Assembly (NCBI GenBank): GCA_031392695.1
Contig: JANMVM010000106.1
Span: 697 to 64,696, forward strand
DNA from: Rubrivivax sp.
GTDB lineage: Bacteria; Pseudomonadota; Gammaproteobacteria; Burkholderiales; Burkholderiaceae_C
Direction: 5' to 3'
Length of the DNA stretch: 64,000 bases
The translations under genes were made by a program, and so were the position numbers. Below are positions 1 through 64,000 of this stretch, in pieces. How positions within the stretch are numbered: position 1 is the first letter of the stretch; every line of letters begins with the position of its first letter. The notes beneath the pieces are model-generated. The model worked only from the letters and a program-made list of their open reading frames with translations. It was not told the origin of the DNA and did no database searches.

Positions 1-441
1 AACCACGGCGTCGTCACCAACGAAGGCAGCATGATGCTGGCCGGCGCGCTGGGCACCGTCTATGGTCCGGTGACCACGACCTTCAATCTGCTGACCACCT
101 CCAAGCCGGCCGGTCTGGTGGATGGGGTCACGAATTTCTTCGACCCGGACACCGGTGATGCGAATACTCCTTTGGTCGGCGTCGACCCGAATCAGTTCGG
201 CGGCATCACCCATTGGCAAGGCGCCACCTTCACCGGTCTTTCGGCAGGCGATTACCAGTTCACTTGGGTGCCTGCGCCCCCTGCCGTTCGGACCCAAGAG
301 TGGTCGATCCTTAACAACAACATGAACGGCATCTTCAACCTGCGCGGCGTCGTCAACCCGACGCCCGAGCCCGGCTCGCTGGCTCTGGTTGGCCTGGCGA
401 TCTTCGGTCTGGCCGCTGTGCAGCGCCGTCGCGCAGCCTGA
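1..441 (+). CDS. PEP-CTERM sorting domain protein (5' end outside window)
   Basis: Frame is open from base 1 (NHGVVTNEGSMML...). C-terminus PEPGSLALVGLAIFGLAAVQRRRAA is PEP motif + TM helix + Arg cluster. Paralogous to 1160..1777. Confidence 0.9.
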   Translation, partial: NHGVVTNEGSMMLAGALGTVYGPVTTTFNLLTTSKPAGLVDGVTNFFDPDTGDANTPLVGVDPNQFGGITHWQGATFTGLSAGDYQFTWVPAPPAVRTQEWSILNNNMNGIFNLRGVVNPTPEPGSLALVGLAIFGLAAVQRRRAA

Positions 442-489
442 AGTCCGATGACGCCCAGCAGCGCACGCGCGCTGCTGGACAGCAAACCG

Positions 490-513
490 AGGCGGCCATG
501 CGGCCGCCTTTTT
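490..513 (+). terminator. Rho-independent terminator
   Basis: AGGCGGCC-ATGC-GGCCGCCT hairpin followed by a T run, downstream of the PEP-CTERM stop codon. Confidence 0.75.
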
Positions 514-967
514 CGTGACCACCTCGCCTTCGGATCGATGCCGTCGGCCCGGCGCGTGGCAGCGACGTTCAAACGCCTCTCGCTGGCCAGAGCGCCGACC
601 AGGCTTGGCACTCGACGAGCTCATCGCGGTTCTTGGAATCGATCGTTCTGCGTTGAGCGCGGGTGAACCTGGCCGCAAGGGTTCTCAGTGGACTCCTCTG
701 CGGGCCCGCCCAGGCGAATGAGCCGACTTGCATGCCACAACGAACGGATCCACCTGGCCTCAAGGCGCCCCGGGCCACTTGAGGCCCTGGCTTGGGTCGC
801 TGTCAAAACCCCGGCGGGGCGCGGCAGGCCGGTGGCCCGGCAGCGCTGCATTGCACACCCAGGTGGGCGACCAGTTGGCCAGCCAGGGCGAGCTTGCCAG
901 GCTCTTGCAGTCGCAGTAGTTCAGGCGCCGATGTCCAGCCGGCACACCGGCGCCATGCGTTCGCCAG

Positions 968-984
968 TGTCGGAGCTTTTTACA
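968..984 (+). promoter_or_regulatory. Putative PEP-CTERM box / enhancer-binding-protein site
   Basis: TGTCGGAGCTTTTTACA = TGT-N11-ACA containing TTTACA, ~60 bp upstream of a sigma54 motif. A half site TGTCAAA follows at 994-1000. Confidence 0.6.
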
Positions 985-1046
985 TTCCCACCCTGTCAAA
1001 GCCGGCGCGCGATGCTAAGTCCTTGATTCTTTGGACTTTAAGAAAT

Positions 1047-1062
1047 TGGCCCGATATTTGCA
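1047..1062 (+). promoter_or_regulatory. Sigma54 (-24/-12) promoter
   Basis: TGGCCCGATATTTGCA: GG-N10-GC with TGGC and TTGCA consensus flanks, ~100 bp upstream of the PEP-CTERM ATG. Confidence 0.8.
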
Positions 1063-1159
1063 TTGCATCTGCTGTTGAGCAGCTGCTCTTGCTGAGGCAG
1101 CGCGAAGATGGTTCACCCGCATCGTTGACTTTCAGCTTTCTTCCACTGGAGAGACTCAC

Positions 1160-1777
1160 ATGACCAAGAAGCTTTCGATCCTTGGCGCTGCGGTTGTCGC
1201 AGCCCTTTCCCTCGGTGCCGCCGGCCAGGCCTCGGCCCACGCCGTCTCGATCGGCTACGAGAACGCCGGTGCCGGTGCCGTCACCGTGTGGCTGGGCACG
1301 TACCAGCACGGTGGCCACCACCTGGAAGGCAGCCTGCGACTGCAGGGCGTGCTGGGCACGGTCTTCGGCCCGACCGTCAATGCCTTCAGCCTGCTCGTCG
1401 GCGCGGGCACGGTTGCCGGCGGCGGCAAGCCCGCCGGCCTGATCGACGGCACGACCAATTTCTACATCCCCAACATCAGCTCCGTTGCCGCGCCGCTGGT
1501 GGGCTCCGAAGCCGGCTTCAATGCCGCCTGCCCGGCCTGCGGCCCGGTCAACCATTGGCAGGGCGTGACCTTCAACGGCCTCACCGCCGGCGACTACCAG
1601 TTCACCTACATTCCCATCGCCAATCCTTCAGCCGAGTGGGACATCCTCAACCCGGCCATGAACGGCATCTTCAACCTGCGCGGCGTCATCAACCCGACCC
1701 CCGAGCCCGGCTCGCTGGCCCTCGTCGGCCTGGCGATCCTCGGCCTGGTTGCTGCGCAGCGCCGTCGCGCAGCCTGA
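1160..1777 (+). CDS. PEP-CTERM sorting domain protein
   Basis: N-terminal signal peptide (MTKKLSILGAAVVAALSLGAAGQASA), C-terminal PEPGSLALVGLAILGLVAAQRRRAA, GGAGA RBS. Confidence 0.92.
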   Translation: MTKKLSILGAAVVAALSLGAAGQASAHAVSIGYENAGAGAVTVWLGTYQHGGHHLEGSLRLQGVLGTVFGPTVNAFSLLVGAGTVAGGGKPAGLIDGTTNFYIPNISSVAAPLVGSEAGFNAACPACGPVNHWQGVTFNGLTAGDYQFTYIPIANPSAEWDILNPAMNGIFNLRGVINPTPEPGSLALVGLAILGLVAAQRRRAA

Positions 1778-1825
1778 AACGTGATCTGAACCGGCGGCGC
1801 CCTGGCGCTGCTCCGGTGCAGCAGG

Positions 1826-1850
1826 AAGCGGCCTTCGGGCCGCTTTTTTT
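1826..1850 (+). terminator. Rho-independent terminator
   Basis: AAGCGGCC-TTCG-GGCCGCTT hairpin followed by a T run. Confidence 0.85.
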
Positions 1851-1892
1851 CTGGTTGCCGCGGCTTCGCTGCTGCCAGGCCGATGCCCAGGC

Positions 1893-2555
1893 TCAGCCCG
1901 CCAGCCGCCGCTGCAATTGCGCGCCCAGGCGCTGTGCCGCTTCGTCCCAGGTCGTGGCCACACCGATGCGGCGCAGGTCCACCGTCTGCAGCCCCGCATA
2001 GCCGCAGGGGTTGATGCGCGCAAACGGCTCCAGGTCCATGGCCACGTTCAGGGCCAGGCCGTGATAACTGCGGTGCTGGCTGACCTTGATGCCCAGTGCC
2101 GCGATCTTGGCCAGGCCCTGGAACGGGTCCACGCTGGCCGGCTGCAGCACGGCGTGGCCGAAGGGGTCGGCCAGCCGCACGTAGATGCCCGGCGCCGTGC
2201 GCACGCGGTGGCCGGTCACGCCGTAGCCGGCCAGGGTGTCGATGAGCGCCGCTTCGATGCGAAAGACAAATTCCTTGACGTAGATCGAGAGCCGCCGCAG
2301 GTCGACGAGCGGGTAGGCCACCACCTGCCCGGGGCCGTGGAAGGTGACCTGGCCGCCACGGTCGGTGCGCACGACGGGGATGTTGCCGGCGGCCAGCACG
2401 TGTTCTTCGCGGCCGGCCACGCCCTGGGTGAAGACGGGGTCGTGCTCGACGAGCCAGAGCTCGTCCTCGGTGTCGGCGCTGCGCGCCGCGGTGAAGGCGC
2501 GCATCGCGGCTTCGACTTCGGCGTAGGGGCGGCGGCCCAGGACTCGGGTGTGCAT
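1893..2555 (-). CDS. lipB: Lipoyl(octanoyl) transferase
   Basis: Motifs [39 protein letters not shown]. Confidence 0.95.
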
Positions 2556-2569
2556 GGGCTGCAGAGTCT

Positions 2570-2755
2570 AGGAGCCTGCCGGACTTGGGGCGTCGATGCG
2601 AAATTTGGCCCCAGCGGGGACAGTTTTTGCCGGGTTCGCAGGCCCATAGCCATTGCTATGGGACAAGAACGCGGTGTTCACGAAGTGCGGCGAAGCCAAA
2701 AATGGACCGCTGCGGCCAGATTGCAGCCGACGCTCCCCAAGTCCGACAGGCTCCT
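2570..2755. mobile_element. MITE-like non-autonomous element (186 bp)
   Basis: 21-bp terminal inverted repeats AGGAGCCTG(C/T)CGGACTTGGGG (2570-2590 and 2735-2755, 20/21 match). Internal perfect hairpin CCCATAGC-CATT-GCTATGGG at 2643-2662. No transposase. Confidence 0.7.
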
Positions 2756-2788
2756 CGCCAGCCGCGGCGTCGAGCCTGCCCGGATGCC

Positions 2789-3973
2789 TCAGATGATGTT
2801 GACTTCGAGCAGCGGCCGGCCGTCGAGCAGGCGTTGCGGCGACAGCGCGGTGAGCGCCGGCGCGCTGCTGCTGCCACCGGCAATCAGCGCCGCCAGTGCG
2901 CTGCCCACCGCTGGCGACTGCTGCATGCCATGGCCCGAGAAGCCGCAGGCCGTGTAGGCGTTGCGCCAGGGCGGCAGAGCACCGGCCAGGCCGTTGTGGT
3001 CGAAGGCGTTCATCTCGTAGTAGCCGGCCCAGGCCGAGCGCACGCGCAGCGCTTCGAAGGCCGGCACGCGCGCGGCCAGCGCCGGCCAGATGAAGTCGTC
3101 GAAAAGGCCGTGGTCGATGTCGTCCAGCGGTGGCTCGTCGGGGTCGCCGGGCCAGGGCTGGCGCGGCGGCGCGCCAGCCAGGTAGCACCCGCCGCTGCGG
3201 CCCTCGGGCCGGAACCACACCCCCGACGGATCGATGACCAGCGGGCAACCGGGCAGCCGCGCCGGCGAGTCGATCACGAACACGTCGCGCTTCTTGGCAT
3301 GCACCGGCAGCCGCAGGCCGAGTCTCGCCGACAGCGGCGCCGACCAGGCGCCGGCGGCCAGCACCACGGCATCGGCATCGAAGCGGCGGCCGTCGCGGCA
3401 CAGCACGGCCTGCACGGCATCGCCGGCGGTGGCAAAGCCCACCGCATCGGCCTTCACGAAACGCGCACCGCAGGCGATGGCCTTGCGCCGAAAGGCCTGC
3501 AGCAGCGCCGGGCCGTCGAACCAGCCTTCGCCGGCCAGGCCGAGCGAGCCCAGGGCAAGGTCAGCCGCCACCAGCCAGGGAAATCGCGCCTGCAGTTCAG
3601 ACGGGCTCAGCAAGGCAACATCGGCTCCAGCACCGACTTGCACCGCGTGATTGGCGCGCATCACGGCAGCGCCGGTGGCACCGGCCAGGTACAGGTACCC
3701 GGGCTCGACGAGGCCCAGATCGGGCGCCTGGCCGTCGACCGCCAGTTCCTCGCCGACACGGCGCAGGAAGGCCAGGCTCCATTGCGACAAGGCCATATTG
3801 GCCGGCTGCGAGAACTGCTGCCGGATGGAGCTGGCCGACAGCGCGCTGGACGCGCGGGCATAGGTGGGGTCACGCTCCAGCACCGTGGCCGCCAGGCCAT
3901 GGTCGCGTGCCAGGAAGCAGGCCGTGGCCGCACCCATCACGCCGCCACCCACGATCACCACGCCAGACTTCAT
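2789..3973 (-). CDS. FAD-dependent oxidoreductase (DAO / sarcosine oxidase beta / FOXRED1-like)
   Basis: Rossmann motif IVGGGVMG, ASSALSASSIRQQF, WAGYYEMNAFDHNG, GFSGHGMQQSPAVG. Confidence 0.9.
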   Translation of the reverse strand: MKSGVVIVGGGVMGAATACFLARDHGLAATVLERDPTYARASSALSASSIRQQFSQPANMALSQWSLAFLRRVGEELAVDGQAPDLGLVEPGYLYLAGATGAAVMRANHAVQVGAGADVALLSPSELQARFPWLVAADLALGSLGLAGEGWFDGPALLQAFRRKAIACGARFVKADAVGFATAGDAVQAVLCRDGRRFDADAVVLAAGAWSAPLSARLGLRLPVHAKKRDVFVIDSPARLPGCPLVIDPSGVWFRPEGRSGGCYLAGAPPRQPWPGDPDEPPLDDIDHGLFDDFIWPALAARVPAFEALRVRSAWAGYYEMNAFDHNGLAGALPPWRNAYTACGFSGHGMQQSPAVGSALAALIAGGSSSAPALTALSPQRLLDGRPLLEVNII

Positions 3974-4013
3974 GGCCGCAGTGTAGGCAGGTGCTGCACC
4001 TGCCCGCGCCGGG

Positions 4014-4979
4014 CTACCTGCAGGCGTTGGCCGCCGTGTACTCCACCACCTTGAGCTTGCCGCTGATGATGTCGGCCCTGGCAGCTTCGACCTGCTGGCG
4101 CATGGCCGCGCTGACGAGCCTGGCGTTGTGCTCGTCCATGGCGTAGTCCAGGCCGCCCTCTTTCAGGCCCAGCGCGGTGATGCCCGGGGTCACGCCCTTG
4201 AAGGCCTGGTAGACCGCGAGATCGGTGCGCTTGACCATGCTCGTGAGCACCGATCCCGGGTGCAGATGGTTCTGGTTGCTGTCGACGCCGATGCTCAGCC
4301 GGCCTGCGTCGGCGGCCGCCTGCATGATGCCCAGCCCAGTGGTGCCGGCAGCGGCGAAAACGACGTCGACGCCACGCGCCATCTGCGCCTTGGTGAGTTC
4401 GGCGCCGCGCGCGGGGTCGGTCCAGGCGGCGGGCGTGGTGCCGGTCATCGATGAGATGACCTCGACCGCGGGCCGCGCGTACTTTGCGCCCTGCTCGTAG
4501 CCGCACAGGAACTTGCGCACCAGCGGGATGTCCATGCCGCCGACGAAACCCACCTTGCCGGTCTTGCTGGCCAATGCGGCCAGCATGCCGACGAGGAAGC
4601 TGCCTTCCTGCTCGCGGTAGACGAAGCTCTGCACGTTGGGCAGCGCCACCACCATGTCGATGATGGCGAAGCGCTGGTTCGGGAAGTCCCGCGCCACGGC
4701 CTCGATGCTGCTGGCCTGCGGAAAACCGATGCCCACCACCGGGTTGGCGCCGCGCTGGGCAAAGCGACGCGCTGCCTGCTCGCGCTGCGCCGCGTTCTGG
4801 ACCTCGAATTCGAGGTAGGGCTTGCCGGTCTCCTTCTTCCAGCGCTCGGCGCCTTGCCAGGCGGCCTGGTTGAAGGACTTGTCGAACTTGCCGCCGAGCT
4901 CGAAGATCACGGCCGGTTGCGCTTGCGCCCCACCCACGGCGAGCAGCCCCGCCACGGCCCACCCGCGCGCCGCCCCCAT
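4014..4979 (-). CDS. BMP/PnrA-family periplasmic substrate-binding protein (nucleoside-type)
   Basis: GGKFDKSFNQAAWQG, FVGGMDIP, GVDSNQN, LTSMVKR motifs. Signal peptide present, no lipobox Cys. Confidence 0.9.
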   Translation of the reverse strand: MGAARGWAVAGLLAVGGAQAQPAVIFELGGKFDKSFNQAAWQGAERWKKETGKPYLEFEVQNAAQREQAARRFAQRGANPVVGIGFPQASSIEAVARDFPNQRFAIIDMVVALPNVQSFVYREQEGSFLVGMLAALASKTGKVGFVGGMDIPLVRKFLCGYEQGAKYARPAVEVISSMTGTTPAAWTDPARGAELTKAQMARGVDVVFAAAGTTGLGIMQAAADAGRLSIGVDSNQNHLHPGSVLTSMVKRTDLAVYQAFKGVTPGITALGLKEGGLDYAMDEHNARLVSAAMRQQVEAARADIISGKLKVVEYTAANACR

Positions 4980-4984
4980 CTCAG

Positions 4985-5052
4985 TACCGCCCGGCCGTCC
5001 CGAAGGGACTGAACGCCCCCTCGGGGGGCCGCGAACGAAGTGAGCTTGGGGG
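4985..5052. repeat. GC-rich REP-like interspersed element
   Basis: Nested short hairpins (GTCCC-GAA-GGGAC; CCCCC-TC-GGGGG) ending GTGAGCTTGGGGG. Resembles an interspersed repeat family I recall from Burkholderiales; not database-verified. Confidence 0.5.
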
Positions 5053-5059
5053 TTTCATT

Positions 5060-7345
5060 TCAGAACATCGCCTTGAACTGCACGCCGAAGGTGCGCGGCT
5101 CGTTGATGAAGCCGGTGAGGTTGTTGAAGTCGATGCCGCCGACGACGCGGATCTGGTTGCCAATGTTGCGCACGAAGGCTGCCACGTCGTACTTGCCGGC
5201 GCCCCACTGGTAGCCCACGCGCAAGCCGCCTTCGGTCATCGCCTTGCCGGTGAATTCAGTCGACTCGTAGAGGAAGAAATTGACCTGGCTGCGGTAGACC
5301 CAGTCGGTGAAGACGTAGAGGTCGCCGCTGCCCACCGGCTGCGTGTACTTGAGCGTGAAGTTGGCCGTCGTCCTGGGCGCCTGCGGCAGCGGGTTGCCAT
5401 TGATCAGCGCCACCGTCGAGCCGCCCACCGTGCGCGTCGGGTTGGTCACCGTGCAGGCCGCGCACACCGCCACCGCCAGGTTGCCGTCCTGGATCTGGGT
5501 GTCGTTGTAGCCCACGCCCACGGTGGCCAGCAGCTGGTCGGTGACGTAGGCCTGGAAGTCGAGCTCGAAGCCCTGGCCCTTGGCCTTCTTGGCGCTGAGC
5601 AGGATGTTGGCGTTGGCCGCGCCACCCACGGCCGTGAGCTGCAGGTCCTTGACGGTGTAGCTGAAGACGTCGAAGGCCACGCGTGCGCGGCGGTTGAAGA
5701 GGTCGGCCTTGATGCCGACTTCGACCGAGGTGTTGTTCTCGGGCCCGGCCACCGACTGGTTGTTGAAGGCCCCCGCGCCCTGCACGCTGGAAGCGCGGAA
5801 GCCCGTGCCGGCGCGCGCGTACAGCGTGGTCAGCTTGTCCAGCGCGTAGGTGCCGCTCAGGTCCCAGTTGAGCTTGTTGTCGCTGGGCGACGCGGTCAGC
5901 GGCCCTTGCGCCGCCAGTTGCGCCAGCGTGCACTTGGCCGACAGCACGCAAGGCACGAAGCCGCTGTTGGAATAGTCCTCGACCGAGAACTCTTTCTTGT
6001 CGCGCGTGTAGCGCAGGCCGCCGCGCAGCTTGAAGTCGGGCGTCAGGGCCAGGTTGACGGCGCCGAACACGGCCACCGCGCTGTTCTTCTGGCGCACGCG
6101 CTCGTAGCCGTCTTGCTTGCTGCCGGCCAGCGAGTCGTAGCTGAAGCTCTCGATTCTGTAGTCCTCATCGAAGAGGAAGACACCGCCCTGCCAGCTGAGC
6201 GCGCCCGCGGTGTCGGACTCGAGCCGCAGCTCTTGCGTGAACTGCCGGTGCTTGGGGATGCCGTCGGCCGACTCCGATGCGAAAGGGATGTTGCCGGGCC
6301 CGAAGTTGCCGGCGCCCAGGAAGCTGGCGCCATAGCCGCCGTCGATGTCACCGCGGCTGTAGGTGCGCACGGTCTCCAGGCCGGTGACGGAGTACAGCGC
6401 CACCCGCCCCAGGCCGATGCGCAGGCGCAGGTTGCCGCCGTAGTTCTGCAGCTCCGAGGTGTTCTGGCCGTCGAATGAAATCTTGCGTTCGTCGAAGCCG
6501 CTCACCAGCTCGTTGCTGCCGGGCTTGATGATGTTGGCGCGGAACAGCCGCGCCGAGCCCTTGAAGTCGCGCGCGTGCAGGTTGGCCAGGGCACTGAAGT
6601 CGGGGCCCGATTCGTAGCGCAGTTGCGCGCGCATGGCGTTGTCGCGGTAGCCTTCGAGGTCCTTGCTGGGGCTCGTGGCCACGGTGTTCTTGACCCAGTC
6701 GTCACGCGTCTGGCTCAGCACCGACAGGCGCATCGACAGGCCCTGCCCCAGCGGCACCGTGGCCGCGCCCTCGGCGTTGAGGGTGCGGAAGGTGCCGATC
6801 GAGATGCTGCCGTAGCCTTCGGCTGTCTTGCCGGGCTTGACGGAGTCGAACTTGACCACGCCGGCCGGCGTGTTGCGACCGAACAGCGTGCCCTGCGGGC
6901 CACGCAGCACCTCGACGCGGTCGATGTCGAAGATCGGGAAGCCCTTGAGGATCGGGTTCTCCTGCACCACGTCGTCGTAGACCAGCGACACCGGCTGCGA
7001 GGCGTTGAGCCGGAAGTCGGTGTTGCCGTAGCCGCGGATGTAGAAGCGCGGGAAGGCGCGGCCGAAGGACGACTCGATGTTCAGGCTCGGCACGCGGCCG
7101 CTGAGCGCGCGCACGTCCTGGCCGCTGGTGCCCAGCACCTCGAGGATCTCACCCTGCAGCGCGGTCACCGAGCTGGGCACATCGCGGATGTTCTCGACGC
7201 GGCGGTCGGCGGTCACGGTGACCACCTGCAACTCGCCCGCCGGCGTCGTCTGGGCCTGCGCACCCACTTGCAGCAGCGCCAGCACGGCGGCTGCCACGGC
7301 ATGGTGCGGATGGGCGATGAAGCGACGGCGGGCTGGGTTGTTCAT
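5060..7345 (-). CDS. TonB-dependent receptor
   Basis: TonB-box-like VVTVTADRR, plug motif IDRVEVLRGPQGTLFGRNTPAG, terminal PRTFGVQFKAMF. Start set at MNNPARRR (7345) after a GGAGA RBS. Confidence 0.95.
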   Translation of the reverse strand: MNNPARRRFIAHPHHAVAAAVLALLQVGAQAQTTPAGELQVVTVTADRRVENIRDVPSSVTALQGEILEVLGTSGQDVRALSGRVPSLNIESSFGRAFPRFYIRGYGNTDFRLNASQPVSLVYDDVVQENPILKGFPIFDIDRVEVLRGPQGTLFGRNTPAGVVKFDSVKPGKTAEGYGSISIGTFRTLNAEGAATVPLGQGLSMRLSVLSQTRDDWVKNTVATSPSKDLEGYRDNAMRAQLRYESGPDFSALANLHARDFKGSARLFRANIIKPGSNELVSGFDERKISFDGQNTSELQNYGGNLRLRIGLGRVALYSVTGLETVRTYSRGDIDGGYGASFLGAGNFGPGNIPFASESADGIPKHRQFTQELRLESDTAGALSWQGGVFLFDEDYRIESFSYDSLAGSKQDGYERVRQKNSAVAVFGAVNLALTPDFKLRGGLRYTRDKKEFSVEDYSNSGFVPCVLSAKCTLAQLAAQGPLTASPSDNKLNWDLSGTYALDKLTTLYARAGTGFRASSVQGAGAFNNQSVAGPENNTSVEVGIKADLFNRRARVAFDVFSYTVKDLQLTAVGGAANANILLSAKKAKGQGFELDFQAYVTDQLLATVGVGYNDTQIQDGNLAVAVCAACTVTNPTRTVGGSTVALINGNPLPQAPRTTANFTLKYTQPVGSGDLYVFTDWVYRSQVNFFLYESTEFTGKAMTEGGLRVGYQWGAGKYDVAAFVRNIGNQIRVVGGIDFNNLTGFINEPRTFGVQFKAMF

Positions 7346-7386
7346 GGAGTCTCCGGTGTGAAAGTTGGGGCTTCGATGCAAGGGCC

Positions 7387-7428
7387 ATGCCGAATGCCGA
7401 ATGCGGCATGCCGAATGCCGAATGCCAC
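7387..7428. repeat. Heptamer tandem repeat (ATGCCGA-like x6)
   Basis: ATGCCGA ATGCCGA ATGCGGC ATGCCGA ATGCCGA ATGCCAC in the divergent promoter region between the TBDR and the dioxygenase. Confidence 0.85.
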
Positions 7429-7546
7429 GATTCACGGCCTGGCCCGTGGCCGCACGGCGTTAGCATTGATGATGCAGCCCCGCGCCCCGGGGTTCGTGAA
7501 AATGCCACCCGACGCGTCGCGCCTGATGCCGCCGCGCAACACCTCC

Positions 7547-8386
7547 ATGCTCAGCACCGCCCAGATTGCCGCCTGGCACCGCGACGGCTTCCTCACGCTG
7601 CCCGGCTTCAAGCCGGCGGCCGAGCTGGAAGCGGCCAAGGCGCACGCGCGCGCACTCGTCGAGGCCTTCGATCCGGCGCAGGGCGCCAGCCGCTTCTCCA
7701 CGCGCGACCGCAACAAGGTGGCCGATGCGCGGCTGCTGGCTTCGGCCGACCAGGTGCACTGCTTCTTCGAGGAAGAGGCGCTCGACGACGAAGGCCGGCT
7801 GCTGGTGCCCAAGGCGCGCTCGATCAACAAGATCGGCCATGCGCTGCACGACCGCGACCCGGTGTTCGATCGCTTCAGCCACGGCCCGGCGCTGGCCGAT
7901 CTGGCGGCCGACCTGGGCTTGCTGCAGCCCCAGGTCTGGCAGAGCCAGCTCATCTTCAAGCAGCCGCACATCGGCGGCGAGGTGGGCTGGCACCAGGACG
8001 CCAGCTTCTTCGTCACCGACCCGATCACCGTCACCACCCTGTGGTTCGCGCTCGAAGACGCGACGCTGGACAACGGCTGCCTGTGGGTCGAGCCCGGCGG
8101 CCACCGCGGCCCGCTGCGCGAGCAGTACCGCTGCGAGCAGGGCCGCCTGAGCATGCAGGCCCTCGACGCCACGCCTTGGCCCGACAGCGCCAGCGCCCGG
8201 CCCCTGCCCGTGGCCGCCGGCACGCTGGTCGTCTTTCATGGCCTGCTGCCGCACTACAGCGCCAGCAACCGCTCGGCGCACTCACGGCTGGCCTACACGC
8301 TGCACGTCACCGACGCCACGGCGGCGTATTCGCCACTGAACTGGCTGCAGCGCGGCCCGGCCCTGCCCGTACGCGGGCTGGCCTAG
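7547..8386 (+). CDS. PhyH-family Fe(II)/2-oxoglutarate dioxygenase
   Basis: IFKQPHIGGEVGWHQD (HxD), NGCLWVEPGGH, HGLLPHYS (distal His). Start set at MLSTAQ. Confidence 0.9.
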   Translation: MLSTAQIAAWHRDGFLTLPGFKPAAELEAAKAHARALVEAFDPAQGASRFSTRDRNKVADARLLASADQVHCFFEEEALDDEGRLLVPKARSINKIGHALHDRDPVFDRFSHGPALADLAADLGLLQPQVWQSQLIFKQPHIGGEVGWHQDASFFVTDPITVTTLWFALEDATLDNGCLWVEPGGHRGPLREQYRCEQGRLSMQALDATPWPDSASARPLPVAAGTLVVFHGLLPHYSASNRSAHSRLAYTLHVTDATAAYSPLNWLQRGPALPVRGLA

Positions 8387-8553
8387 GAGCGAGGGCGGCA
8401 GAAAGTCTGCACCTTGTAGCGGCCACCGGTGCGCTTGTCGACCTCGCACGCATCAGCGTCGATGGCCACGCCCTGGTGCGAGTTCTGGCCCACCGAGATG
8501 CTGATCCTGATTGCCGTCTGGGCCAGCGCGGCGGCGCGGCGGCTGAGGTTGAT
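8383..8553 (-). pseudogene. Remnant of a TRAP transporter DctP substrate-binding protein (N-terminal stub)
   Basis: Minus frame reads INLSRRAAALAQTAIRISISVGQNSHQGVAIDADACEVDKRTGGRYKVQTFCRPRS*. This matches the DctP N-terminus pattern (ISISxxQNSHQGVAID..EVxKRT.GRYKxQTF) and then stops. Confidence 0.65.
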
Positions 8554-8611
8554 GGCGGGGGTCTTTGTGGGCTTGTCTGCCGGGGGGTCTGCCGAGCGAT
8601 GCGTGGTGCTA

Positions 8612-8633
8612 GCGTATCTTTCGCGTATCTTTC
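8612..8633. repeat. Exact 11-bp tandem duplication upstream of urc1
   Basis: GCGTATCTTTC x2, plus a partial third copy. Confidence 0.85.
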
Positions 8634-8660
8634 GCGCTTTCGCCCCCGGTATCCTCCGCC

Positions 8661-9926
8661 ATGGAAAGTGTTCCCCCGACAGGTCAGGCCAGCGGTCACA
8701 TCCGGCTCACCTCGCACCCCGGCCAGGGCCCGGCCGGCGCGCCGGCGATCCGCTGGGGCGCGGCCACGGCACTTGAGCGCGGCCCCGTGGTGGGCACCAC
8801 CGCCAACCGCAGCCAGCGCAACGTCATCGGCACCCACAGCGGCAGCTACGGCGTTTACCGCGCGCTGGCGGTGGCCGCCGGCAGCCTGACGCGCGGTCAC
8901 CGCGCCGACCTCACCGACACCGCGCCGACCGACCTCGTGGGCCCGTACCCGCAGTGGAGCGACGCCACCAAGATGGTCTCCATCGACCCCTGGGGCGCCA
9001 GCGTGCAGAGCGTGTTTGCCCAGGCCCTGGCGCTGGGCTACGACATCCGCCCCACGATCGCCGTCACCAAGGCGCACATCCACCTGCCCGAGATCAAGCA
9101 GGCGCTGGCCTTCCAGCGCCTGGCCATCGACGGCCAGGTGCTGCTCGACGATGCCAGCGCCACCGTCACCAAGGTGGCGCTGGAGCCGGTGTGGTGGCTG
9201 CCCGGCGTGGCCGCGCGCTTCAAGGTCAGCGAGGCCGACCTGCGCCGCGCCTTGTTCGAGGAAACCGGCGGCATGTACCCCGAGCTCGTGACGCGCAGCG
9301 ACCTCGAGGTCTTCCTGCCGCCCATCGGCGGCCAGACGTTGTACGTGTTCGGCAACATCCGCGACCTCGCCGATCCGGCCGTCACGCTCACCGCGCGCGT
9401 GCACGATGAATGCAACGGCTCGGATGTCTTCGGCTCCGACATCTGCACCTGCCGGCCCTACCTCACGCATGCCATCGAGGAATGCATCCGCGGCGCGCAG
9501 GCCGGCGGCGTCGGGCTCATCGCCTACAGCCGCAAGGAAGGCCGCGCCCTGGGCGAGGTCACCAAGTTCCTGGTCTACAACGCGCGCAAGCGCCAACTCG
9601 GCGGCGACAGCGCCGACAAGTACTTCCTGCGTACCGAGTGCGTGGCCGGGGTGCAGGACATGCGCTTCCAGGAGCTCATGCCCGACGTGCTGCATTGGCT
9701 GGGCATCCGCAAGATCCACCGCCTGGTGAGCATGAGCAACGACAAGTACGACGCCATCACGGGCAGCGGCATCGAGGTCGGCGAGCGCGTGCCGATCCCG
9801 GACGCGCTGATCCCGGCCGACGCCAAGGTGGAGATGGAAGCCAAGATCGCCGCCGGCTACTTCACCGACGGCAGCGTGCCCACCAGCGCCGATCTCGCTC
9901 GTGTGCTGGGGCGTGGCCTTGAGTGA
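8661..9926 (+). CDS. GTP cyclohydrolase II-like protein, URC1/UrcA (UTP cyclohydrolase) type
   Basis: Long N-terminal extension (IRWGA...RGPVVGT...RNVIGTHSGSY) plus Zn motif RVHDECNGSDVFGSDICTCR (C-X10-C-X-C) and EGRALGEVTK. Adjacent to URC4 and upp. Confidence 0.88.
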   Translation: MESVPPTGQASGHIRLTSHPGQGPAGAPAIRWGAATALERGPVVGTTANRSQRNVIGTHSGSYGVYRALAVAAGSLTRGHRADLTDTAPTDLVGPYPQWSDATKMVSIDPWGASVQSVFAQALALGYDIRPTIAVTKAHIHLPEIKQALAFQRLAIDGQVLLDDASATVTKVALEPVWWLPGVAARFKVSEADLRRALFEETGGMYPELVTRSDLEVFLPPIGGQTLYVFGNIRDLADPAVTLTARVHDECNGSDVFGSDICTCRPYLTHAIEECIRGAQAGGVGLIAYSRKEGRALGEVTKFLVYNARKRQLGGDSADKYFLRTECVAGVQDMRFQELMPDVLHWLGIRKIHRLVSMSNDKYDAITGSGIEVGERVPIPDALIPADAKVEMEAKIAAGYFTDGSVPTSADLARVLGRGLE

Positions 9927-11328
9927 GCCCTTGAAGTCCCCGGCCTCGGCCCACCCGCTGGCCCCGCTGCACGACCCGGCCACCATCCGTGCCCGCTGCG
10001 CCGGGCTCCTGCGCGCCGTGGAGCAGGACCTGAGCCCGAGCTTCAAGCTCGACCGCAGCCGCCTGCCGGCGCTGGCCGACCGCGTCGCCGCGCTCACGCT
10101 GCGACGCTTCCCGACGCTGGAGATCCCGTATCACAGCCGCTGGCGCCACTTCGAAGCCGGTGGCGTGGACCGCAAGGCCGAACTCGACCAGCGCCTGGCC
10201 GGCCGCAGCGCGGCCGAGGTGGCGCGCGTGCACTTCGACCTCACGGTGGTGAGCGTGCTGCTCGACGCCGGCGCTGGTGCCCACTGGCAGTACAGCGAGA
10301 GCACGCCGCTGAGCGCAGCGGCGCTGCCGCAGGCCGCGCCCGACGAGCTGCTGGCGCTGCTGGCGAAGGCCGCCTCGGCGCCAGCCCAGCCGGCGCTGGC
10401 AGCGGCAACGCCGTTGCCCGAAGGTGCGCTGCCCGCCCAACGCTACCAGCGCAGCGAAGGCCTCGGGGTGGCCAGCTTCCGCGCCTTTATGGCCGGCGCT
10501 TTCTCGGCCACGCCAGGCGACCCGCAACGCGCCGACGCCGCGGCGCTGCGCCACGTCGACGCCGCCGCGCTGCGCGCCATCTTCCAGAGCAGCCCGAGCA
10601 ATCCGATGGTGGGCCTCGAAGGCCGCGCCAGCCTGCTTGCCCGGCTCGGCGCCGCGCTGCAGCAGGAGGCGGCGCTCGACACCGCCCGCGGCCTGCCGGC
10701 CCAGGCGCGGCCGGGGCTGCTGTTCGACCGCGTCACCGGCTACGGCAAGCGCACCGAAGTGCAGGCCGCCGAGGTGCTGGGGGAGGTGCTGCGTTCGCTG
10801 TCGCCGATCTGGCCCAGCGGCAGCAAGGTGCAGGGCCTGGCGGCCGGCGACGTGTGGCCGCACCTGTGGGCCGGCGCCGCGATCGGTGGCGGCCGGCTCG
10901 ACCACACCACCGACGGCTGGGTGCCCTTTCACAAGCTCAGCCAGTGGATGACGTATTCGCTGCTCGAGCCGCTGCAGTGGGCCGGCATCCGGGTCAGCGG
11001 CCTGGATGCGCTGACCGGCCTGCCCGAGTACCGCAACGGCGGCCTGCTGATCGACGGCGGCGTCATCGTGCCGCGACACGCGGGCCTGCTGGCGCGCACC
11101 TGGAAGCCGCGCGACGAGCTCGTCATCGAGTGGCGCGCCCTGACCGTGCTGCTGCTCGACGAACTGGCGGTGCTGGTGCGCTCGCGCCTGGGCAAGACCG
11201 CTGAGGAACTGCCGCTGGCCTGCATCCTGGAGGGCGGCACCTGGGCCGCCGGGCGCGAGATCGCGCAGGAGCTGCGCGCCGACGGCTCGCCGCCGCTGCT
11301 CATTGAAAGCGACGGCACGATCTTCTGA
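9919..11328 (+). CDS. URC4/Urg3 (DUF1688) family protein
   Basis: [61 protein letters not shown] motifs. Start codon uncertain (TTG 9919 or GTG 9901). Confidence 0.85.
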
Positions 11329-11449
11329 GGCGGCGGCGGCGTCGACCGGCCGGGGGCGACGTGGCGATGTGGCACCATCGCCGCGGAAGACACGGCGGCC
11401 GCCGATGACCGACGAGGTCAGCCCGGCCGCCGCTCCAGGAGCCCGCCCC

Positions 11450-12085
11450 ATGACCCAGCCCATCGTCCACGTCGTCAGCCATCCGCTGGTCCAGCACAAG
11501 CTCACGCTGATGCGCCAGAAAGATCTGAGCACGAGCAGCTTCCGCCGCCTGCTCTACGAGTTGAGCATGCTCATGGCCTACGAGGTCACGCGCGACATGC
11601 CGACCCAGCTGGTCGAGATCGAGACGCCGCTGGAGAAGATGATGTCGCCGGTGATCGAGGGCCGCAAGACGGTGTTCGTGGTCATCATGCGCGCCGGCAG
11701 CGGCTTCCTCGACGGCATGCTCGAGGTCGTGCCCGGCGCCCGCGTCGGCCACGTCGGCCTCTACCGCGACCCCAAGACCCTGGTGGCGGTGGAGTACTAC
11801 TTCAAGATGCCGCACGACATGCATGAGCGCGACGCCATCGTGCTCGACCCGATGCTGGCCACCGGCAACTCCGCCGTGGCGGCGGTGGAGCGGCTGAAGG
11901 AAACCCACCCGCGGTCGATCCGCTTCGTCAGCCTGCTGGCGGCGCCCGAGGGCCTGAAGAAGTTCCACCAGGCCCACCCCGACGTGGCGGTCTACACCGC
12001 GGCCATCGACCGCGAGCTCAACGACCACGGCTACATCGTGCCCGGGCTGGGTGACGCGGGCGACCGCCTCTTCGGCACCAAGTGA
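11450..12085 (+). CDS. upp: Uracil phosphoribosyltransferase
   Basis: [13 protein letters not shown] motif [37 protein letters not shown] before ATG 11450. Confidence 0.95.
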
Positions 12086-12100
12086 GCGCGACGCTCAGGG

Positions 12101-12140
12101 GCGCTCATCTGCGCTGACGTGCGCTGACGTGCGCTCACCT
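12101..12140. repeat. 10-bp tandem repeat x4
   Basis: GCGCTCATCT GCGCTGACGT GCGCTGACGT GCGCTCACCT between the convergent upp and ybeY stop codons. Confidence 0.8.
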
Positions 12141-12599
12141 GCGATAAGGATCGGCGATCTTCATCGCCAACAGGATCTCGCTCTCGCGCGCTTCCATGAC
12201 CGCCGCCTCGGCCTCGGTCTGGTGATCGAAGCCCTGCGCGTGCAGCGTGCCGTGCACCAGCAGGTGGGCATAGTGATCGGCCAGCGGCAGACGCTGCTGG
12301 CGCGCCTCCCGTGCCACCACCGGCGCGCACAGGATCAGGTCCGCCAGCACCAGCGGCGCATGCTGGTAGTCGAAGGTCAGCACATTCGTGGCGTTATCCT
12401 GCTGCCGGTAGTCACGGTTGAGCCGGCGGCCTTCCGCGGCACCGACGATGCGCACCGTGATCTGCGCCGGGTGCGCCAGCGCCGCGCGCACGCAGCGCAG
12501 CACGCGGTGGCGCGGCAGGTGCTCGCGGTGGCTGGCGTCGGCAAACTGCAGCGACAGTTGCAGCTCGGGCTTCATCGCGGGCCTCATCGCTGGCCTCAT
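12135..12599 (-). CDS. ybeY: rRNA maturation endoribonuclease
   Basis: [24 protein letters not shown] (H-x3-H-x5-H). ATGA overlap with phoH. Confidence 0.95.
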
Positions 12600-13651
12600 C
12601 GCAGGCGGGATGCCCTGGCGTCGCCCCCCGCCGTGCCGTCCGCGCCGTCAGCCGCGGCTTCGCCCAGGCGCGCGTGGTCGTAGGCATTGACGATGCGCGC
12701 CACCAGCGGGTGGCGCACCACGTCGGCGGCGGTGAAGTGCGTGAAGGCGATGCCGCTGACGCCCTGCAGCACGTGCTGCGCGTCGACGAGCCCGCTGGCC
12801 ATGCCCTTGGGCAGGTCGATCTGGCTCACGTCCCCGGTGACCACGCATTTGCTGCCGAAGCCGATGCGCGTGAGGAACATCTTCATCTGCTCGCGCGTGG
12901 TGTTCTGCGCCTCGTCGAGGATCACGAAGGCGTGGTTGAGCGTGCGCCCGCGCATGAAGGCCAGGGGCGCGATCTCGATCAGGCCCTTGTCGAAGGCCTT
13001 GGTGACGCGGTCGAAGCCCATCAGGTCGTACAGCGCGTCGTACAGCGGACGCAGATAGGGGTCGACCTTTTGCGCCAGGTCACCAGGCAGGAAGCCCAGT
13101 CGCTCGCCGGCCTCGACCGCCGGCCGCGTGAGCACGATGCGCTGCACGCCGTGACGCTCCAGCGCGTCGACGGCACAGGCCACGGCGAGAAAGGTCTTGC
13201 CGGTGCCGGCCGGCCCGATGCCCAGCGTGATGTCGTGCTGCAGCATCTGCTGCAGGTACAGCACCTGGTTGGGCGTGCGGCCGCCGAGATCGGCATGGCG
13301 GGTGTGCAGCACGATGGGCTCGCTGGTACCGCCCGTGGTACCGCCCGTGGTGGCGCCCGTGGTGGCGCTGGTGCCAGGTGCAGCGCCGCCGGCCGGCGCC
13401 GTGGCGTGGGCCAGCATCAGTTGCAGCGCGCGCTCGCCGATCGGGCTGGCCGCCTTGGCGTAGAGCCCGTCGAGCACGGCTGCTGCGCGGTCGACCGCGT
13501 CACCCGGGCCCTGGATGCGAAACGTGGCGTCGCGGCGCAGCAGGATCACGCCCAGCGTGGACTCGACGGCGCGCAGGTGCGCGTCGAGCGGGCCGCAAAC
13601 GTGGGCCAGGCGGCGGTTGTCGGGCTCGGCGAAGGTGTGGCGTCGGATCAA
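12596..13651 (-). CDS. phoH: PhoH-family ATPase (YbeZ-like)
   Basis: GPAGTGKT Walker [27 protein letters not shown]. Probable TTG start (MIRRHTF). Confidence 0.93.
13325..13372. repeat. 12-bp in-frame tandem repeat x4 inside phoH linker
   Basis: GGTACCGCCCGT x2 followed by GGTGGCGCCCGT-like copies, encoding a [16 protein letters not shown] linker. Confidence 0.8.
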
Positions 13652-13740
13652 GGCGATGGCAATTAACGCACGGGCTGGCATTGTGGCAGCGCCGGCACGG
13701 CCGGCTGCCGTGGCGAGCGCCATGCAGAATCCGCCGCACG

Positions 13741-15588
13741 ATGCTGCGCGCGCTTCTCACGGTCTGCTGGCTGGCCCTGGGCCTGCTGCATGGCAGCACG
13801 TCGGCGCAGTCGGTGCAGTCGGTGCAGATCGTCAGCGCGCTCACCGCGCCTGGTGAGGGTTCGTCGTTTCCGCAGGGGGTGCCCACCCGCACCGTGACCC
13901 TGCCCGACCGCTGGAGCGATTCGCGGCCGGACTTCTCGGGCACGCTGTGGTACCGCGTCGCCTTCCAGGCGCCGACGCTGGCGGTGGCCGGCGAGCTGAT
14001 CGCGCTGCACATCGAGCACGTGTGCAGCAACCTCGAGGTCTATGTCAACGGCCACCTCGTGCACAGCGGCGGCCGCATGGCCGCGCCGCTGACCAACAAC
14101 TGCAACCAGCCTCAACTCGTGGCCTTGCCGCAGGCCGTGCTCAGGCCTGAAGGCAATGTGCTCGACATCAAGGTCGCCGGCCAGGGCCAGGCCGGCACGG
14201 GATCGCGCCTGCGCGCCGGCGGCCTGTCGGCGCTGACGCTGGCGCCGCAGTCCGAACTGGTGGCGCGCCACAACCGGCAGGTGGCGCTGCAGGTCAATGC
14301 ACCGCAGGCGGTGAGCGCGACGCTGCTGCTCACCGGCGGCTTCATGTTCGTGCTGGGTTTCATCAACCGGCGCGAAAGTCACCTCGCCTACTTTGGCGCG
14401 TTGTGCGTGGGCTGGGCGCTCGAGAACTCGCGGCTGTGGATGCGCAACGGGCCGCTCGGCCACACCGCGGTGGAGTTCCTGGTTTGCGCCATGCTGGGCT
14501 TCATCACCTGGGCTGCGGTGCAGTTCCTGTTGCGCTATGCCGGTGTGCGCTACCGCTGGGTCGATCGCGCGCTGCCGCTGCAGTGCGCGCTGCTGGCCCT
14601 GTCGCTGTTGGTCGCCGGATCGACCCGCGTGCACCTGGTGGCCACGCTGTGGTACCTGGTGCTGGCGGCAGAGGTCGCGGCGGCTTCGGTGTGGCACCTG
14701 CGGCGGCGCTGGCACACGCGATCGGTGTGGTTGATGGCCGCCATCCTGGGCACCGTGGCGCTGGCCGGCCTGATCGAATTCGCCGTCCAGTGGGCCCATG
14801 CGCCGCCCATGGCGGCCCACCTGGCCGAACTCGTAGTGCCGGTGATCTTCGTGCTCGTGGGGCTGCGGCTGGTGCAGCAGCACGGCCACGCGCTGCACCA
14901 GGCCGAACAGGGCAAGTTGCTGCTCGAGCAGCGGGTGCGCGAGGCCACGGCCGAGATCGAACGCAACTTCCGCCAGATGTCGGAGCTGCGCGTCGAGCAG
15001 GTCACCGAGCGTGAACGCAAGCGCATCGCCGCCGATCTGCACGACGACCTCGGCGCCAAGCTGCTGACCATCGTGCACACGAGCGAGTCCGAGCGCATCT
15101 CGACGCTGGCGCGCGAGGCGCTCGAAGAGATGCGGCTGTCGGTGCGTGGCCTCACGGGCCGGCCGGTGCGCCTGGCCGATGCGCTGGGCGACTGGCGCGC
15201 CGAGGTCATCGCGCGCTTGGCGCAGGCCGGCATCGAGGGCGGCTGGGACGCGCCCGAAGACCTGCCGCAGACGCTGAGCGCGCGTGCCTACGTGCAGACC
15301 ACGCGCATCCTGCGCGAGGCCACCAGCAACGTCATCAAGCACAGCGGCGCCAGCAGCTGCAGCGTGACCGCGGGCATTGCCGACGGCGACTTCCAGCTCA
15401 TCGTGCAGGACAACGGCGACGGCATCTCGAGCGAGATCGACGGCCGCCTGGACCGCGGCCACGGCCTGGCCAGCATGAAGAACCGTGCCAAGCAGTTACA
15501 AGGCCAGTGCCTGGTCGAGAGCGGGCCCGGGTATGGAACCGTGATACGTCTCACAGTTCCGCTGGATCGCGCCACCGCCCACTCATGA
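13741..15588 (+). CDS. Membrane sensor histidine kinase (periplasmic beta-sandwich + multi-TM + HisKA_3/HATPase)
   Basis: Signal peptide, [17 protein letters not shown] jelly-roll-like segment, ~7 hydrophobic helices, [15 protein letters not shown]-box, VQDNGDG and GHGL ATPase motifs. Confidence 0.9.
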
Positions 15589-15639
15589 TCCGGGGGCCGG
15601 CGGCCGATAACATCGAAATCGCTTCCCCTGCGCCCGCCC

Positions 15640-16293
15640 ATGAAAACCATCCTGCTTCTTGAAGACCTGCCCGAGATCCGGGTCTGGCTGCGCAAGCTGG
15701 TGCTGCAGGTGTTTCCGGGTGCCACCATCTCCGAGAGCTCGCGCGTGCAGGATGCACTGGCGCTGGTGGCGGGCGTCAAGTTCGACCTCGCGCTGGTGGA
15801 CCTGGGCCTGCCCGACGGCTCGGGCGTCGACGTCGTGACCAAGCTGCGCGACATGCAGCCCGACGCCCAGAGCGTGGTGGTGACCATCCACGACGACGAC
15901 GAGCATCTCTTCCCGGCCTTGCAGGCCGGCGCCTTCGGCTACATCCTGAAGGAGCAGGCACGCGAACTCATCACCGAGCAGCTGCAGCGCATCAGCCAGG
16001 GCGAGCCGCCGCTGTCACCGAGCATCGCGCGCCGCGTCATGGCCTACTTCAGCGCCAAGGCCAAGCCGCAGGCGCAGTCCGCCAACGCGATGCCGGTGGT
16101 CAACCTGACCGACCGCGAAAGCGAAGTGCTGCTGCGCGTGGCCAAGGGCTACACGCTGCCCGAGATCGGTGTCCAGCTCGGCCTGAGCCGCCACACCATC
16201 GCCGACTACGTCAAGCAGATCTACCGCAAGCTCAACGTGAGCTCACGGGCGGAGGCGGCGCTGGAAGCGCAACGCCTGGGCCTGTTTCGCTAG
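15640..16293 (+). CDS. NarL/LuxR-family response regulator
   Basis: LLLEDL, VDLGLPDGSG receiver, GYILK, LTDRESEVL...YVKQIYRKLNV HTH. Confidence 0.95.
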   Translation: MKTILLLEDLPEIRVWLRKLVLQVFPGATISESSRVQDALALVAGVKFDLALVDLGLPDGSGVDVVTKLRDMQPDAQSVVVTIHDDDEHLFPALQAGAFGYILKEQARELITEQLQRISQGEPPLSPSIARRVMAYFSAKAKPQAQSANAMPVVNLTDRESEVLLRVAKGYTLPEIGVQLGLSRHTIADYVKQIYRKLNVSSRAEAALEAQRLGLFR

Positions 16294-17065
16294 CCGCGGC
16301 CGCAGCGCCGCCGGCGCCGGCCGGATCGGCGAGCCGGACTTCGCTGAGCGTCATCAGCATGTCGGCATACCAGGCGCAGTTCAGTCCCAGCGATTCGTCC
16401 TGCACGCGGTCACGGCCGCTCATGTCGAGGCTGGCCGAATGCACGCCCAGCAACTTCCAGGGCAGCGCGGCCCCGTCGGCTGCCGCGGCGGCGTCGCGCA
16501 GCACCACCGGCGCACCGCTGGTGCCGCGGTGCGTGCGCGCATCGGTGAGAAAGTAGCCCTGGCCCTGGAAGCGCATGCCGAAGGCCGATGCAACCACCGC
16601 CTGGCGCACCACCGGCAGATGATGCAGCGTGTCGTGGAAGCCGAGCGGGAAGCCCACGATCAGCACCGAAGTGCCGACCTCCACCGTGCCCGCGGCCGGC
16701 TGGATGTGCGCCGGGCTGAAGGCGCGGATGACGGCATTCGCCGGCAACGCGGCGCGGTCGAGTTCGAGCATCGCGACGTCGATTTCGCCAGCGGCGTCGA
16801 GGCCCTGGTGCCACTGGCTCTGGCCGTCTTCGTACAGCAGCACCGACAGGCTGACCGACCGGCCGAGGTCGCCCTCGTGGGTGTGGATCTCGATCTCGAT
16901 GCGGTTGGGGTGATGCTCCGTGGGCGCGTCGATGAGCACGTGTCGGCTCGTCACCAGGTACAGCCGATCGTCGCGCTCGAAGAAGAAGCCACTGGCATGG
17001 GTCAACGGCCGATCGTGTTCGTAGGTGCTGATGCGGGCGGCAGTGAGCAACAGGGAATCGATCAT
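16232..17065 (-). CDS. Trypsin-like serine protease domain protein (no signal peptide)
   Basis: ASGFF, LVTSRHV (His), IDVAML (Asp), GTSGAPV (Ser). 3' end overlaps the response regulator by 62 bp. Confidence 0.8.
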   Translation of the reverse strand: MIDSLLLTAARISTYEHDRPLTHASGFFFERDDRLYLVTSRHVLIDAPTEHHPNRIEIEIHTHEGDLGRSVSLSVLLYEDGQSQWHQGLDAAGEIDVAMLELDRAALPANAVIRAFSPAHIQPAAGTVEVGTSVLIVGFPLGFHDTLHHLPVVRQAVVASAFGMRFQGQGYFLTDARTHRGTSGAPVVLRDAAAAADGAALPWKLLGVHSASLDMSGRDRVQDESLGLNCAWYADMLMTLSEVRLADPAGAGGAAAAASETGPGVALPAPPPPVSSR

Positions 17066-17219
17066 GGACTGCCTTTGCTGCCAGGCGCCAGGCGCCACCC
17101 AGGCCCGGTTGCCTGGCAACTGGGGTACACCCTGACCATATCACCCCCGACTCTCGTGCAAAAGACGGGTCGCGGGCTGGCTTGGCGGTGGTAAGGTGAC
17201 CTGACTTCGTGAGCCACCC

Positions 17220-17438
17220 ATGACCCAGCCATTGCACCGCACGCCCGCCCCCCGCCAGGAGGTGCTGCGCAATGCGCTGCCTGCCACGGTGATGCTGCTC
17301 AAGGAGCATCGCGCCGGCGACATCGCCGAGCTCGACATTGCCGACTACGTGAGCATGAACTGGCTCGAATGGAACGGCGGCAGCCTGCGCCTGACGGTGA
17401 CCGGCGACAACGTCTGCAAGCAGTTGCGCGCCCGCTGA
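17220..17438 (+). CDS. Small hypothetical protein (72 aa)
   Basis: GC3-rich codons, natural-looking composition (DYVSMNWLEWNGGSLRLTVTG), fits the gap divergent from the protease. Confidence 0.65.
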   Translation: MTQPLHRTPAPRQEVLRNALPATVMLLKEHRAGDIAELDIADYVSMNWLEWNGGSLRLTVTGDNVCKQLRAR

Positions 17439-17524
17439 GCCGACGCCGGCCGCGATCGGCGGCGCCGGGCGGGCTGGCATTTCCCCGCAGTCGGCTCCGG
17501 CCTGCCGTGTGTCACGATCTCGCG

Positions 17525-17626
17525 ATGCTGCGCATCGATGACCTGAGCAAGTGCTACGGCGAGCGTGTCGCGCTCCGGGAACGCCACTTGCGTCTTGGCC
17601 AGCGCGGGCAGGATTTCGGACTTGGC
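17525..17626 (+). pseudogene. Possible N-terminal remnant of an ABC transporter ATP-binding protein
   Basis: MLRIDDLSKCYGERVAL...RGQDFGLG resembles the pre-Walker A start of ABC ATPases. No Walker A follows. Confidence 0.4.
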
Positions 17627-17798
17627 CGCCGAAGATGCACCGGGCAGCGTCGCGAAACAGGCCGCCCCGTTGCCCTTCACGTCGGGCTTCAGTTGGGCAC
17701 GCGCCCAGGGCCGGACCGATCCAGCGCCAGGCCCGCTTGCGGCTTGTCCTGCTGCTGCTCCTGAGCGAGAGGCAGCCGGCATCCTGTGCCGGGCCCTG

Positions 17799-18785
<987 letters not shown>

Positions 18786-18852
18786 CGTGCGCTCCGGGTC
18801 TGCTGTGGGCAGGCGCAGGTTAGCGCATCGCGGCGGCGGCTGCACACGCGCT

Positions 18853-19127
18853 TCAGCGCTCGCGGAATGCTTCGGTGGTCTTGAGCATCGGCCGCGGCAG
18901 GAAGCCCAGCACCGAGCGCTGCCCGGTGCGGATCTCCACCGATCCCGTCATCCCCGGCAGCACCTGCAGCGGCTTGTCCTGGCGCAGGTTCTGCGCGCCG
19001 GGCAGTGCGCCGCCTTCGGCGCGTACCAGCGCCCGGTGCGCTCAGCGGCCAGCCGCGCCGCGGTCTCGGGCGTCAGGGTGGCAACAGGCAGGGCAGCCGG
19101 CGTGGCGACGGCAATGGCAACATCCAT
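18853..19127 (-). pseudogene. HlyD-family type I secretion membrane fusion protein, internally deleted and frameshifted
   Basis: Frame 19041->18853 reads AHRALVRAEGG...[38 protein letters not shown], the typical HlyD C-terminus. A strong RBS GGAGGAG + ATG at 19127 opens a short out-of-frame N-terminal stub. Confidence 0.75.
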
Positions 19128-19351
19128 CGGGCTCCTCCAGGGGTCAGATTCCTCGCATGCTAGGGAGCGAGGGCCTGGCGCGGGGCCGCAATCAGGGTTC
19201 TTCAGGCCCTGTTCGGGGCCATGCAAGAGGAAGGATGCCTGGCGCGCTTGCTCAGCGCGCGCCAGGGCGGGTGCGGCTCAGCCCTCGCGCGTGAAATCGC
19301 GCTCGGGCCTTCGCCAGCCACGCAAGTCCTTCCGGACTCGCCTGCGCGGGC

Positions 19352-20038
19352 TCAGTTCGTCGCGAAGCAGTAGAAGCGCCCGGCACCGCCGGTGCGCACC
19401 AGGGCTTCCTGGCTGCAGCCGGCCGACGGGTGCGAGAAGTTCCAGGACGTGGCCCAGTTCTCGGGCAGCGGCCCATTGCGGTCGTGGTGGCCGACGATGG
19501 CCGAGCCGTCGCCGCTGCTCGTCCAGGCCTTGCACGTGGTGTCGCCCTGCGGTGAGAAGGCGGTGCCATCCGCGCGCGAGCCGGTCAGGATGTCGTGTTC
19601 GTTGGGCTGGTCGCCGCGGCCCTTGATCGGATTGCCGCGCTCGTCGAGCGCCGTGTCCTTGCCGATCAGGTTGCCGTTGTGCAGATGGGCCACATCGCGC
19701 GCGATCAGCGCACCCTTGGCGTTGAACCAGGGGCCGCTGCCGATGCGGTCGCGGGCGTGGGTGGACGCCACGCCCGGCGTGCTGCCCTGCGGGAAGGCAG
19801 CCGGCACGCTGAGGTAGGCGCGCCAGGTCCGGCCACCGACGCCGGCCGCGGCGGCCAGCTTCTGGCACTGCGCATCGGCGCCGGTCAGCCCGCCCAGGTC
19901 GGCGCCCTTGCCGCTGCCGGCGCTGGTGATGAAGAAACCCATCGGCCCCGTCGGTGGCGACCTGGCGCAGGCGCCCAGCAGTGCGCAAGCGGCGGTGATC
20001 AGGCTCAGGGTTCGGGTTCGGGTTCGGATCAAGCGCAT
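19352..20038 (-). CDS. Secreted lipoprotein with endostatin/C-type-lectin-like fold
   Basis: Lipobox LGAC. Motifs DLGGLTGADAQCQKLA, TWRAYLS, ARDRIGSGPW, HDILTGS, GRFYCFA. Confidence 0.75.
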   Translation of the reverse strand: MRLIRTRTRTLSLITAACALLGACARSPPTGPMGFFITSAGSGKGADLGGLTGADAQCQKLAAAAGVGGRTWRAYLSVPAAFPQGSTPGVASTHARDRIGSGPWFNAKGALIARDVAHLHNGNLIGKDTALDERGNPIKGRGDQPNEHDILTGSRADGTAFSPQGDTTCKAWTSSGDGSAIVGHHDRNGPLPENWATSWNFSHPSAGCSQEALVRTGGAGRFYCFATN

Positions 20039-20244
20039 GGGACGATTCCTCGGGTGGTGGGTGTAGACCCGAGGATTACGATTGACAGTCGTGTTTCATG
20101 CCTCAGGGTGTTCCCGGGTTCGGCTTGAAACAGAATGCACACCGGCAGCCGCAAAGCACCGGCGCGGCCCACCGCGGCTAAACCCGCTGCTGCGATGCGC
20201 CATCGATCGCTACCCTCGACACCCACAACGGCAGGAGACCGACC

Positions 20245-21168
20245 ATGAGACTCACCCCCGCTCAACTCGAACAGTTCGACCGCGACGGCTACCTCTTCTT
20301 CCCCGGCCTGTTCACGCCCGAGGAAACCGCGCGCCTGAACAATGCCGTGCCGGCCCTCTATGAGCGCCGCGAGGCCTACAACGTGCGCGAAAAAGGCAAG
20401 GACGCGGTGCGCACCAACTTCGCCGCGCACCTGACCAGCGAGCCCTTCGCGCGCCTGGCCCGCCACCCGCGCATGATCGAGCCGGTGGAAGACCTGCTGG
20501 GCGAGAAGCTCTACATGCACCAGTTCAAGATCAACGGCAAGATGGCCTTCGAAGGCGACGTCTGGCAGTGGCACCAGGACTACGGCACCTGGAAGAACGA
20601 CGACCTCATGCCCACCGAGCGGGCCATGAACGTGGCCATCTTCCTGGACGAGGTGAACGAGTTCAACGGGCCGCTGATGTTCATCCCCGGCAGCCACCGG
20701 GGTGGCGTCGTTGAAGCCCAACACGATCTCACCACCACCAGCTACCCGCTGTGGACGGTGGACCACGATCTGATCACGCAGCTCGTGGCGCGCGCCGGGG
20801 GCCCCGGCGGCTTCGACGACGCCGGTCGCTATGTACCGGGGGGCATCGTCAGCCCGAAGGGCCCGGCCGGCTCGATGATCCTCTTCCACAGCTGCATGGT
20901 GCACGCCAGCACCAGCAACCTGAGCCCCTGGAACCGCGTCAGCGTCTACCTGAGCCTGTGCGCGGTCAGCAACCACATCCGCCGCCCCAAGCGGCCCGAA
21001 TACATCGCCCACCGCGACTTCACGCCCATCGCCTGCCTGCCCGACGATTGCCTGCTGCAGGACTACGCGGTCAACGTGCCGTGGCAGCACGGCCTGCCGG
21101 CCAGCGCGCTGGTGACGAGCGAAGTGCCATTCGAAACCGCAGCCGCACAAGTCAAGGAAACCGCCTGA
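20245..21168 (+). CDS. PhyH/EctD-like Fe(II)/2OG dioxygenase
   Basis: YMHQFKINGK, WQWHQDYGTWKNDDLMP, FLDEVNEFNGPL, PGSH, distal VHAS. Confidence 0.9.
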   Translation: MRLTPAQLEQFDRDGYLFFPGLFTPEETARLNNAVPALYERREAYNVREKGKDAVRTNFAAHLTSEPFARLARHPRMIEPVEDLLGEKLYMHQFKINGKMAFEGDVWQWHQDYGTWKNDDLMPTERAMNVAIFLDEVNEFNGPLMFIPGSHRGGVVEAQHDLTTTSYPLWTVDHDLITQLVARAGGPGGFDDAGRYVPGGIVSPKGPAGSMILFHSCMVHASTSNLSPWNRVSVYLSLCAVSNHIRRPKRPEYIAHRDFTPIACLPDDCLLQDYAVNVPWQHGLPASALVTSEVPFETAAAQVKETA

Positions 21169-22517
21169 TGAGCCTGCACCGCAAGCTGGCCGAGCGCGCC
21201 GCCGCCGGGCGACCGATTCGCGTCGGCCTGATCGGCGCCGGCAAGTTCGGCAGCATGTACCTGGCCCAGGTGCCACGCACGCCGGGCGTGCACCTGGTGG
21301 GCATCGCCGACCTCGCGCCCGATGCCGCCTGCCGCAACCTGGCGCGCGTCGGCTGGGAGCCGCAGCGCGTGCAGGCTGCGAGCCTGGACGCGGCCTTGCG
21401 CGACGGCAACACCCACGTCGGTGACGACTGGCAGGCGCTGGTGCGCCACCCCGGCATCGACCTCATCGTCGAGAGCACCGGCGCGCCGATCGCCGCCGTC
21501 GACCACATCCTTGAAGCCTTCGCGCAAGGCAAGCACGTCGTCAACGTGACGGTCGAGGCCGACGCATTCTGCGGCCCGCTTCTGGCGCAGCGGGCGGCGC
21601 GCGCGGGGGTGCTGTACTCGCTGGCCTTCGGCGACCAGCCGGCGCTGATCTGCGACCTGGTGGACTGGGCGCGCACCTGCGGCTTCCCGGTGGTGGCGGC
21701 CGGGCGCGGCCACAAATGGCTGCCGCACTTCAGCGACAGCACGCCCGAGACGGTGTGGGGCCACTACGGCCTGACGCCCGAGCAGGCCGCGCGCGGCGGC
21801 CTGAATCCGAAGATGTTCAACAGCTTCCTCGACGGCAGCAAGCCCAGCATCGAGTGCACCGCGGTGGCCAACGCCACCGGGCTGGCGGTGCCCGGCAACG
21901 GTCTGCTCTACCCGCCGGCCAGCGTCGAGGACATCCCCTTCGTCACGCGCCCGATCAGCGAGGGCGGTGTGCTCGAGAAAAAAGGCATGGTCGAGGTCAT
22001 CTCGTCGCTGGAAACCGACGGCCGCCGGATCCCCTATGACATCCGCATGGGCGTGTGGGTCACGGTCGAGGGCGAGACCGAGTACATCCGCAACTGCTTC
22101 GAGGAATACAACGCCCACACCGACCCCTCGGGCCGCTACTTCACGCTCTACAAGCGCTGGCACCTGATCGGACTGGAGGTCGGCTACTCGGTGGCCAGCG
22201 TGATGCTGCGCCAGGAAGCCACTGGGGTTGCGCAGGGCTGGAATGCCGACGTCGTGGCCACCGCCAAGCGCGACCTCGCGGTGGGCGAGGTGCTCGACGG
22301 CGAAGGCGGCTACACGGTGTGGGGCAAGCTGTTGCCGGCCGCCACCTCGCGCGCGCTGGGCGGCGTCGGCGGTCTGCCGCTGGGGCTGGCGCACGGGCCG
22401 AAGCTGGTGCGCGCGGTGAAGAAGGGGCAGAGCCTGAGCTGGGCCGACGTGGCCATCGACACCACGACCCGGGCCTACACATTGCGGCGCGAGATGGAGC
22501 AGCTGTTCACCGCCTGA
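21168..22517 (+). CDS. NAD(P)-dependent oxidoreductase, homoserine-dehydrogenase-like with C-terminal SAF domain
   Basis: GLIGAGKFG Rossmann motif, GDQPALIC, SFLDGSK, AKRDLAVGEVLDGEGGY SAF segment. Start overlaps the dioxygenase stop (TGATG). Confidence 0.88.
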   Translation: MSLHRKLAERAAAGRPIRVGLIGAGKFGSMYLAQVPRTPGVHLVGIADLAPDAACRNLARVGWEPQRVQAASLDAALRDGNTHVGDDWQALVRHPGIDLIVESTGAPIAAVDHILEAFAQGKHVVNVTVEADAFCGPLLAQRAARAGVLYSLAFGDQPALICDLVDWARTCGFPVVAAGRGHKWLPHFSDSTPETVWGHYGLTPEQAARGGLNPKMFNSFLDGSKPSIECTAVANATGLAVPGNGLLYPPASVEDIPFVTRPISEGGVLEKKGMVEVISSLETDGRRIPYDIRMGVWVTVEGETEYIRNCFEEYNAHTDPSGRYFTLYKRWHLIGLEVGYSVASVMLRQEATGVAQGWNADVVATAKRDLAVGEVLDGEGGYTVWGKLLPAATSRALGGVGGLPLGLAHGPKLVRAVKKGQSLSWADVAIDTTTRAYTLRREMEQLFTA

Positions 22518-22562
22518 TCCTGCGCAGCCGCAGGCCTGGGCAGCGGCGTCAGCTGCTACCGA

Positions 22563-24260
22563 TCAGCCGGCGCCGATCAGCGCCTGCAGGGTCTGCAGCG
22601 TGTCGGCCTCGTGCAGCGGCTTGTCGTCGCGCAGGCGCAGCATGCGCGGGAAGCGCACTGCCACGCCGCTCTTGTGGCGCGGGCTGCGGTCGATGCCTTC
22701 GAAAGCGAGCTCGAACACGAGCGTCGGCCGCACGCTGCGCACGGGTCCGAACTTCTCCAGCGTGGTGGCGCGGATGACGCGGTCGACGGCCTTGAACTCG
22801 TCGTCGCTCAGGCCCGAGTAGGCCTTGGCAAAAGGCAGCAACTGCAACTGCGGCGATTCAGCCGGCGGCGCCGGGTCGCGCCGCGTGATGGCTTCGAGCA
22901 CCGCCTGCGCTTCCTGCGCGCCGGCCGGTGCGCGGCTCCACACCGCGAAGGTGTAGTCGGTGTAGACGCTGGCGCGCCGGCCGTGCCCGGCCTGGGCGTA
23001 GACGAGCACGGCGTCCACCGTCAGCGGCTCGACCTTCCACTTCCACCAGGTGCCGTCGCTCTGGGTGCGGCCGCTGCCGTAGCGCGACGCCAGGTGCTTG
23101 AGCATGAAGCCTTCAACGCCGCGCTGGCGCGACTGCTGGCGCAAGGTCGCCAGCGCCGTCCAGTCCTCAGCCTGCACTTGGGGCGACAGGCGCAGCGGAC
23201 CCCCGCTGAGCAAGCTTTCAAGCCGCGCCCGGCGCCCGGCCTGCGGCTGCACGCGCAGGTCCTGGCCGGCCTGCTCCAGCAGGTCGTAGGCGACGAAGAC
23301 CACGGGTGCGTCGGCCAGCAGCTTGCGCGGCAGCGTCTTGCGGTTGAGGCGCTGCTGCAGCGTCTTGAAGGCCCCCGGCGTGTCGCTGCCGGCCGGCCAC
23401 ACCAGCAGCTCGCCGTCGAGCACCGTGCCCTCGGGCAAGGCGGCGGCCTGCGCCACCACCTCGGGGAATCGTTCGCTGACCAGCTCTTCGCCGCGCGACC
23501 AGATCCAGACCTGGCCGGCGCGTTTGACGATCTGGGCGCGCATGCCGTCGTACTTCCACTCGACGAGCCAGTCCTGCAGCGCGCCCAGCGTCTGCGGCTC
23601 GGCCTGCAGTGCGTGGGCCAGGAAGAAAGGGTAGGGCTGCCCCGTCGGGCCGCCACCACTGTCGGCAGCAGCGACGAGCTCGCGCCAGCGCGCGGCGCTG
23701 GGCGTGTGGCGCGCATCGGTCCAGCCCACCAGGCGCTGCGCCAGCAGCTGGGCGTCGAGGCCGGTCCAGGCGGCCAGCGCGCGCTGCACCAGCAGCTTGC
23801 CGACGCCAACGCGGAAGCCGCCGCCAATGAGCTTGACGAGCAGGAAACGCCCCGCCGCGTCGAGCTCGCCCCAATACGCCGCGAGCCGCTGCGACTGCTC
23901 GGCGCCTGCCAGGCCGCGCAGCGGCAGCAGGCGTTCTTGCAGCCACGCGGCCAGACCCAGCGGTTGCGCTGCGGCCTGGCCAGCCGGCGGCAGGATGAGG
24001 GCGATGGTCTCGGCGAGGTCGCCCACGGCCTGGTAGCAGGCGTCGAAGAGCCAGGCGTCGACGCCCGCCAGGCGGCAGGCGGCGTCGCGCATCACCACCG
24101 TGGGCACGAGCCGGCGTGGCTTGCCGCCGGCCAGGAAATACACCGCCCAGGCCGCGTCTTCGCCATCGGCCTGGGCGAAATAGCGCACCAGCGCGTCGAC
24201 CTTGTCGGCAGTGGCGGTGCTGGCGTCGAGCGCCTCGAAGAGCCCAGCGAAGGATTGCAT
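22563..24260 (-). CDS. ATP-dependent DNA ligase
   Basis: Motif I EWKYDGMRAQ, LDGEL, EGFMLK, WWKWK, GVAVRFPRM. Confidence 0.93.
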   Translation of the reverse strand: MQSFAGLFEALDASTATADKVDALVRYFAQADGEDAAWAVYFLAGGKPRRLVPTVVMRDAACRLAGVDAWLFDACYQAVGDLAETIALILPPAGQAAAQPLGLAAWLQERLLPLRGLAGAEQSQRLAAYWGELDAAGRFLLVKLIGGGFRVGVGKLLVQRALAAWTGLDAQLLAQRLVGWTDARHTPSAARWRELVAAADSGGGPTGQPYPFFLAHALQAEPQTLGALQDWLVEWKYDGMRAQIVKRAGQVWIWSRGEELVSERFPEVVAQAAALPEGTVLDGELLVWPAGSDTPGAFKTLQQRLNRKTLPRKLLADAPVVFVAYDLLEQAGQDLRVQPQAGRRARLESLLSGGPLRLSPQVQAEDWTALATLRQQSRQRGVEGFMLKHLASRYGSGRTQSDGTWWKWKVEPLTVDAVLVYAQAGHGRRASVYTDYTFAVWSRAPAGAQEAQAVLEAITRRDPAPPAESPQLQLLPFAKAYSGLSDDEFKAVDRVIRATTLEKFGPVRSVRPTLVFELAFEGIDRSPRHKSGVAVRFPRMLRLRDDKPLHEADTLQTLQALIGAG

Positions 24261-24285
24261 GGCGGCATCATGCCGCCTGGCGCGC

Positions 24286-24759
24286 TCAGGCGCTGGTGTC
24301 GGCCTCGGCGTCGCCCTCGGTGTCGACCTCGGGCACCGGTGCACGCACCACCGTCACCGGCACCGGGCTGTGGCGCAACAGCGCCAGCGTCACCGAGCCC
24401 AGGGCGGTGGCGCTGCCGCCCTCGCCGCTGGCGCCCATGAAGACCGCGTCGCAGCCGTAGTTCTCGATCAGGTCGACGAGCATGTGGCCGGGGTCGCCAC
24501 CGGCGACCTCGAGCTCGCAACGCGCGCCGGCTGCCGCGATCAGCGCCTCGGCCGGGGCCAGCTGGCTGGCGCCGACCGCGGCGCGCACGGCATCGAGCAC
24601 GCTGGCGTCGTGCACCACCACCACGTCGTACAAGGTGGGCGGCTCCTGCACGTTGGCCAGCACGAAGTCAGCCTGCAGCCCGGCGCGGCGCCACGACAGG
24701 GCCAGGTGCACGGCGGCCATGGCATCGGCCGAGCCGTCAACCGGCAGCAGAATCTTCAT
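24286..24759 (-). CDS. Universal stress protein
   Basis: ILLPVDGS N-terminus, GDP...CDAVFMGASG, LGSVTLALLRHSPVPVTVV. Confidence 0.9.
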   Translation of the reverse strand: MKILLPVDGSADAMAAVHLALSWRRAGLQADFVLANVQEPPTLYDVVVVHDASVLDAVRAAVGASQLAPAEALIAAAGARCELEVAGGDPGHMLVDLIENYGCDAVFMGASGEGGSATALGSVTLALLRHSPVPVTVVRAPVPEVDTEGDAEADTSA

Positions 24760-24889
24760 CGGGGTCTCCAGTGCAAGGATGCAATGCGGCCAGCCTACGC
24801 CCTGGCGGCGGCGCGCGCCAGCGGGCCGGGCCCGCGTCGGCAGCCGCGTTGACGCGGGTCAAACATCGACCGGCTGATCGGCCCCGGCA

Positions 24890-25981
24890 TCAGCGCCGAG
24901 GTCTGGCGCCGAGGTCTGGTGCCGGATCCAGCGTCGCGACTTCCGGCGCTTCGTCGTCGTGGCCGAACTCGGTGCTGAAGCTGCCCGCCTGCAGGCCCTG
25001 CTGCTGCAGCCAGCGCACCATCACGGCTTCGTAGCCGTGGGTCACGATGACGCGGCTGGCTGAAGTTGCCACGATGGCGCGCTGCAGGCCGGGCCAGTCG
25101 GCGTGGTCGCTGAGCACGAAGCCACGGTCGAGGCCCTGGCGCCGGCGCGCGCCGCGCAGTTGCATCCAGCCGCTGGCAAACGCGTCGCTGCACTCGCCGA
25201 GCTGGCGCGCCCAGGCGCTGCCCAGCACCGCAGGCGGCGCGATGACGAGCGCGCGGCGCAGCACGGCGCGGTCGTCCAGATCCTGCAGCCGGCGCGTCGC
25301 CGGCAGCGCCACGCCGGCGGCGCGATAGGCCTCGTTCAGCGGCTCCACCGCGCTGTGCGTGACGATGGGGCCGATCGACGCGTCCACCCCCGCCAGCAGG
25401 CGCTGCGCCTTGCCCAAGCTGTAGCCCAGCAGCAGGCTGGCGCGGCCGGTGTCGGCATTGGCCTGCCACCAGGCGTTGATCTGCGCCATCACTTCGGCCT
25501 GGGGCCGCCAGCGGTAGATCGGCAGGCCGAAGGTGCTTTCGGTGATGAAGCAATCGCAGCGCACCGGCTCGAAGGGCGTGCAGGTGCTGTTGACGTCGTC
25601 GGCGTGGCCGCTCGTGAAGTAGTCGCCCGAGGCGACCCAGACGCGGCCACCGTGCTCGACGCGCACCTGGGCCGAGCCGAGCACGTGGCCGGCCGGGTGC
25701 AGGCTGACGCGCACGCCGGCCAGGTCCACCACTTCGCCGTAGCGCAGGCCCTGCAGCGTGATGGCGCCCAGGCGCGCGCGCAGCACGCCTTCGCTCGCCG
25801 CCGTGGCCAGGTAGGCGCCATGGCCGCGGCGGGCATGGTCGGCGTGGGCGTGGGTGATGACGGCGCGCTCGACGGGCCGCCAGGGGTCGATGAAAAAGCC
25901 GCCGGCGGGGCAGTAGAGCCCCTCGGGCCGCAGCACGATGAGGTCGCCGGCGGAGTCCGCTGCGCTCGCCACGGCGGCCAC
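24890..25981 (-). CDS. Ligase-associated DNA damage response exonuclease (MBL/beta-CASP)
   Basis: ITHAHADHAR, PAGHVLGS, ITESTFGLP, LSDHADW. Confidence 0.92.
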   Translation of the reverse strand: MAAVASAADSAGDLIVLRPEGLYCPAGGFFIDPWRPVERAVITHAHADHARRGHGAYLATAASEGVLRARLGAITLQGLRYGEVVDLAGVRVSLHPAGHVLGSAQVRVEHGGRVWVASGDYFTSGHADDVNSTCTPFEPVRCDCFITESTFGLPIYRWRPQAEVMAQINAWWQANADTGRASLLLGYSLGKAQRLLAGVDASIGPIVTHSAVEPLNEAYRAAGVALPATRRLQDLDDRAVLRRALVIAPPAVLGSAWARQLGECSDAFASGWMQLRGARRRQGLDRGFVLSDHADWPGLQRAIVATSASRVIVTHGYEAVMVRWLQQQGLQAGSFSTEFGHDDEAPEVATLDPAPDLGARPRR

Positions 25982-25985
25982 GGCT

Positions 25986-27059
25986 TCAGCGCGGTGAGCG
26001 GGGCGAGCGCGGCATCAGGAAGGTCTGGCGCAGGTCGAGCGTCGAGCGCACGCCGACGCTGGCGCGGTGCGCGTGCAGCCAGCGTTCGGCAGCGGCACGG
26101 CCCAGCGCATGCAGCGCTTCGAGGAAGGCGCGCTCGGTGTTGAGCTTGCTCGACGCGGTCAGCGGCGCCAGGCCTTCCTCGTCGGCCACCATGTGCAGGC
26201 GCAGGTTCTTGTACTCGCCCGGCTCGACGCGACCCTCGTCGACCAGCTTCTGCACGAAGGCGATGGCGCGCATCTCGCCCACGAGACCGGCGTTGAAGGT
26301 GATCTCGTTGATGCGGTCGGCGATCTCCTCGGCCGTGTCGGGCGTGCCCGGTCGCAGCAGCGGATTGATCTTGACCAGCAGCACGTCGAGCGCCTCGGTG
26401 TTGTAGATCAGCGGCCAGAGCGCCGGGTTGCCGCTGTAGCCGCCGTCCCAGTAGGGCTGGCCGTCGATCTCGACGGCGCGAAAGAGCTGCGGCAGGCAGG
26501 CCGAAGCCAGCAGCGCGTCGATGCTCAGGTCTTGACGGTCGAAGACCCGCGGCTGGCCCGTCTGCACCGAGGTGGCGGTGATGAACAGCGCCAGCGGCCC
26601 GTGGCGCAGCACCTGCGGCTGGACGTGGCGCTGCAGCACCTGGCGCAGCGGGTTGCTGCCCAGCGGGTTGAACTGGTAGGGGCTGAACCAGCGCGTGAAC
26701 TGCTGCGTCCAGGCATAGAAGGGATTCATGTCGAGGTTGAAGCCGGCGATGCCGGCTGGCGCGCCGAAGCAACCACCCAGCGCTGTGGACTGGCCGGCGA
26801 CGTCGAGCCAGAAGGCGCGCAGCGCGGCCTGCGCACCGCTGCGCCCGCCGCTGGCCCAGCCGGTGGCCAGCACGGCTGCATTGAGCGCGCCGGCACTGGT
26901 GCCCGAGATGCCCGCGATGGGCAGCGTGGTGTCGTCGAGCAGGCGGTCGAGAACGCCCCAGGTGAAGGCGCCGTGCGAGCCGCCGCCTTGCAGGGCCAGG
27001 TCGATGGCGGCGTGCGGACGTTGGCTGCGCGTGAGGCGGGGGGTGCGGGGTTTGGCCAT
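25986..27059 (-). CDS. Patatin-like phospholipase
   Basis: QGGGSHG, GTSAG nucleophile elbow, DGG motif. Confidence 0.92.
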   Translation of the reverse strand: MAKPRTPRLTRSQRPHAAIDLALQGGGSHGAFTWGVLDRLLDDTTLPIAGISGTSAGALNAAVLATGWASGGRSGAQAALRAFWLDVAGQSTALGGCFGAPAGIAGFNLDMNPFYAWTQQFTRWFSPYQFNPLGSNPLRQVLQRHVQPQVLRHGPLALFITATSVQTGQPRVFDRQDLSIDALLASACLPQLFRAVEIDGQPYWDGGYSGNPALWPLIYNTEALDVLLVKINPLLRPGTPDTAEEIADRINEITFNAGLVGEMRAIAFVQKLVDEGRVEPGEYKNLRLHMVADEEGLAPLTASSKLNTERAFLEALHALGRAAAERWLHAHRASVGVRSTLDLRQTFLMPRSPRSPR

Positions 27060-27119
27060 GGCCGGAGGTTAACCGCGCCGCCCGGGACACGCGCCGGGCC
27101 GACGCGCGCGACTTCGACT

Positions 27120-28391
27120 TCAGTAACGCCCGGTGATACCGGCCACGCGCAGGTAGACGTTGGCCACCCAGGCCACCAGCACGCGGTGCATCCAGCCGCG
27201 CAGGCCGGGACGCACGGGGGGGTCGGCAACCTCGGCCGAGGCCGCGAAGGCTTCTTCAAAGCGCGCCAACAGCGCGCGCGCGAACTCGGCGTCGCGCACC
27301 ACGACATTGGCCTCCAGATTGAGCAACAGGCTCAGCGGATCGATGTTGCTGCTGCCCACGGTGGCCCAGTCCTCGTCCACCACCGCCACCTTGGCGTGCA
27401 GGAAGGCCGGCGTGTACTCGAAGATGCGGATGCCGGTGCCGCGCATCTCGCCGTACAGCGCCTGCGCCGCGAGTGCGGCGATGCGGTAATCGACCTTGCC
27501 CTGCAGCAGGAGCCGCACGCGCACGCCGCGCCGGGCCGCCCGGCGCAGCGCGGTGCGAAAGCCATGGCCGGGGTAGAAGTAGGGCACCGCGATGTCGACG
27601 CTCACGCGCGCATGGCGGATCGCCTCGACGTAGCTGCGCTCGATCGAGCGGCGCTGGCGCAGGTTGTCGCGCACCAGGAATGCGGCGCGCACCGGCTCGG
27701 GCTCGACGTCGGCCGGCGGCTCGGGGCTGCTGCTCAGGTCGCGCAGCAGCGTCATCGCCTCTTTCACCGGCCGCGCGCTGCGCGCGATCGCGCGCACCTC
27801 GTCGCGCCAGCCGCGCCACAGGTGCGAGCGGGCCCACATCGCGCGCGCCGTGGCTTGCACGGCCTGCGCCAGAGGGCCCTCCACCGCGACCGCGAAGTCC
27901 AGCCGCGGCGCGTCGGTCCAGCCGTGGTTCATGTCGTGGCGGTCGTCGATGATGTTGATGCCGCCGACGAAGGCCAGCTTGTCGTCGCACACACACAGCT
28001 TCTGGTGCAGCCGCCGCAACTGGCCCGGTTGCAGCCACGCGTACCAGCGGTCGAGCGGGCGGAAGACCTCCAGCCGCACCGCGGTGCCGGCGAACATGGC
28101 GCGCACCCGGCCCAGGGTGGCGATGGAGCCGAAGCCGTCGACCACCACGTGCACCGCGACGCCGCGCGCGGCGGCGAGCTTGAGCGCATCGGCCACCAGC
28201 GTGGCAGCCGGGTCGTCGTGGAAGATGTAGGTCGCCAGCCAGACCTCGCGTTGTGCTGCGGCAATGGCCTGGCACATGCGCGGGAACAGTGCATCACCGC
28301 CCTGCAGCAGTTCGACCCGGTTGCCGCCCAGGAAGCGCGGCACCGGCACCTGGGCCCAGCCCTGGAGTGTGGCGCGCAGCGGTTCGGGCAT
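27120..28391 (-). CDS. clsB: Cardiolipin synthase B
   Basis: Two HKD-type motifs (LHQKLCVCD, LHAKVAVVD), GSSNID, no N-terminal TM helices, downstream of an EEP gene as in ybhP-clsB. Confidence 0.88.
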   Translation of the reverse strand: MPEPLRATLQGWAQVPVPRFLGGNRVELLQGGDALFPRMCQAIAAAQREVWLATYIFHDDPAATLVADALKLAAARGVAVHVVVDGFGSIATLGRVRAMFAGTAVRLEVFRPLDRWYAWLQPGQLRRLHQKLCVCDDKLAFVGGINIIDDRHDMNHGWTDAPRLDFAVAVEGPLAQAVQATARAMWARSHLWRGWRDEVRAIARSARPVKEAMTLLRDLSSSPEPPADVEPEPVRAAFLVRDNLRQRRSIERSYVEAIRHARVSVDIAVPYFYPGHGFRTALRRAARRGVRVRLLLQGKVDYRIAALAAQALYGEMRGTGIRIFEYTPAFLHAKVAVVDEDWATVGSSNIDPLSLLLNLEANVVVRDAEFARALLARFEEAFAASAEVADPPVRPGLRGWMHRVLVAWVANVYLRVAGITGRY

Positions 28392-28396
28392 GGCGC

Positions 28397-29194
28397 TCAG
28401 TCGGCTTCGAGCTCGGCCACCAGCGGCAGGTGGTCGGACATGCGCGCCCAGCTCACGCCGCGCGGCACCAGGGTCGTGCGGCAGATCAGGCCGCGCAAGT
28501 AGAAGCGGTCGAGCGCAAACAGCGGCGCGATCGAGGGAAAGGTGGCGGCCCGGTCGGCCGGGCCGGCCGCGACGGCACGGTGCAGCCCCAGGGCTTGCAT
28601 CGGCGCATCGAGCCGCTCGCCCCAGTCGTTGAAGTCGCCGGCCACCACCAGCATGGCATCGGCCGGCACTTCGGTCTTGAGGAAGTGGGCCAGGCGCTGC
28701 ACCTGGCGCACGCGGCCGGCATGGCCGAGACCGAAGTGCACCACCACGGCGTGCACGGTGCTGCCGTTCCAGATCACCGGCACATGCAGCAGGCCGCGTT
28801 GCTCGAAGCGGTGGTCACTGACGTCGTGGTGGCCGACGTCACCCATCGGCCAGCGCGACAACAGCGCATTGCCGTGCTCGCCACCGCGCGTGACGGCGTT
28901 GGTGCGGTAGGCCACCTCGTAGCCTTCGGGCGCCAGGAACTCGGCCTGACCCTGCGCGGGCCAGCCGAAGTGCGTGCGCTCGAAACGGCGCGCTTCGCGG
29001 TGGTGGAACAGGCGCACCTCCTGCAGAAACACGAGGTCGGCGTCCAGTGCTTCGACGGCCAGCCCGAGGTTGTGGATCTCCAACCGCTTGCGCGGCCCCA
29101 GCCCGCGCACGCCCTTGTGGATGTTGTAGGTGGCCACGCGCAGCGCGCTCAGGCCAGTGTAGGGCGGCAGCTGAGACGACAGCGGTGGGTTCAT
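28397..29194 (-). CDS. Endonuclease/exonuclease/phosphatase family protein (YbhP-like)
   Basis: ATYNIHKG, LQEV, GDFNDW, SDHLPL. Confidence 0.92.
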   Translation of the reverse strand: MNPPLSSQLPPYTGLSALRVATYNIHKGVRGLGPRKRLEIHNLGLAVEALDADLVFLQEVRLFHHREARRFERTHFGWPAQGQAEFLAPEGYEVAYRTNAVTRGGEHGNALLSRWPMGDVGHHDVSDHRFEQRGLLHVPVIWNGSTVHAVVVHFGLGHAGRVRQVQRLAHFLKTEVPADAMLVVAGDFNDWGERLDAPMQALGLHRAVAAGPADRAATFPSIAPLFALDRFYLRGLICRTTLVPRGVSWARMSDHLPLVAELEAD

Positions 29195-29658
29195 GGCGGT
29201 GCGGCCGCTGCCGGCAGGCGGCCGGGCAGTTGCAGGATGGCCGCCGCATTGCTGGGCGAGAAACAGCGCGCCGCGGCTTCGCGCCACGGCAGCCACACGC
29301 TGGCCAGGTGCTCGCGCGGGCTCAGCGTCACCGCCACCCGACCCGCGACGGTGAGGCCGAACACGTGTTCGGTGTTCTGGCTCACGCCCGGCGCGTAGCG
29401 GTGGCGCCAGACGGGGTAGATCTCGTAGACCGTGGACAGGCCCCAGTCGCGCAGCTCGCCGCTGCCGATGCCGGTCTCTTCGGCGACCTCGCGGCGCGCG
29501 GTGACTTCCAGCGCCTCGTCCTCGGCGTCGAGCGAGCCGGTCACGCTCTGCCAGGAGCCGGGCCGGTCGGCACGCTCGATGAGCAGCACCTCCAGCGCGG
29601 GCGTGTGGATGACCACCAGCACCGAGCGGGGGATCTTGAACGGGCCCGGCCTGGCCAC
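29191..29658 (-). CDS. nudB: Dihydroneopterin triphosphate diphosphatase (Nudix)
   Basis: KIPRSVLVVI, WQSVTGS, AxREVxEETG Nudix box, NTEHVF. Downstream of aspS. Confidence 0.9.
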   Translation of the reverse strand: MARPGPFKIPRSVLVVIHTPALEVLLIERADRPGSWQSVTGSLDAEDEALEVTARREVAEETGIGSGELRDWGLSTVYEIYPVWRHRYAPGVSQNTEHVFGLTVAGRVAVTLSPREHLASVWLPWREAAARCFSPSNAAAILQLPGRLPAAAAPP

Positions 29659-29674
29659 CGCAGCCAGCGCCCGC

Positions 29675-31465
29675 TCAGCCCGCGGGCTGCGGGTTGCGCA
29701 GGCGGATGTGGAGGTCGCGCAGCTGCCCCTCGTCGACCGCGCTCGGCGCGCCCGTCAGCAGGCACTGCGCGCGCTGTGTCTTGGGGAAGGCGATGACGTC
29801 GCGGATGCTCTCGGCCCCCGTCATCAGGGTGGCGATGCGGTCGAGGCCGAAGGCCAGGCCGCCGTGCGGCGGCGCGCCGTACTGCAACGCGTCGAGCAGG
29901 AAGCCGAACTTCAGGCGCTGTTCTTCTGGCGTGATGTTGAGGGCTTCGAAGACGCGCGCCTGCACGTCGGCGCGGTGGATGCGCACCGAGCCGCCGCCGA
30001 TCTCCCAGCCATTGAGCACCATGTCGTAGGCCTTGGCGATGCAGGCCCCCGGATCGGTCTTCATGAGCTCGTCGTGGCCGTCCTTGGGTGCCGTGAAGGG
30101 GTGGTGCACGGCGTTCCAGCGCTTGGCCTCGTCGTCGTACTCGAACATCGGGAAGTCGACCACCCACACCGGCGCCCACTTGTCCTCGAACAGGCCGTGG
30201 TCGCGGCCGAACTCGCTGTGGCCGAGCTTGACGCGCAGCGCGCCCAGCGCGTCGTTGACGACCTTGGCCTTGTCGGCGCCGAAGAAGAGGAGGTCGCCGT
30301 TGCGCGCGCCGCTGCGGGCGATGATCTCGGCGATCGCCGCATCGTGCAGGTTCTTCACGATCGGGCTCTGCAGGCCCTCGCGGCCCTTGCCGGCATCGTT
30401 GACCTTGATCCAGGCCAGGCCACGGGCGCCGTAGATCTTGACGAACTCGGTGTAGGCGTCGATCTCGCCACGGCTCATCTCGCTGCCGCCGGGCACGCGC
30501 AGCGCCGCGACGCGGCCGCCCTTGCTCAGCGCCGGCGTGCTGAAGACCTTGAAGTCGACGTTCTTCATGACATCGGTGAGCTCGGTGAACTCGAGCTTGA
30601 CGCGCAGGTCGGGCTTGTCGGAGCCGTAGCGGTGCATCGCCTCGGCGTAGGGGATCTCGGTGTAGACCGGCAGCTCGAGGTTCATCGTCTTGCGAAAGAC
30701 GGTGCGGATCATGGCTTCGGTGATGGCGCGGATCTCGGCTTCGCCCAGGAAGCTGGTCTCGATGTCGATCTGCGTGAACTCGGGCTGGCGGTCGGCGCGC
30801 AGGTCTTCGTCGCGGAAGCACTTGACGATCTGGTAGTAGCGGTCGAAGCCGGCCACCATCAGCAACTGCTTGAACAGCTGCGGGCTTTGCGGCAGCGCGA
30901 AGAAGTGGCCGTCGTGGACGCGGCTGGGCACCAGGTAGTCGCGCGCGCCTTCGGGCGTGCTCTTGGTGAGCATCGGTGTTTCGATGTCGATGAAGCCTTG
31001 CTCGTCGAGAAACTTGCGCACCTCGATGGCCACGCGGTAGCGCAGGCGCAGGTTCTTCTGCATCTCGGGGCGGCGCAGGTCGAGCACGCGGTGCGTCAGG
31101 CGCACGGTCTCGCTCAGGTTGTCGTCGTCGAGCGGGAACGGCGGCGTCACGCTCGCGTTGAGGACTTCCAGCTCATGGCACAGCACCTCGATCTTGCCGC
31201 TCGTGAGGTTGGCGTTCTCGGTGCCGGCCGGGCGCGCGCGCACCACGCCCTTGACTTGCAGGCAGAACTCGTTGCGCACGCCCTCGGCGAGCTTGAACAT
31301 GTCGGCGCGGTCGGGGTCGCAGACGATCTGCACCAGGCCTTCGCGGTCGCGCAGGTCGATGAAGATGACGCCGCCGTGGTCGCGGCGGCGGTGGGCCCAG
31401 CCCATCAGGGTGACGTCCTGGCCCATCAGCGTTTCGCTGACCAGGCCGCAGTAGGTGGTTCTCAT
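29675..31465 (-). CDS. aspS: Aspartate--tRNA ligase
   Basis: [44 protein letters not shown]. The N-domain HGGV...DP pattern suggests the non-discriminating Asp/Asn type. Confidence 0.97.
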
Positions 31466-31601
31466 GGTCTAGTTCCAGTCGGCAGTTCGGTGGGTGTCGG
31501 GTGGCGTGGGGGTGGCGCTGCTGCAAACCCGCCGGCCCCGGCCTGGGGCATCGCGCTCGGGTTGCTCAGGGCTGGCCGGCTGCGGGGCCGGGCCAGCCGG
31601 G

Positions 31602-32264
31602 TCAATTTCGGGCCGGCTGCGCCACCGCCACCGCCACCGGCGGCAGCGTGGCGCCGCCGGGCCCCACCACACCCATCGAGATGACGTACTTCAGCGCCTC
31701 GTCGACGCTCATCTTGAGTTCGATGACGTCGGAGCGCGGCATCATCAGAAAGAAGCCCGAGGTCGGGTTGGGCGTGGTCGGCACGTACACGCTGACGTAG
31801 TCGCCCGGCAGCCGCGTCGCCACCTCGCCGCCCGGCCGGCCGGTGACGAAGGCGATGGTCCACGAGCCATGGCGCGGGTACTGCACCAGCACCGCTTGGC
31901 GAAAGGCGTTGCCGTTGCTGGAGAACAGCGTGTCCGAGACCTGCTTGACCGAGCTGTAGATGCTCTTGACGATGGGAATCTTGCTCAGGATGCGGTTGCC
32001 CTGGCGCAGCCACCACTGGCCGAAGATGTTGGCCGCGAAGACCCCCGTCAGCAGCAGGCCCGCGGCCAGCACCAGCACGCCCAGGCCGGGCACGTGGCGC
32101 AGCCGCTCGATGGTGGCACGCGCGGTTTCGGGCAGCACGGCCTGGGTCGCCGAGAGCAGCCAGGCGAAGACGCCGTCGAGCGCGCCGAGCAACCACGACA
32201 GCACCCAGATCGTGATCGCCATCGGCAACCAGACCAGCAAGCCGGCGACGAGGTATTTCTTCAA
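31602..32264 (-). CDS. DUF502 domain membrane protein
   Basis: KKYLVAGLLVWLP, IYSSVKQVSDT, VPTTPNPTSGF. Probable TTG start. Confidence 0.9.
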   Translation of the reverse strand: MKKYLVAGLLVWLPMAITIWVLSWLLGALDGVFAWLLSATQAVLPETARATIERLRHVPGLGVLVLAAGLLLTGVFAANIFGQWWLRQGNRILSKIPIVKSIYSSVKQVSDTLFSSNGNAFRQAVLVQYPRHGSWTIAFVTGRPGGEVATRLPGDYVSVYVPTTPNPTSGFFLMMPRSDVIELKMSVDEALKYVISMGVVGPGGATLPPVAVAVAQPARN

Positions 32265-32292
32265 GGGGGCCTTCCGTGCGCGACCGGGGTGC

Positions 32293-32673
32293 TCAGCTGC
32301 CCGATGCCGGCTTTGCGGCAGCGGGTGCCGGGGTGACGGCGGGAGCGACCTTGTCGGCGGGCTTGGCGGCCGCCGCCGGCACGGCGGTGTCGGCCGGCTT
32401 GGCAGCTGGCTTGTCGGCCAGTGGGTCGGCCGGCTTGTCACTGGTGGCCGCGGCGGCTTCACCCTCGGCCGCCTTGGGCGGCGCGGTGTTGCCGCCGCGG
32501 AAGTCGGTCACGTACCAGCCCGAGCCCTTGAGCTGGAAGCCGGCGGCAGTCAGCTGCTTGGCATAGGCGCCGGCGCCGCAGGCCGGACACACGGTGAGCA
32601 CCGCGTCCGACATCTTCTGCAGCACGTCTTGGGCGTGGCCGCAGGAGTTGCAGCGATAGGCGTAGATGGGCAT
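32293..32673 (-). CDS. FmdB-family zinc-ribbon protein
   Basis: MPIYAYRCNSCG...CPACG, FQLKGSGWYVTDF, Ala/Pro/Lys-rich tail. Confidence 0.9.
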   Translation of the reverse strand: MPIYAYRCNSCGHAQDVLQKMSDAVLTVCPACGAGAYAKQLTAAGFQLKGSGWYVTDFRGGNTAPPKAAEGEAAAATSDKPADPLADKPAAKPADTAVPAAAAKPADKVAPAVTPAPAAAKPASGS

Positions 32674-32734
32674 GGCTAAATCGTTGATTCGAAAGGCGAA
32701 ATTATAGGGCGGGCGGGGGTTTGCCCGATCCGGC

Positions 32735-34282
32735 TCACCAAGGCCAGAGCAGCCGCGTGGCCAGCAGCCCGGCAAAGAAGCCCAGGCCGGCCCACAAAAC
32801 CGCCTGCAACAGCCGGTTGGTGCGGCGCTGTTCGGCCAGCAAGGCCAGCAGCGCCGGGTTGGGGCCGGGCAGGGCCTGCTGACGCAGCGCCTGGTGCAGC
32901 AGGCGCGGCAGCTCGGGCAGCAGCTGCGCGTAGCGCGGGGCCTCGTTCTTGACGCGCTCGAGCAGGCCGCGCCAACCGACCTGCTCGTTCATCCAGCGCT
33001 CGAGGAAGGGCTGCGCGGTGGTCCAGAGGTCGAGCTCAGGGTCGAGCTGGCGGCCCAGCCCTTCGATGTTGAGCAGCGTCTTCTGCAGCAGCACGAGCTG
33101 GGGCTGGATCTCGACGTTGAAGCGGCGCGAGGTCTGGAACAGCCGCATCAGCACCTGGCCGAGCGAGATGTCCTTCAGTGGCCGGTCGAAGTGCGGCTCG
33201 CAGACGGCGCGGATCGCGCCTTCGAGCTCGTTGACGCGCGTGTTCGGCGGCACCCAGCCGCTTTCGATGTGCAACTCGGCGACGCGCTTGTAGTCGCGCT
33301 GGAAAAAGGCGATGAAGTTGTAGGCGAGGTATTCCTTGTCGCTTTCGGTGAGCGTGCCGATGATGCCGAAGTCGAGCGCGATGTAGCGGCCGAAGCTGGC
33401 CGGGTCCAGGCTCACCTGGATGTTGCCCGGGTGCATGTCGGCGTGGAAGAAACCGTCGCGGAATACCTGGGTGAAGAAGATCGTGACGCCGTCGCGCGCC
33501 AGCTTGGGGATGTCGACACCGGCGGCGCGGATGCGCTCGATCTGGCTGATCGGCACACCGTGCATGCGCTGCATGACGATCACGCTGGAGGTGCACAGCT
33601 CCCACACCATCTCGGGCACCAGCACCAGGCCCAGGCCCTTCATGTTGCGGCGCAGCTGGGTGGCGTTGGCGGCCTCGCGCACGAGGTCGAGTTCGTCGTG
33701 CAGGTAGCCGTCGAACTCGGCCACCACCTCGCGCGGCTTCAGGCGCTTGCCGTCCGCCGAAAGGCGGTCGACCCAGCGCGCCAGCGTGTGCAGCAGCGTC
33801 AGATCCTGGTCGATGACCTGCAGCATCCCCGGGCGCAGCACCTTCACCGCCACTTCGCGCCCGTCCTTGAGCACGGCAAAGTGCACCTGCGCGATCGAGG
33901 CGCTGGCCACGGGCTCGGCCTCGAAACTGGTGAAGACGGCTTCGATGGGGCGGCCGAAGGCTTTTTCCACCAACGCGCGCGACTGCGCCGCCGGAAACGG
34001 CGGCACGCGGTCTTGCAGCTTGGCCAGTTCATCGGCCACGTCGAGTGGAATCAGGTCGCGCCGGGTCGACAGCACCTGGCCGAACTTGACGAAGATCGGG
34101 CCCAGCCGCTCCAGGCCCTGGCGCAGCCTTTCGCCGCGCGGCGCGTCGAGGCGCCGGCCCAGCGTCACCAGTCGCACCAGCAGCCGCACCGAGCGCTGCG
34201 GGAAGACGCTCAGCGCGACCTCGTCGAGGCCGAAGCGCAACACCGTGACGACGATGAAAACGAGGCGGCCGAAATGCTTCAC
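32735..34282 (-). CDS. ubiB: Ubiquinone biosynthesis kinase-like protein
   Basis: [44 protein letters not shown]. Confidence 0.95.
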
Positions 34283-34334
34283 GGCCGCCACCCGCTGCCA
34301 GGCCGCTCAAGGGGCTGAAGCCGGGCGCGCAGGC

Positions 34335-34865
34335 TCACGCGCGACGCGAGCGCCACTGCTCGCCCAGCGCCGCCGCGCCCTTGAGCGCGTTGCGCAGGCC
34401 AGCCGCCAGCATGCGTCCCACCTGGTGCAGCGGCTGCGCCACCTGCGGGCCGAAGACGCGGTCGAGGTCGGCGGCGACGTCCCAGCGCAAGTTCTGCAGC
34501 AACCAGTTCACGTCGGCGGCGAGTTGGGCATTGCCTTCGATCTGCAGCGCAGGAGCCTCGCCGGCCAGCGCCCGCGCCATCACCAGGGCCGGGTTGCCGG
34601 CATCGAGTTGCACCGCCAGATCGTGGGCCGCCGGGCCCGGCGCGCCACACCACTCAAGCAGCCCGGCCGGCGTGACACGCCAGGCCAGCACCGGTGGCGC
34701 CGGCAGCAAGGCAGGCCAGCCGGTCAGGGTCAGCGACAAGGTGGCCCCGCTGTGCGCACGCAAGCGATCGGTGGCCACGGCTTCGCCGGACAGGACGTGG
34801 TTGAAGAGCAGCGTGAGCCGCTCCGCCAGGGCAGGCGCCAGCAGCGCATTCAGACTGTGAAGCAT
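34335..34865 (-). CDS. ubiJ: SCP2-domain ubiquinone biosynthesis accessory factor (UbiJ-like)
   Basis: LLFNHVL, IEGNAQLAADVNWLLQNLRWDVAADL. Immediately upstream of ubiB. Confidence 0.75.
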   Translation of the reverse strand: MLHSLNALLAPALAERLTLLFNHVLSGEAVATDRLRAHSGATLSLTLTGWPALLPAPPVLAWRVTPAGLLEWCGAPGPAAHDLAVQLDAGNPALVMARALAGEAPALQIEGNAQLAADVNWLLQNLRWDVAADLDRVFGPQVAQPLHQVGRMLAAGLRNALKGAAALGEQWRSRRA

Positions 34866-35111
34866 TGCGCGATTGTAGGCAGCCAGGCCTGCCACTGCCG
34901 CGGCGGCCGTCAGCCGACGGTCACGGCAGCACGAGGGAAATGGGTGAGAATCTGCCGCTTTGCCACTGGCAGCAGGGTCTTCGGCAGAGGGCCGAAAGGC
35001 CGCCCTGCCCTCACCCGTTGCCGCCCGTCAACAGCCACCCGCCAACCGCCACTTAGCCCGTGCCTGTCCCGCCACGGCCGCAGCCCAGCCGACACCCGCA
35101 GCGCCACAGCG

Positions 35112-36506
<1,395 letters not shown>

Positions 36507-36512
36507 GCAGCC

Positions 36513-37820
36513 ATGACCTCGTCCCCACTTCATGTCTGCAGCGTCCGGGCGTCGGCGATGCGCGCTGCGCTGGCTGCGTTGGCTGCGTTGGCTGCGCTGG
36601 CGCTGGCCGCGAGCCCCGCGATGGCGCAGTCCAGCCCCTGGTACCTGGGCGCATCGACCGCGCTGAGCCACGACTCGAACCTGCTGCGGCTGGGCGACAA
36701 CCAGCCACCCGGCAACGGTGAGAGCCGCTCCGACACCCTGCTCAGCACGGCACTCGTGGGTGGCCTCAACCAGGGCATCGGGCGCCAGCGCGTCACCGCC
36801 AGCCTGACGCTGCGCGACAACCGCTTCGACCACAACACCAAGTACAACAACCAGAGCTACAACGGCGCGCTGGGCCTGGAATGGTCAACGGTGGAGCGGG
36901 TGTCAGGCTCGCTCACAGCCGGCGCCTCGCGCAACCTGTCGACCTTCAATGCCGACGTGCTGGGGCTGTTGCCCGAGAAGAATTTCGAGACCACGCAGGG
37001 TCTCAACGCCAGCCTGAGCATCGGCCTGGTGACGCAGTACAGCCTGGAGCTCGGCGCCGGCCATCGCCAGGTGCGAAATTCGCTGGACATCGAGTCGGTG
37101 CAGGCGCGCAACTACAACCAGGACGAGTGGTCGGTGGGTGTGGTCTGGCGGCCGCTAGCCAGTTTCAGCCTGACCTCGGCGCTGCGCGGCGTGCAGGGCG
37201 AGTTTCCCAAGTTCAGCCCCACGGCCACGGGCTTTGATACCGACAAGTTCCGCCAACAGCGGCTCGAACTGGTGGCCGCGCTGCAGCCCACGGGCGCCAG
37301 CACGCTGGACGCTAGGCTGAGCTTCGGCGAGACGAAGTACGTGGTCAACACGCAGCGCGACTTCTCCAACGTCAGCGGGTCGCTGGGCTGGCAGTGGCAG
37401 GCCAGCGGCAAGTTGCGGCTCAACACCCGCCTGTCGCGCGACGAGGGGCAGGACAACTATGCCACCCGTGTCGGCCTGCTGCGCGTCACGATCAACGATC
37501 GCCGCGTCATCTCCACGCTGCGCCTGCAGGCCGACTGGGACGTGGCGGCCAAGCTGGCCTTGTCCAGCAGCCTGCAGCAAGCCAGGCGCCAGGTGAATCG
37601 CGACACCCTGGCCAACCTCAGCACCGGCACGCTGTCGCTGGGCCTGGACAACGGCACCGACACGACGACCATCTTCACCTTCGGCGCGCGCTGGTCGCTG
37701 TGGCGAAATGCCGTGCTGGGCTGCGACGCGCGCGCCGAGAAGCGGCGTGCCACGGGCACCATCACCACCGGTCTGAGCGGCAACAGCCTCAACTGTTACG
37801 GCCAGATCACGATCCAATGA
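36513..37820 (+). CDS. Outer-membrane beta-barrel polysaccharide biosynthesis protein (EpsL-like)
   Basis: Signal peptide (with a 9-bp x4 repeat at 36564-36599), HDSNLLRL, alternating beta-strand pattern, position after the priming GT. Start may be 36558. Confidence 0.7.
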   Translation: MTSSPLHVCSVRASAMRAALAALAALAALALAASPAMAQSSPWYLGASTALSHDSNLLRLGDNQPPGNGESRSDTLLSTALVGGLNQGIGRQRVTASLTLRDNRFDHNTKYNNQSYNGALGLEWSTVERVSGSLTAGASRNLSTFNADVLGLLPEKNFETTQGLNASLSIGLVTQYSLELGAGHRQVRNSLDIESVQARNYNQDEWSVGVVWRPLASFSLTSALRGVQGEFPKFSPTATGFDTDKFRQQRLELVAALQPTGASTLDARLSFGETKYVVNTQRDFSNVSGSLGWQWQASGKLRLNTRLSRDEGQDNYATRVGLLRVTINDRRVISTLRLQADWDVAAKLALSSSLQQARRQVNRDTLANLSTGTLSLGLDNGTDTTTIFTFGARWSLWRNAVLGCDARAEKRRATGTITTGLSGNSLNCYGQITIQ

Positions 37821-38836
37821 CGACCACCGTGCTGCTCACCGGGGCCACCGGCTACATCGCGTCGCACACCTGGCTGGCCTTGTGGGAGGCCGGCTTCGAG
37901 GTCGTGGGTGTCGACGATTTATCCAACAGCTCGCCGCTGGTGCTGCAGCGGCTGCAGGCGCTGGGCGGCCGTGTGCCCGCCTTCGAAAAGGCCAACGTGT
38001 GCGACGCAGCGGCCATGGAAGCGCTGTTCCGGCGCTACCGCATCGACGCCACGGTGCACTTCGCCGCGCTCAAGGCGGTGGGCGAATCGACGGCGCAGCC
38101 GCTGGCCTACTACGCCAACAACCTGGGCGGGCTGCTCAACGTCTGCCGCACCATGCAGCGTCACGGCGTCAAGCGCCTGGTATTCAGCTCCAGCGCCACG
38201 GTCTACGGTGACCCGCAGACGCTGCCGATCCGCGAGGACGCGCCGCTGGCCGCCACCAACCCCTACGGCCAGACCAAGCTGATGGGCGAACAGATGCTGC
38301 GCGACCTGGGCGTGTCCGATGGGCAGTGGCAGACCGCCTGCCTGCGCTACTTCAACCCCGTCGGTGCCCATGCCAGCGGCCTGATCGGCGAAGACCCGCG
38401 CGGCATCCCCAACAACCTGATGCCCTACGTGGCGCAGGTGGCGGTCGGCCGCAGGCCGCGCCTGGCGGTGTTCGGCAACGACTACCCGACACCCGACGGC
38501 ACCGGTGTGCGCGACTACCTCCACGTCACCGACCTGGCGCAGGGCCATGTCGCGGCGCTGAAGCGGTTGCTCGGCCAGGCCGGTTCGCTGACCGTGAACC
38601 TGGGCACCGGCCGCGGCTATAGCGTGCTCGAAGTCGTGGCCGCCTTCGCTGCCGCCAGTGGCCGCGACGTCCCCTATGAACTGATGCCGCGCCGCGCCGG
38701 CGACGTGGCCTCGTGTTACGCAGACCCCGCACTCGCACGCGAGTTGCTGGGCTGGAACGCCGAGTTCGACCTGGCACGCATGTGCGAAGACAGCTGGCGC
38801 TGGCAATCTCTGAACCCGCGAGGATTTGAAGCATGA
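37817..38836 (+). CDS. galE: UDP-glucose 4-epimerase
   Basis: TGATGYIASH, HFAALKAVGES, YGQTK, LRYFNP, PNNL. Confidence 0.95.
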   Translation: MTTTVLLTGATGYIASHTWLALWEAGFEVVGVDDLSNSSPLVLQRLQALGGRVPAFEKANVCDAAAMEALFRRYRIDATVHFAALKAVGESTAQPLAYYANNLGGLLNVCRTMQRHGVKRLVFSSSATVYGDPQTLPIREDAPLAATNPYGQTKLMGEQMLRDLGVSDGQWQTACLRYFNPVGAHASGLIGEDPRGIPNNLMPYVAQVAVGRRPRLAVFGNDYPTPDGTGVRDYLHVTDLAQGHVAALKRLLGQAGSLTVNLGTGRGYSVLEVVAAFAAASGRDVPYELMPRRAGDVASCYADPALARELLGWNAEFDLARMCEDSWRWQSLNPRGFEA

Positions 38837-40284
38837 ACCCCACGTCCAGTACCTCACCCGCTGCAAGGATCCTGACCTGGCCCGTGGTCATGGCCGGTGG
38901 CTCGGGCACGCGCCTGTGGCCGCTGTCGCGCAGTGGCTTCCCCAAGCAGTTTCTGGTCCTGTCCGGCACCAGCAGCCTGTTTCAGCAGGCCGTCTCGCGC
39001 CTCACGGGCCTGGCCGATGAGCGCATTGAAGTGGCCCGGCCGGTGGTCGTCGGCAATGAGGAACACCGCTTCCTGGTGCTCGACCAGTTGCGCGAGATCC
39101 GGGCCGAGCCCGCAGCGGTGCTGCTGGAGCCGATGGGACGCAATACCGCCCCGGCGATCACCTTGGCAGCGCTGCAGGCCCTGGAAGGTGGCGCCGACCC
39201 GGTGCTGGTCGTGACCCCGGCCGACCAGACGGTGACCGATGGCGCTGCCTTCACGGCGTCGCTGCGGCGCGCGGTGCACGGTGCCGCCGAGGGCGCCATC
39301 GTGATCCTGGGCGTGACGCCGGACCGGCCGGAAACCGGCTATGGCTACGTCCGCGCCGACGGCCAGCGCGTGGCGCAGTTCGTCGAGAAGCCCGATGCCG
39401 TGACGGCGCAGAAGTACCTGGCGGCCGGCGGCTACTACTGGAACGCCGGCATGTTCGTGTTGCGCGCTTCGGTGTGGATGGCGGCGCTGGAGCGCTTCCG
39501 CCCCGATATCGCCACCGCCTGCCGCGCTGCATTCGCGGCGCGCAGCAGCGACGCCGCCTTCGTGCGCCCGGGCAAGGCCGAATTCGCGGCCGTGCCCAGC
39601 GAGTCGGTGGACTACGCGGTGATGGAAAAGTGCCCCGGCGTGCTCGACATCCGCATGGAGCCGTTGGCCGCCGGCTGGAACGACCTGGGGGCCTGGGAAG
39701 CCGTGTGGCAGGTCTCGCCCAAGGACGCGCGCGGCAACGCCCACGTCGGCGACGTGCTCTTCAGCGACTGCGACAACTCGCTGGTCCACGCCACCAGCCG
39801 GCTGGTGGGCGTGGTCGGCCTGCACGACGTCGTCGTCGTCGAGACGCCCGACGCGGTGCTCGTGTCCAGCCGCGAAAAGAGCCAGGACGTGAAGAACATC
39901 GTCACGCGCCTGGGCAGCGAGCAGCGCGGCGAGCACGCGCTGCACCGCAAGGTCCACCGGCCCTGGGGCTGGTACGACGGCATCGACCGCGGCCCGCGCG
40001 ACCAGGTCAAGCGCATCATGGTCAAGCCCGGCGCCTCGCTGAGCCTGCAGATGCACCACCACCGCGCCGAGCACTGGATCGTCGTCACCGGCACCGCCGA
40101 AGTCACGGTGGGCAACAAGGTGATCCTGCTGGCCGAAAACCAGAGCACCTACATCCCGCTCGGTGAGACGCACCGGCTGCGCAACCCCGGCAAGGTGCCG
40201 CTAGAGATCATCGAGGTGCAGTCGGGCAGCTACCTCGGCGAGGACGACATCGTGCGCTTCGAAGACACCTACGGCAGAACATGA
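38833..40284 (+). CDS. manC: Mannose-1-phosphate guanylyltransferase / mannose-6-phosphate isomerase
   Basis: [26 protein letters not shown]-terminal cupin RPWG...[12 protein letters not shown]. Confidence 0.95.
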
Positions 40285-40286
40285 GG

Positions 40287-40363
40287 CGCCCAGGCTTGTC
40301 GCTTCGCGCCTTCGCCACTCCCCAGGGGGGCTCTTGCAGCGGCCCGACGAAGCCGCTTCCGCG
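40287..40363. repeat. Degenerate REP-like interspersed element
   Basis: CGCCCAGGCTT...CCCC-A-GGGGG...GCGGCCCGACGAAGCCGCTTCCGCG between manC and rmlB. Resembles a Burkholderiales repeat family from memory only. Confidence 0.4.
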
Positions 40364-40396
40364 CAAGGCCTTGATCACAGACCACCGAGCGATTCC

Positions 40397-41458
40397 ATGA
40401 CCATCCTCGTCACCGGCGGCGCCGGCTTCATCGGCAGCAACTTCGTGCTCGACTGGCTGGCCACACAGGCTGAACCGGTCGTCAACCTCGACGCCCTGAC
40501 CTACGCCGGCAACCTGCAGAACCTGGCCGCGCTGCAAGGCGATGCGCGGCACGTCTTCGTCAAGGGCGACATCGGCGACCGCGCGCTGCTCGATGAACTG
40601 CTGGCACATCACCGGCCGCGCGCGGTGTGCCACTTCGCGGCCGAAAGCCACGTCGACCGCAGCATCCATGGCCCCGGCGCTTTCATGAAGACGAATGTCG
40701 AGGGCACCTTCACCCTGCTGGAAGCCACGCGGGGCTACTGGAGCGCGCTGGCCGACGACGCGAAGGCTGCGTTCCGCTTCCACCACGTCAGCACCGACGA
40801 GGTCTACGGCAGCCTGGCGCCCGATGCCCCCGCCTTCACCGAGACCCATGCCTACGAGCCCAACAGCCCCTACTCGGCGAGCAAGGCGGCCAGCGATCAC
40901 CTCGTGCGCGCCTGGCACCACACCTATGGGCTGCCGGTGGTCACCACCAACTGCAGCAACAACTACGGCCCCTATCACTTCCCCGAGAAGCTGATCCCGC
41001 TGATGATCGTCAATGCCCTGGCCGGCAAGCCGCTGCCGATCTACGGCGACGGCCAGCAGGTGCGCGACTGGCTCTACGTCGGCGACCACTGCAGCGCCAT
41101 CCGCGCCGTGCTGGCCGGCGGGCGGCTCGGTGAGACCTACAACATCGGCGGCTGGAACGAGTTGACCAACCAGGAGATCGTGGACACGGTCTGCGCGTTG
41201 CTCGACGAGCTCTCGCCCAACCCTGCGGGCCCCTACACGCGCCTGATCACCCACGTCAAGGACCGGCCGGGCCACGACCGCCGCTACGCCATCGACGCGC
41301 GCAAGATCGAGCGCGAACTGGGCTGGCGGCCGGCACAGACCTTCGAGACCGGCATTCGCAAGACGGTGCAGTGGTACCTGGCCAACACGGCCTGGGTCGC
41401 CAACGTGCAAAGCGGCGGCTATCGCGACTGGCTCGACACGAACTACCACGCCCGATGA
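40397..41458 (+). CDS. rmlB: dTDP-glucose 4,6-dehydratase
   Basis: [33 protein letters not shown]. Confidence 0.96.
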
Positions 41459-41501
41459 TGCCCAGCACGCACTCCTTGCCGACGGCCCGACGGCTACGGC
41501 G

Positions 41502-42398
41502 ATGAAGATCCTCCTGCTCGGCAAGAACGGCCAGGTCGGCTGGGAACTGCAGCGCTCGTTGGCCATCCTCGGTGACGTGGTGGCCTGCGACTTCGATTCG
41601 CCGGCAGCACTCCGGGCCGACTTCTCGGACCCTGAATCGCTGCTGGCCCTGATCCGCCGCGAGCGGCCGCACGCCATCGTCAACGCGGCCGCCCACACCG
41701 CCGTCGACAAGGCCGAAAGCGAGCCCGACCTGGCGCGCCGGATCAACGCCACGGCGCCGGGGGTCATCGCGCGCGAGGCCGCGGCGCTGGGCGCGAGCCT
41801 GGTGCACTACAGCACCGACTATGTCTTCGACGGCAGCGGCGAGCAGCCACGCGACGAGTCCGCCGCCACCCACCCGCTGAGCGTCTACGGCCGCACCAAA
41901 CTCGAGGGCGAGGAGCTCATCCGCGCCAGCGGCTGCCGCCATCTCATCCTGCGCACGAGTTGGGTCTACGCCGCGCGCGGCGGCAATTTCGCGCGCACCA
42001 TGCTGCGTCTGGCGGCCGAACGCGAAGAACTCAAAGTCATCGCCGACCAGTGGGGCGCGCCCACCGGCGCCGATCTGCTGGCCGACATCACGGCGCTGGC
42101 GCTGCCGCGGCTGCAGGCCGATGCAGCGCTGGCCGGCACCTACCACTGCGCGGCCGCCGGCGCGACCCACTGGCACGGCTACGCCCACCTGGTCATCGAG
42201 TGGGCGCGCGCCCACGGCCACACCGTCAAGATGGCTCCAGAACGCTTGCTGGCGATCGCCACCGAGGCCTACCCCACAGCCGCGCGCCGGCCGCTGAATT
42301 CACGGCTCGACACGGCGAAGCTGCGCACCACCTTCGGTGTCACGCTGCCCGCGTGGCAGGCCGGCGTGCAACGCATGCTGAGCGAAGTGCTCGGCTGA
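41502..42398 (+). CDS. rmlD: dTDP-4-dehydrorhamnose reductase
   Basis: [28 protein letters not shown]. Confidence 0.95.
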
Positions 42399-42415
42399 AC
42401 CCACAGGGACACCCC

Positions 42416-43297
42416 ATGAATCGCAAAGGCATCGTCCTCGCCGGGGGCTCCGGCACCCGGCTGCACCCGGCCACGCTGGCCATGAGCAAGCAACTGCTGC
42501 CGGTGTATGACAAACCAATGGTGTACTACCCCTTGTCGACGCTGATGCTGGCCGGCATCCGCGACGTGCTCGTCATCAGCACGCCGCAGGACACGCCGCG
42601 CTTCGAGGCACTGCTGGGCGACGGCAGCCGCTGGGGCATGAACCTGAGCTATTGCGTGCAACCCAGCCCCGACGGCTTGGCACAGGCCTTCATCCTGGGC
42701 CGCGGCTTCGTCGGCGGCGGGCCCAGCGCCCTGGTGCTGGGCGACAACATCTTCCACGGCCACGACCTGGCTTTGCAACTGGGGCGCGCCGACAAGCGCA
42801 CGGCGGGCGCGAGCGTCTTCGCCTACCACGTCACCGATCCCGAACGCTATGGCGTGGTCGAGTTCGACCCCCAGCGCCGCGCGCTCAGCATCGAGGAAAA
42901 GCCCAAGTCGCCGAAGAGCAACTACGCCGTCACGGGTCTGTATTTCTACGACGAGCAGGTGTGCGAGATCGCCGCGCGCATCAAACCCAGCGCGCGCGGT
43001 GAGCTCGAGATCACCGAGGTCAACGCCCAGTACCTGCGCCAGGACCAGCTCCATGTCGAGATCATGGGCCGCGGCTTCGCCTGGCTGGACACCGGTACCC
43101 ACGACAGCCTGCTCGAGGCGGGCCAGTTCATCGCCACGCTGGAAAAGCGCCAGGGTCTGAAGGTCGCCTGCCCGGAGGAGATCGCCTTTCGTGCCGGCTG
43201 GATCGACGCCAGCGCGATCGAGGCGCTGGCCGCGCCGATGCTCAAGAACAGCTACGGCCAGTACCTGATGCAACTGCTGCGCGAAAAGGCGTACTGA
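42416..43297 (+). CDS. rmlA: Glucose-1-phosphate thymidylyltransferase
   Basis: [40 protein letters not shown]. Confidence 0.96.
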
Positions 43298-43299
43298 AC

Positions 43300-43875
43300 A
43301 TGAAACTCGTGCCCACCGCGCTGCCTGGCGTCGTCATCGTCGAGCCGGCCGTCTTTGGCGACGAGCGGGGCTGGTTCATGGAGAGCTTCAACGAGGCGCG
43401 CTGGCAATCGCAGCTGCAGGCGCTCGGACTGCCGCCCTCGCGCCGCTTCGTGCAGGACAACCACTCCTGCAGCCAGGCCGGCGTGCTGCGCGGCCTGCAC
43501 TACCAATTGCCGCCGCATGCCCAGGGCAAGCTGGTGCGCGTGACGGCCGGCTCGGCCTACGACGTGGCGGTGGACATCCGCCAGGGCTCGCCCACATTCG
43601 GCCACTGGGTGGGGACGCAGCTGGATGCCATCGACCACCGCCAACTCTGGATCCCCGAAGGCTTTGCACACGGCTTCATGGCACTCGAGGACAACACGCA
43701 CTTCCTCTACAAGACCACCGACGTCTACGCCAAGGACTGCGAGCGCAGCATCCGCTGGGACGATGCGCAACTGGCCATCCCCTGGCCCGTGTTGGCCGGC
43801 GCTCCGCGCCTGGCGCCCAAGGACGCAGCAGCGGTCCGCTTGGCCGAGGCCGATCTGCCGCCCTGGAGCGCCTAG
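43300..43875 (+). CDS. rmlC: dTDP-4-dehydrorhamnose 3,5-epimerase
   Basis: DERGWFMES, VQDNHS, GVLRGLH, GFAHGF. Confidence 0.95.
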   Translation: MKLVPTALPGVVIVEPAVFGDERGWFMESFNEARWQSQLQALGLPPSRRFVQDNHSCSQAGVLRGLHYQLPPHAQGKLVRVTAGSAYDVAVDIRQGSPTFGHWVGTQLDAIDHRQLWIPEGFAHGFMALEDNTHFLYKTTDVYAKDCERSIRWDDAQLAIPWPVLAGAPRLAPKDAAAVRLAEADLPPWSA

Positions 43876-43894
43876 AACAGGAGCTTCGGAAACG

Positions 43895-43923
43895 AAAAAA
43901 CCGCAGCCCAGGGCTGCGGTTTT
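43895..43923. terminator. Bidirectional Rho-independent terminator
   Basis: AAAAAA-CCGCAGCC-CAG-GGCTGCGG-TTTT between convergent rmlC and the csp gene. Confidence 0.85.
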
Positions 43924-43941
43924 GGCTCGGTGGCTGCAGCT

Positions 43942-44229
<288 letters not shown>

Positions 44230-44354
44230 TCAAGGAATCTGCAGAGAACCAAACCGAAGTCAGGACCCGAAGAAACCGTCAAACAACAATCTTGCTCAAA
44301 TCTACCTCGCTAATGTAGCCGCAAACGGCCCCGCAGCCCGGGGAAGCCCTAAAT

Positions 44355-45596
44355 TCAGGCTGCGACGGGGCGAGAGGCACACGGCGTCTTGTCGGTCGGC
44401 CGGGAGATCCGGCGCGGCGCCTTGTCGCGCCACAGCCGTCCCAGGGCCTGCACGGCTTGCGGCATCGGCTGGTGGTGGTTGCCAACGAAAAGGCCGTGGC
44501 TGTCCAGGTGCTGCGCGTGACGCAGGACACCATGGATCTGGTGGTCGAAATACTGCACCACCGGGTTCTTGGCGAAGTTGCCGGCGACCACGGGCCGACA
44601 CTCGAAGCCGGCTTGTCGCAGGTCGGCGACCAGTTCGCGCCGCGTCCTGCGCACGCCCGGCTTGATGACGAGACTGAAACCGAACCAGCTGCTGCGGCCG
44701 ATTTCGCGCTGCATCATCAGGCAGGGATGGTCGGCCATCACCGTTTGCAGTTCGCGCGCGTTCTCGCGCCGCGCAGCAATGAGGCCCGGCAGACGCTTGG
44801 CCTGCTCGATGCCGAGCGCCCCCGACATCTCGAGCGGCCGCATGTTGTAGCCCGGCAGCACGAAGCGAAACGATTCCTCGAAGGGATCGGCGCTCTTGGT
44901 GCCGCAGACGTGATTGTGCTCGGGCAGGTTGCGCGTCCAGCCATGCGCCCGCAGGCACAGCATGATGTGGTGGAGCTCCTCGTCGTCGGTCACCACCATG
45001 CCGCCTTCCATGGTCGAGATGTGGTGCGAGAAGAAGGCGCTGAAGCTGCCCATGACACCGAAGGTGCCGGTGTGCTTGCCCCCCAGGGTGGCGCCCATCG
45101 ATTCGCAGTTGTCCTCGATGAGCACGATGTCGCGGCCTGCGGTGAGCGTGCGGATGGCGTCGAAATCGTTGGGGTTGCCCAGCAGGTTGACGGCCATGAT
45201 GGCGCGCGTGCGCGTCGTGATCGCCGTCTGCAGTTGCTCGAGGTCGAAGTTGAGCGTGTGCGGATCGATGTCGACGAACTTCAGGCGCAGCCCATACTGG
45301 TACAGCGGCGAGTAGGTGGTGCTCCACGACACCGCCGGCACGATGACCTCGTCGCCACGCTGCAGCCGCAGCCGCGGATTGCGGGTGAAGAACAGCGCCG
45401 CCACCATCAGCAGGTTGGCCGAGGAGCCGGAGTTGACCATGACGCAGTGGCGGCTGCCCGTGTAGCGCGCGAAGTCGCTCTCGAAGGTGGCCACCCTTTC
45501 GCCCATCGTGAAGTGGCCCTTGGCAATGACCGCCTGCAGGGCCTCGTACTCTTCGGGACCCCAGGAAGACTTGGCCAGCGGGAATCGGAAGTTCAT
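44355..45596 (-). CDS. colD: GDP-4-keto-6-deoxy-D-mannose 3-dehydratase (ColD-like, DegT/DnrJ fold)
   Basis: PLP fold with FSAFFSHHISTMEGG: His at the position of the catalytic Lys, the ColD hallmark. Also FPLAKSSW N-terminus, VNSGSSANL, GYNMRP. Confidence 0.85.
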   Translation of the reverse strand: MNFRFPLAKSSWGPEEYEALQAVIAKGHFTMGERVATFESDFARYTGSRHCVMVNSGSSANLLMVAALFFTRNPRLRLQRGDEVIVPAVSWSTTYSPLYQYGLRLKFVDIDPHTLNFDLEQLQTAITTRTRAIMAVNLLGNPNDFDAIRTLTAGRDIVLIEDNCESMGATLGGKHTGTFGVMGSFSAFFSHHISTMEGGMVVTDDEELHHIMLCLRAHGWTRNLPEHNHVCGTKSADPFEESFRFVLPGYNMRPLEMSGALGIEQAKRLPGLIAARRENARELQTVMADHPCLMMQREIGRSSWFGFSLVIKPGVRRTRRELVADLRQAGFECRPVVAGNFAKNPVVQYFDHQIHGVLRHAQHLDSHGLFVGNHHQPMPQAVQALGRLWRDKAPRRISRPTDKTPCASRPVAA

Positions 45597-46534
45597 GGCT
45601 GCTCCATTGCAAGGAAGTAGGCGTAACAGCGCGCCAGGCCTTCGTCCAGGGTGTGGCGCGGCGCCCAGCCCCAGGCGGTCTGGCGCGACACGTCCACGAG
45701 CTTGCGTTGCATGCCCACCGGGCGACCGAGGTCGTGCCTGAAGTCTCCCGCCCAGCCGACCACGCGGGCCACGGCGGCGTAGTAGTCGTTGACCGAGTGG
45801 TCGCGCCCCAGGCCGATGTTCATCAGCTCGGGCGCGCTGTGGCCCTGACTGACGTGGCGCACCACTGCGTCGGCCAGATCGGCGGCATCCATGAACTCGC
45901 GACGCGCCGTGCCGTCGCCCCAGATGTCGACGCTGCTCGCGCCGCTGCGCATGGCGCGGTGGACCTTGAGCAGCGCGGCGGCCACGAGGTGCGAGCGCTC
46001 GGGCTCGAAGTGGTCGTAGCGGCCGTAGAGGTTGCACGGGATGAGCGTGCGGTACTCCAGCGTCGGCTCCTGCCGTCGCAGGTACATGCACAGGCGTGCG
46101 GCGTAGATCTTGGCCAGGGCGTAACCTTCGTTGGTGGGCTCAAGCTCGCCCTGAAGCACCTGCTCCTCGCGCAGCGGATTCGTACCGCCGCGCGGGTACA
46201 TGCAGGAGCTGCCCAGGTTGATCAGCTGCGGCACGCCGCAGGCCTGCGCCGCGAGGATCACGTTGCGGCCGATGTCGACGTTGCGCACGAGAAAGTCCAC
46301 CGGCCGCGCGATGTTGGCGTGGATGCCGCCGACCAGTCCGGCAGCGTGGATCACTACCTGCGGGCGCACATCGCGCATGAAGGCCTGCACCGCGTCGCCG
46401 CGCTCCAGGTCCAGTTCGGCGCGGCGGGGCGCCATCAGTTGCCAGGCGCGGGCGCCTGCGTGCTCGCTGATGTTGCGGCCAACCATGCCAGCGCCGCCCG
46501 TGAGCAGGACACGCAAGGCTTGCGGCGAGCTCAT
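45593..46534 (-). CDS. GDP-sugar epimerase/reductase (WcaG/Fcl family; ColC-like given ColD adjacency)
   Basis: TGGAGMVG, AGLVGGIHAN, LGSSCMYP, TNEGYALAK, PCNLYG, WGDGTARREF. Confidence 0.88.
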   Translation of the reverse strand: MSSPQALRVLLTGGAGMVGRNISEHAGARAWQLMAPRRAELDLERGDAVQAFMRDVRPQVVIHAAGLVGGIHANIARPVDFLVRNVDIGRNVILAAQACGVPQLINLGSSCMYPRGGTNPLREEQVLQGELEPTNEGYALAKIYAARLCMYLRRQEPTLEYRTLIPCNLYGRYDHFEPERSHLVAAALLKVHRAMRSGASSVDIWGDGTARREFMDAADLADAVVRHVSQGHSAPELMNIGLGRDHSVNDYYAAVARVVGWAGDFRHDLGRPVGMQRKLVDVSRQTAWGWAPRHTLDEGLARCYAYFLAMEQP

Positions 46535-46659
46535 TTCGCCTCCGCGGCCGGCCGGTGGCCGTGCGTGCCAGTCCCGCGGCCTGCGGTAGCCCGGCAAGGA
46601 ACGTCCTGGCCGGTGATGCCGGTGATCAGTGCGGTCTTGCCGCTGCGGGAGGATGTCAT
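46531..46659 (-). pseudogene. gmd: GDP-mannose 4,6-dehydratase remnant (large internal deletion)
   Basis: MTSSRSGKTALITGITGQD (Gmd N-terminus) followed by 23 unrelated codons and a TGA overlapping the downstream ATG. Upstream AAAGGA RBS intact. Confidence 0.8.
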
Positions 46660-46829
46660 CGGGGGGGAGTCCTTTGCTCGGCACCCCCGCGCCGACAGCC
46701 TGGCCCTGGCCTGGCGGGCCCGGACTGAACTGCAGCCGCTGGCTCGCCGGCCCGTCCTGCGCGGAGGTGCTGCCTAGTGTGGTTCGACCCCGCCGTTGGT
46801 GATGCCTCGAGATCGACCTCTTTTCGCGC

Positions 46830-47507
46830 CTAGTTCCGCCGCGGGCGGATGCGAAAGCCGAACTGCAGGAAGCGCGTGTCGCCCTGGCCTCGCAGCGTCG
46901 CCAGCTCAAGCAGCGCCAGCGTCGCTGCCCAGCGCAAGCGCCCAGGCCAGGGGGAATGGGCGATGATGCTGTTGAGCCCCACCAGGGCTTCGACCTCGAA
47001 GCCCTGTTCGACCACGGTGCGCTCAAGACTGCGCGCGGTGAAGAAACGCAAGTGGGTACGGTCGAGCACGCCTTCGTCGGCGTAGGCCCAGTCCTTGTGC
47101 AAGACGAGTTGCAGCAGGTTCGGCAGGTAGCGCACGTTGGGCACCGAGCCGACCATCACCGCGCCCGGCGCCATCTTGGCCTGCACGGCCTGCAGGAAGG
47201 CCTCGGGGTTGGCCATGTGCTCGATGACGTCGTTGCAGATCACGAGGTCGAAATGGCGATCGGGCAGGCGGCTCGCGACGTCTTCGAAGGTGCCGTGGAT
47301 GACCTCGTCCAGCACCGCGCGCGCTTCGTCGGCAGCGCCGGCGGCGGGCTCGATGCCCCAGTAGCTCTGGCGCTGCGGCACCTGGGCTGCAAAGCGCCCG
47401 GCACCGCAGCCGACTTCGAGCACGTGGGTGCTGCGCGCGGGCAGCAGCGCAGCGACTTCAGGGCGCGGGTTGGCGAAGTACGCGGGCTTAGGGCGGTTGG
47501 CTGGCAC
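46830..47507 (-). CDS. Class I SAM-dependent methyltransferase
   Basis: VLEVGCGAG motif I, DLVICNDVIEH, THLRFFT. Confidence 0.88.
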   Translation of the reverse strand: MPANRPKPAYFANPRPEVAALLPARSTHVLEVGCGAGRFAAQVPQRQSYWGIEPAAGAADEARAVLDEVIHGTFEDVASRLPDRHFDLVICNDVIEHMANPEAFLQAVQAKMAPGAVMVGSVPNVRYLPNLLQLVLHKDWAYADEGVLDRTHLRFFTARSLERTVVEQGFEVEALVGLNSIIAHSPWPGRLRWAATLALLELATLRGQGDTRFLQFGFRIRPRRN

Positions 47508-47555
47508 GGCGGGGTCCTCGCGGGTGGAGCGGCGACGGGTCTTCGGGCACTCGGC

Positions 47556-49049
47556 TCAGGGCTGCGACGACGCGCGTCGCTGCCAGAGCTGGCGCAGGCG
47601 CAGACGCTCGGCTGGTAGCAGCATCGCCTGCCAGCCGTAGGCAACGAACAGCAGGCCGCCGATGAGCACCACCGCCAGCGCGGCAGCCCAGGTGCGGCAC
47701 GGCTGCGCCGCGGCAAAGAGCGCCCCGGCGACGGCGGCCGGCAGCCCGGCGCGCCACCAGGGCCAGGGCCCGGACACCAGGCTGCGGCGCGCCAGCGCGA
47801 AGACGGCCGCTGCGTCGAGCGCGAAGCGCAGGGTCGCGGCCGCCGCCGTGCCCACGATGCCCCAGCGCGAGGTCAGCGCCCACAGCAGCAGCAGGAACAG
47901 CGGCAGCTCCAGCGCATGCAGCAAGGCCATGTCGCGCGGCCGGCCGGCGGCCTGGATCAGCGTCGCCGGCCCTTGCGTGAGGGCGTTGAGAAACATACCG
48001 ACGATCAGGATCTGCAGGACGGCCGCAGCCTGCGGCCCGATCTCGGGGCCCAGCCACGCGCCCATCGCCGGCTGGGCCAGCGCCATGGCCATGAACATCA
48101 TCGGCAGGCTGGTCAAGAACAGATAGCGGCTGATGTCGGACAGGGCCGCGCCCGCTTGCGGGCTGCGCGGCACCAGGGCCGTGGCGCGCGGGAAGTACGC
48201 CGCCACCACCGCATACGGGACCACCATGATCCTGCTGGCCAGATCGTAGGGCGCCGAGTAGATGCCCACGGCGCGCAAGGGCACGAGGGTGGCGATGAGC
48301 AGTCGGTCGAGGTAGGTCAGCAACGGCCCGATGAGGTTGGACACGCTCATCCAGCCGCCCAGCGCCAGCAACTCGCGCGTGAACTCCCGCTGCGGCCACG
48401 CCGGCCACCAGCGAAAGCCGAAACGGCGCCGGCACGACGCCGCAAAGGCCCAGGTGCCCACCACGCGCAGCGCCAGGATCGTTGCCACCACGACCGGCAA
48501 GTCCACCCCACCGGCCAGCGCCACGGCCAGCGGCAGCGCATAGCTCAGCATGCTGAAGGTCGCCCGGATCAGGTTCAGCGATTTGAAGTCCTGGTGCGCG
48601 GTGAGCACGCCCGCATAGCCGCTGGTCAGCATCACGAAGGGCAGCGACAGCGCCAGCAGCCACAGCGCCTGCAGCGCCTCGGCCTCGAGCGCCGGCGGCA
48701 CCCTCAGCGCGCGCTGCACGAGCCAAGGCGCCAGCAGCGCCGCCGCTGCGCCCATCAACAGCCCGAACAGCAGCAGGAAAGTCAGGCCCGTGCGAGCGCT
48801 GTCCGCGGCGCCGGCCGCGTCGTCGCGCGCCAGCCGCGACGACACGGTGCGGATGACGGCGCGGCCGATGCCCAGGTCGAACAAGCTGGCATAACCGATC
48901 AGCACCCAGGCCAGCGCGATGAAGCCAAAGCGCTCGAGGCCGACGAGCCTGATCAGCCAGGGAATGCAGACCAGTGCTACCGCGAGCGGCAGCACCTGCC
49001 CGGCCAGGTTCCAGGCCGTCCCCGACAGCAGTCGGTGGCCCGGCTTCAC
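47556..49049 (-). CDS. wzx: Wzx flippase
   Basis: WNLAGQ, ERFGFIAL, DLGIG, DRLLIA...GIYSAPY, ~12-14 TM helices. Probable GTG start. Confidence 0.88.
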   Translation of the reverse strand: MKPGHRLLSGTAWNLAGQVLPLAVALVCIPWLIRLVGLERFGFIALAWVLIGYASLFDLGIGRAVIRTVSSRLARDDAAGAADSARTGLTFLLLFGLLMGAAAALLAPWLVQRALRVPPALEAEALQALWLLALSLPFVMLTSGYAGVLTAHQDFKSLNLIRATFSMLSYALPLAVALAGGVDLPVVVATILALRVVGTWAFAASCRRRFGFRWWPAWPQREFTRELLALGGWMSVSNLIGPLLTYLDRLLIATLVPLRAVGIYSAPYDLASRIMVVPYAVVAAYFPRATALVPRSPQAGAALSDISRYLFLTSLPMMFMAMALAQPAMGAWLGPEIGPQAAAVLQILIVGMFLNALTQGPATLIQAAGRPRDMALLHALELPLFLLLLWALTSRWGIVGTAAAATLRFALDAAAVFALARRSLVSGPWPWWRAGLPAAVAGALFAAAQPCRTWAAALAVVLIGGLLFVAYGWQAMLLPAERLRLRQLWQRRASSQP

Positions 49050-49216
49050 GGCCTGCCGCCGCGGCCGTGGCCCGGCCCGCGGATCTGTGTGCAAGGGTGT
49101 CGGCAGGCTTCATCAGCGGCCGCGGCAGCCGATATCCAGAGCACAGACCCGGTAAGCATCGCGCCGCGCCGCCACGCCGGGTCGGGCTCTTCCACGCAAG
49201 TCCGGCGCTGCACCCC

Positions 49217-50119
49217 ATGGCCTACACTCGTCTGCACCCTGTTGCCATGGCGCTGCTCACCGCACTCACCTGCCTGACCGTGGCCGCTTGCGGCGGCGGC
49301 GGCGGCAGCGCTGCGGACGAGCCGATCACCGACGCCGTGCTGGTTGCCCAGGCCACGCCGCCGCGCACCGCTGCCGGCGCGCCTTCGGGGCCGGCCACCT
49401 TTGCTGTCGCAGCGGACGCCGTGTCCGACATCGCGCGCCCCTTCGGCACCCGACACGAAGCACTGGCCGAAGGCGTGCCGCTGTCCTTCGACTGGGCGCA
49501 GGCCAGCCGGCTTGGGCGCGGCCATGCCGTGCCGGCCGGCTTCGGCGCCATCACCGGCTGGGGCCAGGTGTTCTGGCAGGCGGGCGCAACGACCACCAGC
49601 CACGCCGCGGAAATCCGCGCCCACCAGACCTACGTCTGCAGCGGGCCAACCCGCCAATGGTCGCGCCTGCAGCAGGGCAGCGTCGAAGGCGCTGCCTTCC
49701 GGCCCGACTTTGCCGGCAACGAGTCCGTGCCCGCCAACGTCCTCACCGCGGCCGACGGCCAGGTGCGCGTGACCTTCCCTGCTGCCCGCGCATTCCACTA
49801 CTGGCCGCGCCAGGGGCGCGCGGCGCTCGCCAGCGAGACACTGTGCGGCGTGCTGGTGCTGTTCCAGGCCCGCGCGGTGGCCGGCGACGGCGCGGCCCTG
49901 CCCGCGACCGCCACGCCGCCGCTGCTGATCGGCGCCGGGGCCGATTACTGGACCACGACCACTGCGGCCTGGAACCAGTACCAGACCAACCAGGACGTCG
50001 GCATCGGCCAGTTGCGCCGCCTGACACCGGTCTGGCGCTGGTACGGCCTGAACACGGCCGAGACGGCCGACCTCCAGCGCCTGCAGCGCGAAGGTTATGT
50101 GGATCGCTCGACGCCCTGA
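49217..50119 (+). CDS. Uncharacterised secreted lipoprotein (Trp-rich)
   Basis: Lipobox-like VAAC-GGGGG. Motifs FDW, TGWGQVFW, FHYWP, GADYW, VWRWYG. Opposite strand to its neighbours. Confidence 0.75.
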   Translation: MAYTRLHPVAMALLTALTCLTVAACGGGGGSAADEPITDAVLVAQATPPRTAAGAPSGPATFAVAADAVSDIARPFGTRHEALAEGVPLSFDWAQASRLGRGHAVPAGFGAITGWGQVFWQAGATTTSHAAEIRAHQTYVCSGPTRQWSRLQQGSVEGAAFRPDFAGNESVPANVLTAADGQVRVTFPAARAFHYWPRQGRAALASETLCGVLVLFQARAVAGDGAALPATATPPLLIGAGADYWTTTTAAWNQYQTNQDVGIGQLRRLTPVWRWYGLNTAETADLQRLQREGYVDRSTP

Positions 50120-50125
50120 CACGGC

Positions 50126-51388
50126 TCAGCGGGCCGGTGCGCCGGCCGCCAACAGCGCCACCGGCAGGCGCACGCCCAGGCGGCTGTAGAGGGCCAGCAT
50201 GGCCTGGGTGTAGCCGGCGCGCGAGAACCGCGCCGCCACCTGCCGCCGCGCCTCGGCGCCCATGGCGGCCAGGCGCTCGTTGCTGCAGCCCTGGACCTGC
50301 GCCAGCCGCAGCGCCAGCGCGTCGACCGAGCCGCTGTCGAAGAGCCAGCCGGTGCTGTCGTGCTCGATCAGTTCAGGGATGCCGCCGATGCGCGCGCCGA
50401 CCACCGGCTTGCCCAGCGCCAGGCCCTCGATCACGCTCATGGGAGCGTTTTCGTACCACTCCGAGGGCAACACCACGCAGCGCGACTGGCGCACCAACTC
50501 GTGCAGCGCCGCGCCCGACTGGAAGCCCACAAAGTCCACCGGCGCATCCAGTGATTGCGCCAGCGCGCGCAGCGCGGCTTCCTCGGGTCCGCTACCGGCG
50601 ATCCTGAGCGGCATGCCGGCGCGCTGGGCGGCGCGGATCAGCGTCGCGACGCCCTTTTCCGGCGCCAGGCGGCCGAAGTACAGCGCATAGCTGCCGGGGC
50701 TGAACTGCGGCACGAAGGTCTCGACATCGACGAAATTGGGGATCACCTCCAGCTGTGCCGGGTCCCAGCCCCATTCGACGAACTTGTCGCGGAAGAAGCG
50801 GCTCGGGCAGACCACCGCCGAGAGGTGGCGCTGCCAGGTCTGCAGCATGCGGTGCAGGCCGCTTTCCACTGCCACCACGACGCTGGCGGCGAGCGAGTTG
50901 CGCACGCAGCGGTGGCGCACCACGTTGAGCACCGAGCCGGTCTTGCAGCGCTCGCAGATGCCGCCGCGGTTGAGCATCTTGTAGGCCGGGCAGGCGATCT
51001 TCAGGTCGTGCGCCGTCATCACCACCGGGATGCCGCGCTGCGTCAACAGCGGCAGGATCGCCGGCGACAGGTGGTGGTAGATGCAGTGCAGGTGCGCGAC
51101 GTCGGCCGCAAAACGGTCGAGCAGCCGGCCGAGCTTGCGCTGCGCCTCCAGCGAATAGACCACCTTGGTGGCCATGGCCAGCTTCTGGCCCAGGCCATAA
51201 GGCTGCCCGAACTCGAGCTCGTCGATGAAGTCCACGCTCCAGGGCGTGGGCTCGTTGCGCGGGTGGTGCATCGAGAAGTAGCCGACCTCGAAGCCCAGCG
51301 CCTGCATCAGCGCCGCGTGCTCGAAGTACACCACGTCGGCGCCGCCGCGCCGGTAGTGGTAGTTGTTGACGTTGAGCAGGCGCGTCAT
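50126..51388 (-). CDS. Glycosyltransferase family 4
   Basis: NNYHYRRGGA, YFGRLAPEKG, EWYENAPMSVIE (E-x7-E), GGIPE. Confidence 0.9.
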   Translation of the reverse strand: MTRLLNVNNYHYRRGGADVVYFEHAALMQALGFEVGYFSMHHPRNEPTPWSVDFIDELEFGQPYGLGQKLAMATKVVYSLEAQRKLGRLLDRFAADVAHLHCIYHHLSPAILPLLTQRGIPVVMTAHDLKIACPAYKMLNRGGICERCKTGSVLNVVRHRCVRNSLAASVVVAVESGLHRMLQTWQRHLSAVVCPSRFFRDKFVEWGWDPAQLEVIPNFVDVETFVPQFSPGSYALYFGRLAPEKGVATLIRAAQRAGMPLRIAGSGPEEAALRALAQSLDAPVDFVGFQSGAALHELVRQSRCVVLPSEWYENAPMSVIEGLALGKPVVGARIGGIPELIEHDSTGWLFDSGSVDALALRLAQVQGCSNERLAAMGAEARRQVAARFSRAGYTQAMLALYSRLGVRLPVALLAAGAPAR

Positions 51389-52656
51389 GGCGCAGCAGTC
51401 GGCGGCATGGCGGCGGCGCGTGCCGCGGCCGCCAGTCGTTCGGACAGCACGCCCGCGGTGAAGTAGAAGAACGCGATCGCGGTGTAGTTGGTGGTCAGGT
51501 TCTCGGAGAACAGGTAGACCACCACCACCAGCAGCGGCACCGTCTCCCAGCGCCGGCCACAGCGCGCCAGCACGAGGCCGATCATGCCCACGAAGCCGGC
51601 GAGCGTGACAACGCCGAACTCGAACAGGTAGCGCAGGTAGTCGTTGTGGGGCACGAGGTGCATGTCCGACAGCCGGATCGAAGAGCCGACGCCAAAGCCG
51701 AACAGCCAGTGGTAGGCATCGGCGCGAGCGAACTCGCTCAGCAGGTCGACCCAGTGCTTGAGGCGGAAGATGAACGACAGGTCCGAGGTCTTGAGCGCCA
51801 GCACGAGCTCGGCAAAGGTCACGGTGTGCAGGTTGATGCGGCCTTCGAGCAGCAGCCGCATGCTGTCCACCACTGGCGTGATGCGCGCAAAGGGGCCGAA
51901 GGTCGGCGCCAGCGCGTAGCCTGCCGCGGCGGCCACCACCAGGGCCAGCAGCAGCCCCAGCTCGCGCGGCCGCGCCACCGTGAGCGCCAGCGCGATGACC
52001 ACCGCCAGCAGCACGCCCAGCGTGCCGAACATGACCCCCACGGCCATGAAGAGAAGCAGGCTGCGCAGCGGCTTGCCGGTGATCACGGTGTAGATGCCGA
52101 GCAAAGTCACGGCGTAGACGGCGGCGTTGTTGCGGTTGGCAAAGATCGAGGTCTCGCGCACGCCGTCGACCTGGAAGCCGCTCTGCACCAGCTGCGCCGC
52201 CCAAGTCAGCAGCGGCACCACGACGAGCAGTCCGAAGAGCACGCGCACGATCGGCCTCTGCCACAGGAAGGCGGCCCCGCGCGAGCGTTCGAAGGCGGCG
52301 CCGAAGATCAGGAAGGCCGGCGCGAGGCTGAGCTTGACGAGGTCGCCCCACAGGATGTGCGCCGGGTTGACGATCAGGCTGCAGGCGATGCCGGTCATGT
52401 AGACCAACCAGCACACCACCACCGCCGTGGCCCAGCGTGAGGGCGGGTGGGCGCGCGTCATCCAGGCGAAGGCGACGAGGCCGAAGATGACCACCGCGTA
52501 GACGTTGGCGATGACCTTGAGCAATCCCGATTGCGCCACCACGGCCAGCGCGAACAGCAGCACATAGGCCGTGAACTGGGCCAGGAACAGCACCGTGCCG
52601 TCGGCCGGCCGCGGTGCGGCGGCTGTGGTGCGCATGAAGGAAGTGGGCCGACGCAT
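51385..52656 (-). CDS. Wzy polymerase / O-antigen ligase-like membrane protein
   Basis: ~10 TM helices, SIFANRN, SFIFRL..W, FGFGVG, PHNDYLR loop. Confidence 0.75.
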   Translation of the reverse strand: MRRPTSFMRTTAAAPRPADGTVLFLAQFTAYVLLFALAVVAQSGLLKVIANVYAVVIFGLVAFAWMTRAHPPSRWATAVVVCWLVYMTGIACSLIVNPAHILWGDLVKLSLAPAFLIFGAAFERSRGAAFLWQRPIVRVLFGLLVVVPLLTWAAQLVQSGFQVDGVRETSIFANRNNAAVYAVTLLGIYTVITGKPLRSLLLFMAVGVMFGTLGVLLAVVIALALTVARPRELGLLLALVVAAAAGYALAPTFGPFARITPVVDSMRLLLEGRINLHTVTFAELVLALKTSDLSFIFRLKHWVDLLSEFARADAYHWLFGFGVGSSIRLSDMHLVPHNDYLRYLFEFGVVTLAGFVGMIGLVLARCGRRWETVPLLVVVVYLFSENLTTNYTAIAFFYFTAGVLSERLAAAARAAAMPPTAAP

Positions 52657-52679
52657 GGCTCGGGTCCGCGTGCCGGGCT

Positions 52680-53978
52680 TCAGAGCGAGCCGGCCGGCGG
52701 CGGCGCGAAGGCCTGGCGCAGCGCGTCGGCGCTGCGCGTCCAGCTGAACTGGCCGCGGATCAGCTCACGCGCCGCGTCGCCGATCTGCGCCTGCCGCTGC
52801 GGCGACTGCAGCAGCGCCACGGTGGCAGCCGCGAAGCCTGCCGCGTCGGCCCCTGTCAGGCCCTGGCCATGCACGCCTTCGTCAAAACCGGCGATGCCGT
52901 TGAAGGCGGCGCGCCCGCCCACCACGGGCAGGGCGCTGGCCATCGCCTCGAGCGTCTTGTTGATGAGCCCGAAGCCCTTGAACACCGGGCTCCAGACGAC
53001 GCCAGTGCCGGCGTAGACCGGAGCCAGGTCGGCGGCGAAGTCCAGGTGCTCGACACCGGCGGTGGCGGCCAGCCGCTGGCGCAAGCGCGGCGACGCGCCG
53101 CCGCCGACGACGAGCAGCCGTGCCGCCGGCTGCGCCGCCAGCACCGCCGGCCAGACCTGCGTGCACAGCCACTCGGTGACGGCGGCGTACTCACCGCTGA
53201 GCTCGGCCACGAAGAGCACCTGCTCGCCGCGCCGGGGCTGGAGCTGGAACAGATCCGGGCGCACGCCATTGGGCACCACGAGACAACGCGCGGCGGTGGC
53301 CGCGCCGACGAGATCGTGCATCGCCTGGCGATCGGCCTCGGTCTGCACCAGCACGCGGCTGTAGTCGGCCAGCAGCGCGGCCTCGATGCGACCGATGAGG
53401 GGCGCACGCCAACCGTCGAGCCAGGCCTTGGCGCGCGCCGCGGCGCCGCCCGGCACCGAGCGCAGGCGCCAGCGGTATTCGGCCGTGGTGCAGTCGTTGA
53501 CCGCCGCCACCTGCAGGCGCGGGCGCAGCGCCGGCTGCGCACGCCGCAGCACCCGCCACTGCGCCACCGCACTCATCGGCGAGACCAGCACCCGGGTGAA
53601 GGCCGCCGGGTCCAGCGCCGGCCCGCCGGCAGCGCGCCAGCCGTGCTGGAACATCTCGCTGCCGGCCAGCTCAGCCAGCGCGCGCGTGGCCTGGGGCCGC
53701 CGCTGCAGCGCCACCGCGGTGATGGCGCCGTAGCGGCGTTCATTGGCGTCCCAGTCGGCCGCCGCCGGCGCCGCACCCCGCCCCTGCAGCAGGCACACCG
53801 AAACTCGCTGCGTGCCGCGCAGTTGCTCAAGGTGGTTGAACAGCGGCAAGGTGATGCCGTTGCGCGGCGGGTAGGGCAGCTGATCGGTCACGAGCGTGAT
53901 GGGCTCGTCGCTCCAGCGGCGGTCCTGCATGCCGTCCTGCATGCCGTCCTTGGGGCGGTCTTTGATGCCGTCCTTCAT
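52680..53978 (-). CDS. Glycosyltransferase family 4-like
   Basis: YPPRNG, VPNGV, GFGLINKTLEAMASALPVV. Confidence 0.82.
   Translation of the reverse strand: MKDGIKDRPKDGMQDGMQDRRWSDEPITLVTDQLPYPPRNGITLPLFNHLEQLRGTQRVSVCLLQGRGAAPAAADWDANERRYGAITAVALQRRPQATRALAELAGSEMFQHGWRAAGGPALDPAAFTRVLVSPMSAVAQWRVLRRAQPALRPRLQVAAVNDCTTAEYRWRLRSVPGGAAARAKAWLDGWRAPLIGRIEAALLADYSRVLVQTEADRQAMHDLVGAATAARCLVVPNGVRPDLFQLQPRRGEQVLFVAELSGEYAAVTEWLCTQVWPAVLAAQPAARLLVVGGGASPRLRQRLAATAGVEHLDFAADLAPVYAGTGVVWSPVFKGFGLINKTLEAMASALPVVGGRAAFNGIAGFDEGVHGQGLTGADAAGFAAATVALLQSPQRQAQIGDAARELIRGQFSWTRSADALRQAFAPPPAGSL
53928..53978. repeat. 12-bp tandem repeat at the GT start
   Basis: Minus-strand units ATGAAGGACGGC/ATCAAAGACCGC/CCCAAGGACGGC/ATGCAGGACGGC encode MKDG-IKDR-PKDG-MQDG(-MQDR). 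Confidence 0.75.
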
Positions 53979-54844
53979 GCGCGCTTGGATGCCGATCGCG
54001 CGCCGGCATCGCTGGCGCCGCTGCGGCGTTCGAGGCGGCGCGTGAGGTAGAAAGCGCGCTCGGTGAGGTAGCGCCAGGCGCCGTGGATGCCGTCGCCATA
54101 GCCACGCAGGGTGCCGCCCGCGGCCAGCACCGTGGCGGCCATGCGCATCTCAAGCACGATGGCGCCGGCCTTGTCGCGCAGCACCTCGGGCGCGACCTCG
54201 GCGCGACCGGTGTGGTGGCGCCAGCCGTGGCGGCCGTCGGCCAAGAGCCAGCCCTGGATATGCGAGCGCAGCGCCGGCGACAGGAAGTCCGGCAACACGA
54301 GCCCCTGGACGCCGATGCTCGGGGCGCCGAAGTCGGGCGCCGAGAACAGCGTGTGCTGCAGCGCCGCCAGCGCGGCGGGCGACAGCCCGAAGGCGTTGGA
54401 GCGCACCCAGCCCGACAGCGTCAGGCCGCGGTAGGCAAAGTCGCCACCGGCGGCTTCGACATGGCCGACGAGTTCGGTGGCACCGGCGCCGCCGTGCTCG
54501 GCAGCGCGGCGCAGCGCCGCCAGCTCGCCCCGCCGCAGCGGATAGTGCAGCCCGGCGGTGTCGTTGAAGACCGTGACCGCGCCGCGCCAGCCCTGGCTGC
54601 GCAGCCGGTCGAGTCCGGCCTGGTAGGCGCCGAACTCCCAGCCGCGGCCATCGTAAGCCAGCGCGCTCAAGCCGGCCCCGGGCAGCGCACCCCGCACATC
54701 GGCAGTGCCGACCCGCGGCGAGCAAACGAGCACGACCTGGGCGTCACGCCGGTCGCCCAGGAAGCGGCCGAGCGTGCGCACCAGGTGCGCCACGCGCCGC
54801 GGCTCGTAGACATAGCCGATCACGGCCAGGGGTTCGCGGTTCAT
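53975..54844 (-). CDS. Hypothetical protein in EPS operon (possible glycosyltransferase)
   Basis: Translationally coupled to the downstream GT (ATGA). GWEFGAYQAG...VTVFNDT motif pair. Confidence 0.7.
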   Translation of the reverse strand: MNREPLAVIGYVYEPRRVAHLVRTLGRFLGDRRDAQVVLVCSPRVGTADVRGALPGAGLSALAYDGRGWEFGAYQAGLDRLRSQGWRGAVTVFNDTAGLHYPLRRGELAALRRAAEHGGAGATELVGHVEAAGGDFAYRGLTLSGWVRSNAFGLSPAALAALQHTLFSAPDFGAPSIGVQGLVLPDFLSPALRSHIQGWLLADGRHGWRHHTGRAEVAPEVLRDKAGAIVLEMRMAATVLAAGGTLRGYGDGIHGAWRYLTERAFYLTRRLERRSGASDAGARSASKRA

Positions 54845-54872
54845 CGCTCAAGCCGCGGTGCGGTGCCTGGCC

Positions 54873-55625
54873 TCAAGATGCGCCGGGCCGCCTGGCACGC
54901 GCCGGGTCGCCGGCGATCCAGGCCCGGCTCGCCGCCGGCAGGCTCGCCAGCAGCTCGCGGATGAAGCGATCCTGGTCGGCAAAGGCGGCAACGGAATCGC
55001 GGTTGACCGAAGAGACGCGAAACAGCAGCCCGTCCGGCACCACGCGCTGCAGGCCGTACTCGAGCTCGATGAGCCGGCGCTCGAAGCCGCCGAGCGAGAT
55101 GCGGTCACCGATGGTCACCCAGTAGGTCAGCGGCTCCGGCCGCTGCGGCGACAGCGAGGTCTCCAGGCGCCGCACCGGCAGCATGCCGTGCAGCGTGGAC
55201 ACGGTGGCCAGGCGGCTCGACTGGATCTGGAAGCCCTGCGCCGGGTAGCAGATCTCGGGGTAGTGCACGGCCATCGCGGCACGCTGGTCGTCCCCGTAGG
55301 CGATCGACAACATCACCACCGCGCCGCGCGAGTTGACGTAGGCCCGGCTCAGCGTCTGGGTGTAGATGCGCGACAGCGTCTCGATGGCCTGCGGGTTGGG
55401 CAGCACCACACCGCCGCTCCTGAGCAGGCGCCAGTCGCCGAAAGCGGTGGGCACGAGCTGCTCCAGCTGCACGCGCGGCCTGTCGTCGGCCAGCTTGTGG
55501 ACCGGCCGCCCAAGCTCGGACAGCAGCGCCACCAGCAGCATCACGCCACACATGAAGAGCGCCTGCATCAGGCCGCGCGGCAGGGCCACGGCAGCCGTTG
55601 GCGTGGACGGTGGCGAGCTCATCAT
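54873..55625 (-). CDS. epsI: Exosortase-associated protein EpsI (B-type)
   Basis: VPTAFGDW, IYTQTLSRAY, MLSIAYGDDQ, HYPEICYPAQGF, EPLTYW, DGLLFRVS. Confidence 0.9.
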   Translation of the reverse strand: MMSSPPSTPTAAVALPRGLMQALFMCGVMLLVALLSELGRPVHKLADDRPRVQLEQLVPTAFGDWRLLRSGGVVLPNPQAIETLSRIYTQTLSRAYVNSRGAVVMLSIAYGDDQRAAMAVHYPEICYPAQGFQIQSSRLATVSTLHGMLPVRRLETSLSPQRPEPLTYWVTIGDRISLGGFERRLIELEYGLQRVVPDGLLFRVSSVNRDSVAAFADQDRFIRELLASLPAASRAWIAGDPARARRPGAS

Positions 55626-56515
55626 CACGGCAGGGCCAGGCGCGCCTGGCGCGCGCGCACGAAGGCCCGCGTGGCGGTGTCGGCCGCGATGGTCAGGCTC
55701 AGCGCGGCCAGGAACAGCACCATGCCGGCAAAGCCGTGCAGGAAGCCCTGCCCGGCGGCGTCGCCAAAGTGGTAGGTGATGAGGGTCAGCGTGATGACGC
55801 GGATGACGTTGGCGGTGAAGCTGATGGGCACGATCAGGATCGCCAGCGTGACGTTGCGCAGCGCCGACTCGTGGCGCACGAGGTTGAGGTACAGCAGGCC
55901 CAGCGCTTCCAGTGTCAGCAGCGTGTTCAGGCCGGCACAGGCATCGGCCACCAGCAACTGGTAGGGGCCCACCTGCAAGATGACGCCGGTGCGCGCAATC
56001 GGATAGCCCGCGAGGTGCAGGACCCATTCGGCCGCGCCCGAAACGGCCAGCTTCATGGGCTGCGTGAGGGTGTCCACCACGACCCCCGGCAGGGGCACCA
56101 TGAAGAGCATGAAGAAAAGCGGGAACCACACCGCCTTGAGCGCCGCGGTGCCGCGAAACAGCAGGATCGTGCCGGTCAGCAGCCACAGCAGCGAGCCGAC
56201 TTCGAACATCTGGATGCCCTGCGTGCGGCCGAGCCCGTAGAGCAGCATGGCGACGACGAAGCAGGCCCAACCGGCCAGCGGCGCCGGTGCCGGCGCGAGC
56301 GCGGCCAGCGTCGGCACCTTGCGCCACAGCAGCCAGGCCGCGATGGCCAGCACGAGCGGACCGTGGCCCTGCTGGTCGGTGCCCCAGATGCCGAGCACGA
56401 GGTCGGTGAATGAAGGCACGTACAGCACCAGTGCGCCCAGGCCGACGATGAGCCAGGGCGCCAGGGGCGACTGCAACAGCGCGGCCGGCTTGGCTGGCAC
56501 GATGGCCGCGCTCAA
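55625..56515 (-). CDS. xrtB: Exosortase B (EpsH)
   Basis: QGHGP, VADACAGL (catalytic Cys), ANVIRV (Arg), FLHGFAG (His). Located in the EpsDEFGHI operon. Confidence 0.92.
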   Translation of the reverse strand: MSAAIVPAKPAALLQSPLAPWLIVGLGALVLYVPSFTDLVLGIWGTDQQGHGPLVLAIAAWLLWRKVPTLAALAPAPAPLAGWACFVVAMLLYGLGRTQGIQMFEVGSLLWLLTGTILLFRGTAALKAVWFPLFFMLFMVPLPGVVVDTLTQPMKLAVSGAAEWVLHLAGYPIARTGVILQVGPYQLLVADACAGLNTLLTLEALGLLYLNLVRHESALRNVTLAILIVPISFTANVIRVITLTLITYHFGDAAGQGFLHGFAGMVLFLAALSLTIAADTATRAFVRARQARLALP

Positions 56516-57441
56516 CGCTCGTTGAAGACCACGCCGGCCACCTTTGCCGGGCTGCCCGAGAAGCTGGCCACCAGCTCCTGCAGCGCGCTGAACTGGCTGC
56601 GATCCTTGCGCGCGATGAGCACCGCGGCACCGCAGCGCGCAGCGATGACGCTGGCATCGGCGCCGCGGGTGGCCGCCGGTGTGTCGACGACGACGTGGTC
56701 GAACTTGCTCGCCAGCTCGCGCATCAGGTGGCCGAAGGCCGCTCGCTCCACCAGTTCGAGCGGGTTCGGTGGCGTGGTGCCCGCCGGCAGCACGAACAGG
56801 CTCGGCACCGCGGCCACCTGGGCGATGGTGTCGTGATTGGAGCGGCCCGACAGGATGCCCGACAGGCCGGCCCGGTTGCTGAGTCTGAAGATGTCGTGCA
56901 CGCGCGGGCCGCGCAGGTCGGCATCCACCAGCAGCGTGCGCCCGCCCAGTTGGGCCAGCGCCACGGCCAGGTTGCTGGCGCAGTAGGTGCGGCCGTCGCT
57001 CACGTCGGGGCTGACGAAGGCCAGCGCCCGACGCGTGTCGACATCGGCGAAGGCGCGCATCATGAGCTGCGAGCGCAGGCTGCGAAAGTGCTCGGCACGC
57101 TCGCCGAAGGGGTCGTTCAGCGCCACCAGCTCGGGGCCGAGCTTGCGGTCGTCCTCGGCGGCATAGGGGTAGTCGAACTGCTGCGCCAGCGCGAAAAGCA
57201 CGTCTTCCTTGGACGCCAGCCCGAGTGCCACCGCGGCCTCGCCAAAGCGCACGCCATGCTGGCGCTGGTGCTGCAGGATGCGCTCAACCTGTTCGGGCTT
57301 GAGGTTGCGCAGGTCGGCGAGGTAGTCGCCGATCGAGCGCTCGTGGTCCTCGGCAATGGCGCCCGGCGGCAGGCCCTGGGTCGGCGCCGACGCGACTTCC
57401 ACCAGCGACGGATCGGGCGCGGAGTCACGGAACTTGGCCAT
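56512..57441 (-). CDS. epsG: Chain-length determinant tyrosine-kinase-like protein EpsG
   Basis: EHFRSLRSQL, DGRTYCASNLA Walker A-like, LLVDADLRGP, VVVDTP. Confidence 0.88.
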   Translation of the reverse strand: MAKFRDSAPDPSLVEVASAPTQGLPPGAIAEDHERSIGDYLADLRNLKPEQVERILQHQRQHGVRFGEAAVALGLASKEDVLFALAQQFDYPYAAEDDRKLGPELVALNDPFGERAEHFRSLRSQLMMRAFADVDTRRALAFVSPDVSDGRTYCASNLAVALAQLGGRTLLVDADLRGPRVHDIFRLSNRAGLSGILSGRSNHDTIAQVAAVPSLFVLPAGTTPPNPLELVERAAFGHLMRELASKFDHVVVDTPAATRGADASVIAARCGAAVLIARKDRSQFSALQELVASFSGSPAKVAGVVFNER

Positions 57442-58871
57442 CAGGCACCCTTGCTCGGTTGGGGCAGCGGCGTCAGCAGCCGCTGCTGCAGCGCCGACAC
57501 GCGCCGCGCTGCGCGGCCAGCGCTGCCACCGCTGCCCGGCAGCACGGCGATCACCGGCAGGCCGAGCGCAGCCACGACATCGCCGACCGACCGCACGCGC
57601 CGGTTGCGCAGCTCCAGCAGCAGCACCAGGGCCACCGCCAGCAAGCCGCCGATGACGACCGCCAGCAGCATGTTGAGCAGCACGCGCGGCGTCGCCGCCT
57701 CGAGCGGCGCCACCGCCTTGGTGAGCTGGTTGACGTTGCTCTGCGTGGTCTGGCTTTCGAGGCTGGTCTGCGTGAAGCGCTGCAGGATGGCGTCGTAGGT
57801 GCGCTGGGCATTCTCGACTTCGCGCAGCAGCACCAGGCCCTCGTCGCGCACGGCCTTCATGCCCAGCACCTTCTGGCGCTGCGCTTCGAGCGAGCCGCGG
57901 ATCTCGGCCTGGCGCTGGCGGTTGATGGTGTTGGACACCGTCACGCCGCCCGTGACCTTGCTGGTTTCGGCCACCAGGCGCTGGCGCAACTCGGCGACGT
58001 TGGCGCGCGCTTCCTGCACCTGCGGGTGGTTGTCGCCGAGCCGCGTTCCGAGCTGCTGCAGCGCAGCTTCGCCGCGGTTGATGTCGGCCTTGAGGGCGCC
58101 GACGATGGGGTTGTTCAGCACCTCTTGCAGCCGGTCGGCATCGCGGCCCTGGGCCTGCGTCTGGCGGCTCGTCGATTCGGCCGAGATCGCCTGCACCGCA
58201 GTGAACTGCGACGACAACTCGTTCAGGCGCGCGTTCTCGACGTCCAGCCGCTCGTCGGTGGCGATGATGGCCTTGTCAGCCTGGAACTTGCTGACTTTGG
58301 ACTGCGCGCGCTCGAGCGCCTCGCGCGCTTCGCGCGAGCGGGTCTCGAAGAAGCTCGAGTACTGGCGCGCCGGGTCGACACGCAGCTCCAGCGTGGTGTC
58401 GACATAGGCCTGCACGAAGGCGTTGGCCAGCGCCGCCGCGAAGGCCGGGTTGGCGGCCTTGTAAGTGATGGCGATGACACTGCTCTCGCGCGAGGGCTCG
58501 ACGTCCATGCTCTTTTGGAACACGCCGGCGAGCCAGCTCTCGATGCTGCCCTGGCCCTTGGCCTCGTCCAGCCACTGCTGGCGCACCTGGGGATTTTCGT
58601 TGAGCTTGAGGTTGCGCACCACGCGCTCGGCGACGCGGTCACTCTTGATGATGTCGACCTGGGTGGCCATCAGCGCCGGCGAGCCGACGCCGCCGTAGAT
58701 GGCGGCGCTGATCGGGTCGGGCTTGAAGTCGACGACCACGCTGGCCATCGCCTTGTACTGCTTGGGGATCGCCAGGCTGACGATCAGCGTGCCCAGCACG
58801 GTGGCCACCAGGATCAGTGCCGCCAGCCACCAGCGGGCGCGCAGGATGGAGAGGAATTGCCCGAACGTCAT
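57441..58871 (-). CDS. epsF: Chain-length determinant protein EpsF
   Basis: MTFGQFLSILRARW, MATQVDIIKS, coiled-coil periplasmic region, two TM helices. Confidence 0.9.
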   Translation of the reverse strand: MTFGQFLSILRARWWLAALILVATVLGTLIVSLAIPKQYKAMASVVVDFKPDPISAAIYGGVGSPALMATQVDIIKSDRVAERVVRNLKLNENPQVRQQWLDEAKGQGSIESWLAGVFQKSMDVEPSRESSVIAITYKAANPAFAAALANAFVQAYVDTTLELRVDPARQYSSFFETRSREAREALERAQSKVSKFQADKAIIATDERLDVENARLNELSSQFTAVQAISAESTSRQTQAQGRDADRLQEVLNNPIVGALKADINRGEAALQQLGTRLGDNHPQVQEARANVAELRQRLVAETSKVTGGVTVSNTINRQRQAEIRGSLEAQRQKVLGMKAVRDEGLVLLREVENAQRTYDAILQRFTQTSLESQTTQSNVNQLTKAVAPLEAATPRVLLNMLLAVVIGGLLAVALVLLLELRNRRVRSVGDVVAALGLPVIAVLPGSGGSAGRAARRVSALQQRLLTPLPQPSKGA

Positions 58872-58893
58872 CTCTCGCGCTCCCTCGGAAGAA

Positions 58894-59727
58894 TCAGAAG
58901 AGGCTCTCGCGCACGAAGACCACGTCGCCTTCGCGCAGCCCGTCGGCCATGCCCGGCTCGATGACCTGGACCTTGCCATCCGGGCCCTTGCGGTGGACGC
59001 GGATGCCCTTGTCGGTGCCGCGCGCGCTGAGGCCACCGCCGGTGGCCAGCGCCTGCAGCAAGGTCATGTCGCGCTCCAGCCGGATCGGCCCCGGGCGCTG
59101 CACCTCACCGTAGATGTACACGATGGGCTGGCGGTCGACCCATACTGTGTCGCCGTTGAGGATGAAGAAGTCCTTGGCCGCACCGCCGGTGGCAAACAGC
59201 GTGGGCAGGTCGACTTCCTGGCGGAAAGGCTGGCCCTGGCGCGTGCCGGTGATGACCACCAGGTCGGCGCCGCCGGCGGCCGTGCCGCCGGCCATCGCCA
59301 GCAGGTCGGTCAGGCGCATGTCGGCGACCTCGATCGGGTAGCGCCCGGGCCGGTTGACCTGCCCGAGCACGCTGGCCTGGTTGCCGCGCACCTGCAGCAC
59401 CACGATCGTGACCTGCGGGTTCTTCACGAAGTTGCCGTTGCGCAGGCCGTCGGCGATGCGTTTTTCGGCCTCGGTCACGCTTTGCCCGCCCAGCTTCAGC
59501 AGCCCCAGCAGCGGGTAGGAAATGACGCCGGCTTCGGTGACGCGGGTCTCAAGCGTCAGGTCGGGGTTCTGGAACACCGAGACGCGCACCACGTCGCCCG
59601 CGCCCAGCCGGTACTCGGTGGGCGCCACGGCAGCAGCGGCGGCTGTCGGTTGCGCCTGCACGCCGCGGCCCAGCAGCAGTGCAGCGACGAGGGCGGCGAC
59701 GAGGGTCGGGGCCAGGCCGGCCATCAC
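58894..59727 (-). CDS. epsE: Polysaccharide export protein EpsE (Wza-like)
   Basis: YRLGAGDVVRVSVFQNPDL, GQVNRPGRY, GEVQRPG, SLBB repeats. Confidence 0.92.
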   Translation of the reverse strand: MMAGLAPTLVAALVAALLLGRGVQAQPTAAAAAVAPTEYRLGAGDVVRVSVFQNPDLTLETRVTEAGVISYPLLGLLKLGGQSVTEAEKRIADGLRNGNFVKNPQVTIVVLQVRGNQASVLGQVNRPGRYPIEVADMRLTDLLAMAGGTAAGGADLVVITGTRQGQPFRQEVDLPTLFATGGAAKDFFILNGDTVWVDRQPIVYIYGEVQRPGPIRLERDMTLLQALATGGGLSARGTDKGIRVHRKGPDGKVQVIEPGMADGLREGDVVFVRESLF

Positions 59728-60686
59728 TTGAGCCCCAGTCCCTTGTTGATGTCGGTCGCGCTCAACCCGGCGCTGGCTGCCGACGCCGGCGCCGGGCTGA
59801 CGACGGCCGCCGCCGGCGCTGAGGCCGCGGCTTCGGCGAACTTGCCCACGTACTCGATCTTGGCTGCGGTGCGCAGCGCCTTCAGGTCGTCTTCGACGAG
59901 CTTGCGCTTGCGATCGTTGAGCAGGAACTGCTCGATCGCGGGGCGCGCCTGCTCTTCGGTCGCCGGCTGCAGGCTTGAGCCCGCCAGCACCACCACCTGC
60001 ACGCCGTTGGCCGCCGGCACGACCATCGCCTGGCCGTCCTTCATGCGCGCCATCGCATCCAGCGTGTTGAAGGGCAGTTGCTCGGCAGCGCGCACGGCCT
60101 GGTTGCCGGCAAAGCGCAGGCCGCTGGCCTTGAGGTATTCGATGAACTCGTTGATGTTCTTGGCCGCGGCCAGCTTGTCGCGCAGCTCCTGCACCTGCTC
60201 GGGGCGCGCCTCGACGGAGATCTCCTGGATGCTGTAGACGCGGCGTTCGCGGAACAGCGCCGGCTTGTCGTCGTAGTACTTCTTGATCTCCTCGGCGGTG
60301 GGCTTGGGCGCGGCCTCGCCGACCTTGTCGATGTAGCCGCGGGCCAGGATCTCGCGCCGCGCCGATTCGAGCTGCTGCATCACGCGGGGGTCGCGGTCGA
60401 CCTTGAGTTCGTCGGCCTTCTGCAGCGCCAGTTGCTGGTCCACCAGGCGCTCGAGGATCTGCCGCGTGGCGGCGTCGGTCTGCTCGGGCCGCAGGTTGCG
60501 CTGCTGCTGCAGCACATAGTTGATCTGGTGGACGGTGATTTCGTCCTTGTTGACCTTGGCGGCGGTCTGGCTCGCGGCCTTGTCCTTCCTGTCACCGCAG
60601 CCCACCAGCAGCGCGGCGGCGGCCACAACGGCCAGAGGGAGCCAACGGAGCGACGGGGTGGCGGCGTGCAGGGGTGGGCGATTCAT
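59724..60686 (-). CDS. epsD: EpsD-family peptidyl-prolyl isomerase-like lipoprotein
   Basis: Lipobox LVGC, SQTAAKVNKDEITVHQIN, LERLVDQQLALQ. Confidence 0.88.
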   Translation of the reverse strand: MNRPPLHAATPSLRWLPLAVVAAAALLVGCGDRKDKAASQTAAKVNKDEITVHQINYVLQQQRNLRPEQTDAATRQILERLVDQQLALQKADELKVDRDPRVMQQLESARREILARGYIDKVGEAAPKPTAEEIKKYYDDKPALFRERRVYSIQEISVEARPEQVQELRDKLAAAKNINEFIEYLKASGLRFAGNQAVRAAEQLPFNTLDAMARMKDGQAMVVPAANGVQVVVLAGSSLQPATEEQARPAIEQFLLNDRKRKLVEDDLKALRTAAKIEYVGKFAEAAASAPAAAVVSPAPASAASAGLSATDINKGLGLK

Positions 60687-60907
60687 GGGCGGGTCCTATC
60701 GTTTGGGCGCGGGGACGATTCGCTGCCGGGCGGCACCGCCGCAACGGCCTGCGCGGGGATCCTGCAAGGCCTGCTGGAGTGCGGCGATCCGGCTCGAATC
60801 AAGCGGCGCAGTGTAACCCTTGCCTCGTGACGGCACCGCGCCGCCGGACCCCTCGAACTGGGTGCCAGCGCGGGGGCCTTTTTGCGCCGGCCGGGCGCGT
60901 CGCCGGC

Positions 60908-61342
60908 TCAGCACAAGGACTGCACGCGCGCCAGCTGCCAGCCCCGTCCGGCGGCCTTTTCGTTGGCCAGCAGCCAGAGCTCGCGAAACGGCGCTGCGGC
61001 CTCGTCGAGCTCTTCGCGCATCCAGCCGCTGAATTCGACGCTGGCCAGGTAGCCACCCTGCAACTCCTCGAGATCCAGCAAGCGGGCCTGGAGTTCGAGC
61101 ACTTCGGTGTGGTTGGGTCCGGGGCGGCGCTGCTGGAGTTGCTGGCGCAACTCATGCATCAAGGGCTCGCTGGCCAGCACGCCCAGGGCCGGCAGATCGG
61201 CGCGGTCCCAGGCCGCCTGCATCTGCAGGAAGCTTTGCCTGGCAACCTGCAGGAAGGCCTGCAGGTCGCCCGCGCGGTCAGCGCTGGCGGGCCGCGCGCG
61301 GGCTGCGACGCGGCGCCGCAGGTGGCCGAGCCGGTTCAGCAC
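60908..61342 (-). CDS. Tim44-like domain protein (short)
   Basis: [37 protein letters not shown]. Directly after ubiE. Start uncertain. Confidence 0.7.
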
Positions 61343-62067
61343 TTGACGCCCACGTGCAGCGCCACAATGCCGGCGGCCAGGTTGTGGATGTCGACGTGGG
61401 CAAAGCCGCTGCCTTGCATGAGGGCCTTGAGCGCGGCCTGGTCGGGGTGCATGCGGATGCTCTCGGCCAGGTAGCGGTAGCTGTCGGCGTCGCCCGCAAT
61501 GAGCTTGCCCATCGCCGGCATGAAGCTGAAGGAGTACCACTCGTAGGGCTTGCGCAGCGCTTCGGCGGGCCGGGAAAATTCCAGTACCAGCAGGCGACCG
61601 CCCGGGCGCAGCACGCGCGCCATCTCGGCCAGCGCGGCTTCTTTGTGGGTCATGTTGCGCAGCCCGAAGGCGACGCTGACGAGGTCGAAGCTGGCGTCGG
61701 CAAAGGGCAGGTGCTCGGCATCGCAGGCCGCGGTGGGCAGTACCAGGCCCTCGTCGAGCAGGCGGTCACGCCCGGTGCGCAGCATGGCTTCGTTGATGTC
61801 GGTGAGCACGACCCGGCCCTGCGCGCCGACGCGCCGCGCAAAGGCGCGCGCCAGGTCACCGGTGCCGCCGGCGATGTCCAGCACCTGCATGCCCGGCTGC
61901 ACCGCGGCCACGGCCACCGTGTAGGCCTTCCAGGCGCGGTGCAGGCCCATCGACAGCACGTCGTTCATGATGTCGTAGCGCGAGGCCACGGAGTCGAACA
62001 CCCCGCGCACGCGGCTGGCTTTCTCGCTGTCGTCGACGGTCTGGTAGCCGAAGTGGGTCTGCGCCAT
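61336..62067 (-). CDS. ubiE: Ubiquinone/menaquinone C-methyltransferase
   Basis: [35 protein letters not shown]. Confidence 0.96.
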
Positions 62068-62096
62068 CGGGGGGTCGGGGATCGGGGCTCGGTGGA

Positions 62097-62510
62097 TCAG
62101 TGGCTGCTGCAGGCGCTGGCGGCGGCGGCCACCATCGGTGCATCGCGGCTCATGCCGGCAGCGGCCAGGCGCTGCTCGTAGCGCTGCCACAGCTCGGCCT
62201 CGTCGCGCCCGAGCTTGTAAAGGTAGTCCCACGAGAAGATGCCGGTCTCGTGGCCATCGCTGAAGCGCGGCTGCACCGCGTAGTGGCCCACCGCCGTGAT
62301 CTCGTCGACGCCCACCGCTCGCTTGCCGGTCTGCAGCACTTCCTGGCCCGGGCCGTGGCCCTGCACTTCGGCCGATGGCGAGTACACGCGCATGAGCTCG
62401 AAGGGGATGCGGAACTGCGCCCCGTCGTCGAAGGCCACTTCAAGCACGCGCGAGGCCTGGTGCACGGTCAGCGCGGTCGGCTGGGGGGTGTTGCGTTCGA
62501 GGCCGGCCAT
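62097..62510 (-). CDS. DUF971 / gamma-butyrobetaine hydroxylase N-terminal-like protein
   Basis: [34 protein letters not shown]. Confidence 0.88.
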
Positions 62511-62626
62511 GGGCTTGTGCTTCCTGATGCAGGGAAGCCTGGAGTTTATCCCCGCACCGCTGCGCCGCACCCGCCGCCCCCAGGGCCAGCGGGGACGAAA
62601 GACCCCGCGGGCGCCACGGCCGCCGG

Positions 62627-64000
62627 CTACACCAGCACGCGCTCGATGCCGCCGCGGTTGGCGCGCGCCACGTACTGCGGCAGCCAGTCCTCGCCCAGCA
62701 TCACGCGCGCCATCTCGACGACGATGTAGTCGGCCTCAAGCAGGCCGGTCTGCAGGTCGTCCTCGAAGCGCTTCAGGCCCTGAAGGCAGCTCGGGCAGCT
62801 GGTGAGGATCTTGACATTGCCCTGCGCCGCGGCGCTCAGACCGGGCGTGCCGGCCATCAGCGCGCGCAGCGCCGCCTCGCCCTGTTGCAGCTCTTCTTCC
62901 TTGCGAAAGCGCACCTGGGTGCTGATGTCGGGGCGCGTCACGCCCAGCGTGCCGCTTTCGCCGCAGCAGCGATCGTTCTTGATCACGTTGGGGCCGAGCA
63001 GCGCCTTGACCGTCTTCATCGGCTCCTGCAGCTTCATCGGGCTGTGGCAGGGGTCGTGGTAGAGGTAGCCCGCGCCATGCGCTTCTAGCTTGATGCCCTT
63101 TTCAAGCAGGAATTCGTGGATGTCGACGATGCGGCAGCCCGGGAAGATGTCCTCGAACTGGTAGCCCTGCAACTGGTCGTAGCAGGTGCCGCAGCTCACC
63201 ACGACGGTCTTGATGTCGAGGTAGTTCAGCGTGTTGGCCACGCGGTGGAAGAGCACGCGGTTGTCGGTGATGATCTTCTCGGCCTTGTCGGCCTGGCCGC
63301 TGCCGCGCTGCGGGTAGCCGCAGCACAGGTAGCCGGGCGGCAGCACGGTCTGCACGCCGGCGTGCCAGAGCATGGCCTGGGTGGCCAGGCCGACCTGGCT
63401 GAACAGGCGCTCGCTGCCGCAGCCCGGGAAGTAGAAGACGGCCTCGGTGTCGGCGGTGGTGGCCGCCGGGTCGCGGATGATGGGGACGTAGTCCTTGTCC
63501 TCGATGTCGAGCAGCGCGCGCGCCGTCTTCTTGGGCAGGCCGCCCGGCATCTTCTTGTTGATGAAGTGGATGACCTGCTCTTTCAGCGCTGCCGGGCCCA
63601 GCGTGGCCGGCGGGGCGCGGGTCTGCTTGCGCGCTGCCGGCTTGAGGAGGCCGTTGACGAAACGCTGCACCTTGAAGCCGACATCGACCATGCCCAGGCG
63701 CATGAGCTTGATCGCCTGCGGGCTGGTCGCGTTGAGGAACAGCATGGCCGCGGCATTGCCCGGGCGGAAGCTCTTCTTGCCCATCTTGCGCAGCAGGTTG
63801 CGCATCGCCATCGTGACGTCGCCGAAGTCGATGTTCACGGGGCACGGGCTCAGGCACTTGTGGCACACGGTGCAGTGGTCGGCGACGTCCTCGAAGTCCT
63901 CCCAGTGCTGCACGCTGATGCCGCGCCGCGTCTGCTCTTCGTACAGGAAGGCCTCGATCAGCAGCGAGGTGGCCAGGATCTTGTTGCGCGGGCTGTACAG
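62627..64000 (-). CDS. FAD-linked / Fe-S oxidoreductase, C-terminal part (5' end beyond window)
   Basis: Frame open to the window edge. CTVCHKCLSPCP 4Fe-4S motif and two cysteine-rich CCG domains (YLCCGYP, DRCCGESG). Confidence 0.85.
   Translation of the reverse strand: MYSPRNKILATSLLIEAFLYEEQTRRGISVQHWEDFEDVADHCTVCHKCLSPCPVNIDFGDVTMAMRNLLRKMGKKSFRPGNAAAMLFLNATSPQAIKLMRLGMVDVGFKVQRFVNGLLKPAARKQTRAPPATLGPAALKEQVIHFINKKMPGGLPKKTARALLDIEDKDYVPIIRDPAATTADTEAVFYFPGCGSERLFSQVGLATQAMLWHAGVQTVLPPGYLCCGYPQRGSGQADKAEKIITDNRVLFHRVANTLNYLDIKTVVVSCGTCYDQLQGYQFEDIFPGCRIVDIHEFLLEKGIKLEAHGAGYLYHDPCHSPMKLQEPMKTVKALLGPNVIKNDRCCGESGTLGVTRPDISTQVRFRKEEELQQGEAALRALMAGTPGLSAAAQGNVKILTSCPSCLQGLKRFEDDLQTGLLEADYIVVEMARVMLGEDWLPQYVARANRGGIERVLV

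Follow-up and report, generated by a model that had tools for sequence, protein, structure and literature searches.

A URC pyrimidine degradation operon adjoins a predicted 2'-O-methyl nucleoside uptake and demethylation module in a freshwater bacterial genus

Within the window, i.e., the whole stretch of 64,000 nucleotides of Rubrivivax sp. DNA that was analyzed, the interval between the core genes lipB and phoH holds two separable modules and not one seven-gene pathway. Module A consists of genes for a TonB-dependent receptor and a BMP-type binding protein together with a divergently oriented PhyH dioxygenase gene, while module B comprises URC1, URC4 and upp. The reading that we favor, with a probability of about one half, is a genus-specific juxtaposition of the two modules, which probably work in series. 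The location of a URC operon beside an importer, a binding protein and a PHYHD1-type oxygenase suggests that bacteria with this locus would scavenge methylated RNA debris. The original prediction, an extended pathway in which seven genes serve the import, demodification and degradation of modified nucleosides, is thus partly supported: a methyl-nucleoside module emerged, whereas neither the inclusion of a flavoprotein nor a linkage beyond the genus was upheld. Domain profile matches place all seven genes at the positions given there or close to them, and the receptor-BMP-flavoprotein run is indeed divergent from PhyH-URC1-URC4-upp.

The PhyH gene (7526 or 7547 to 8386, plus strand; PF05721, 9e-44) encodes a cytoplasmic, PHYHD1-type Fe(II)/2-oxoglutarate dioxygenase of 279–286 amino acids. 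Human PHYHD1 (PDB 2OPW) matches it over the full length (3e-62, 43–45% identity), and its identity to the active enzymes from tobacco and Fadolivirus is 42% and 36%, respectively. In 80–81 of 81 orthologues, the iron triad (HxD...H), the Arg for 2-oxoglutarate and every proposed ribose-contact residue are kept (H156, D158, H246, R257, K102, H105, Q139, F161, and W277 in human numbering). In December 2025, PHYHD1 and relatives were described to demethylate free 2'-O-methyl nucleosides, with activity confined to these free forms according to the sections of the article at hand (Stonkus et al., Nucleic Acids Res 2025, PMC12709175). As judged from its sequence, the dioxygenase is likely a 2'-O-methyl-ribonucleoside demethylase, an activity known for the family. 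The proposal that it demodifies methylated nucleosides therefore appears probable, with the correction that the methyl group would reside on the ribose 2'-O and not on the base. Among the PHYHD1/FJS demethylases, this bacterial enzyme falls within the PHYHD1-proper clade: it is homologous to human PHYHD1 over the full length and has the same iron triad, Arg for 2-oxoglutarate and docking residues (K102, H105, Q139, F161, and W277), but it is only 22–28% identical to three FJS-like sequences among the bacterial enzymes tested in PMC12709175. Ser154 of PHYHD1, proposed in the same sections to favor purines, is replaced by Gly. The pairing of the gene with those for a receptor of the outer membrane and a protein of nucleoside-binding type has no counterpart in these sections, which do not describe bacterial gene context.

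On the other side of the divergent spacer (7346..7525), the receptor gene occupies 5060..7345 on the minus strand and encodes 761 amino acids with Plug (9.5e-16) and barrel (6.9e-29) domains. Reading of the sequence places the true start at the ATG at 7345, which replaces a start at 7435. The protein carries a signal peptide, a TonB box (LQVVTVTA) and a C-terminal Phe; it reaches no NCBIfam family cut-off, and neither a close solved relative nor a specificity signal was found. An orthologue of the receptor gene adjoins the PhyH orthologue divergently in 51 of 54 in-genus loci, and the BMP gene accompanies the pair in 46 of them. The suspected association of receptor and dioxygenase is therefore that of a conserved pair, which persists in two genomes (G024 and G015) where URC sits on a different contig.

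The binding protein gene (4014..4979, minus strand, 321 amino acids; PF02608, 8e-57) specifies a BMP/PnrA-type periplasmic protein whose closest solved structure is that of Lbp (7X0R, 2.6e-48), crystallized with guanosine. The residues that contact ribose, an Asp (in AIID), Val-Asp (in GVD) and a Lys, are retained, and the protein shares 74% identity with the binding protein from a canonical nucleoside ABC/cdd/phosphorylase/deoC cluster distributed over two contigs. On one of these (C313) the paralogue adjoins the ABC ATPase gene; the other (C89) has genes for the matching permeases and for a PNP/UDP-family phosphorylase, along with cdd, deoC and a deoA-like gene. This close paralogy bears out the assignment as a nucleoside-type binding protein. 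The protein has the Bmp domain, the ribose-binding Asp/Asp/Lys set and the aromatic sandwich in common with Treponema pallidum PnrA/TmpC, Borrelia burgdorferi BmpD/BmpA and Clostridium thermocellum Lbp. Unlike the components of these ABC systems, however, it is an orphan, encoded downstream of a TonB-dependent receptor and with no permease or ATPase gene beside it at the locus. Compared with the family, one sandwich Phe is exchanged for Trp and a short insertion is present; the canonical paralogue has the same features, and at the residues checked the two pockets do not differ and give no signal of specificity.

The genes URC1, URC4 and URC6 serve pyrimidine degradation in Lachancea kluyveri. 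The bacterial UTP cyclohydrolase UrcA, represented by PDB entries 7EEV and 7EJ3, was reportedly the work of Zhang et al. in ACS Catal in 2021. In the window, URC1 (8661..9926, plus strand, 421 amino acids) encodes a URC1/UrcA-type cyclohydrolase with GTP_CH_N (1.6e-79) and GTP_cyclohydro2 domains, a score of 767 bits against NF005536 and a C-x10-C-x-C zinc motif that reads CNGSDVFGSDICTC. PDB entries 7EJ3/7EEV match it with 2e-214 over residues 2–420, i.e., over the full length. The paper that characterized the enzyme as a UTP cyclohydrolase is ref. 14 of PMC12507026. The start of URC4 (9901..11328, plus strand, 475 amino acids; DUF1688, PF07958, 2e-134) overlaps the end of URC1, and upp/URC6 follows on the plus strand with a likely start at 11450 and an end at 12085 (about 211 amino acids; PF14681, 1e-75; TIGR01091, 273 bits), its reading frame being open from 11303. 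Although no PDB entry matched URC4 by sequence, an AlphaFold2 model (pLDDT 88) retrieved Qng1/DUF2419 proteins in Foldseek (E 1.7e-7 to 8e-6, TM 0.71–0.78), and these only, the match after Qng1 having an E value above 1. Qng1, the queuosine-5'-phosphate N-glycosylase, is the sole PDB fold match of the model (E around 1e-7, TM up to 0.78); sequence identity amounts to 14–16%, and URC4 is longer by about 150 residues. From the modeled fold, URC4 is predicted to be an N-glycosidase that frees urea from (phospho)ribosylurea; where Qng1 uses queuosine monophosphate, URC4 would act on ribosylurea or on the phosphate of this compound.

Module B is the bacterial URC operon already known. URC1, URC4, and upp are adjacent in 18 of 19 loci outside the genus, which stem from 16 other genera of Pseudomonadota, and the core does not differ in any way from the yeast and bacterial URC pathway. 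The members of the run are those originally named, and the run itself, whose first enzyme has a solved UTP cyclohydrolase as homologue, is not new. The locus lacks urea amidolyase and 3-hydroxypropionate dehydrogenase, URC-associated extras in yeast and some other bacteria, and relies on a urease encoded elsewhere in the genome.

A duplicated GCGTATCTTTC box is located at 8612..8633 on the plus strand, about 30–50 nt upstream of URC1. Its GCGTATCTT core precedes URC1 in 34 of 40 loci irrespective of the preceding gene, and it occurs in just one of 58 receptor/dioxygenase spacers. From this conservation, the box is likely to be the URC operon's own promoter, with TATCTT as a -10-like element, or an operator. 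URC1 has a separate conserved promoter-like box, and we therefore see two neighboring modules and not the single operon-like pathway that had been envisaged. No sign of shared regulation was apparent, the URC1 box being missing from the receptor/PhyH spacer. In this spacer, CATGCCGAATGCCGAATGC occurs as a direct repeat (about 7388–7428); an Rfam search with the spacer gave no match, and no conserved non-coding motif was found across the 58 spacers.

Of 32 loci from the genus, 29 have URC downstream of PhyH, and at least one gene intervenes between PhyH and URC1 in 17 of these 29 (in locus L041, a gene for a 964-residue AAA+TPR protein). Among 128 genomes of the genus, URC4 is present in 65 of the 68 with PhyH versus 42 of the 60 without (odds ratio 9.3, p 9e-5, not corrected for phylogeny). 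Joint loss of adjacent genes may contribute to this association at the genome level. The original prediction named co-occurrence across Proteobacteria as a check on the link between dioxygenase, receptor and URC, a link that the neighborhoods outside the genus do not show. Fourteen PhyH orthologue loci outside the genus (59–67% identity; Inquilinus, Roseateles, Pelomonas, Inhella, Aquabacterium, and Rhodoferax among them) have neither a URC nor a BMP gene nearby and yielded one weak, partial receptor match about 9.5 kb away. No PhyH, receptor or DAO gene neighbors the 19 URC loci from 16 other genera, and in a sample of 400 genomes from the phylum PhyH and URC4 occur together in a single genome, 2.1 Mb apart. 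The linkage of module A with URC is confined to one freshwater genus.

It is quite possible, if less probable than a joint function, that the two modules are neighbors by descent and functionally uncoupled, with the lipB-phoH interval acting as a variable region that collects accessory genes; module A would then serve the uptake of nucleosides or other nutrients and the housekeeping turnover of 2'-O-methyl nucleosides, and URC the catabolism of uracil. The inserts in the interval do vary by species (the AAA+TPR gene, hemerythrin, a hydrolase, MmyB-type regulators, NMO, peroxidase, and lectin), the modules lie apart in genomes G024, G015, G440, and G524, and receptor and PhyH occur without downstream URC in loci L057, L061, and L080. 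The URC1 box, which module A does not share, and the lack of co-occurrence beyond the genus point in the same direction. Yet adjacency has been retained in dozens of species-level genomes although the intervening genes turn over heavily, nearly all PhyH-containing genomes keep URC4, and the chemistry joins up, as the demethylase would deliver ordinary pyrimidine nucleosides and URC uses uracil. Moreover, URC operons of some other genera also adjoin genes for nucleoside uptake and catabolism, namely those for a BMP-type permease, cdd, a phosphorylase, deoC and phosphopentomutase.

That dioxygenase and flavoprotein both strip modifications such as N-methyl groups from imported bases or nucleosides before URC acts, so that all seven genes form one pathway, we consider unlikely. 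The flavoprotein gene (2789..3973, minus strand, 394 amino acids; PF01266, 5e-53) follows the BMP gene on the same strand at a distance of 40 bp, is kept at the locus by four related species and specifies an FAD oxidoreductase of the amine-oxidizing DAO family (FOXRED1/sarcosine-oxidase-like). In the PDB it is matched best by proline dehydrogenase, sarcosine oxidase and glycine oxidase (1e-23 to 1e-20), and it weakly resembles sarcosine and N-methyltryptophan oxidases and the oxidoreductase domain of MnmC; on the other hand, it reaches no NCBIfam equivalog cut-off. Because only four of 128 species have it at the locus (5 of 54 PhyH-anchored loci), while about 30 carry it at other sites, it is probably no member of the system but an accessory or bystander gene; the pathway membership originally assigned to it finds no backing in co-occurrence with the other genes. 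In these roughly 30 genomes, the orthologues (at least 65% identity) lie on other contigs, and they are about equally common in genomes without PhyH (14 of 60) and with it (21 of 68). Orthologues of 73–75% identity occupy unrelated contexts, e.g., after a TRAP transporter. Very unlikely in our view is the import of a non-nucleoside, for example, a vitamin, a cofactor or a metal chelate, by receptor and BMP protein, with the PhyH-family enzyme hydroxylating that compound. TonB-dependent receptors are classically siderophore and B12 importers, the best NCBIfam match of the receptor is a siderophore-receptor subfamily (98 bits against a cut-off of 223), some BMP-family proteins have other ligands, the BMP protein weakly matches a putative B6 binding protein (66 versus 400 bits), and substrates of PhyH-family enzymes are diverse. 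Against this stand the kept ribose-binding residues of the BMP protein and its similarity to a canonical nucleoside ABC binding protein, and the fact that the dioxygenase is not just a member of the PhyH family but a full-length PHYHD1 homologue with every proposed ribose-contact residue.

If the two modules work in series, as we favor, the receptor would capture scarce free nucleosides at the outer membrane, including 2'-O-methylated ones from RNA debris. In the periplasm, the orphan BMP protein would bind nucleosides and, given the 74% paralogy, could pass them to the nucleoside ABC transporter whose ATPase and permease genes lie on contigs C313 and C89. The cytoplasmic dioxygenase would then hydroxylate the methyl group at the 2'-O by means of Fe(II), 2-oxoglutarate and O2, an activity established for its family, and the hydroxylated methyl group would depart as formaldehyde, leaving an ordinary nucleoside. 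Cytidine deaminase, nucleoside phosphorylase and nucleoside hydrolase, all encoded elsewhere, would form the bridge to uracil, which upp would convert to UMP for further phosphorylation to UTP. The URC1-type UTP cyclohydrolase would open the uracil ring, URC4 as a Qng1-like N-glycosidase may, to judge by its fold, release urea from the ribosyl-urea product, and urease would finally yield ammonia. Genes for urease and an IU-nucleoside hydrolase were found in the genome.

All seven genes on which the original prediction was built are present between the core genes lipB (1893-2555, minus strand) and phoH (12596-13723, minus strand), which form the borders of the interval. The minus strand carries the genes for a DAO-family flavoprotein (2789-3973), a BMP/PnrA-family binding protein (4014-4979) and a TonB-dependent receptor (5060-7345; correctly started at the ATG at 7345). 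Divergent from these, the plus strand carries the genes for a PhyH-family dioxygenase (7526/7547-8386), a URC1-type cyclohydrolase (8661-9926), DUF1688/URC4 (9901-11328) and upp (about 11450-12085). The G+C content of the window is about 70%. Other unrelated genes are also gathered in the lipB-phoH interval of sister species, and a gene for a protein with a PEP-CTERM sorting signal (1160-1777, plus strand) lies just past lipB.

Within the genus, i.e., freshwater Rubrivivax as listed in databases, gene neighborhoods were anchored on the dioxygenase gene and counted only where enough flanking sequence was present, which was the case for 54 loci upstream and 32 loci downstream. Upstream, the receptor occurs in 51/54 loci, the BMP protein in 46/54 and the flavoprotein in 5/54. 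Downstream, URC genes are found in 29/32 loci, directly adjoining in 12 and behind one or more intervening genes in 17. Among 128 genomes that are at least 90% complete, 65 encode both PhyH and URC4, three PhyH only, 42 URC4 only and 18 neither, which corresponds to an odds ratio of 9.3 (Fisher p 9e-5), a value without correction for phylogeny or for linked genes being lost together. In a sample of 41 genomes of relatives (24 of them in the genus), the receptor is present in 10 of the 11 PhyH-containing genomes and in none of those lacking PhyH, and two genomes (G024 and G015) have the URC genes and the divergent pair of receptor and PhyH genes on different large contigs. In view of this co-occurrence and of the separation from URC, the receptor/PhyH pair is the tighter unit and URC is its frequent but dispensable neighbor.

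The expectation that dioxygenase, receptor and flavoprotein accompany URC genes in other proteobacteria as well did not hold beyond the genus. None of 19 URC loci of other genera has a PhyH, receptor or DAO neighbor, and no URC or BMP gene lies within about 10 kb of PhyH at 14 loci with orthologues of lower identity (59-67%; Inquilinus, Roseateles, Pelomonas, Inhella, Aquabacterium and Rhodoferax where titles were informative), the only receptor match among them being weak, partial and about 9.5 kb away. The Inquilinus orthologue is divergent from an MFS transporter gene and has no nucleoside genes nearby. In a phylum-wide sample of 400 genomes, 10 contain PhyH orthologues and 20 contain URC4, and a single genome contains both, 2.1 Mb apart.

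Judged by its sequence, the dioxygenase is a full-length PHYHD1 homologue and thus more than a member of the PhyH family: human PHYHD1 (2OPW) matches it at 3e-62 (residues 2-275 versus 4-286, 43-45% identity), and the next PDB match reaches only 4e-15. The Fe(II) triad and the 2-oxoglutarate arginine (H149, D151, H236 and R247) are kept in 81/81 orthologues. The same is true, in 80-81 of 81 orthologues, for K95, H98, Q132, W266 and F154, the equivalents of K102, H105, Q139, W277 and F161 that docking proposes as ribose/base contacts in PHYHD1, and the position of S154, proposed to favor purines (PMC12709175), is occupied by glycine. According to the same article, published in December 2025, enzymes of the PHYHD1 family demethylate free 2'-O-methyl ribonucleosides to the plain nucleoside and formaldehyde and do not act on nucleotides or RNA; activity was seen for human, fish, mouse, fly, fungal, plant, viral and FJS-like bacterial enzymes, the FJS enzymes being a more distant bacterial group than PHYHD1 of animals and fungus and the related plant and viral enzymes, and the sections consulted describe neither the gene context in bacteria nor a physiological role of the demethylases (PMC12709175). 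The window dioxygenase has 42% identity with the tobacco enzyme and 36% with the viral enzyme, both of them active, but only 22-28% with three bacterial enzymes of that work. In contrast to the tested FJS-like bacterial demethylases, it falls into a separate clade of PHYHD1 proper, for which demethylation is predicted. On account of the PHYHD1 homology and the conserved active-site residues, the earlier proposal of an oxygenase that strips a modification is well founded, although the methyl group in question would be located on the ribose 2'-O and not on the base. In genome G540 (C6:1751737-1752695), the PhyH orthologue is broken into two pieces that overlap (residues 1-146 and 109-279), beside an intact URC4 gene, suggesting a frameshifted pseudogene.

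The BMP protein matches PF02608 at 8e-57, and the nearest relative of known structure is Lbp (7X0R, 2.6e-48), crystallized with guanosine. The Asp/Asp/Lys residues to which the BmpA study assigns ribose binding are kept in the motifs AIID, GVD and SMVK; of the aromatic sandwich, the Phe in SFN is kept and the second aromatic residue is Trp. While the nucleoside pocket is common to this protein and to BMP/PnrA-type ABC importers, the latter have their own permeases and ATPase encoded alongside, and no permease or ATPase for the BMP protein is present in the locus. A 74%-identical paralogue is encoded beside a two-domain ABC ATPase on another contig of the same genome (C313), and a further contig (C89) carries genes for two BMP-type permeases, cytidine deaminase (cdd) and a PNP/UDP-family phosphorylase together with deoC and a deoA-like gene. 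As the paralogue belongs to a nucleoside cluster, the orphan BMP protein is the product of a recent duplication of a nucleoside-binding protein gene, and it can plausibly use the permease of the canonical nucleoside ABC cluster. A difference between the pockets of the two paralogues was not found, as the positions checked, among them the Trp and an insertion, are the same in both. The canonical cluster is split, with BMP and ABC ATPase genes on C313 (1-3816) and permease and catabolic genes on C89 (1-10000); frames resembling type I restriction-modification genes, recognized by eye, occupy the broken ends, and the break is due either to an insertion into the operon or to an assembly join problem. 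The genome also encodes an IU-nucleoside hydrolase.

The URC core is, by all sequence criteria applied, an already known, ordinary bacterial URC operon (UrcA-URC4-Upp), for which opening of the UTP ring is predicted. URC1 has GTP_CH_N and GTP cyclohydrolase II domains (Pfam), scores 767 bits with NF005536, contains the zinc cysteine motif CNGSDVFGSDICTC and is matched over residues 2-420 at 2e-214 by 7EJ3/7EEV, which we take to be the UTP cyclohydrolase structures published by Zhang, Wei, Lin et al. (ACS Catal 2021), a study listed as reference 14 in PMC12507026. The genes for DUF1688/URC4 and upp directly adjoin on one strand in the window, and the order URC1-URC4-upp is kept in 18 of the 19 loci of other genera, with no universal partner gene of the trio across these genera; recurrence is limited to nucleoside genes and ABC or TctC transport genes at some of the loci. 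DUF1688/URC4 is sparse in Pseudomonadota (21 of 401 sampled genomes) and is already named "URC4/urg3 family protein" at NCBI; apart from the yeast papers, our literature search brought up no work on bacterial DUF1688. When an AlphaFold2 model of URC4 (pLDDT 88) was submitted to Foldseek, the top 11 matches were all Qng1/DUF2419 queuosine-5'-phosphate N-glycosylases (E 1.7e-7 to 8e-6, TM 0.71-0.78), followed by a match with E >1. As the model resembles only Qng1, with which it shares the overall fold, it fits a predicted role of URC4 in cleaving the ribosyl-urea product at its N-glycosidic bond. Ribosylurea builds up in yeast urc4 mutants. The window's genome also encodes a urease.

We consider it about 50% probable that the locus combines two modules in series, a unit that would scavenge and demethylate 2'-O-methyl nucleosides and the URC route from uracil to urea, with nucleoside-cleaving enzymes encoded elsewhere forming the bridge from one to the other. 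Ordinary nucleoside-cleaving enzymes are resisted by 2'-O-methyl nucleosides. Published enzymology exists for the dioxygenase family and the first URC step; for the uptake roles, a shared ABC permease, the reaction of URC4 and a coupling between the modules, we rely on inference. A serious contender, though the weaker of the two, is that the modules are plain neighbors without functional coupling, which would agree with the dispensability of URC; on the other side stands the association of PhyH with URC4 inside the genus, and the link between URC and nucleoside use has independent support, because nucleoside genes (cdd, phosphorylase, deoC, phosphopentomutase, BMP-type permease) are found close to some URC operons in other genera. 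The seven-gene pathway as originally proposed, in which dioxygenase and flavoprotein together demodify imported nucleosides, is improbable. It has in its favor that the flavoprotein gene stands next to the BMP gene in the window; this gene is, however, found at the locus in four genomes only (G000, G483, G510 and G491), and orthologues of at least 65% identity, present in about 35 of the 128 genus genomes, are about equally frequent with and without PhyH (21/68 versus 14/60). Orthologues of 73-75% identity follow a TRAP transporter or occur in other unrelated contexts, so that the flavoprotein gene has most likely entered the variable interval between lipB and phoH only recently. Its assignment as sarcosine oxidase or N-methyl amino-acid oxidase was dropped, as it is an amine oxidoreductase with the general DAO fold and reaches no defined family cut-off (64.5 bits versus 257 for N-methyltryptophan oxidase, its best match, and 53 versus 529 for soxB); JGI labels its relatives FOXRED1-like. 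Least probable of all is a non-nucleoside substrate. The receptor, with its signal peptide, plug and 22-strand barrel domain (Pfam), TonB box LQVVTVTA near the N-terminus and terminal Phe, reached no NCBIfam cut-off for a substrate-defined family, and no characterized relatives of it were found; the BMP pocket and the dioxygenase both point to nucleosides.

A more specific version of the two-module reading is possible but doubtful, namely that receptor, BMP protein and PHYHD1 homologue form a dedicated high-affinity route by which free 2'-O-methylated ribonucleosides are scavenged from water. To our knowledge, the only demethylase for 2'-O-methyl nucleosides is the one reported in December 2025. 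Our literature search retrieved no paper on a TonB receptor and a BMP protein acting on nucleosides and no TonB-dependent receptor plus binding protein with a modified-nucleoside substrate. If such a dedicated route existed, a receptor and binding protein of this kind would gain a modified-nucleoside substrate, the bacterial clade of PHYHD1 proper would receive its first physiological context and, with the URC operon alongside, methylated RNA debris would become a nitrogen and pyrimidine source for these freshwater bacteria. The locus offers a concrete context, a conserved unit of receptor, nucleoside-binding protein and predicted demethylase beside a uracil-to-urea pathway; confirmation would mean that modified products of RNA breakdown are actively harvested by bacteria in the environment and would put a name to the substrate class of an orphan TonB-dependent receptor family. 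The idea is directly testable, as the same locus is carried by the cultured relatives Rubrivivax rivuli KYPY4 and strains AAP65 and AAP51.

Regarding regulation, a GCGTATCTT(C/T) box is located 30-50 nt upstream of URC1 in 34/40 loci, irrespective of the preceding gene, and occurs in only 1/58 receptor/PhyH spacers. URC1 therefore seems to be under a promoter or operator of its own, and the box is likely the promoter -10 region or the operator of the URC operon. Just upstream of URC1 in the window (8612-8633), a GCGTATCTTTC box with the core GCGTATCTT is present in tandem duplicate. A cis-element common to the receptor/PhyH spacer and the region upstream of URC1 was considered and discarded, as the URC1 box is not present in the window spacer and the spacers share no conserved non-coding motif. 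The receptor-dioxygenase spacer contains two copies of the direct repeat CATGCCGAATGCCGAATGC (7388-7428), which are not kept in the spacers of other species. A scan for consensus promoters and terminators yielded nothing above shuffled expectation, no riboswitch was detected in the locus, and a Twister-sister ribozyme match within the flavoprotein coding sequence (3410-3493, minus strand; 28.9 bits versus a gathering score of 34, E 0.009) probably arose by chance.

Several loci of relatives contain additional genes. A nitronate monooxygenase-like flavoenzyme of the NMO family is encoded between URC4 and upp at three loci without the PhyH module (L020:11676-13013, L021:9296-10486 and L022:8350-9432). 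At three others, the same position is taken by a gene for an MmyB-like HTH regulator (L030:11421-12371, L044:16947-17744 and L060:15206-16018), a candidate URC regulator. In Rubrivivax rivuli (L041:10881-13775), PhyH and URC1 are separated by a gene for an AAA+ ATPase of 964 aa that contains TPR repeats (MalT-like region) and has no Pfam match in its N-terminal 230 residues; this protein may also be a regulator.

What the first reader, a model, noticed from the sequence alone, without database searches (positions are those of the whole stretch)
20245..22517. Translationally coupled EctD-like hydroxylase and SAF-domain dehydrogenase with no ectoine genes: unknown two-step oxidation
Seen: TGATG coupling. 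The dioxygenase signature WQWHQDYGTWKNDDLMP resembles but differs from the EctD signature (FxWHSDFETWHxEDG[M/L]P), and no ectABC or eut genes are in the window. Known: the SAF-containing homoserine-dehydrogenase-like family is largely without assigned substrates. Inference: hydroxylation then NAD-dependent oxidation of a cyclic amino acid or osmolyte (proline, pipecolate or ectoine-like), i.e. an undescribed catabolic entry route.
Basis: partly seen in the sequence, partly recalled or inferred. Interest (0 to 1): 0.6.

Follow-up and report, generated by a model that had tools for sequence, protein, structure and literature searches.

The report
Orphan amino-acid hydroxylase–dehydrogenase gene pair
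Two overlapping genes encode an iron/2-oxoglutarate hydroxylase built like the free-amino-acid hydroxylases and an NAD-type dehydrogenase from an uncharacterised sister family of an isoprenoid enzyme; the pair is conserved in hundreds of soil and freshwater bacteria, is not ectoine hydroxylase, and its substrate is still unknown.

Summary
Window 20245-21168 (+) encodes a 307-aa PhyH-family Fe(II)/2OG dioxygenase. Window 21168-22517 (+) encodes a 449-aa Rossmann + DRL_cat + SAF oxidoreductase. The two genes overlap in TGATG.

The dioxygenase is not EctD. It scores 156.8 bits against a 336.5-bit cut-off, and no EctC was found in the genome. Its nearest solved relatives are trans-3/4-proline hydroxylase H11 and leucine 5-hydroxylase GriE.

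The partner has the fold of Brucella DXR-II but the residues of the uncharacterised DLO sister family. The genome has a canonical Dxr.

The pair is adjacent in 70-73 of 78 close relatives, mostly with 4- or 1-nt overlaps, and again in distant classes of the phylum. In 45 of 74 loci a GntR/FCD regulator precedes it, with a conserved palindromic operator. The window's copy has lost both.

Every genome found with the hydroxylase also has a DLO, but not the reverse.

My best reading is a repressor-controlled catabolic module: C-H hydroxylation of a free amino-acid-like carboxylate, then NAD-dependent oxidation of the new hydroxyl. The substrate is unresolved.

This scan flagged the same pair in at least ten other genomes, and one follow-up reached the same verdict.

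The parts
20039..20244 (+). Upstream intergenic region. It has no adjacent GntR gene and no copy of the relatives' operator; only a weak right half-site (ACAGA) remains, at 20130-20134.
   Evidence: Scan for TCTGTNNACAGA allowing up to 3 mismatches; no sigma-70 consensus promoter found.
20233..20237 (+). Shine-Dalgarno-like AGGAG, 7 nt before the ATG of gene 1.
   Evidence: Sequence read directly.
20245..21168 (+). Gene 1: 307-aa Fe(II)/2-oxoglutarate dioxygenase of the PhyH family (P0001), in the clade of free-amino-acid hydroxylases.
   Evidence: PF05721 at 3e-32. PDB sequence hits: H11 1.7e-53, GriE 1.5e-49, EctD 6.5e-37. AF2 model pLDDT 93.7; Foldseek top hits H11/GriE, TM about 0.9 normalised to the target.
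20563..20613 (+). Motif WQWHQDYGTWKNDDLMP (residues 107-123). It holds the iron ligands H110 (20572-20574) and D112 (20578-20580), and T115/W116 at the positions that contact ligand in EctD.
   Evidence: H110 and D112 are invariant in 52 relatives.
20902..20994 (+). Distal iron ligand H220 (20902-20904), 2OG-binding R231 (20935-20937), and R250 of the RPEY motif (20992-20994). R250 aligns with GriE Arg242 and EctD Arg280, which bind the substrate carboxylate.
   Evidence: Alignments; conservation; GriE residues from PMC5676206; EctD residues from PMC6890836.
21154..21170 (+). AAGGAA Shine-Dalgarno inside the end of gene 1, plus the TGATG stop/start overlap: the translational coupling site.
   Evidence: tight coupling is conserved in about 51 of 70 related loci.
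21168..22517 (+). Gene 2: 449-aa DXR-II-like oxidoreductase (DLO; P0002), with a Rossmann domain, a DRL catalytic domain and a C-terminal SAF domain.
   Evidence: PF21135 1.3e-53, PF03447, PF08666. Brucella DRL 3UPY 4.7e-58. AF2 pLDDT 93.3; Foldseek TM 0.90-0.93 to 3UPL/3UPY, next hits TM about 0.4.
21225..21311 (+). Dinucleotide-binding GLIGAGKFG (residues 20-28) and Asp48 at the end of strand beta-2. This is the NAD-type signature; Brucella DRL has S-A-R-R at this place.
   Evidence: Alignment. D48 is invariant in 98 homologues. Cofactor preference is inferred from the general Rossmann-fold rule.
21705..21845 (+). Active-site signatures R180-G-H182-K183-W184 and S224-K225-P226, at the positions of DRL Lys191, Lys193 and Thr229 (the fosmidomycin anchors).
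   Evidence: residue roles from PMC3847144.
22248..22451 (+). SAF domain (residues 361-428).
   Evidence: PF08666 4.5e-05, above the gathering score.

Best explanation
The two genes form one expression unit that carries out two successive oxidations on a small carboxylate, most likely a free alpha-amino acid or a close analogue. Gene 1 uses Fe(II), 2-oxoglutarate and O2 to hydroxylate an unactivated C-H of a substrate held by its carboxylate on Arg250. Gene 2, an NAD-type member of the uncharacterised DLO sister family of DXR-II, then oxidises the new hydroxyl to an aldehyde or ketone, which enters central metabolism or rearranges spontaneously.

The dehydrogenase is the more widespread partner and presumably also acts on the hydroxylated compound when that comes from outside. 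The hydroxylase is a feeder that extends the route to the non-hydroxylated precursor.

In most relatives a FadR-type GntR repressor, binding a palindrome before its own gene, controls the module. That is the pattern of an inducible catabolic operon. In this genome the regulator and operator are gone, so the pair is probably expressed constitutively or under other control.

Shown: fold, catalytic residues, family placement, coupling, and conservation of the pair, the regulator and the operator. Inferred: the nature of the substrate, the order of the reactions, NAD preference and the catabolic role.
For: Family and fold:
- PhyH with an intact H110/D112/H220 triad, R231 and R250.
- The nearest solved structures are the proline hydroxylase H11 and the leucine hydroxylase GriE, ahead of EctD.
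- All EctD ligand-contact positions (Gln127, His144, Thr149, Trp150, Arg280, Leu284) are matched by Q93, H110, T115, W116, R250 and I254, so the pocket is built for an amino-acid-like carboxylate.

Support from near paralogues (37-45% identity):
- Natural fusions exist of PhyH with a zinc alcohol dehydrogenase, with alanine racemase and with a methyltransferase.
- One paralogue lies beside a LivF-type ABC ATPase.

The partner:
- DRL fold, TM 0.9, NAD-type Asp48 invariant.

Linkage:
- Adjacent in 70 of 80 nearest loci, plus 3 with a gap.
- Adjacent in 20 of 26 genomes in an order-wide sample.
- GntR-P1-P2 occurs in six genomes of other classes; in a seventh, P2 lies 6 kb away.
- Overlapping or 0-7 nt stop-start spacing in about 51 of 70 loci.

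Distribution:
- All 26 P1-bearing genomes in the order sample and all 9 in the phylum sample also carry a DLO.
- 21 and about 14 genomes respectively carry a DLO without P1.

Regulation:
- GntR/FCD lies directly upstream in 45 of 74 loci.
- The palindrome GTAyTCTGTATACAGAGTAC occurs once per locus in 34 loci, and is the only site in the complete genome G486.

Precedent: GriE (hydroxylase) then GriF (NAD dehydrogenase) convert Leu to 5-hydroxyleucine and then to the semialdehyde (PMC5676206).
Against: - No substrate is identified.
- No transporter or downstream enzyme is universally linked to the pair. The accessory genes vary: a tartronate-semialdehyde-reductase-like dehydrogenase in 15 of 64 loci, an Amidohydro_3 protein in 7-10, a HAD type II hydrolase, an EamA transporter and a TauD protein in single lineages.
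- P2 of the P1-linked type survives without P1 in one family (79% identity, directly after aceE). P1 also occurs without an adjacent P2 in 5-6 lineages, so the coupling is not obligatory.
- The order of reactions could be the reverse, or P2 could reduce a carbonyl made by oxidative deamination, as in KanJ/KanK (own knowledge).
- NAD preference rests on a sequence rule only.
- No DLO has ever been characterised.
- The RNA contigs laid on the region came from relatives, and none was shown to bridge the junction.
Confidence: 0.55

Rival explanations
1. Gene 1 is a plain ectoine hydroxylase (EctD) making 5-hydroxyectoine, and gene 2 is an unrelated neighbour.
For: JGI labels many homologues 'ectoine hydroxylase'. 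TIGR02408 is the best NCBIfam hit. The EctD ligand-contact positions are conserved.
Against: - TIGR02408 scores 156.8 bits against a cut-off of 336.5.
- Only 8 of the 15 specified positions of the EctD signature match.
- H11 and GriE are closer than EctD in both sequence and structure.
- No EctC was found in the genome.
- There are no ect or eut genes in the window.
- The gene is linked to a DLO and a GntR, not to ectABC, in about 90% of relatives.
Confidence: 0.04
2. The pair is biosynthetic. It makes a modified amino acid, such as a methyl- or oxo-proline or a hydroxy amino acid, as a building block or a compatible solute, as GriE/GriF do for 4-methylproline.
For: The closest two-enzyme precedent (GriE/GriF) is biosynthetic. 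Fusions of PhyH with Zn-ADH and of PhyH with a methyltransferase exist among paralogues.
Against: No NRPS, reductase (ProC/GriH-like) or export genes are linked in any of about 110 loci examined. The module is headed by a FadR-type GntR repressor with an autoregulatory operator, which is typical of catabolic operons. It is present in small-genome freshwater planktonic genera such as Limnohabitans.
Confidence: 0.15
3. Oxidative deamination or dealkylation route. Gene 1 hydroxylates a carbon bearing an amine, a methylamine or a sulfonate, which then collapses to an aldehyde or ketone. Gene 2 reduces or oxidises that carbonyl (KanJ/KanK-like or TauD-like logic).
For: PhyH-family enzymes are known to do this (KanJ; own knowledge). 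A homoserine-dehydrogenase-like enzyme is suited to semialdehyde/alcohol interconversion. A tartronate-semialdehyde-reductase-like gene often follows the pair. Sulfur-related neighbours appear sporadically: cysK in the window, metC in L012, TauD in L019.
Against: The nearest relatives (H11, GriE, EctD) all give stable alcohols. The sulfur neighbours are not conserved. There is no direct evidence.
Confidence: 0.15
4. Gene 2 is a DXR-II (alternative DXP reductoisomerase) for isoprenoid synthesis, and gene 1 is unrelated.
For: The only solved and the only characterised homologue is Brucella DXR-II, with TM 0.9 and about 31% identity.
Against: - The diagnostic DXR-II residues are replaced: Gly121 to Ala, Lys193 to His, Thr229 to Pro, His250 to Leu. 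Pro at 229 and a hydrophobic residue at 250 are DLO states according to PMC3847144.
- Tested DLO members did not complement a dxr mutant.
- The genome has a canonical Dxr, 475 bits against a cut-off of 315.7.
- The NAD-type Asp48 stands where the NADPH-type S-A-R-R of DRL lies.
Confidence: 0.02

Closest known systems
Trans-3/4-proline hydroxylase H11 (PDB 7DZZ, 7E00-7E09, 8H7T-8H85)
   Same: Best sequence and structure match to gene 1: phmmer 1.7e-53; Foldseek E 1e-31, 37-38% identity, TM 0.9 normalised to the target. It shares the HxD...H triad, the 2OG-binding Arg and the RPEY Arg.
   Different: P0001 has Y-G-T-W-K where H11 has Y-T-F-W-H, has Leu121 instead of the EDG glycine, and carries a 40-aa C-terminal extension. 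It is only about 38% identical, so the same substrate cannot be assumed. H11 has no linked DLO that I know of.
GriE/GriF of griselimycin biosynthesis (leucine 5-hydroxylase + NAD-dependent zinc dehydrogenase; PDB 5NCH-5NCJ)
   Same: GriE is the second-closest solved homologue (1.5e-49, 35-36% identity). GriE His110, Asp112, His210 and Arg242 align with H110, D112, H220 and R250. The logic is the same: hydroxylate a free amino acid, then oxidise the alcohol with NAD+. A natural PhyH + Zn-ADH fusion exists among paralogues.
   Different: The dehydrogenase here is a DLO (DRL fold), not a zinc MDR. There is no reductase and no NRPS context. The module is under a GntR repressor and is spread over hundreds of non-producer genomes, so it is probably catabolic.
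Ectoine hydroxylase EctD (PDB 3EMR, 4MHR, 4Q5O; TIGR02408)
   Same: Same PhyH subfamily. All six ligand-contact positions of Sphingopyxis EctD are conserved. Identity is 30-31%.
   Different: It scores below half of the family cut-off. Seven of 15 signature positions differ. It has no ect genes as neighbours, and no EctC was found in the genome.
Brucella abortus DRL / DXR-II (PDB 3UPL, 3UPY) and its DLO1/DLO2 sister families (Carretero-Paulet 2013, PMC3847144)
   Same: Gene 2 has the same three-domain fold (TM 0.90-0.93) and the same Pfam DRL_cat domain.
   Different: It has DLO-type residues at positions 121, 229 and 250, His at the place of Lys193, and an NAD-type Asp instead of the NADPH-type Arg pair. 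DLO families have no known substrate, and tested members lack DXR activity.
CsiR-CsiD-LhgO glutarate hydroxylation module (own knowledge; not tested here)
   Same: Same architecture and logic: a GntR/FCD repressor, a Fe(II)/2OG hydroxylase, then a dehydrogenase or oxidase acting on the hydroxylated product, forming a catabolic entry route.
   Different: CsiD and LhgO belong to other protein families, and the substrate there is a dicarboxylate, not an amino acid. This is a resemblance of design only.

Membership tests
Fe(II)/2OG dioxygenase, PhyH family (PF05721) | Pfam score above the gathering threshold; HxD...H iron triad; Arg binding the C5 carboxylate of 2OG. | tested here: met
   113.1 bits against a threshold of 22. 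H110, D112, H220 and R231 are invariant or nearly so in 52 relatives.
Ectoine hydroxylase EctD (TIGR02408) | Equivalog model score at or above 336.5 bits. | tested here: not met
   156.8 bits.
Ectoine hydroxylase EctD (TIGR02408) | 17-residue signature F-x-W-H-S-D-F-E-T-W-H-x-E-D-G-[ML]-P. | tested here: not met
W-Q-W-H-Q-D-Y-G-T-W-K-N-D-D-L-M-P matches 8 of the 15 specified positions.
Ectoine hydroxylase EctD (TIGR02408) | Genomic association with ectABC, or the presence of ectoine synthase in the genome. | tested here: not met
   No ect genes in the window. PF06339 was not found in the 92%-complete genome, but the search had no positive control.
Free-amino-acid hydroxylase clade (H11, GriE) | Arg of the RPEY loop that salt-bridges the substrate carboxylate (GriE Arg242). 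| tested here: met
   R250 aligns with GriE Arg242 (PMC5676206). It is present in 50 of 52 relatives.
Free-amino-acid hydroxylase clade (H11, GriE) | Demonstrated hydroxylation of a free amino acid. | not testable with these tools
   Needs an enzyme assay.
DXR-II (DRL) 1-deoxy-D-xylulose-5-phosphate reductoisomerase | Conserved Gly121, Lys191, Lys193, Thr229 and His250 of the Brucella enzyme. | tested here: not met
   The aligned residues are Ala110, Arg180, His182, Pro226 and Leu247.
DXR-II (DRL) 1-deoxy-D-xylulose-5-phosphate reductoisomerase | Supplies DXR activity, typically where it is needed. | tested here: not met
   A canonical Dxr is present in the same genome. Complementation itself cannot be tested here.
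DLO (DXR-II-like oxidoreductases, PF21135 fold without DXR residues) | DRL_cat domain and DRL fold, with non-DXR residues at positions 121, 229 and 250. | tested here: met
   PF21135 at 181.8 bits. TM 0.9 to 3UPL. Ala, Pro and Leu at the three positions, as described for DLO proteins.
Homoserine dehydrogenase | Family model score above the cut-off; Homoserine_dh catalytic domain. | tested here: not met
   NF004976 scores 25.4 bits against a cut-off of 205, and only the NAD-binding region matches. Foldseek TM to ThrA is about 0.4.

The most novel reading that the evidence does not exclude
The GntR-PhyH-DLO module is an undescribed inducible catabolic entry route for a common amino-acid-like compound in soil and freshwater Proteobacteria. 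It would give the first physiological substrate to the DLO family, the sister of DXR-II, as dehydrogenases of hydroxylated amino acids. Two active-site variants (R-G-H-K-W/S-K-P and K-G-T-K-Y/T-K-S) would mark two specificities.
Probability: 0.4. Interest if true: 0.6.

Novelty: new variant of a known kind. Interest (0 to 1): 0.5.

Why it matters
The pair is common. More than 587 loci were found among species-representative genomes, and more than 8000 clusters in the protein collection. It is strongly conserved, at 75-90% identity across genera, yet it has no assigned function, and many databases mislabel it 'ectoine hydroxylase'.

Finding the substrate would do four things:
- correct that annotation;
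- give the first function to the DLO sister family of DXR-II;
- add a new member to the small set of 'hydroxylate then dehydrogenate' entry routes (CsiD/LhgO, GriE/GriF);
- supply a new regio-selective amino-acid hydroxylase for biocatalysis.

The conserved operator and the culturable hosts make the question directly testable.

Tried and rejected
I called genes myself from GC3 and clustered neighbours with BLAST.
- Literature searches found no characterisation of the pair or of any DLO. I searched PDB codes, DRL/DLO, COG4091/PF21135, PhyH + homoserine dehydrogenase + GntR, the H11 paper, and the genus names.
- The ESM Atlas gave only generic names.
- PhyH-DLO fusions: none. The three long homologues are fused to other domains.
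- A sulfur link was considered because cysK, metC and TauD appear as neighbours. I rejected it as lineage-specific.
- Regulon reconstruction with the operator found no further members. It gave a single site in G486, and sites at chance level elsewhere.
- The 1-mismatch site in the window's own genome lies before a PrpD-family gene and is probably unrelated.
- The sigma-70 promoter and terminator scan was uninformative in this 70% GC DNA. A sigma-54-like GG-N10-GC at 20144-20158, seen by eye, was not pursued.
- The four metatranscriptome contig sets hold fragments of 85-95% relatives of both genes but show neither the junction nor expression of this organism.
- The contexts of stand-alone DLO paralogues share nothing. 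Their neighbours include an aldehyde dehydrogenase, enolase, an HMGL-like protein, an MFS transporter and aceE.
Full report
**What is there**

The window is 69.7% GC. By GC3, the coding frames in the flagged stretch are 20245-21168 (+) and 21168-22517 (+).
- The first gene gives a 307-aa protein, P0001.
- The second gives a 449-aa protein, P0002, starting at the ATG that shares its A with the TGA of the first gene (TGATG, 21166-21170).
- Both starts have Shine-Dalgarno-like sequences: AGGAG seven bases before the first ATG, and AAGGAA eight bases before the second.

**The neighbours in the window are unrelated**

- Upstream, on the other strand, lie a 228-aa lipoprotein without family (19352-20038) and cysK (17799-18845).
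- Downstream, convergent, lie an ATP-dependent DNA ligase, a universal stress protein and the ligase-associated exonuclease. After them come patatin, phospholipase D and EEP-family genes, and aspS.
- There are no ectoine synthesis, uptake or degradation genes.
- No ectoine synthase family match was found in the 92%-complete genome, although that search had no positive control.

**Gene 1**

P0001 is a PhyH-family Fe(II)/2-oxoglutarate dioxygenase (PF05721, 3e-32).
- Its best NCBIfam hit is the EctD equivalog, but at 156.8 bits against a cut-off of 336.5. Only 8 of the 15 specified signature positions agree.
- Against solved structures, the order by sequence is trans-3/4-proline hydroxylase H11 (1.7e-53), leucine 5-hydroxylase GriE (1.5e-49), then EctD (6.5e-37).
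- An AlphaFold model (pLDDT 93.7) gives the same order by Foldseek: H11 37-38% identity, GriE 35-36%, EctD 30-31%.
- The iron triad H110/D112/H220 and the 2OG arginine R231 are invariant in 52 relatives. R250 of the RPEY loop is present in 50 of them.
- R250 aligns with GriE Arg242, which salt-bridges the leucine carboxylate (PMC5676206), and with EctD Arg280.
- The other EctD ligand contacts (Gln127, Thr149, Trp150, Leu284; PMC6890836) are matched by Q93, T115, W116 and I254.

The pocket is therefore built for a small amino-acid-like carboxylate, but the enzyme is neither EctD, H11 nor GriE.

Near paralogues (37-45% identity) occur as natural fusions with a zinc alcohol dehydrogenase, with alanine racemase and with a methyltransferase. 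One paralogue sits beside a LivF-type ABC ATPase. This fits amino-acid substrates, and it shows that 'hydroxylase plus alcohol dehydrogenase' is a recurring design in this clade.

**Gene 2**

P0002 has a Rossmann domain, the DRL catalytic domain (PF21135, 1.3e-53) and a SAF domain.
- The only solved homologue is Brucella abortus DRL, the DXR-II enzyme (4.7e-58).
- The AlphaFold model (pLDDT 93.3) superposes on it with TM 0.90-0.93. The next hits, Gfo/Idh/MocA and homoserine dehydrogenases, have TM about 0.4.
- Carretero-Paulet et al. (PMC3847144) split this family into DXR-II and two uncharacterised clades, DLO1 and DLO2, whose tested members lack DXR activity. They named diagnostic positions.
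- In P0002 those positions are of the DLO type. Gly121 is Ala, Thr229 is Pro, His250 is Leu, and the fosmidomycin anchors Lys191/Lys193 are Arg180/His182.
- The genome has a canonical Dxr (475 bits, cut-off 315.7).
- Asp48 at the end of strand beta-2, where DRL has Ser-Ala-Arg-Arg, is invariant in 98 homologues. By the usual Rossmann rule this points to NAD rather than NADPH; that is an inference.

P0002 is thus a DLO, not a DXR-II and not a homoserine dehydrogenase (25 bits against a cut-off of 205).

**Is the pair conserved?**

- *Order-wide sample (151 genomes).* 27 have a P0001 orthologue (62% identity or more) and 48 have a P0002 homologue. In 20 of the 26 other P1-bearing genomes the two are adjacent.
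- *Nearest loci.* Among the 80 nearest loci of a species-representative genome collection (587 or more relatives; all Comamonadaceae/Sphaerotilaceae-type Burkholderiales), P2 lies directly downstream in 70. It lies downstream with a gap or as a partial match in 3. Two loci are truncated, and five lack it.
- *Spacing.* The stop-start spacing is an ATGA overlap in 30 loci, TGATG in 4, and 0-7 nt in about 17.
- *Phylum-wide sample.* Seven genomes of other classes carry a P1 of 53-58% identity. Six of them have GntR-P1-P2 in a row, and in the seventh P2 lies 6 kb away.

The refutation criterion 'the pair is not conserved together' is therefore not met.

**Asymmetry between the partners**

Every P1-bearing genome found also has a DLO: 26 of 26 in the order sample and 9 of 9 in the phylum sample. 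In contrast, 21 and about 14 genomes respectively have a DLO without P1. These genomes are related, so the counts are descriptive and are not a statistical test.

DLO proteins fall into two sharply separated active-site types.
- The first type is A-A-G-R-G-H-K-W with D-G-S-K-P. It is found in all 81 proteins of 62% identity or more, and nearly all of these are P1-linked.
- The second type is K-G-T-K-Y with T-K-S. It is found in all 17 stand-alone Burkholderiales paralogues, and also in the P1-linked proteins of the distant classes.

In one family the first type sits 27 nt after aceE with no P1. In other genomes aceE-P1-P2 is found, so P1 looks to have been lost there.

I read this as a dehydrogenase with a function of its own and a hydroxylase that feeds it.

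**Regulation and accessory genes**

- A GntR/FCD (FadR-type) regulator lies directly upstream on the same strand in 45 of 74 loci with room for it.
- Just before that gene there is a 20-bp palindrome, GTAyTCTGTATACAGAGTAC. Its 12-mer core occurs exactly once per locus in 34 loci (1.19 Mb searched), and it is the only site with one mismatch or fewer in the complete genome G486. This is an autoregulated single-operon regulon, the usual pattern of an inducible catabolic module.
- A tartronate-semialdehyde-reductase-like dehydrogenase follows P2 in 15 of 64 loci, and an Amidohydro_3 protein follows in 7, plus 3 more after that dehydrogenase.
- A HAD type II hydrolase, an EamA transporter and a TauD protein appear in single lineages.
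- No transporter is conserved.

The window's copy has neither the GntR nor the operator. The best GntR match in the genome is only 44% identical and lies on another contig. Two genomes of the same family keep esterase-GntR-P1-P2. So this genome's pair has been moved or stripped of its regulator.

**Mechanism**

The best-supported reading has three steps:
- the substrate carboxylate binds on Arg250;
- Fe(IV)-oxo hydroxylates a beta-to-delta carbon, as in H11, GriE and EctD;
- the DLO then carries out NAD-dependent oxidation of the new alcohol.

This is the logic of GriE/GriF, but with a different dehydrogenase family and a catabolic type of control. It resembles the CsiR-CsiD-LhgO design (own knowledge).

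The fold, residues, linkage and regulator are shown. The substrate, reaction order, cofactor and catabolic role are inferred.

The rivals are an EctD function, a DXR-II function, a biosynthetic role, and an oxidative deamination/reduction route. They are weighed in their own sections; the first two are essentially excluded.

**Expression**

Contigs of four metatranscriptomes from four studies contain fragments 85-95% identical to both genes. They come from relatives, none was shown to bridge the junction, and DNA carry-over cannot be excluded. DNA runs holding half or more of the stretch's sampled words are sediment and freshwater-sediment metagenomes.

**Earlier notes of this scan**

The same pair has been flagged by first readers in at least ten other genomes. 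One follow-up (e1-5262137) reached the same verdict: an amino-acid hydroxylase plus an orphan dehydrogenase, closest to H11/GriE, substrate unknown. I reached my reading before seeing it. It agrees but is not independent evidence.

New here are:
- the operator;
- the two DLO active-site types;
- the 'P1 always with DLO' asymmetry;
- the conservation in other classes;
- the paralogue fusions;
- the loss of the regulator in this genome.

**Verdict**

This is a real, conserved, still orphan two-enzyme module. It is a new variant of the known 'hydroxylate then dehydrogenate' design, of moderate interest, and directly testable in culturable relatives.

Noticed in passing
L031:1560-1600 and 33 other related loci (for example L028, L039, L066); absent from window 20039-20244: A 20-bp palindrome GTAyTCTGTATACAGAGTAC lies just upstream of the GntR/FCD gene that heads the module. 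The exact 12-mer core occurs once per locus in 34 of 80 loci, and it is the only site at one mismatch or fewer in a complete relative genome. It is the likely operator of the regulator.
   Followed up: partly
P0253, P0234, P0215 (representative library hits of P0001): Near paralogues of the hydroxylase exist as natural fusions with a zinc alcohol dehydrogenase (636 aa), with alanine racemase (642 aa) and with a SAM methyltransferase (541 aa).
   Followed up: partly
window 22563-25981 (-): An ATP-dependent DNA ligase (593 aa), a universal stress protein and the ligase-associated DNA damage response exonuclease (TIGR04122, 468 bits) make up a ligase-associated repair cluster convergent with the pair.
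   Followed up: no
window 19352-20038 (-): A 228-aa predicted lipoprotein (lipobox LLGAC) has no family match; there is only a sub-threshold DUF1554 hit. It is divergent from the pair and is not found next to the pair in relatives.
   Followed up: no
window 25986-29296 (-): A run of lipid- and phosphoester-acting genes: a patatin-like phospholipase, a two-domain phospholipase D/cardiolipin synthase-like protein, and an endonuclease/exonuclease/phosphatase family protein.
   Followed up: no
L156:1501-1512 (own genome, contig C122:12947-12958): A one-mismatch copy of the operator core (TCCGTATACAGA) lies about 60 nt before a PrpD/MmgE-family gene. This is at chance level for the genome (the control pattern also gave one hit), so it is probably another GntR's site or chance.
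   Followed up: partly
L014 (G121:C2:238121-240945): This genome's copy of the hydroxylase has an in-frame TGA and is separated from the DLO gene by about 670 nt. It may be a decaying copy.
   Followed up: no
L020:8168-12099 (G129): A DLO of the P1-linked active-site type (79% identity) sits 27 nt after aceE with no hydroxylase gene. Other genomes have aceE-hydroxylase-DLO, so the hydroxylase seems to have been deleted cleanly here.
   Followed up: partly
L009:7204-7944 (G112): A HAD type II (2-haloacid dehalogenase family, TIGR01428 above the cut-off) gene overlaps the stop of the DLO gene. An earlier scan note reports HAD plus AlaX after the pair in another genome. Azetidine-2-carboxylate hydrolase belongs to this HAD group (own knowledge), which hints at proline analogues.
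   Followed up: no

What the first reader, a model, noticed from the sequence alone, without database searches (positions are those of the whole stretch)
44355..46534. Colitose (3,6-dideoxyhexose) biosynthesis genes in an environmental PEP-CTERM EPS cluster
Seen: the DegT-fold protein carries His in place of the Schiff-base Lys (SHHISTMEGG) and is coupled to a WcaG-type reductase; manC is in the other arm. Known: Gmd -> ColD -> ColC makes GDP-L-colitose, characterised mainly in O-antigens/capsules of enteric bacteria, Vibrio and some marine bacteria, and usually transferred by a GT11-type enzyme. Inference: colitose in an exosortase-linked betaproteobacterial polymer or on PEP-CTERM glycoproteins would be new to my knowledge, and no GT11 is visible, implying an unrecognised colitosyltransferase.
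Basis: partly seen in the sequence, partly recalled or inferred. Interest (0 to 1): 0.68.

Follow-up and report, generated by a model that had tools for sequence, protein, structure and literature searches.

The report
Colitose genes with deleted first enzyme
Two genes at the end of a slime-polysaccharide operon in a freshwater betaproteobacterium are true copies of the last two enzymes that make the rare sugar colitose, but the gene for the step that feeds them is reduced to a 129-base stub, so the pathway is probably switched off; the gene set itself is common in environmental bacteria.

Summary
Window 44355-45596 (-) encodes a ColD orthologue: E=1e-158 to E. coli O55 ColD, with His at the catalytic His188 position (SHHISTMEGG). 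Window 45593-46534 (-) encodes a ColC orthologue, joined to colD by an ATGA overlap. It is 46% identical and gapless to E. coli O55 ColC, and a tree splits it from true GDP-fucose synthases at 100/100 support.

The setting is also as described: an XrtB exosortase EPS cluster with EpsD/E/F/G/I/L, two GT4 genes, wzx and a Wzy-like gene, with manC and rmlBDAC in the other arm. No GT11 is found anywhere in the genome.

- Relatives carry a fixed gmd-colC-colD cassette (74 of the 80 best loci). Here gmd is a 42-codon remnant, and no other gmd is found in the 92%-complete assembly. The same deletion is in four other assemblies. Without GDP-4-keto-6-deoxymannose, ColD has no substrate.
- The cassette is not rare. 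A pattern scan found 306 stretches across GTDB species genomes, many of them environmental Betaproteobacteria.
- GT11 lies within 6 kb in only 18 of 80 cassettes, so its absence implies little.

Most likely this is an orphaned colitose cassette (about 0.57). The main rival is an active pathway fed by an unassembled gmd (about 0.33).

The parts
44355..45596 (-). [quoted passage not shown] His191 is the equivalent of E. coli His188. It carries a 22-aa C-terminal tail that its closest relatives lack.
   Evidence: 2gms E=1e-158; PF01041, 256 bits; 61% identity to the E. coli O55:H7 CB9615 gene; tail.
45593..46534 (-). colC: GDP-L-colitose synthase orthologue, 313 aa. Its stop region overlaps the colD start (ATGA). 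A GGAGG ribosome-binding site lies inside the gmd remnant.
   Evidence: 46% identity, gapless, E=2e-115 to E. coli O55 ColC; ColC clade 100/100 against Fcl; 294 bits on the Fcl HMM, where true Fcl scores 448-540; S107/C109/Y136/K140/H179 equivalents conserved.
46531..46659 (-). gmd remnant: a 42-codon ORF (MTSSRSGKTALITGITGQD...AEAK*). It keeps the ribosome-binding site, the start, the Rossmann motif and the stop that overlaps the colC start. About 1000 nt of the gene are missing.
   Evidence: sequence; 54/60 nt identical to the 5' end of the intact gmd of L017; no other gmd in the genome; same remnant in L001-L003.
46830..47507 (-). SAM-dependent methyltransferase, 225 aa.
   Evidence: PF13489, 89.6 bits.
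47556..49094 (-). Wzx-type flippase.
   Evidence: PF01943, PF13440.
50126..51388 (-). GT4 glycosyltransferase (a).
   Evidence: PF00534, 108 bits.
51385..52656 (-). Polytopic membrane protein, 423 aa. Wzy/O-antigen-ligase-like (HNDYL motif, at least 7 hydrophobic segments). No family hit.
   Evidence: no hit.
52680..53978 (-). GT4 glycosyltransferase (b), similar to TIGR03087.
53975..54844 (-). Soluble 289-aa protein of unknown family.
   Evidence: no hits; no homologue near any of 80 colD loci.
54873..55625 (-). EpsI-type exosortase partner (DUF3485).
55625..56515 (-). Exosortase B (XrtB/EpsH).
   Evidence: TIGR03113, 371 bits, cut-off 275.
56512..60686 (-). EpsG tyrosine kinase, EpsF chain-length determinant, EpsE export protein and EpsD PPIase.
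35268..38836 (+). Other arm, first part: WcaJ-type undecaprenyl-phosphate glucose phosphotransferase (only the matched part is marked; its start is unresolved), EpsL outer-membrane protein and GalE.
38833..43875 (+). Other arm, second part: manC, then rmlB, rmlD, rmlA and rmlC.
43942..44151 (-). Cold-shock protein gene between the two convergent arms. A bidirectional terminator lies at 43897-43923.

Best explanation
colD and colC are authentic orthologues of the last two enzymes of the GDP-L-colitose pathway. In an intact pathway ColD, a PLP/PMP enzyme that uses His as its catalytic base in place of the usual Lys, removes the C3 hydroxyl of GDP-4-keto-6-deoxy-D-mannose. ColC then epimerises C5 and reduces C4 to give GDP-L-colitose.

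The two genes are the surviving tail of a standard gmd-colC-colD cassette that sits at the 3' end of an XrtB exosortase-type EPS operon. In this species gmd has suffered an internal deletion of about 1 kb, which leaves a 42-codon stub. No other GDP-mannose 4,6-dehydratase is in the assembly. ColD therefore has no substrate, and the colitose branch is most likely inactive. The EPS would then be built from the sugars still supplied by the cluster: Glc/Gal (WcaJ-type transferase, GalE), Man (ManC) and L-Rha (RmlBDAC).

Shown: the identity of the genes, the deletion, its presence in four other assemblies, and the absence of gmd and GT11 from the assembled genome. Inferred: loss of colitose synthesis.
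For: - ColD identity.
- ColC identity.
- The canonical order (manC)-gmd-colC-colD holds in 74 of the 80 best colD loci. It also holds in the nearest relatives L017, L022, L119 and L132.
- The remnant keeps 54/60 nt of the gmd 5' end and the ATGA junction, but lacks all catalytic parts.
- No gmd in the own genome, by the TIGR01472 HMM (only rmlB and one weak SDR hit) or by tblastn with a relative's Gmd.
- gmd is an accessory gene in this genus: 11 of 18 species have it, so there is no guaranteed housekeeping copy.
- No Fcl is found elsewhere in the genome either.
- The same deletion is in contigs from another MAG and two SRA assemblies. A third SRA contig begins at colC, with no room for an intact gmd.
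- No GT11 in the genome.
- The cluster holds only two recognised GTs plus the priming transferase for four other available sugars.
Against: - colC and colD are fully intact. Across five assemblies they differ only by 1-3 synonymous changes.
- Neither protein evolves faster than its sisters that keep gmd. ColC is in fact slower (Tajima tests; short terminal branch).
- A second lineage (L117) also has wzx-colC-colD with no gmd and both genes intact. This hints that gmd may be dispensable in cis.
- The genome is a MAG of 454 contigs and 91.8% completeness, so a gmd could lie in the unassembled part.
Confidence: 0.57

Rival explanations
1. The pathway is active. A gmd elsewhere in the genome, in the unassembled ~8% and for example paired with fcl as in congeners, supplies GDP-4-keto-6-deoxymannose. 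The cis copy became redundant and was lost. Colitose is made and added to the XrtB-linked EPS (or to LPS) by a transferase that is not GT11.
For: - colC and colD are intact, with no non-synonymous change among five assemblies and no rate acceleration.
- The favoured tree implies independent gmd-less wzx-colC-colD arrangements in L117 and in the window.
- 11 of 18 congeners carry a gmd at other loci, usually next to fcl.
- Only 18 of 80 cassettes have a GT11 nearby, so other transferase families must serve elsewhere.
Against: - No gmd and no fcl in 5.0 Mb of assembly, by HMM or by tblastn.
- The low diversity of colC/colD is uninformative. Divergence drops abruptly at the remnant/colC boundary (about 2% to about 0.1%), which looks like a recombination mosaic and not purifying selection.
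- None of the cluster's GTs or unknown proteins has a homologue next to colD in 80 other loci.
Confidence: 0.33
2. ColD and ColC have been taken over for another substrate that does not need Gmd, such as a different GDP-4-keto sugar (for example heptose-derived), and make a product other than colitose.
For: - Other ColD-like enzymes elsewhere in this scan were read as acting on heptose-derived substrates. These are earlier notes, not tested here.
- The pair persists without gmd in two lineages.
Against: - The protein is 61-65% identical to biochemically and structurally characterised E. coli ColD. It sits in a clade whose members almost always have gmd upstream.
- A heptose 4,6-dehydratase is a Gmd homologue and would have been picked up by the TIGR01472 search, which found nothing.
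Confidence: 0.05
3. The reductase is an ordinary GDP-fucose synthase and the DegT protein is an aminotransferase.
For: The best PDB hits of the reductase are named GDP-L-fucose synthase. PGAP names even the E. coli O55 genes generically.
Against: - His, not Lys, occupies the Schiff-base position.
- The tree separates the reductase from Fcl at 100/100, with six fixed residue differences.
- It scores 294 bits on the Fcl HMM, against 448-540 for true Fcl of relatives.
- GDP-fucose synthesis would need gmd just as much.
Confidence: 0.02

Closest known systems
GDP-L-colitose pathway of E. coli O55/O111 and Yersinia pseudotuberculosis O:6/O:7 (ManC, Gmd, ColD/WbdK, ColC/WbdJ)
   Same: ColD is 61% identical to the E. 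coli O55:H7 CB9615 gene and has the same His-for-Lys active site. ColC is 46% identical and gapless, with the Ser/Tyr/Lys and Cys/His catalytic residues conserved. colC and colD are adjacent and translationally coupled, as in E. coli.
   Different: E. coli O55 has its own gmd and a GT11 transferase (annotated as alpha-1,2-fucosyltransferase) in the O-antigen cluster. Here gmd is a 42-codon stub and no GT11 exists. The setting is an exosortase-type EPS operon, not an O-antigen locus between galF and gnd.
gmd-colC-colD cassettes of environmental Proteobacteria (e.g. Rubrivivax sp. MAG OTE_70, Roseateles asaccharophilus, Paucibacter hankyongi, Pandoraea communis, Acidovorax soli, Nitrosospira multiformis)
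   Same: ColD is 64-82% identical and ColC 52-80%. The gene order is the same. In the nearest relatives the right flank is also the same: csp, rmlCADB, manC, galE.
   Different: Those cassettes keep an intact gmd. The nearest ones (L017, L119, L132) lack the EpsE-to-MT core of the XrtB operon at this locus.
XrtB/EpsH exosortase EPS system (Methylobacillus sp. 12S methanolan eps cluster type; NCBIfam TIGR03113 and associated EpsD/E/F/G/I/L models)
   Same: XrtB, EpsD, EpsE and EpsF score above the curated cut-offs. EpsG, EpsL and EpsI-type proteins are present, along with a priming glucose-phosphate transferase.
   Different: This cluster carries a deoxysugar tail (rmlBDAC, manC, colC/colD). 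I found no report linking colitose with exosortase systems in the searchable literature.
GDP-L-fucose synthase Fcl/WcaG (E. coli GFS, PDB 1bws; 7ll6)
   Same: Same extended-SDR fold and the same catalytic residues.
   Different: The window protein falls in a separate clade with 100/100 support, shows six fixed residue differences, and scores well below the equivalog cut-off.

Membership tests
[quoted passage not shown] | Fold-type I DegT/DnrJ/EryC1 aminotransferase fold | tested here: met
   PF01041 scores 256 bits over residues 14-372.
[quoted passage not shown] | His in place of the PLP Schiff-base Lys (E. coli His188) | tested here: met
   SHHISTMEGG aligns with SHHIATMEGG of 2gms. The H188N chain 3b8x marks the position. 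The residue is invariant in five relatives.
[quoted passage not shown] | Closer to characterised ColD than to the paralogous E1 (CDP-sugar 3-dehydrase) or perosamine synthase | tested here: met
   531.8 bits to ColD, against 160 bits to E1 and 124 bits to perosamine synthase.
[quoted passage not shown] | 3-dehydratase activity on GDP-4-keto-6-deoxymannose with PLP and glutamate | not testable with these tools
   Needs an enzyme assay.
ColC (GDP-L-colitose synthase) | Groups with the colD-linked ColC of a colitose-bearing E. coli serogroup (O55), apart from Fcl | tested here: met
   In a tree of 22 ColC and 15 Fcl sequences the split has 100/100 support. The window protein lies inside the ColC clade together with E. 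coli O55 ColC.
ColC (GDP-L-colitose synthase) | SDR catalytic Ser-Tyr-Lys plus the Cys/His acid-base pair used for epimerisation | tested here: met
   LGSSC, EGYALAK and RSHLV align with S107, C109, Y136, K140 and H179 of E. coli Fcl.
ColC (GDP-L-colitose synthase) | Encoded next to colD | tested here: met
   ATGA overlap with colD. The same adjacency is seen in 75 of the 80 best colD loci.
Complete GDP-L-colitose pathway | GDP-mannose 4,6-dehydratase (Gmd) present | tested here: not met
   Only a 129-nt remnant is left. No gmd in the genome by HMM or tblastn. The genome is 91.8% complete.
Complete GDP-L-colitose pathway | GDP-mannose supply (ManC) | tested here: met
   manC at 38833-40284 is 86-91% identical to the manC of syntenic relatives.
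Complete GDP-L-colitose pathway | Colitosyltransferase of the GT11 type, as in E. coli O55 | tested here: not met
   0 hits in all genome ORFs with an HMM built from 19 GT11 sequences and by tblastn. The Pfam PF01531 genome search was uninformative because its controls were silent.
XrtB/PEP-CTERM exosortase EPS system | Exosortase B and its EpsD/E/F partners above curated cut-offs | tested here: met
   XrtB 371 bits (cut-off 275), EpsF 544 (423), EpsE 341 (263), EpsD 240 (109). EpsG (291 vs 314) and EpsL (182 vs 275) fall below their cut-offs. EpsI matches DUF3485.
XrtB/PEP-CTERM exosortase EPS system | PEP-CTERM substrate proteins in the genome | not tested
   Not searched.

The most novel reading that the evidence does not exclude
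The organism still makes GDP-colitose with a gmd encoded elsewhere, and a transferase outside family GT11 adds it to the XrtB-linked polymer. Candidates in the cluster are the family-less 289-aa protein and the two GT4 enzymes. This would be the first colitose-bearing exosortase-associated polysaccharide and would point to a new colitosyltransferase family.
Probability: 0.2. Interest if true: 0.5.

Novelty: new member of a known kind. Interest (0 to 1): 0.25.

Why it matters
The result mainly corrects an annotation-level inference. Seeing colD and colC is not enough to predict colitose, because here the first committed enzyme of the pathway has been deleted.

It also shows that the gmd-colC-colD cassette is a common accessory module of freshwater and soil Betaproteobacteria, so finding the genes there is not surprising.

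Two small points of wider interest remain. This EPS locus is being remodelled differently in each close relative. And colC/colD persist without gmd in two lineages. A closed genome and a sugar analysis could turn that second point into a test of whether gmd is shared in trans between glycan pathways.

Tried and rejected
- A Pfam PF01531 (GT11) search of the own genome was uninformative, because no control genome gave a hit either. I replaced it with a home-made HMM.
- Fine mapping of the deletion junction inside the gmd remnant failed. Only the first ~60 nt and the stop/start junction align reliably; the middle ~70 nt aligns ambiguously.
- Using population diversity to test for purifying selection on colC/colD led nowhere. 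There are only 1-3 differences, and divergence drops sharply at the remnant/colC border, which looks like a recombination mosaic.
- Relative-rate tests showed no acceleration, but they cannot date a recent loss.
I could not use reads to check the deletion, gmd copies or expression.
- The promoter/terminator scan of the MT-colC gap found nothing useful.
- Literature searches found no paper that links colitose with Betaproteobacteria, Burkholderiales genera or exosortases in the searchable library. That is an absence in that library only.
- I first read the C-terminal tail of ColD as a sign of decay and then dropped that idea, because L117 has a similar tail.
- I rejected the weak SDR hit at the end of contig C192 as a hidden gmd. 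It gives E=3.5e-10 to TIGR01472 and is 32% identical to RmlB.
Full report
**Observation**

colD runs 45596..44355 (-) and encodes 413 aa. colC runs 46534..45593 (-) and encodes 313 aa. The colC stop region and the colD start overlap in ATGA. Codon-position GC is native for both genes (GC3 0.89, like the neighbouring genes), so neither looks recently imported.

**Identity of ColD**

- Against all PDB chains the best hits are the four E. coli O55 ColD entries: 2gms E=1e-158 (531.8 bits), then 3b8x, 2r0t and 3gr9.
- The CDP-sugar 3-dehydrase E1 follows at 6e-46 and perosamine synthase at 6e-35.
- The window motif SHHISTMEGG aligns with SHHIATMEGG. The chain 3b8x differs from wild type only by N at the first His, which marks that residue as the catalytic His188.
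- The chromosomal gene of E. coli O55:H7 CB9615 is 61% identical.
- Pfam sees only the generic DegT family. NCBIfam has no ColD model; its best hit is RfbH, below cut-off.

**Identity of ColC**

- The reductase scores 294.8 bits on the NCBIfam GDP-fucose-synthase equivalog, whose cut-off is 500.
- True Fcl proteins of 18 related genomes score 448-540 bits on the same model.
- The window protein is 46% identical, without a single gap, to the colD-adjacent reductase of E. coli O55:H7 (E=2e-115).
- In a maximum-likelihood tree of 22 colD-adjacent reductases and 15 Fcl sequences, the two groups separate at 100/100 support. The window protein lies inside the ColC group.
- The catalytic Ser, Tyr, Lys, Cys and His are all conserved. 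Six alignment columns are fixed differently between the two clades.

**Genomic setting**

On the minus strand the order is:

- EpsD, EpsE, EpsF, EpsG
- exosortase B (TIGR03113, 371 bits against a cut-off of 275)
- an EpsI-type DUF3485 protein
- a family-less 289-aa protein
- GT4
- a Wzy-like polytopic membrane protein
- GT4
- a plus-strand lipoprotein gene
- wzx
- a methyltransferase
- the gmd remnant, colC and colD

The convergent plus-strand arm holds a WcaJ-type priming transferase, EpsL, GalE, ManC and RmlBDAC. A cold-shock gene lies between the two arms.

**The missing step**

Between the methyltransferase and colC there is a 295-nt gap. It contains a 42-codon ORF, MTSSRSGKTALITGITGQD...AEAK*, whose stop overlaps the colC start. 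An earlier first-reader note had flagged this ORF.

I aligned it with the intact gmd of the nearest relative, L017 (a Rubrivivax sp. MAG). The ribosome-binding site, the start and the first ~19 codons match at 54/60 nt. The last codons and the ATGA junction also correspond. About 1 kb in between is gone, including every catalytic residue.

- The own genome has 5.0 Mb in 454 contigs and is 91.8% complete.
- The gmd HMM finds nothing above cut-off, only rmlB and a weak SDR fragment.
- tblastn with a relative's Gmd finds only rmlB.
- There is no second Fcl-like gene either.
- In the genus, gmd is accessory (11 of 18 species) and usually sits next to fcl. A housekeeping copy cannot be assumed.

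The same remnant occurs in contigs of another MAG and two SRA assemblies from other samples. A third SRA contig begins at colC, with no room for an intact gmd. The deletion is therefore real and is shared by the sampled population.

**How common the cassette is**

A pattern scan of one genome per GTDB species gave 306 stretches that encode ColD relatives. The best 80 (64-82% identity) are mostly environmental Betaproteobacteria:

- Rubrivivax, Roseateles, Paucibacter, Rhodoferax, Polaromonas, Limnohabitans
- Gallionella, Sideroxydans, Nitrosospira multiformis
- Pandoraea, Polynucleobacter, Acidovorax soli and Methylophilaceae

In 74 of the 80, an intact gmd lies within the locus, in nearly all cases directly upstream of colC, and often with manC before it. 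A published survey of 12,939 genomes also reports predicted colitose pathways across phyla (PMC7725333). Within this genus ColD is rare, in 2 of 61 species. Predicted colitose genes in a betaproteobacterium are therefore not new.

I found no paper that links colitose chemically with these taxa or with exosortase systems, but this holds for the searchable library only. Among the 80 loci, only L017 has an Eps gene (EpsD) within 6 kb of colD, so the juxtaposition with an XrtB cluster is uncommon.

**GT11**

A GT11 gene sits immediately upstream of gmd in some relatives (L013, L018, L020). It lies within 6 kb of colD in 18 of 80 loci. The window's genome has none, even at E<=10 with a purpose-built HMM. 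Most cassettes lack a nearby GT11, and here the pathway lacks its first enzyme. The absence therefore does not by itself point to a new colitosyltransferase. None of the cluster's GT4s or unknown proteins has a homologue beside colD elsewhere.

**Is the pair still in use?**

Arguments that it is:

- colC and colD are intact. Five assemblies differ only by 1-3 synonymous sites.
- Tajima relative-rate tests show no acceleration against sisters that keep gmd. ColC is slower, and its terminal branch is short.
- A second, separately placed lineage (metagenome contig L117) has lipoprotein-wzx-colC-colD with no gmd, no methyltransferase and no remnant, and both of its genes are open. The favoured tree implies two independent gmd losses, although a single loss is not excluded by the strongly supported branches.

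Arguments that it is not:

- The low diversity carries little weight. Divergence falls from about 2% in wzx, the methyltransferase and the remnant to about 0.1% at the colC border, which is a mosaic pattern.
- No gmd could be found.

Weighing a prior of about 0.6 for a trans gmd in this genus against roughly a 0.1-0.15 chance of missing it in the assembly, I put the relic reading at about 0.57 and the trans-supplied active pathway at about 0.33.

**Locus dynamics, noted in passing**

- L017 reads UbiE-EpsD-gmd-colC-colD-csp-rmlCADB-manC-galE. It is syntenic on both sides but lacks the 12-kb EpsE-to-methyltransferase block.
- L119 and L132 read EpsD-GT4b-gmd-colC-colD.
- In this small clade, loci with the eps core lack gmd (window, L117), and loci with gmd lack the eps core (L017, L119, L132).
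- With five loci this is only an observation.

**Verdict**

The functional and novelty inferences are weakened. This is a new member of a known, widespread cassette, here most likely orphaned by loss of gmd.

Read-level confirmation and expression could therefore not be examined.

Noticed in passing
window 46531-46659 (-): A 42-codon remnant of gmd keeps its ribosome-binding site, start codon, Rossmann motif and the ATGA stop/start overlap with colC. It may still act as a short leader ORF that couples translation into colC.
   Followed up: yes
window 44355-44423 (-): ColD carries a 22-aa C-terminal tail (DKAPRRISRPTDKTPCASRPVAA). The closest relatives have a TGA stop after ...LWR(D/G). The gmd-less contig L117 has a similar tail (RERATPRRRAV...).
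   Followed up: partly
window 44355-49094 compared with L001-L004: Divergence between near-identical strains is about 2% in wzx, the methyltransferase and the gmd remnant. It drops to about 0.1% from the colC start onward, which suggests a recombination breakpoint at the remnant/colC border.
   Followed up: partly
L017:1-13170; L119:751-6569; L132:1187-5444; L117:882-5620: Close relatives carry differently eroded versions of this locus. L017 goes straight from EpsD to gmd. L119 and L132 read EpsD-GT4-gmd. L117 has wzx-colC with no gmd. Loci with an eps core lack gmd, and loci with gmd lack the eps core (five loci only).
   Followed up: partly
window 53975-54844 (-) and 49217-50119 (+): A soluble 289-aa protein and a 300-aa lipoprotein inside the operon match no Pfam family. 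The 289-aa protein also matched no NCBIfam family (the lipoprotein was not searched there). Only L117 has a homologue of the lipoprotein (62% identity).
   Followed up: partly
window 33747-36506 (+): The ORF that holds the WcaJ-type priming transferase is 919 aa, but only residues 508-919 match the family. The front overlaps ubiB on the other strand, so the true start is probably much later.
   Followed up: no
window 22563-25981 (-): A ligase-associated DNA damage response pair is present: an ATP-dependent DNA ligase (TIGR04120) and its exonuclease (TIGR04122). Next to them is a protein with a weak CBASS-lipase-like hit.
   Followed up: no
window 43942-44151 (-): The cold-shock protein gene wedged between the two convergent polysaccharide arms is 98.5% identical in protein across species whose neighbouring genes are only 75-87% identical.
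   Followed up: no

What the first reader, a model, noticed from the sequence alone, without database searches (positions are those of the whole stretch)
46531..46659. gmd gutted by an internal deletion while RBS, start and stop/start coupling to colC survive
Seen: a 42-aa ORF beginning with the Gmd Rossmann motif KTALITGITGQD and ending in ATGA overlap with colC; Gmd is normally ~340-370 aa. Inference: either the colitose branch is dead (a recent glycan switch, e.g. phage-receptor escape) while colC/colD still look intact, or a gmd elsewhere supplies substrate and the stub persists as a translational-coupling leader.
Basis: partly seen in the sequence, partly recalled or inferred. Interest (0 to 1): 0.62.

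Follow-up and report, generated by a model that had tools for sequence, protein, structure and literature searches.

The report
Gutted gmd: recombination scar before colC
A sugar-pathway gene (gmd) in a freshwater bacterium's slime-coat gene cluster really has been cut down to a 42-codon stub. The stub is an ordinary recombination scar: sister strains of the same species keep the whole gene, so the population probably carries two coat-sugar variants.

Summary
Window 46659..46531 (-) is a 42-codon ORF made of gmd nt 1-58, 35 nt of unassignable sequence and the last 36 nt of gmd. Its TGA overlaps the colC ATG (ATGA).

**Not an assembly collapse.** The same junction occurs in 11 other independent metagenome or MAG contigs.

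**New points:**
- Sister strains with flanks 99-100% identical carry an intact 378-aa gmd at exactly this site.
- Against that allele the net loss is 1008 nt, which is in frame.
- The junction is also the left edge of a 2.2-kb colC-colD block that is highly divergent from the intact-allele strains. dS is 0.6-1.0 inside the block against 0.03-0.06 in the flanks, and omega is 0.11-0.21.
- The stub is therefore a recombination scar, not a simple in-situ deletion.

**State of the pathway.**
- colD (E 1e-158 to E. coli ColD) and colC keep their catalytic residues.
- The 92%-complete genome has manC but no gmd and no fcl.
- The colitose branch is probably substrate-starved (about 0.6). The main rival is a gmd on unassembled DNA (about 0.2).
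- I found no support for a selected coupling leader.

This is an ordinary kind of event. The scan noted similar gmd and fcl remnants on other genomes before.

The parts
46531..46659 (-). gmd stub ORF (42 codons plus stop). The stop overlaps the colC start as ATGA.
   Evidence: The identical architecture is seen in 11 other contigs.
46602..46659 (-). gmd 5' remnant, nt 1-58 of the gene (start codon through GQD plus the first base of the Gly codon)
   Evidence: 55/58 identical to the intact gmd of L083. The BLAST block ends at 46602.
46567..46601 (-). 35 nt at the joint with no recognisable origin
   Evidence: Identity to the intact allele in register is near chance. The best local hits in L083 (scores 15 and 14 on the two strands) and in the own genome are at noise level.
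46531..46566 (-). gmd 3' remnant (last 11 codons plus stop), of the divergent 'B' allele type
   Evidence: 25/36 nt identical to the L083 gmd 3' end, in frame. The right-hand BLAST block starts at 46566.
46660..46829 (-). Intergenic region upstream of the stub, holding the gmd ribosome-binding motif AAAGGA. The region is of the resident 'A-like' type.
   Evidence: Collinear and about 97% identical to L083, apart from a 24-nt repeat-unit indel and a longer C-run. No sigma-70 consensus was found.
45593..46534 (-). colC-like gene (GDP-L-colitose synthase candidate, 313 aa)
   Evidence: NF047922 scores 294.8 bits, below its cut-off of 500. Ser/Cys/Tyr/Lys/His align with E. coli GDP-fucose synthase S107, C109, Y136, K140 and H179.
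44355..45596 (-). colD (GDP-4-keto-6-deoxy-D-mannose 3-dehydratase, 413 aa). It has a 22-aa C-terminal extension relative to the intact-allele strains.
   Evidence: E 1e-158 to 2GMS, 3GR9 and related ColD entries, with the SHH motif kept. The extension is shown.
44361..46601 (-). Divergent 'B' block. It is 57-93% identical to the intact-allele strains, except for a 96-100% core inside colC (46367..45768).
   Evidence: Sliding identity. dS is 0.63 for colD and 0.72-0.96 for the colC ends, against 0.03-0.06 for wzx and the MTase.
46830..47507 (-). Class I SAM methyltransferase, the upstream neighbour in the same operon
   Evidence: PF13489, E 2.4e-25
47556..49094 (-). Wzx-type flippase
   Evidence: PF01943 and PF13440
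38881..40278 (+). manC (mannose-1-phosphate guanylyltransferase / PMI). It shows that GDP-mannose supply is retained.
   Evidence: TIGR01479 scores 632.8 bits, above its cut-off, at G000:C325:39577-40974.

Best explanation
The 42-codon ORF is a true remnant of gmd left by a recombination event in a strain-variable exopolysaccharide locus.

**What happened.**
- The resident gene, of the type still intact in sister strains, was cut after nt 58.
- Everything from there to just past colD was replaced by a 2.2-kb divergent colC-colD cassette. That cassette brought only the last 36 nt of its own gmd, plus 35 nt of unassignable joint sequence.
- The product happens to be in frame and ends at the native stop overlapping the colC start.

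**Consequence (inferred).**
- The cell still makes GDP-mannose, because manC is present.
- It has no GDP-mannose 4,6-dehydratase, so ColD and ColC have no substrate and the polysaccharide lacks colitose.
- colC and colD look perfect because they are a recently imported, previously functional allele, not because they are in use.
- Both gmd+ and gmd-stub alleles circulate in the same sampling series. That is a natural glycan polymorphism of the kind usually ascribed to phage or grazer pressure.

**Shown:** remnant anatomy, intact allele, divergence step, absence of gmd from the assembly.
**Inferred:** mechanism of the joint, loss of colitose, selective cause.

**Confidence by part:** about 0.9 that it is a real remnant at a recombination-block edge, and about 0.6 that colitose synthesis is lost.
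For: **The junction is real.**
- It is identical in 11 further independent contigs made by different assemblers and from different samples. These are L015-L020 and L090 with the full stub, and L021-L023 and L094 from 30 nt before the joint.

**An intact allele exists in the same species.**
- L083 and L089 read MTase - gmd (378 aa) - colC (311 aa) - colD (391 aa).
- Their flanks are 99-100% identical to the window.

**Anatomy of the loss.**
- Against that allele, nt 59-1101 are lost and 35 nt gained. The net change is -1008 nt.

**Step in divergence exactly at the joint.**
- dS is 0.03 for wzx and 0.06 for the MTase.
- dS is 0.96 for colC codons 1-56 and 0.63 for colD, with omega 0.11-0.21.
- Identity returns to 100% about 5 nt before the colD stop.

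**Supply of substrate.**
- No gmd in G000, either by the TIGR01472 HMM or by protein search. The only hits are RmlB and a UDP-sugar epimerase-like SDR.
- No fcl paralogue.
- manC is present.

**Context in relatives.**
- gmd is adjacent to colC-colD in about 30 of 33 informative related loci.
- In the only other ColD-bearing genome among 80 of the genus, gmd is adjacent as well.

**Precedent.** Gene remnants at recombination junctions of O-antigen clusters are described in PMC5399914. A dead gmd with a mostly intact fcl is reported for Y. pestis in PMC6422942.
Against: - The genome is a 454-contig assembly, 91.8% complete, so a second gmd could be unassembled. A related genome (G041) has two copies.
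- The donor of the divergent block was not found. L095 and the 120 best Gmd homologues do not match it. The 35-nt joint sequence is unexplained, so the mechanism of the joint is inference.
- Two stub-bearing lineages (window and L094) differ in colC by 17 synonymous and 8 non-synonymous changes, giving omega 0.15. If that divergence arose after the loss, colC is still under selection and something must feed it.
- Against that, the stub itself differs at only 1 of 97 nt between the two. This points to imported variation instead.
- Related loci L046 and L047 carry colC-colD with no adjacent gmd.
Confidence: 0.62

Rival explanations
1. The pathway is alive. A second gmd lies on DNA missing from this fragmented assembly, for example in an O-antigen cluster with fcl, rmd or per. 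It feeds ColD and ColC, and the stub is a neutral scar.
For: - Completeness is 91.8% in 454 contigs.
- gmd occurs in 52 of 80 genus genomes, several with two copies, and G041 has two.
- L046 and L047 have colC-colD without an adjacent gmd.
- omega is 0.15 between two stub-bearing colC lineages.
Against: - No gmd fragment is found anywhere in 5.0 Mb by HMM or protein search.
- No fcl-type partner gene is found either, so a whole second cluster would have to be missing.
- The L094 colC variation looks imported: there is 1 difference in 97 nt of stub against dS 0.077 in colC.
Confidence: 0.2
2. The stub is kept by selection as a short translated leader whose termination at ATGA delivers ribosomes to colC (translational coupling). 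That is why the deletion is in frame.
For: - The net loss is 1008 nt, so the stub is in frame. The ORF is open in all 7 full-length stub contigs, and the ATGA overlap is kept.
- Many relatives also use GAATGA coupling between gmd and colC.
Against: - An in-frame outcome has a one-in-three chance.
- colC has its own GGAGG four nt before its ATG.
- The SD-to-ATG spacer of the stub has grown from 6 to 9-10 nt.
- Three of four stub SNPs are non-synonymous, and SNP density equals that of the intergenic region at 2.4%.
- There is no special RNA fold (z +0.46).
- A leader is pointless if ColC has no substrate.
Confidence: 0.08
3. A plain in-situ deletion (slippage or microhomology) happened inside an already divergent 'B-type' gmd-colC-colD cluster. 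It was later moved into this species by ordinary homologous recombination, with the left crossover in the conserved 5' 58 nt.
For: - The stub length after the joint (71 nt) puts its CCAGGACG in register with CCAGAACG near the 3' end of the gmd of L024.
- Homology between a stub-bearing donor and a gmd+ recipient necessarily ends at nt 58, so a sharp edge is expected.
Against: - The 35 nt after the joint show only chance-level identity, in register, to the conserved DLxxARRxALL-coding segment of every gmd examined.
- No intact gmd with the stub's C-terminus was found among the 120 best homologues.
Confidence: 0.12
4. Assembly artefact: collapse or chimera across strains produced a false junction.
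For: - The sample population holds both alleles.
- L091 and L092 look like left-A/right-B hybrids that could be chimeric assemblies across the 600-nt shared colC core.
- Four Logan contigs break 30 nt before the joint.
Against: - Twelve independent assemblies (MEGAHIT-style k141 contigs, scaffolds, Logan contigs, two MAGs) carry the same joint, each with its own SNPs.
- The 35-nt joint sequence is absent from the intact allele, so no shared k-mer path could create it.
Confidence: 0.02

Closest known systems
Gene remnants at recombination junctions of Wzx/Wzy polysaccharide (O-antigen/EPS) gene clusters, for example the tyv remnant beside abe in Yersinia pseudotuberculosis (PMC5399914)
   Same: - A truncated sugar-pathway gene marks the edge of an exchanged block in a strain-variable cluster.
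- One side is resident sequence and the other is divergent.
- The neighbouring genes are intact.
   Different: - The exchanged block here encodes the same two enzymes (colC, colD) as the one it replaced, so the only functional change is the loss of gmd.
- The donor was not identified.
Inactivated gmd in the cryptic O-antigen cluster of Yersinia pestis, reported as an insertion in gmd with fcl intact in 7 of 8 strains (PMC6422942)
   Same: The first committed GDP-6-deoxyhexose step is dead while the downstream gene still looks functional.
   Different: - There the lesion is a small insertion fixed in a clonal pathogen.
- Here a 1-kb loss at a recombination joint is polymorphic in an environmental population.
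Gmd-ColD-ColC GDP-L-colitose pathway of E. coli O55/O111 and Y. pseudotuberculosis O:6/O:7/O:10 (ColD structures 2GMS, 2R0T, 3GR9)
   Same: - colD is a close orthologue (E 1e-158) with the His-for-Lys active site.
- colC is Fcl-like and translationally overlapped with colD.
- manC is in the cluster.
   Different: - The dehydratase that starts the pathway is missing.
- The host is a Rubrivivax-like betaproteobacterium, and the cluster is an EPS-type locus.
Homology-facilitated illegitimate recombination (one homologous anchor, one illegitimate joint, often with filler DNA). This comparison is from my own knowledge of the literature.
   Same: There is an abrupt joint inside a gene, unassignable filler at the joint, and a homologous stretch (the colC core or downstream flank) that could serve as the anchor.
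   Different: This is not demonstrated. Without the donor sequence, neither microhomology at the joint nor the anchor can be shown.

Membership tests
GDP-mannose 4,6-dehydratase (Gmd; TIGR01472, PF16363) | Full-length SDR of about 340-380 aa scoring above the TIGR01472 cut-off (415 bits) | tested here: not met
   The stub is 42 aa and hits no NCBIfam or Pfam family. The whole-genome HMM search finds nothing above the cut-off.
GDP-mannose 4,6-dehydratase (Gmd; TIGR01472, PF16363) | N-terminal NADP-binding motif TG(I/V)TGQDGSYL | tested here: inconclusive
   TGITGQD is present, but the motif is cut after the Asp codon plus one base.
GDP-mannose 4,6-dehydratase (Gmd; TIGR01472, PF16363) | Catalytic Thr/Glu...Tyr-x-x-x-Lys core | tested here: not met
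   The region (nt 59-1101 of the L083 gene) is absent.
GDP-mannose 4,6-dehydratase (Gmd; TIGR01472, PF16363) | Descent from gmd: same site, same start and same stop as an intact orthologue | tested here: met
   L083 and L089 have an intact gmd between the same MTase and colC. 55/58 nt at the 5' end and 25/36 nt at the 3' end match.
ColD (GDP-4-keto-6-deoxy-D-mannose 3-dehydratase) | Close sequence kinship to characterised ColD, and an active-site His in place of the aminotransferase Lys (SHH) | tested here: met
   E 1e-158 to 2GMS, 3B8X, 2R0T and 3GR9. FFSHHISTMEGG aligns with FYSHHIATMEGG.
ColC (GDP-L-colitose synthase; Fcl-like SDR) | Fcl-like fold with the catalytic Ser, Cys, Tyr, Lys and His (E. 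coli Fcl S107, C109, Y136, K140, H179), and pairing with colD | tested here: met
   The alignment to 1BWS shows all five residues conserved. The gene scores below the Fcl equivalog cut-off. It has a 4-nt overlap with colD. Enzyme activity is not testable here.
Recombination-junction gene remnant in a polysaccharide locus | Intact gene at the same site in close relatives, plus an abrupt step in divergence at the truncation point | tested here: met
   Flanks are 99-100% identical. dS jumps from 0.03-0.06 to 0.6-1.0 at 46601/46602 and falls back at about 44360.
Recombination-junction gene remnant in a polysaccharide locus | Identifiable donor arrangement | tested here: not met
   No contig with the B-type colC 5' end or colD behind an intact gmd was found. 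L091 and L092 are A-left/B-right hybrids of uncertain reality. L095 is only 79-83% identical.

The most novel reading that the evidence does not exclude
The gmd+ and gmd-stub alleles are held in the population by balancing selection driven by phage or grazers. The in-frame, still-coupled stub keeps an undamaged colC-colD pair expressed or ready, so that one recombination with a gmd+ neighbour restores colitose. That would be a recombination-based, reversible glycan switch. Alternatively, ColD and ColC remain under selection in gmd-less cells because they are fed from another source.
Probability: 0.1. Interest if true: 0.5.

Novelty: new member of a known kind. Interest (0 to 1): 0.27.

Why it matters
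This is a clean natural example of how surface-polysaccharide loci vary within one environmental species. Both alleles are on record, and the breakpoints are mapped to the base.

- One recombination event removed the entry enzyme of a rare-sugar (colitose) branch and left the rest of the branch intact.
- It gives a ready-made isogenic-like pair (gmd+ and stub) for testing whether a colitose side branch is a phage receptor or a grazing determinant in freshwater Rubrivivax-like bacteria.
- It is also a caution for pathway inference from MAGs. Intact colC and colD would be scored as 'colitose present' although the pathway has no start.
- It does not reveal a new mechanism.

Tried and rejected
2. 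**A catalytic lesion in ColC.** Tyr172 is polymorphic with His. I first recalled this position as the catalytic His of GDP-fucose synthase. The alignment to 1BWS shows it aligns with H170, not H179, and the H179 equivalent is intact. Rejected.
3. **Origin of the 35-nt joint sequence.**
   - BLAST against the own genome and local alignment to L083 on both strands gave only noise-level hits.
   - In-register comparison with four gmd 3' ends also gave only noise-level hits.
   - A 22/25 match to colD (LPGYN..RPLE) scores no better than the best hit on the opposite strand.
4. **Donor search.** I screened the 120 best Gmd homologues for a C-terminus like the stub's. I also fetched the 91%-identical P0029 locus, L095. 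It is not the donor.
5. **JGI metagenome scan** with the exact 25-mer upstream of the stub returned nothing.
6. **Post-deletion dN/dS.**
   - Within-stub-lineage polymorphism is too sparse: colD has 2 synonymous and 1 non-synonymous change.
   - colC contigs were selected for an identical protein, so they are biased.
   - The L094 comparison is confounded by recombination.
   - The result is inconclusive.
7. **Structured leader.** The RNA fold is not better than shuffles.
8. **Promoter and terminator scan.** Nothing informative.
9. **C192 SDR as a hidden Gmd.** It is a UDP-sugar epimerase-like protein, 28% identical to Gmd. Rejected.

Full report
**The observation**

On the minus strand, window 46659..46531 is an ATG-started ORF of 42 codons: MTSSRSGKTALITGITGQDVPCRATAGRGTGTHGHRPAAEAK*.
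- Its TGA (46533..46531) overlaps the ATG (46534..46532) of a 313-aa Fcl-like SDR.
- That SDR in turn overlaps a 413-aa DegT-family protein by 4 nt.
- The SDR scores 294.8 bits on the GDP-fucose-synthase equivalog, below its cut-off of 500. It keeps the residues that align with E. coli Fcl S107, C109, Y136, K140 and H179.
- The DegT protein matches E. coli O55 ColD structures at E 1e-158 and keeps the SHH active-site motif.

The labels colC and colD are therefore sound. Upstream lie a class I methyltransferase and a Wzx flippase. manC is at window 38881-40278.

**The junction is real**

- Exact look-ups of the ColC protein and of close variants returned contigs from 11 other samples or MAGs. 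These include ENA, Logan and NCBI GCA_043786165.1 records.
- All show the same MTase - 295-nt gap - colC - colD architecture.
- Seven contain the whole stub. Four start 30 nt before the joint.
- They carry their own SNPs: S4T, R5P and P21R in the stub frame, plus one silent change.
- The 35 nt after the joint do not exist in the intact allele, so no k-mer path could fabricate the junction.

**The intact allele exists in the same species**

The 90% cluster of ColC also holds 311-aa variants.
- Their contigs L083 and L089 (about 20 kb each) read GT4 - hypothetical - wzx - MTase - gmd (378 aa) - colC (311 aa) - colD (391 aa).
- From window 51484 down to 46602 the window and L083 are mostly 97-100% identical per 100 nt.
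- The same holds again from about 44360 downwards.

*Anatomy against that allele.*
- gmd nt 1-58 are kept (46659..46602), with 55/58 identical.
- nt 59-1101 are gone.
- 35 nt (46601..46567) match nothing.
- The last 36 nt (46566..46531) are homologous at 25/36, in frame: THGHRPAAEAK* against THGYEQPVEVE*.
- The net change is 1137 - 129 = 1008 nt, or 336 codons.

The intergenic region upstream is of the resident type, apart from a 24-nt repeat-unit indel and a longer C-run. The C-run widens the SD-to-ATG spacer from 6 to 10 nt.

**A recombination scar, not a plain deletion**

The joint is also a step in divergence.

| Segment | dS between the window and L083 |
|---|---|
| wzx | 0.03 |
| MTase | 0.06 |
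| colC codons 1-56 | 0.96 |
| colC codons 256-end | 0.72 |
| colD | 0.63 |

- omega across the divergent segments is 0.11-0.21.
- A 600-nt colC core (46367..45768) is 96-100% identical.
- The divergent block ends abruptly about 5 nt before the colD stop. That stop lies in sequence shared 100% with L083.
- Such divergence under purifying selection cannot have arisen since the flanks last shared an ancestor. One allele's colC-colD block was therefore imported from a divergent lineage, and the left edge of that block is the gmd truncation.
- The stub's 5' part and promoter region are of the resident type, so the resident gmd is what was cut.

*What remains open.*
- I could not find the donor. None of the 120 best Gmd homologues has the stub's C-terminus, and the 91%-identical P0029 locus (L095) is only 79-83% identical to the block.
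- Whether the joint formed by illegitimate end-joining during import, or earlier in the donor, stays open.
- Contigs L091 and L092 join an A-type left side (gmd 3' end) to a B-type right side. They may be true recombinants or chimeric assemblies across the shared core.

**Is the pathway dead?**

- The window's genome (454 contigs, 91.8% complete) has no gmd by the TIGR01472 HMM or by protein search. The only hits are RmlB in the window and a UDP-sugar-epimerase-like SDR on C192.
- It has no fcl paralogue either.
- Among 80 other genomes of the genus, 52 have gmd. Only one (G049) has colD, and there gmd is adjacent.
- Across related loci from genomes and metagenomes, gmd sits next to colC-colD in about 30 of 33 informative cases. 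L041, L046 and L047 are the exceptions.
- By established biochemistry, ColD acts on the Gmd product GDP-4-keto-6-deoxy-D-mannose. A cell without Gmd therefore cannot make colitose.

I put the starved-pathway reading at about 0.6 and an unassembled second gmd at about 0.2.

The one observation in favour of continued use is omega 0.15 between two stub-bearing colC lineages, the window and L094 (17 synonymous and 8 non-synonymous changes). It is weakened because the stub differs at only 1 of 97 nt between them. That suggests the colC differences were imported by recombination.

**The coupling-leader idea**

There is some support.
- The deletion is in frame.
- The ORF is open in all seven full copies.
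- ATGA coupling is the usual arrangement in relatives.

The evidence against it is stronger.
- An in-frame result has a prior of one third.
- colC has its own GGAGG.
- The stub's SD spacer has drifted.
- Stub SNPs are mostly non-synonymous, at the same density as the intergenic region.
- The RNA shows no unusual fold.

I find no positive evidence for selection on the stub.

**Comparison and verdict**

- Gene remnants at exchange junctions are a documented feature of O-antigen and EPS clusters (PMC5399914).
- A dead gmd beside a largely intact fcl is known from Y. pestis (PMC6422942).
- This scan has noted similar gmd and fcl remnants on other genomes.
- The present case is a well-resolved new instance. 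Both alleles are recovered from the same sampling series, 7 gmd+ and 12 stub observations.
- It is useful as a natural pair for testing the ecological role of colitose, but it is not mechanistically new.

Noticed in passing
window 47562-47578 (wzx stop region): A 14-nt tandem duplication (CCCTGAGCCGAGTG) is present twice in every other A- and B-type contig but only once in the window. It sits at and after the wzx stop codon.
   Followed up: partly
window ~46755 (MTase-gmd intergenic region); L083 ~4700-4760: A 24-nt indel made of CCAGCGGG-like repeat units distinguishes the stub allele from the intact allele.
   Followed up: no
window 46662-46671: The C-run between the gmd Shine-Dalgarno motif and the ATG varies. 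The spacer is 6 nt in the intact allele, 10 nt in the window and 9 nt in L090.
   Followed up: no
window 44358-44423: The window's ColD has a 22-aa C-terminal extension beyond the canonical ...LWRD end. Its stop codon lies in flank that is 100% identical to the intact-allele strains. L046 also has an extended tail.
   Followed up: partly
L046 2600-3010; L047 1-210: Two metagenome relatives (ColC 76-78% identical) have wzx followed directly by colC-colD, with no gmd and no stub.
   Followed up: partly
L021, L022, L023, L094 (first base = window 46631): Four Logan contigs from different runs all begin at the 31-mer whose last base is the first base after the joint. This implies a de Bruijn branch there, either another allele or another organism's gmd sharing the 30-mer. 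It is unresolved without reads.
   Followed up: no
L091, L092: These contigs join an A-type gmd 3' end and colC 5' end to a B-type colC 3' end and colD. They are either natural recombinants or chimeric assemblies across the 600-nt shared colC core.
   Followed up: partly
G049:C792:1639-2826: This is the only other ColD match among 80 genus genomes. The match is reported with one in-frame TGA. I did not examine it.
   Followed up: no
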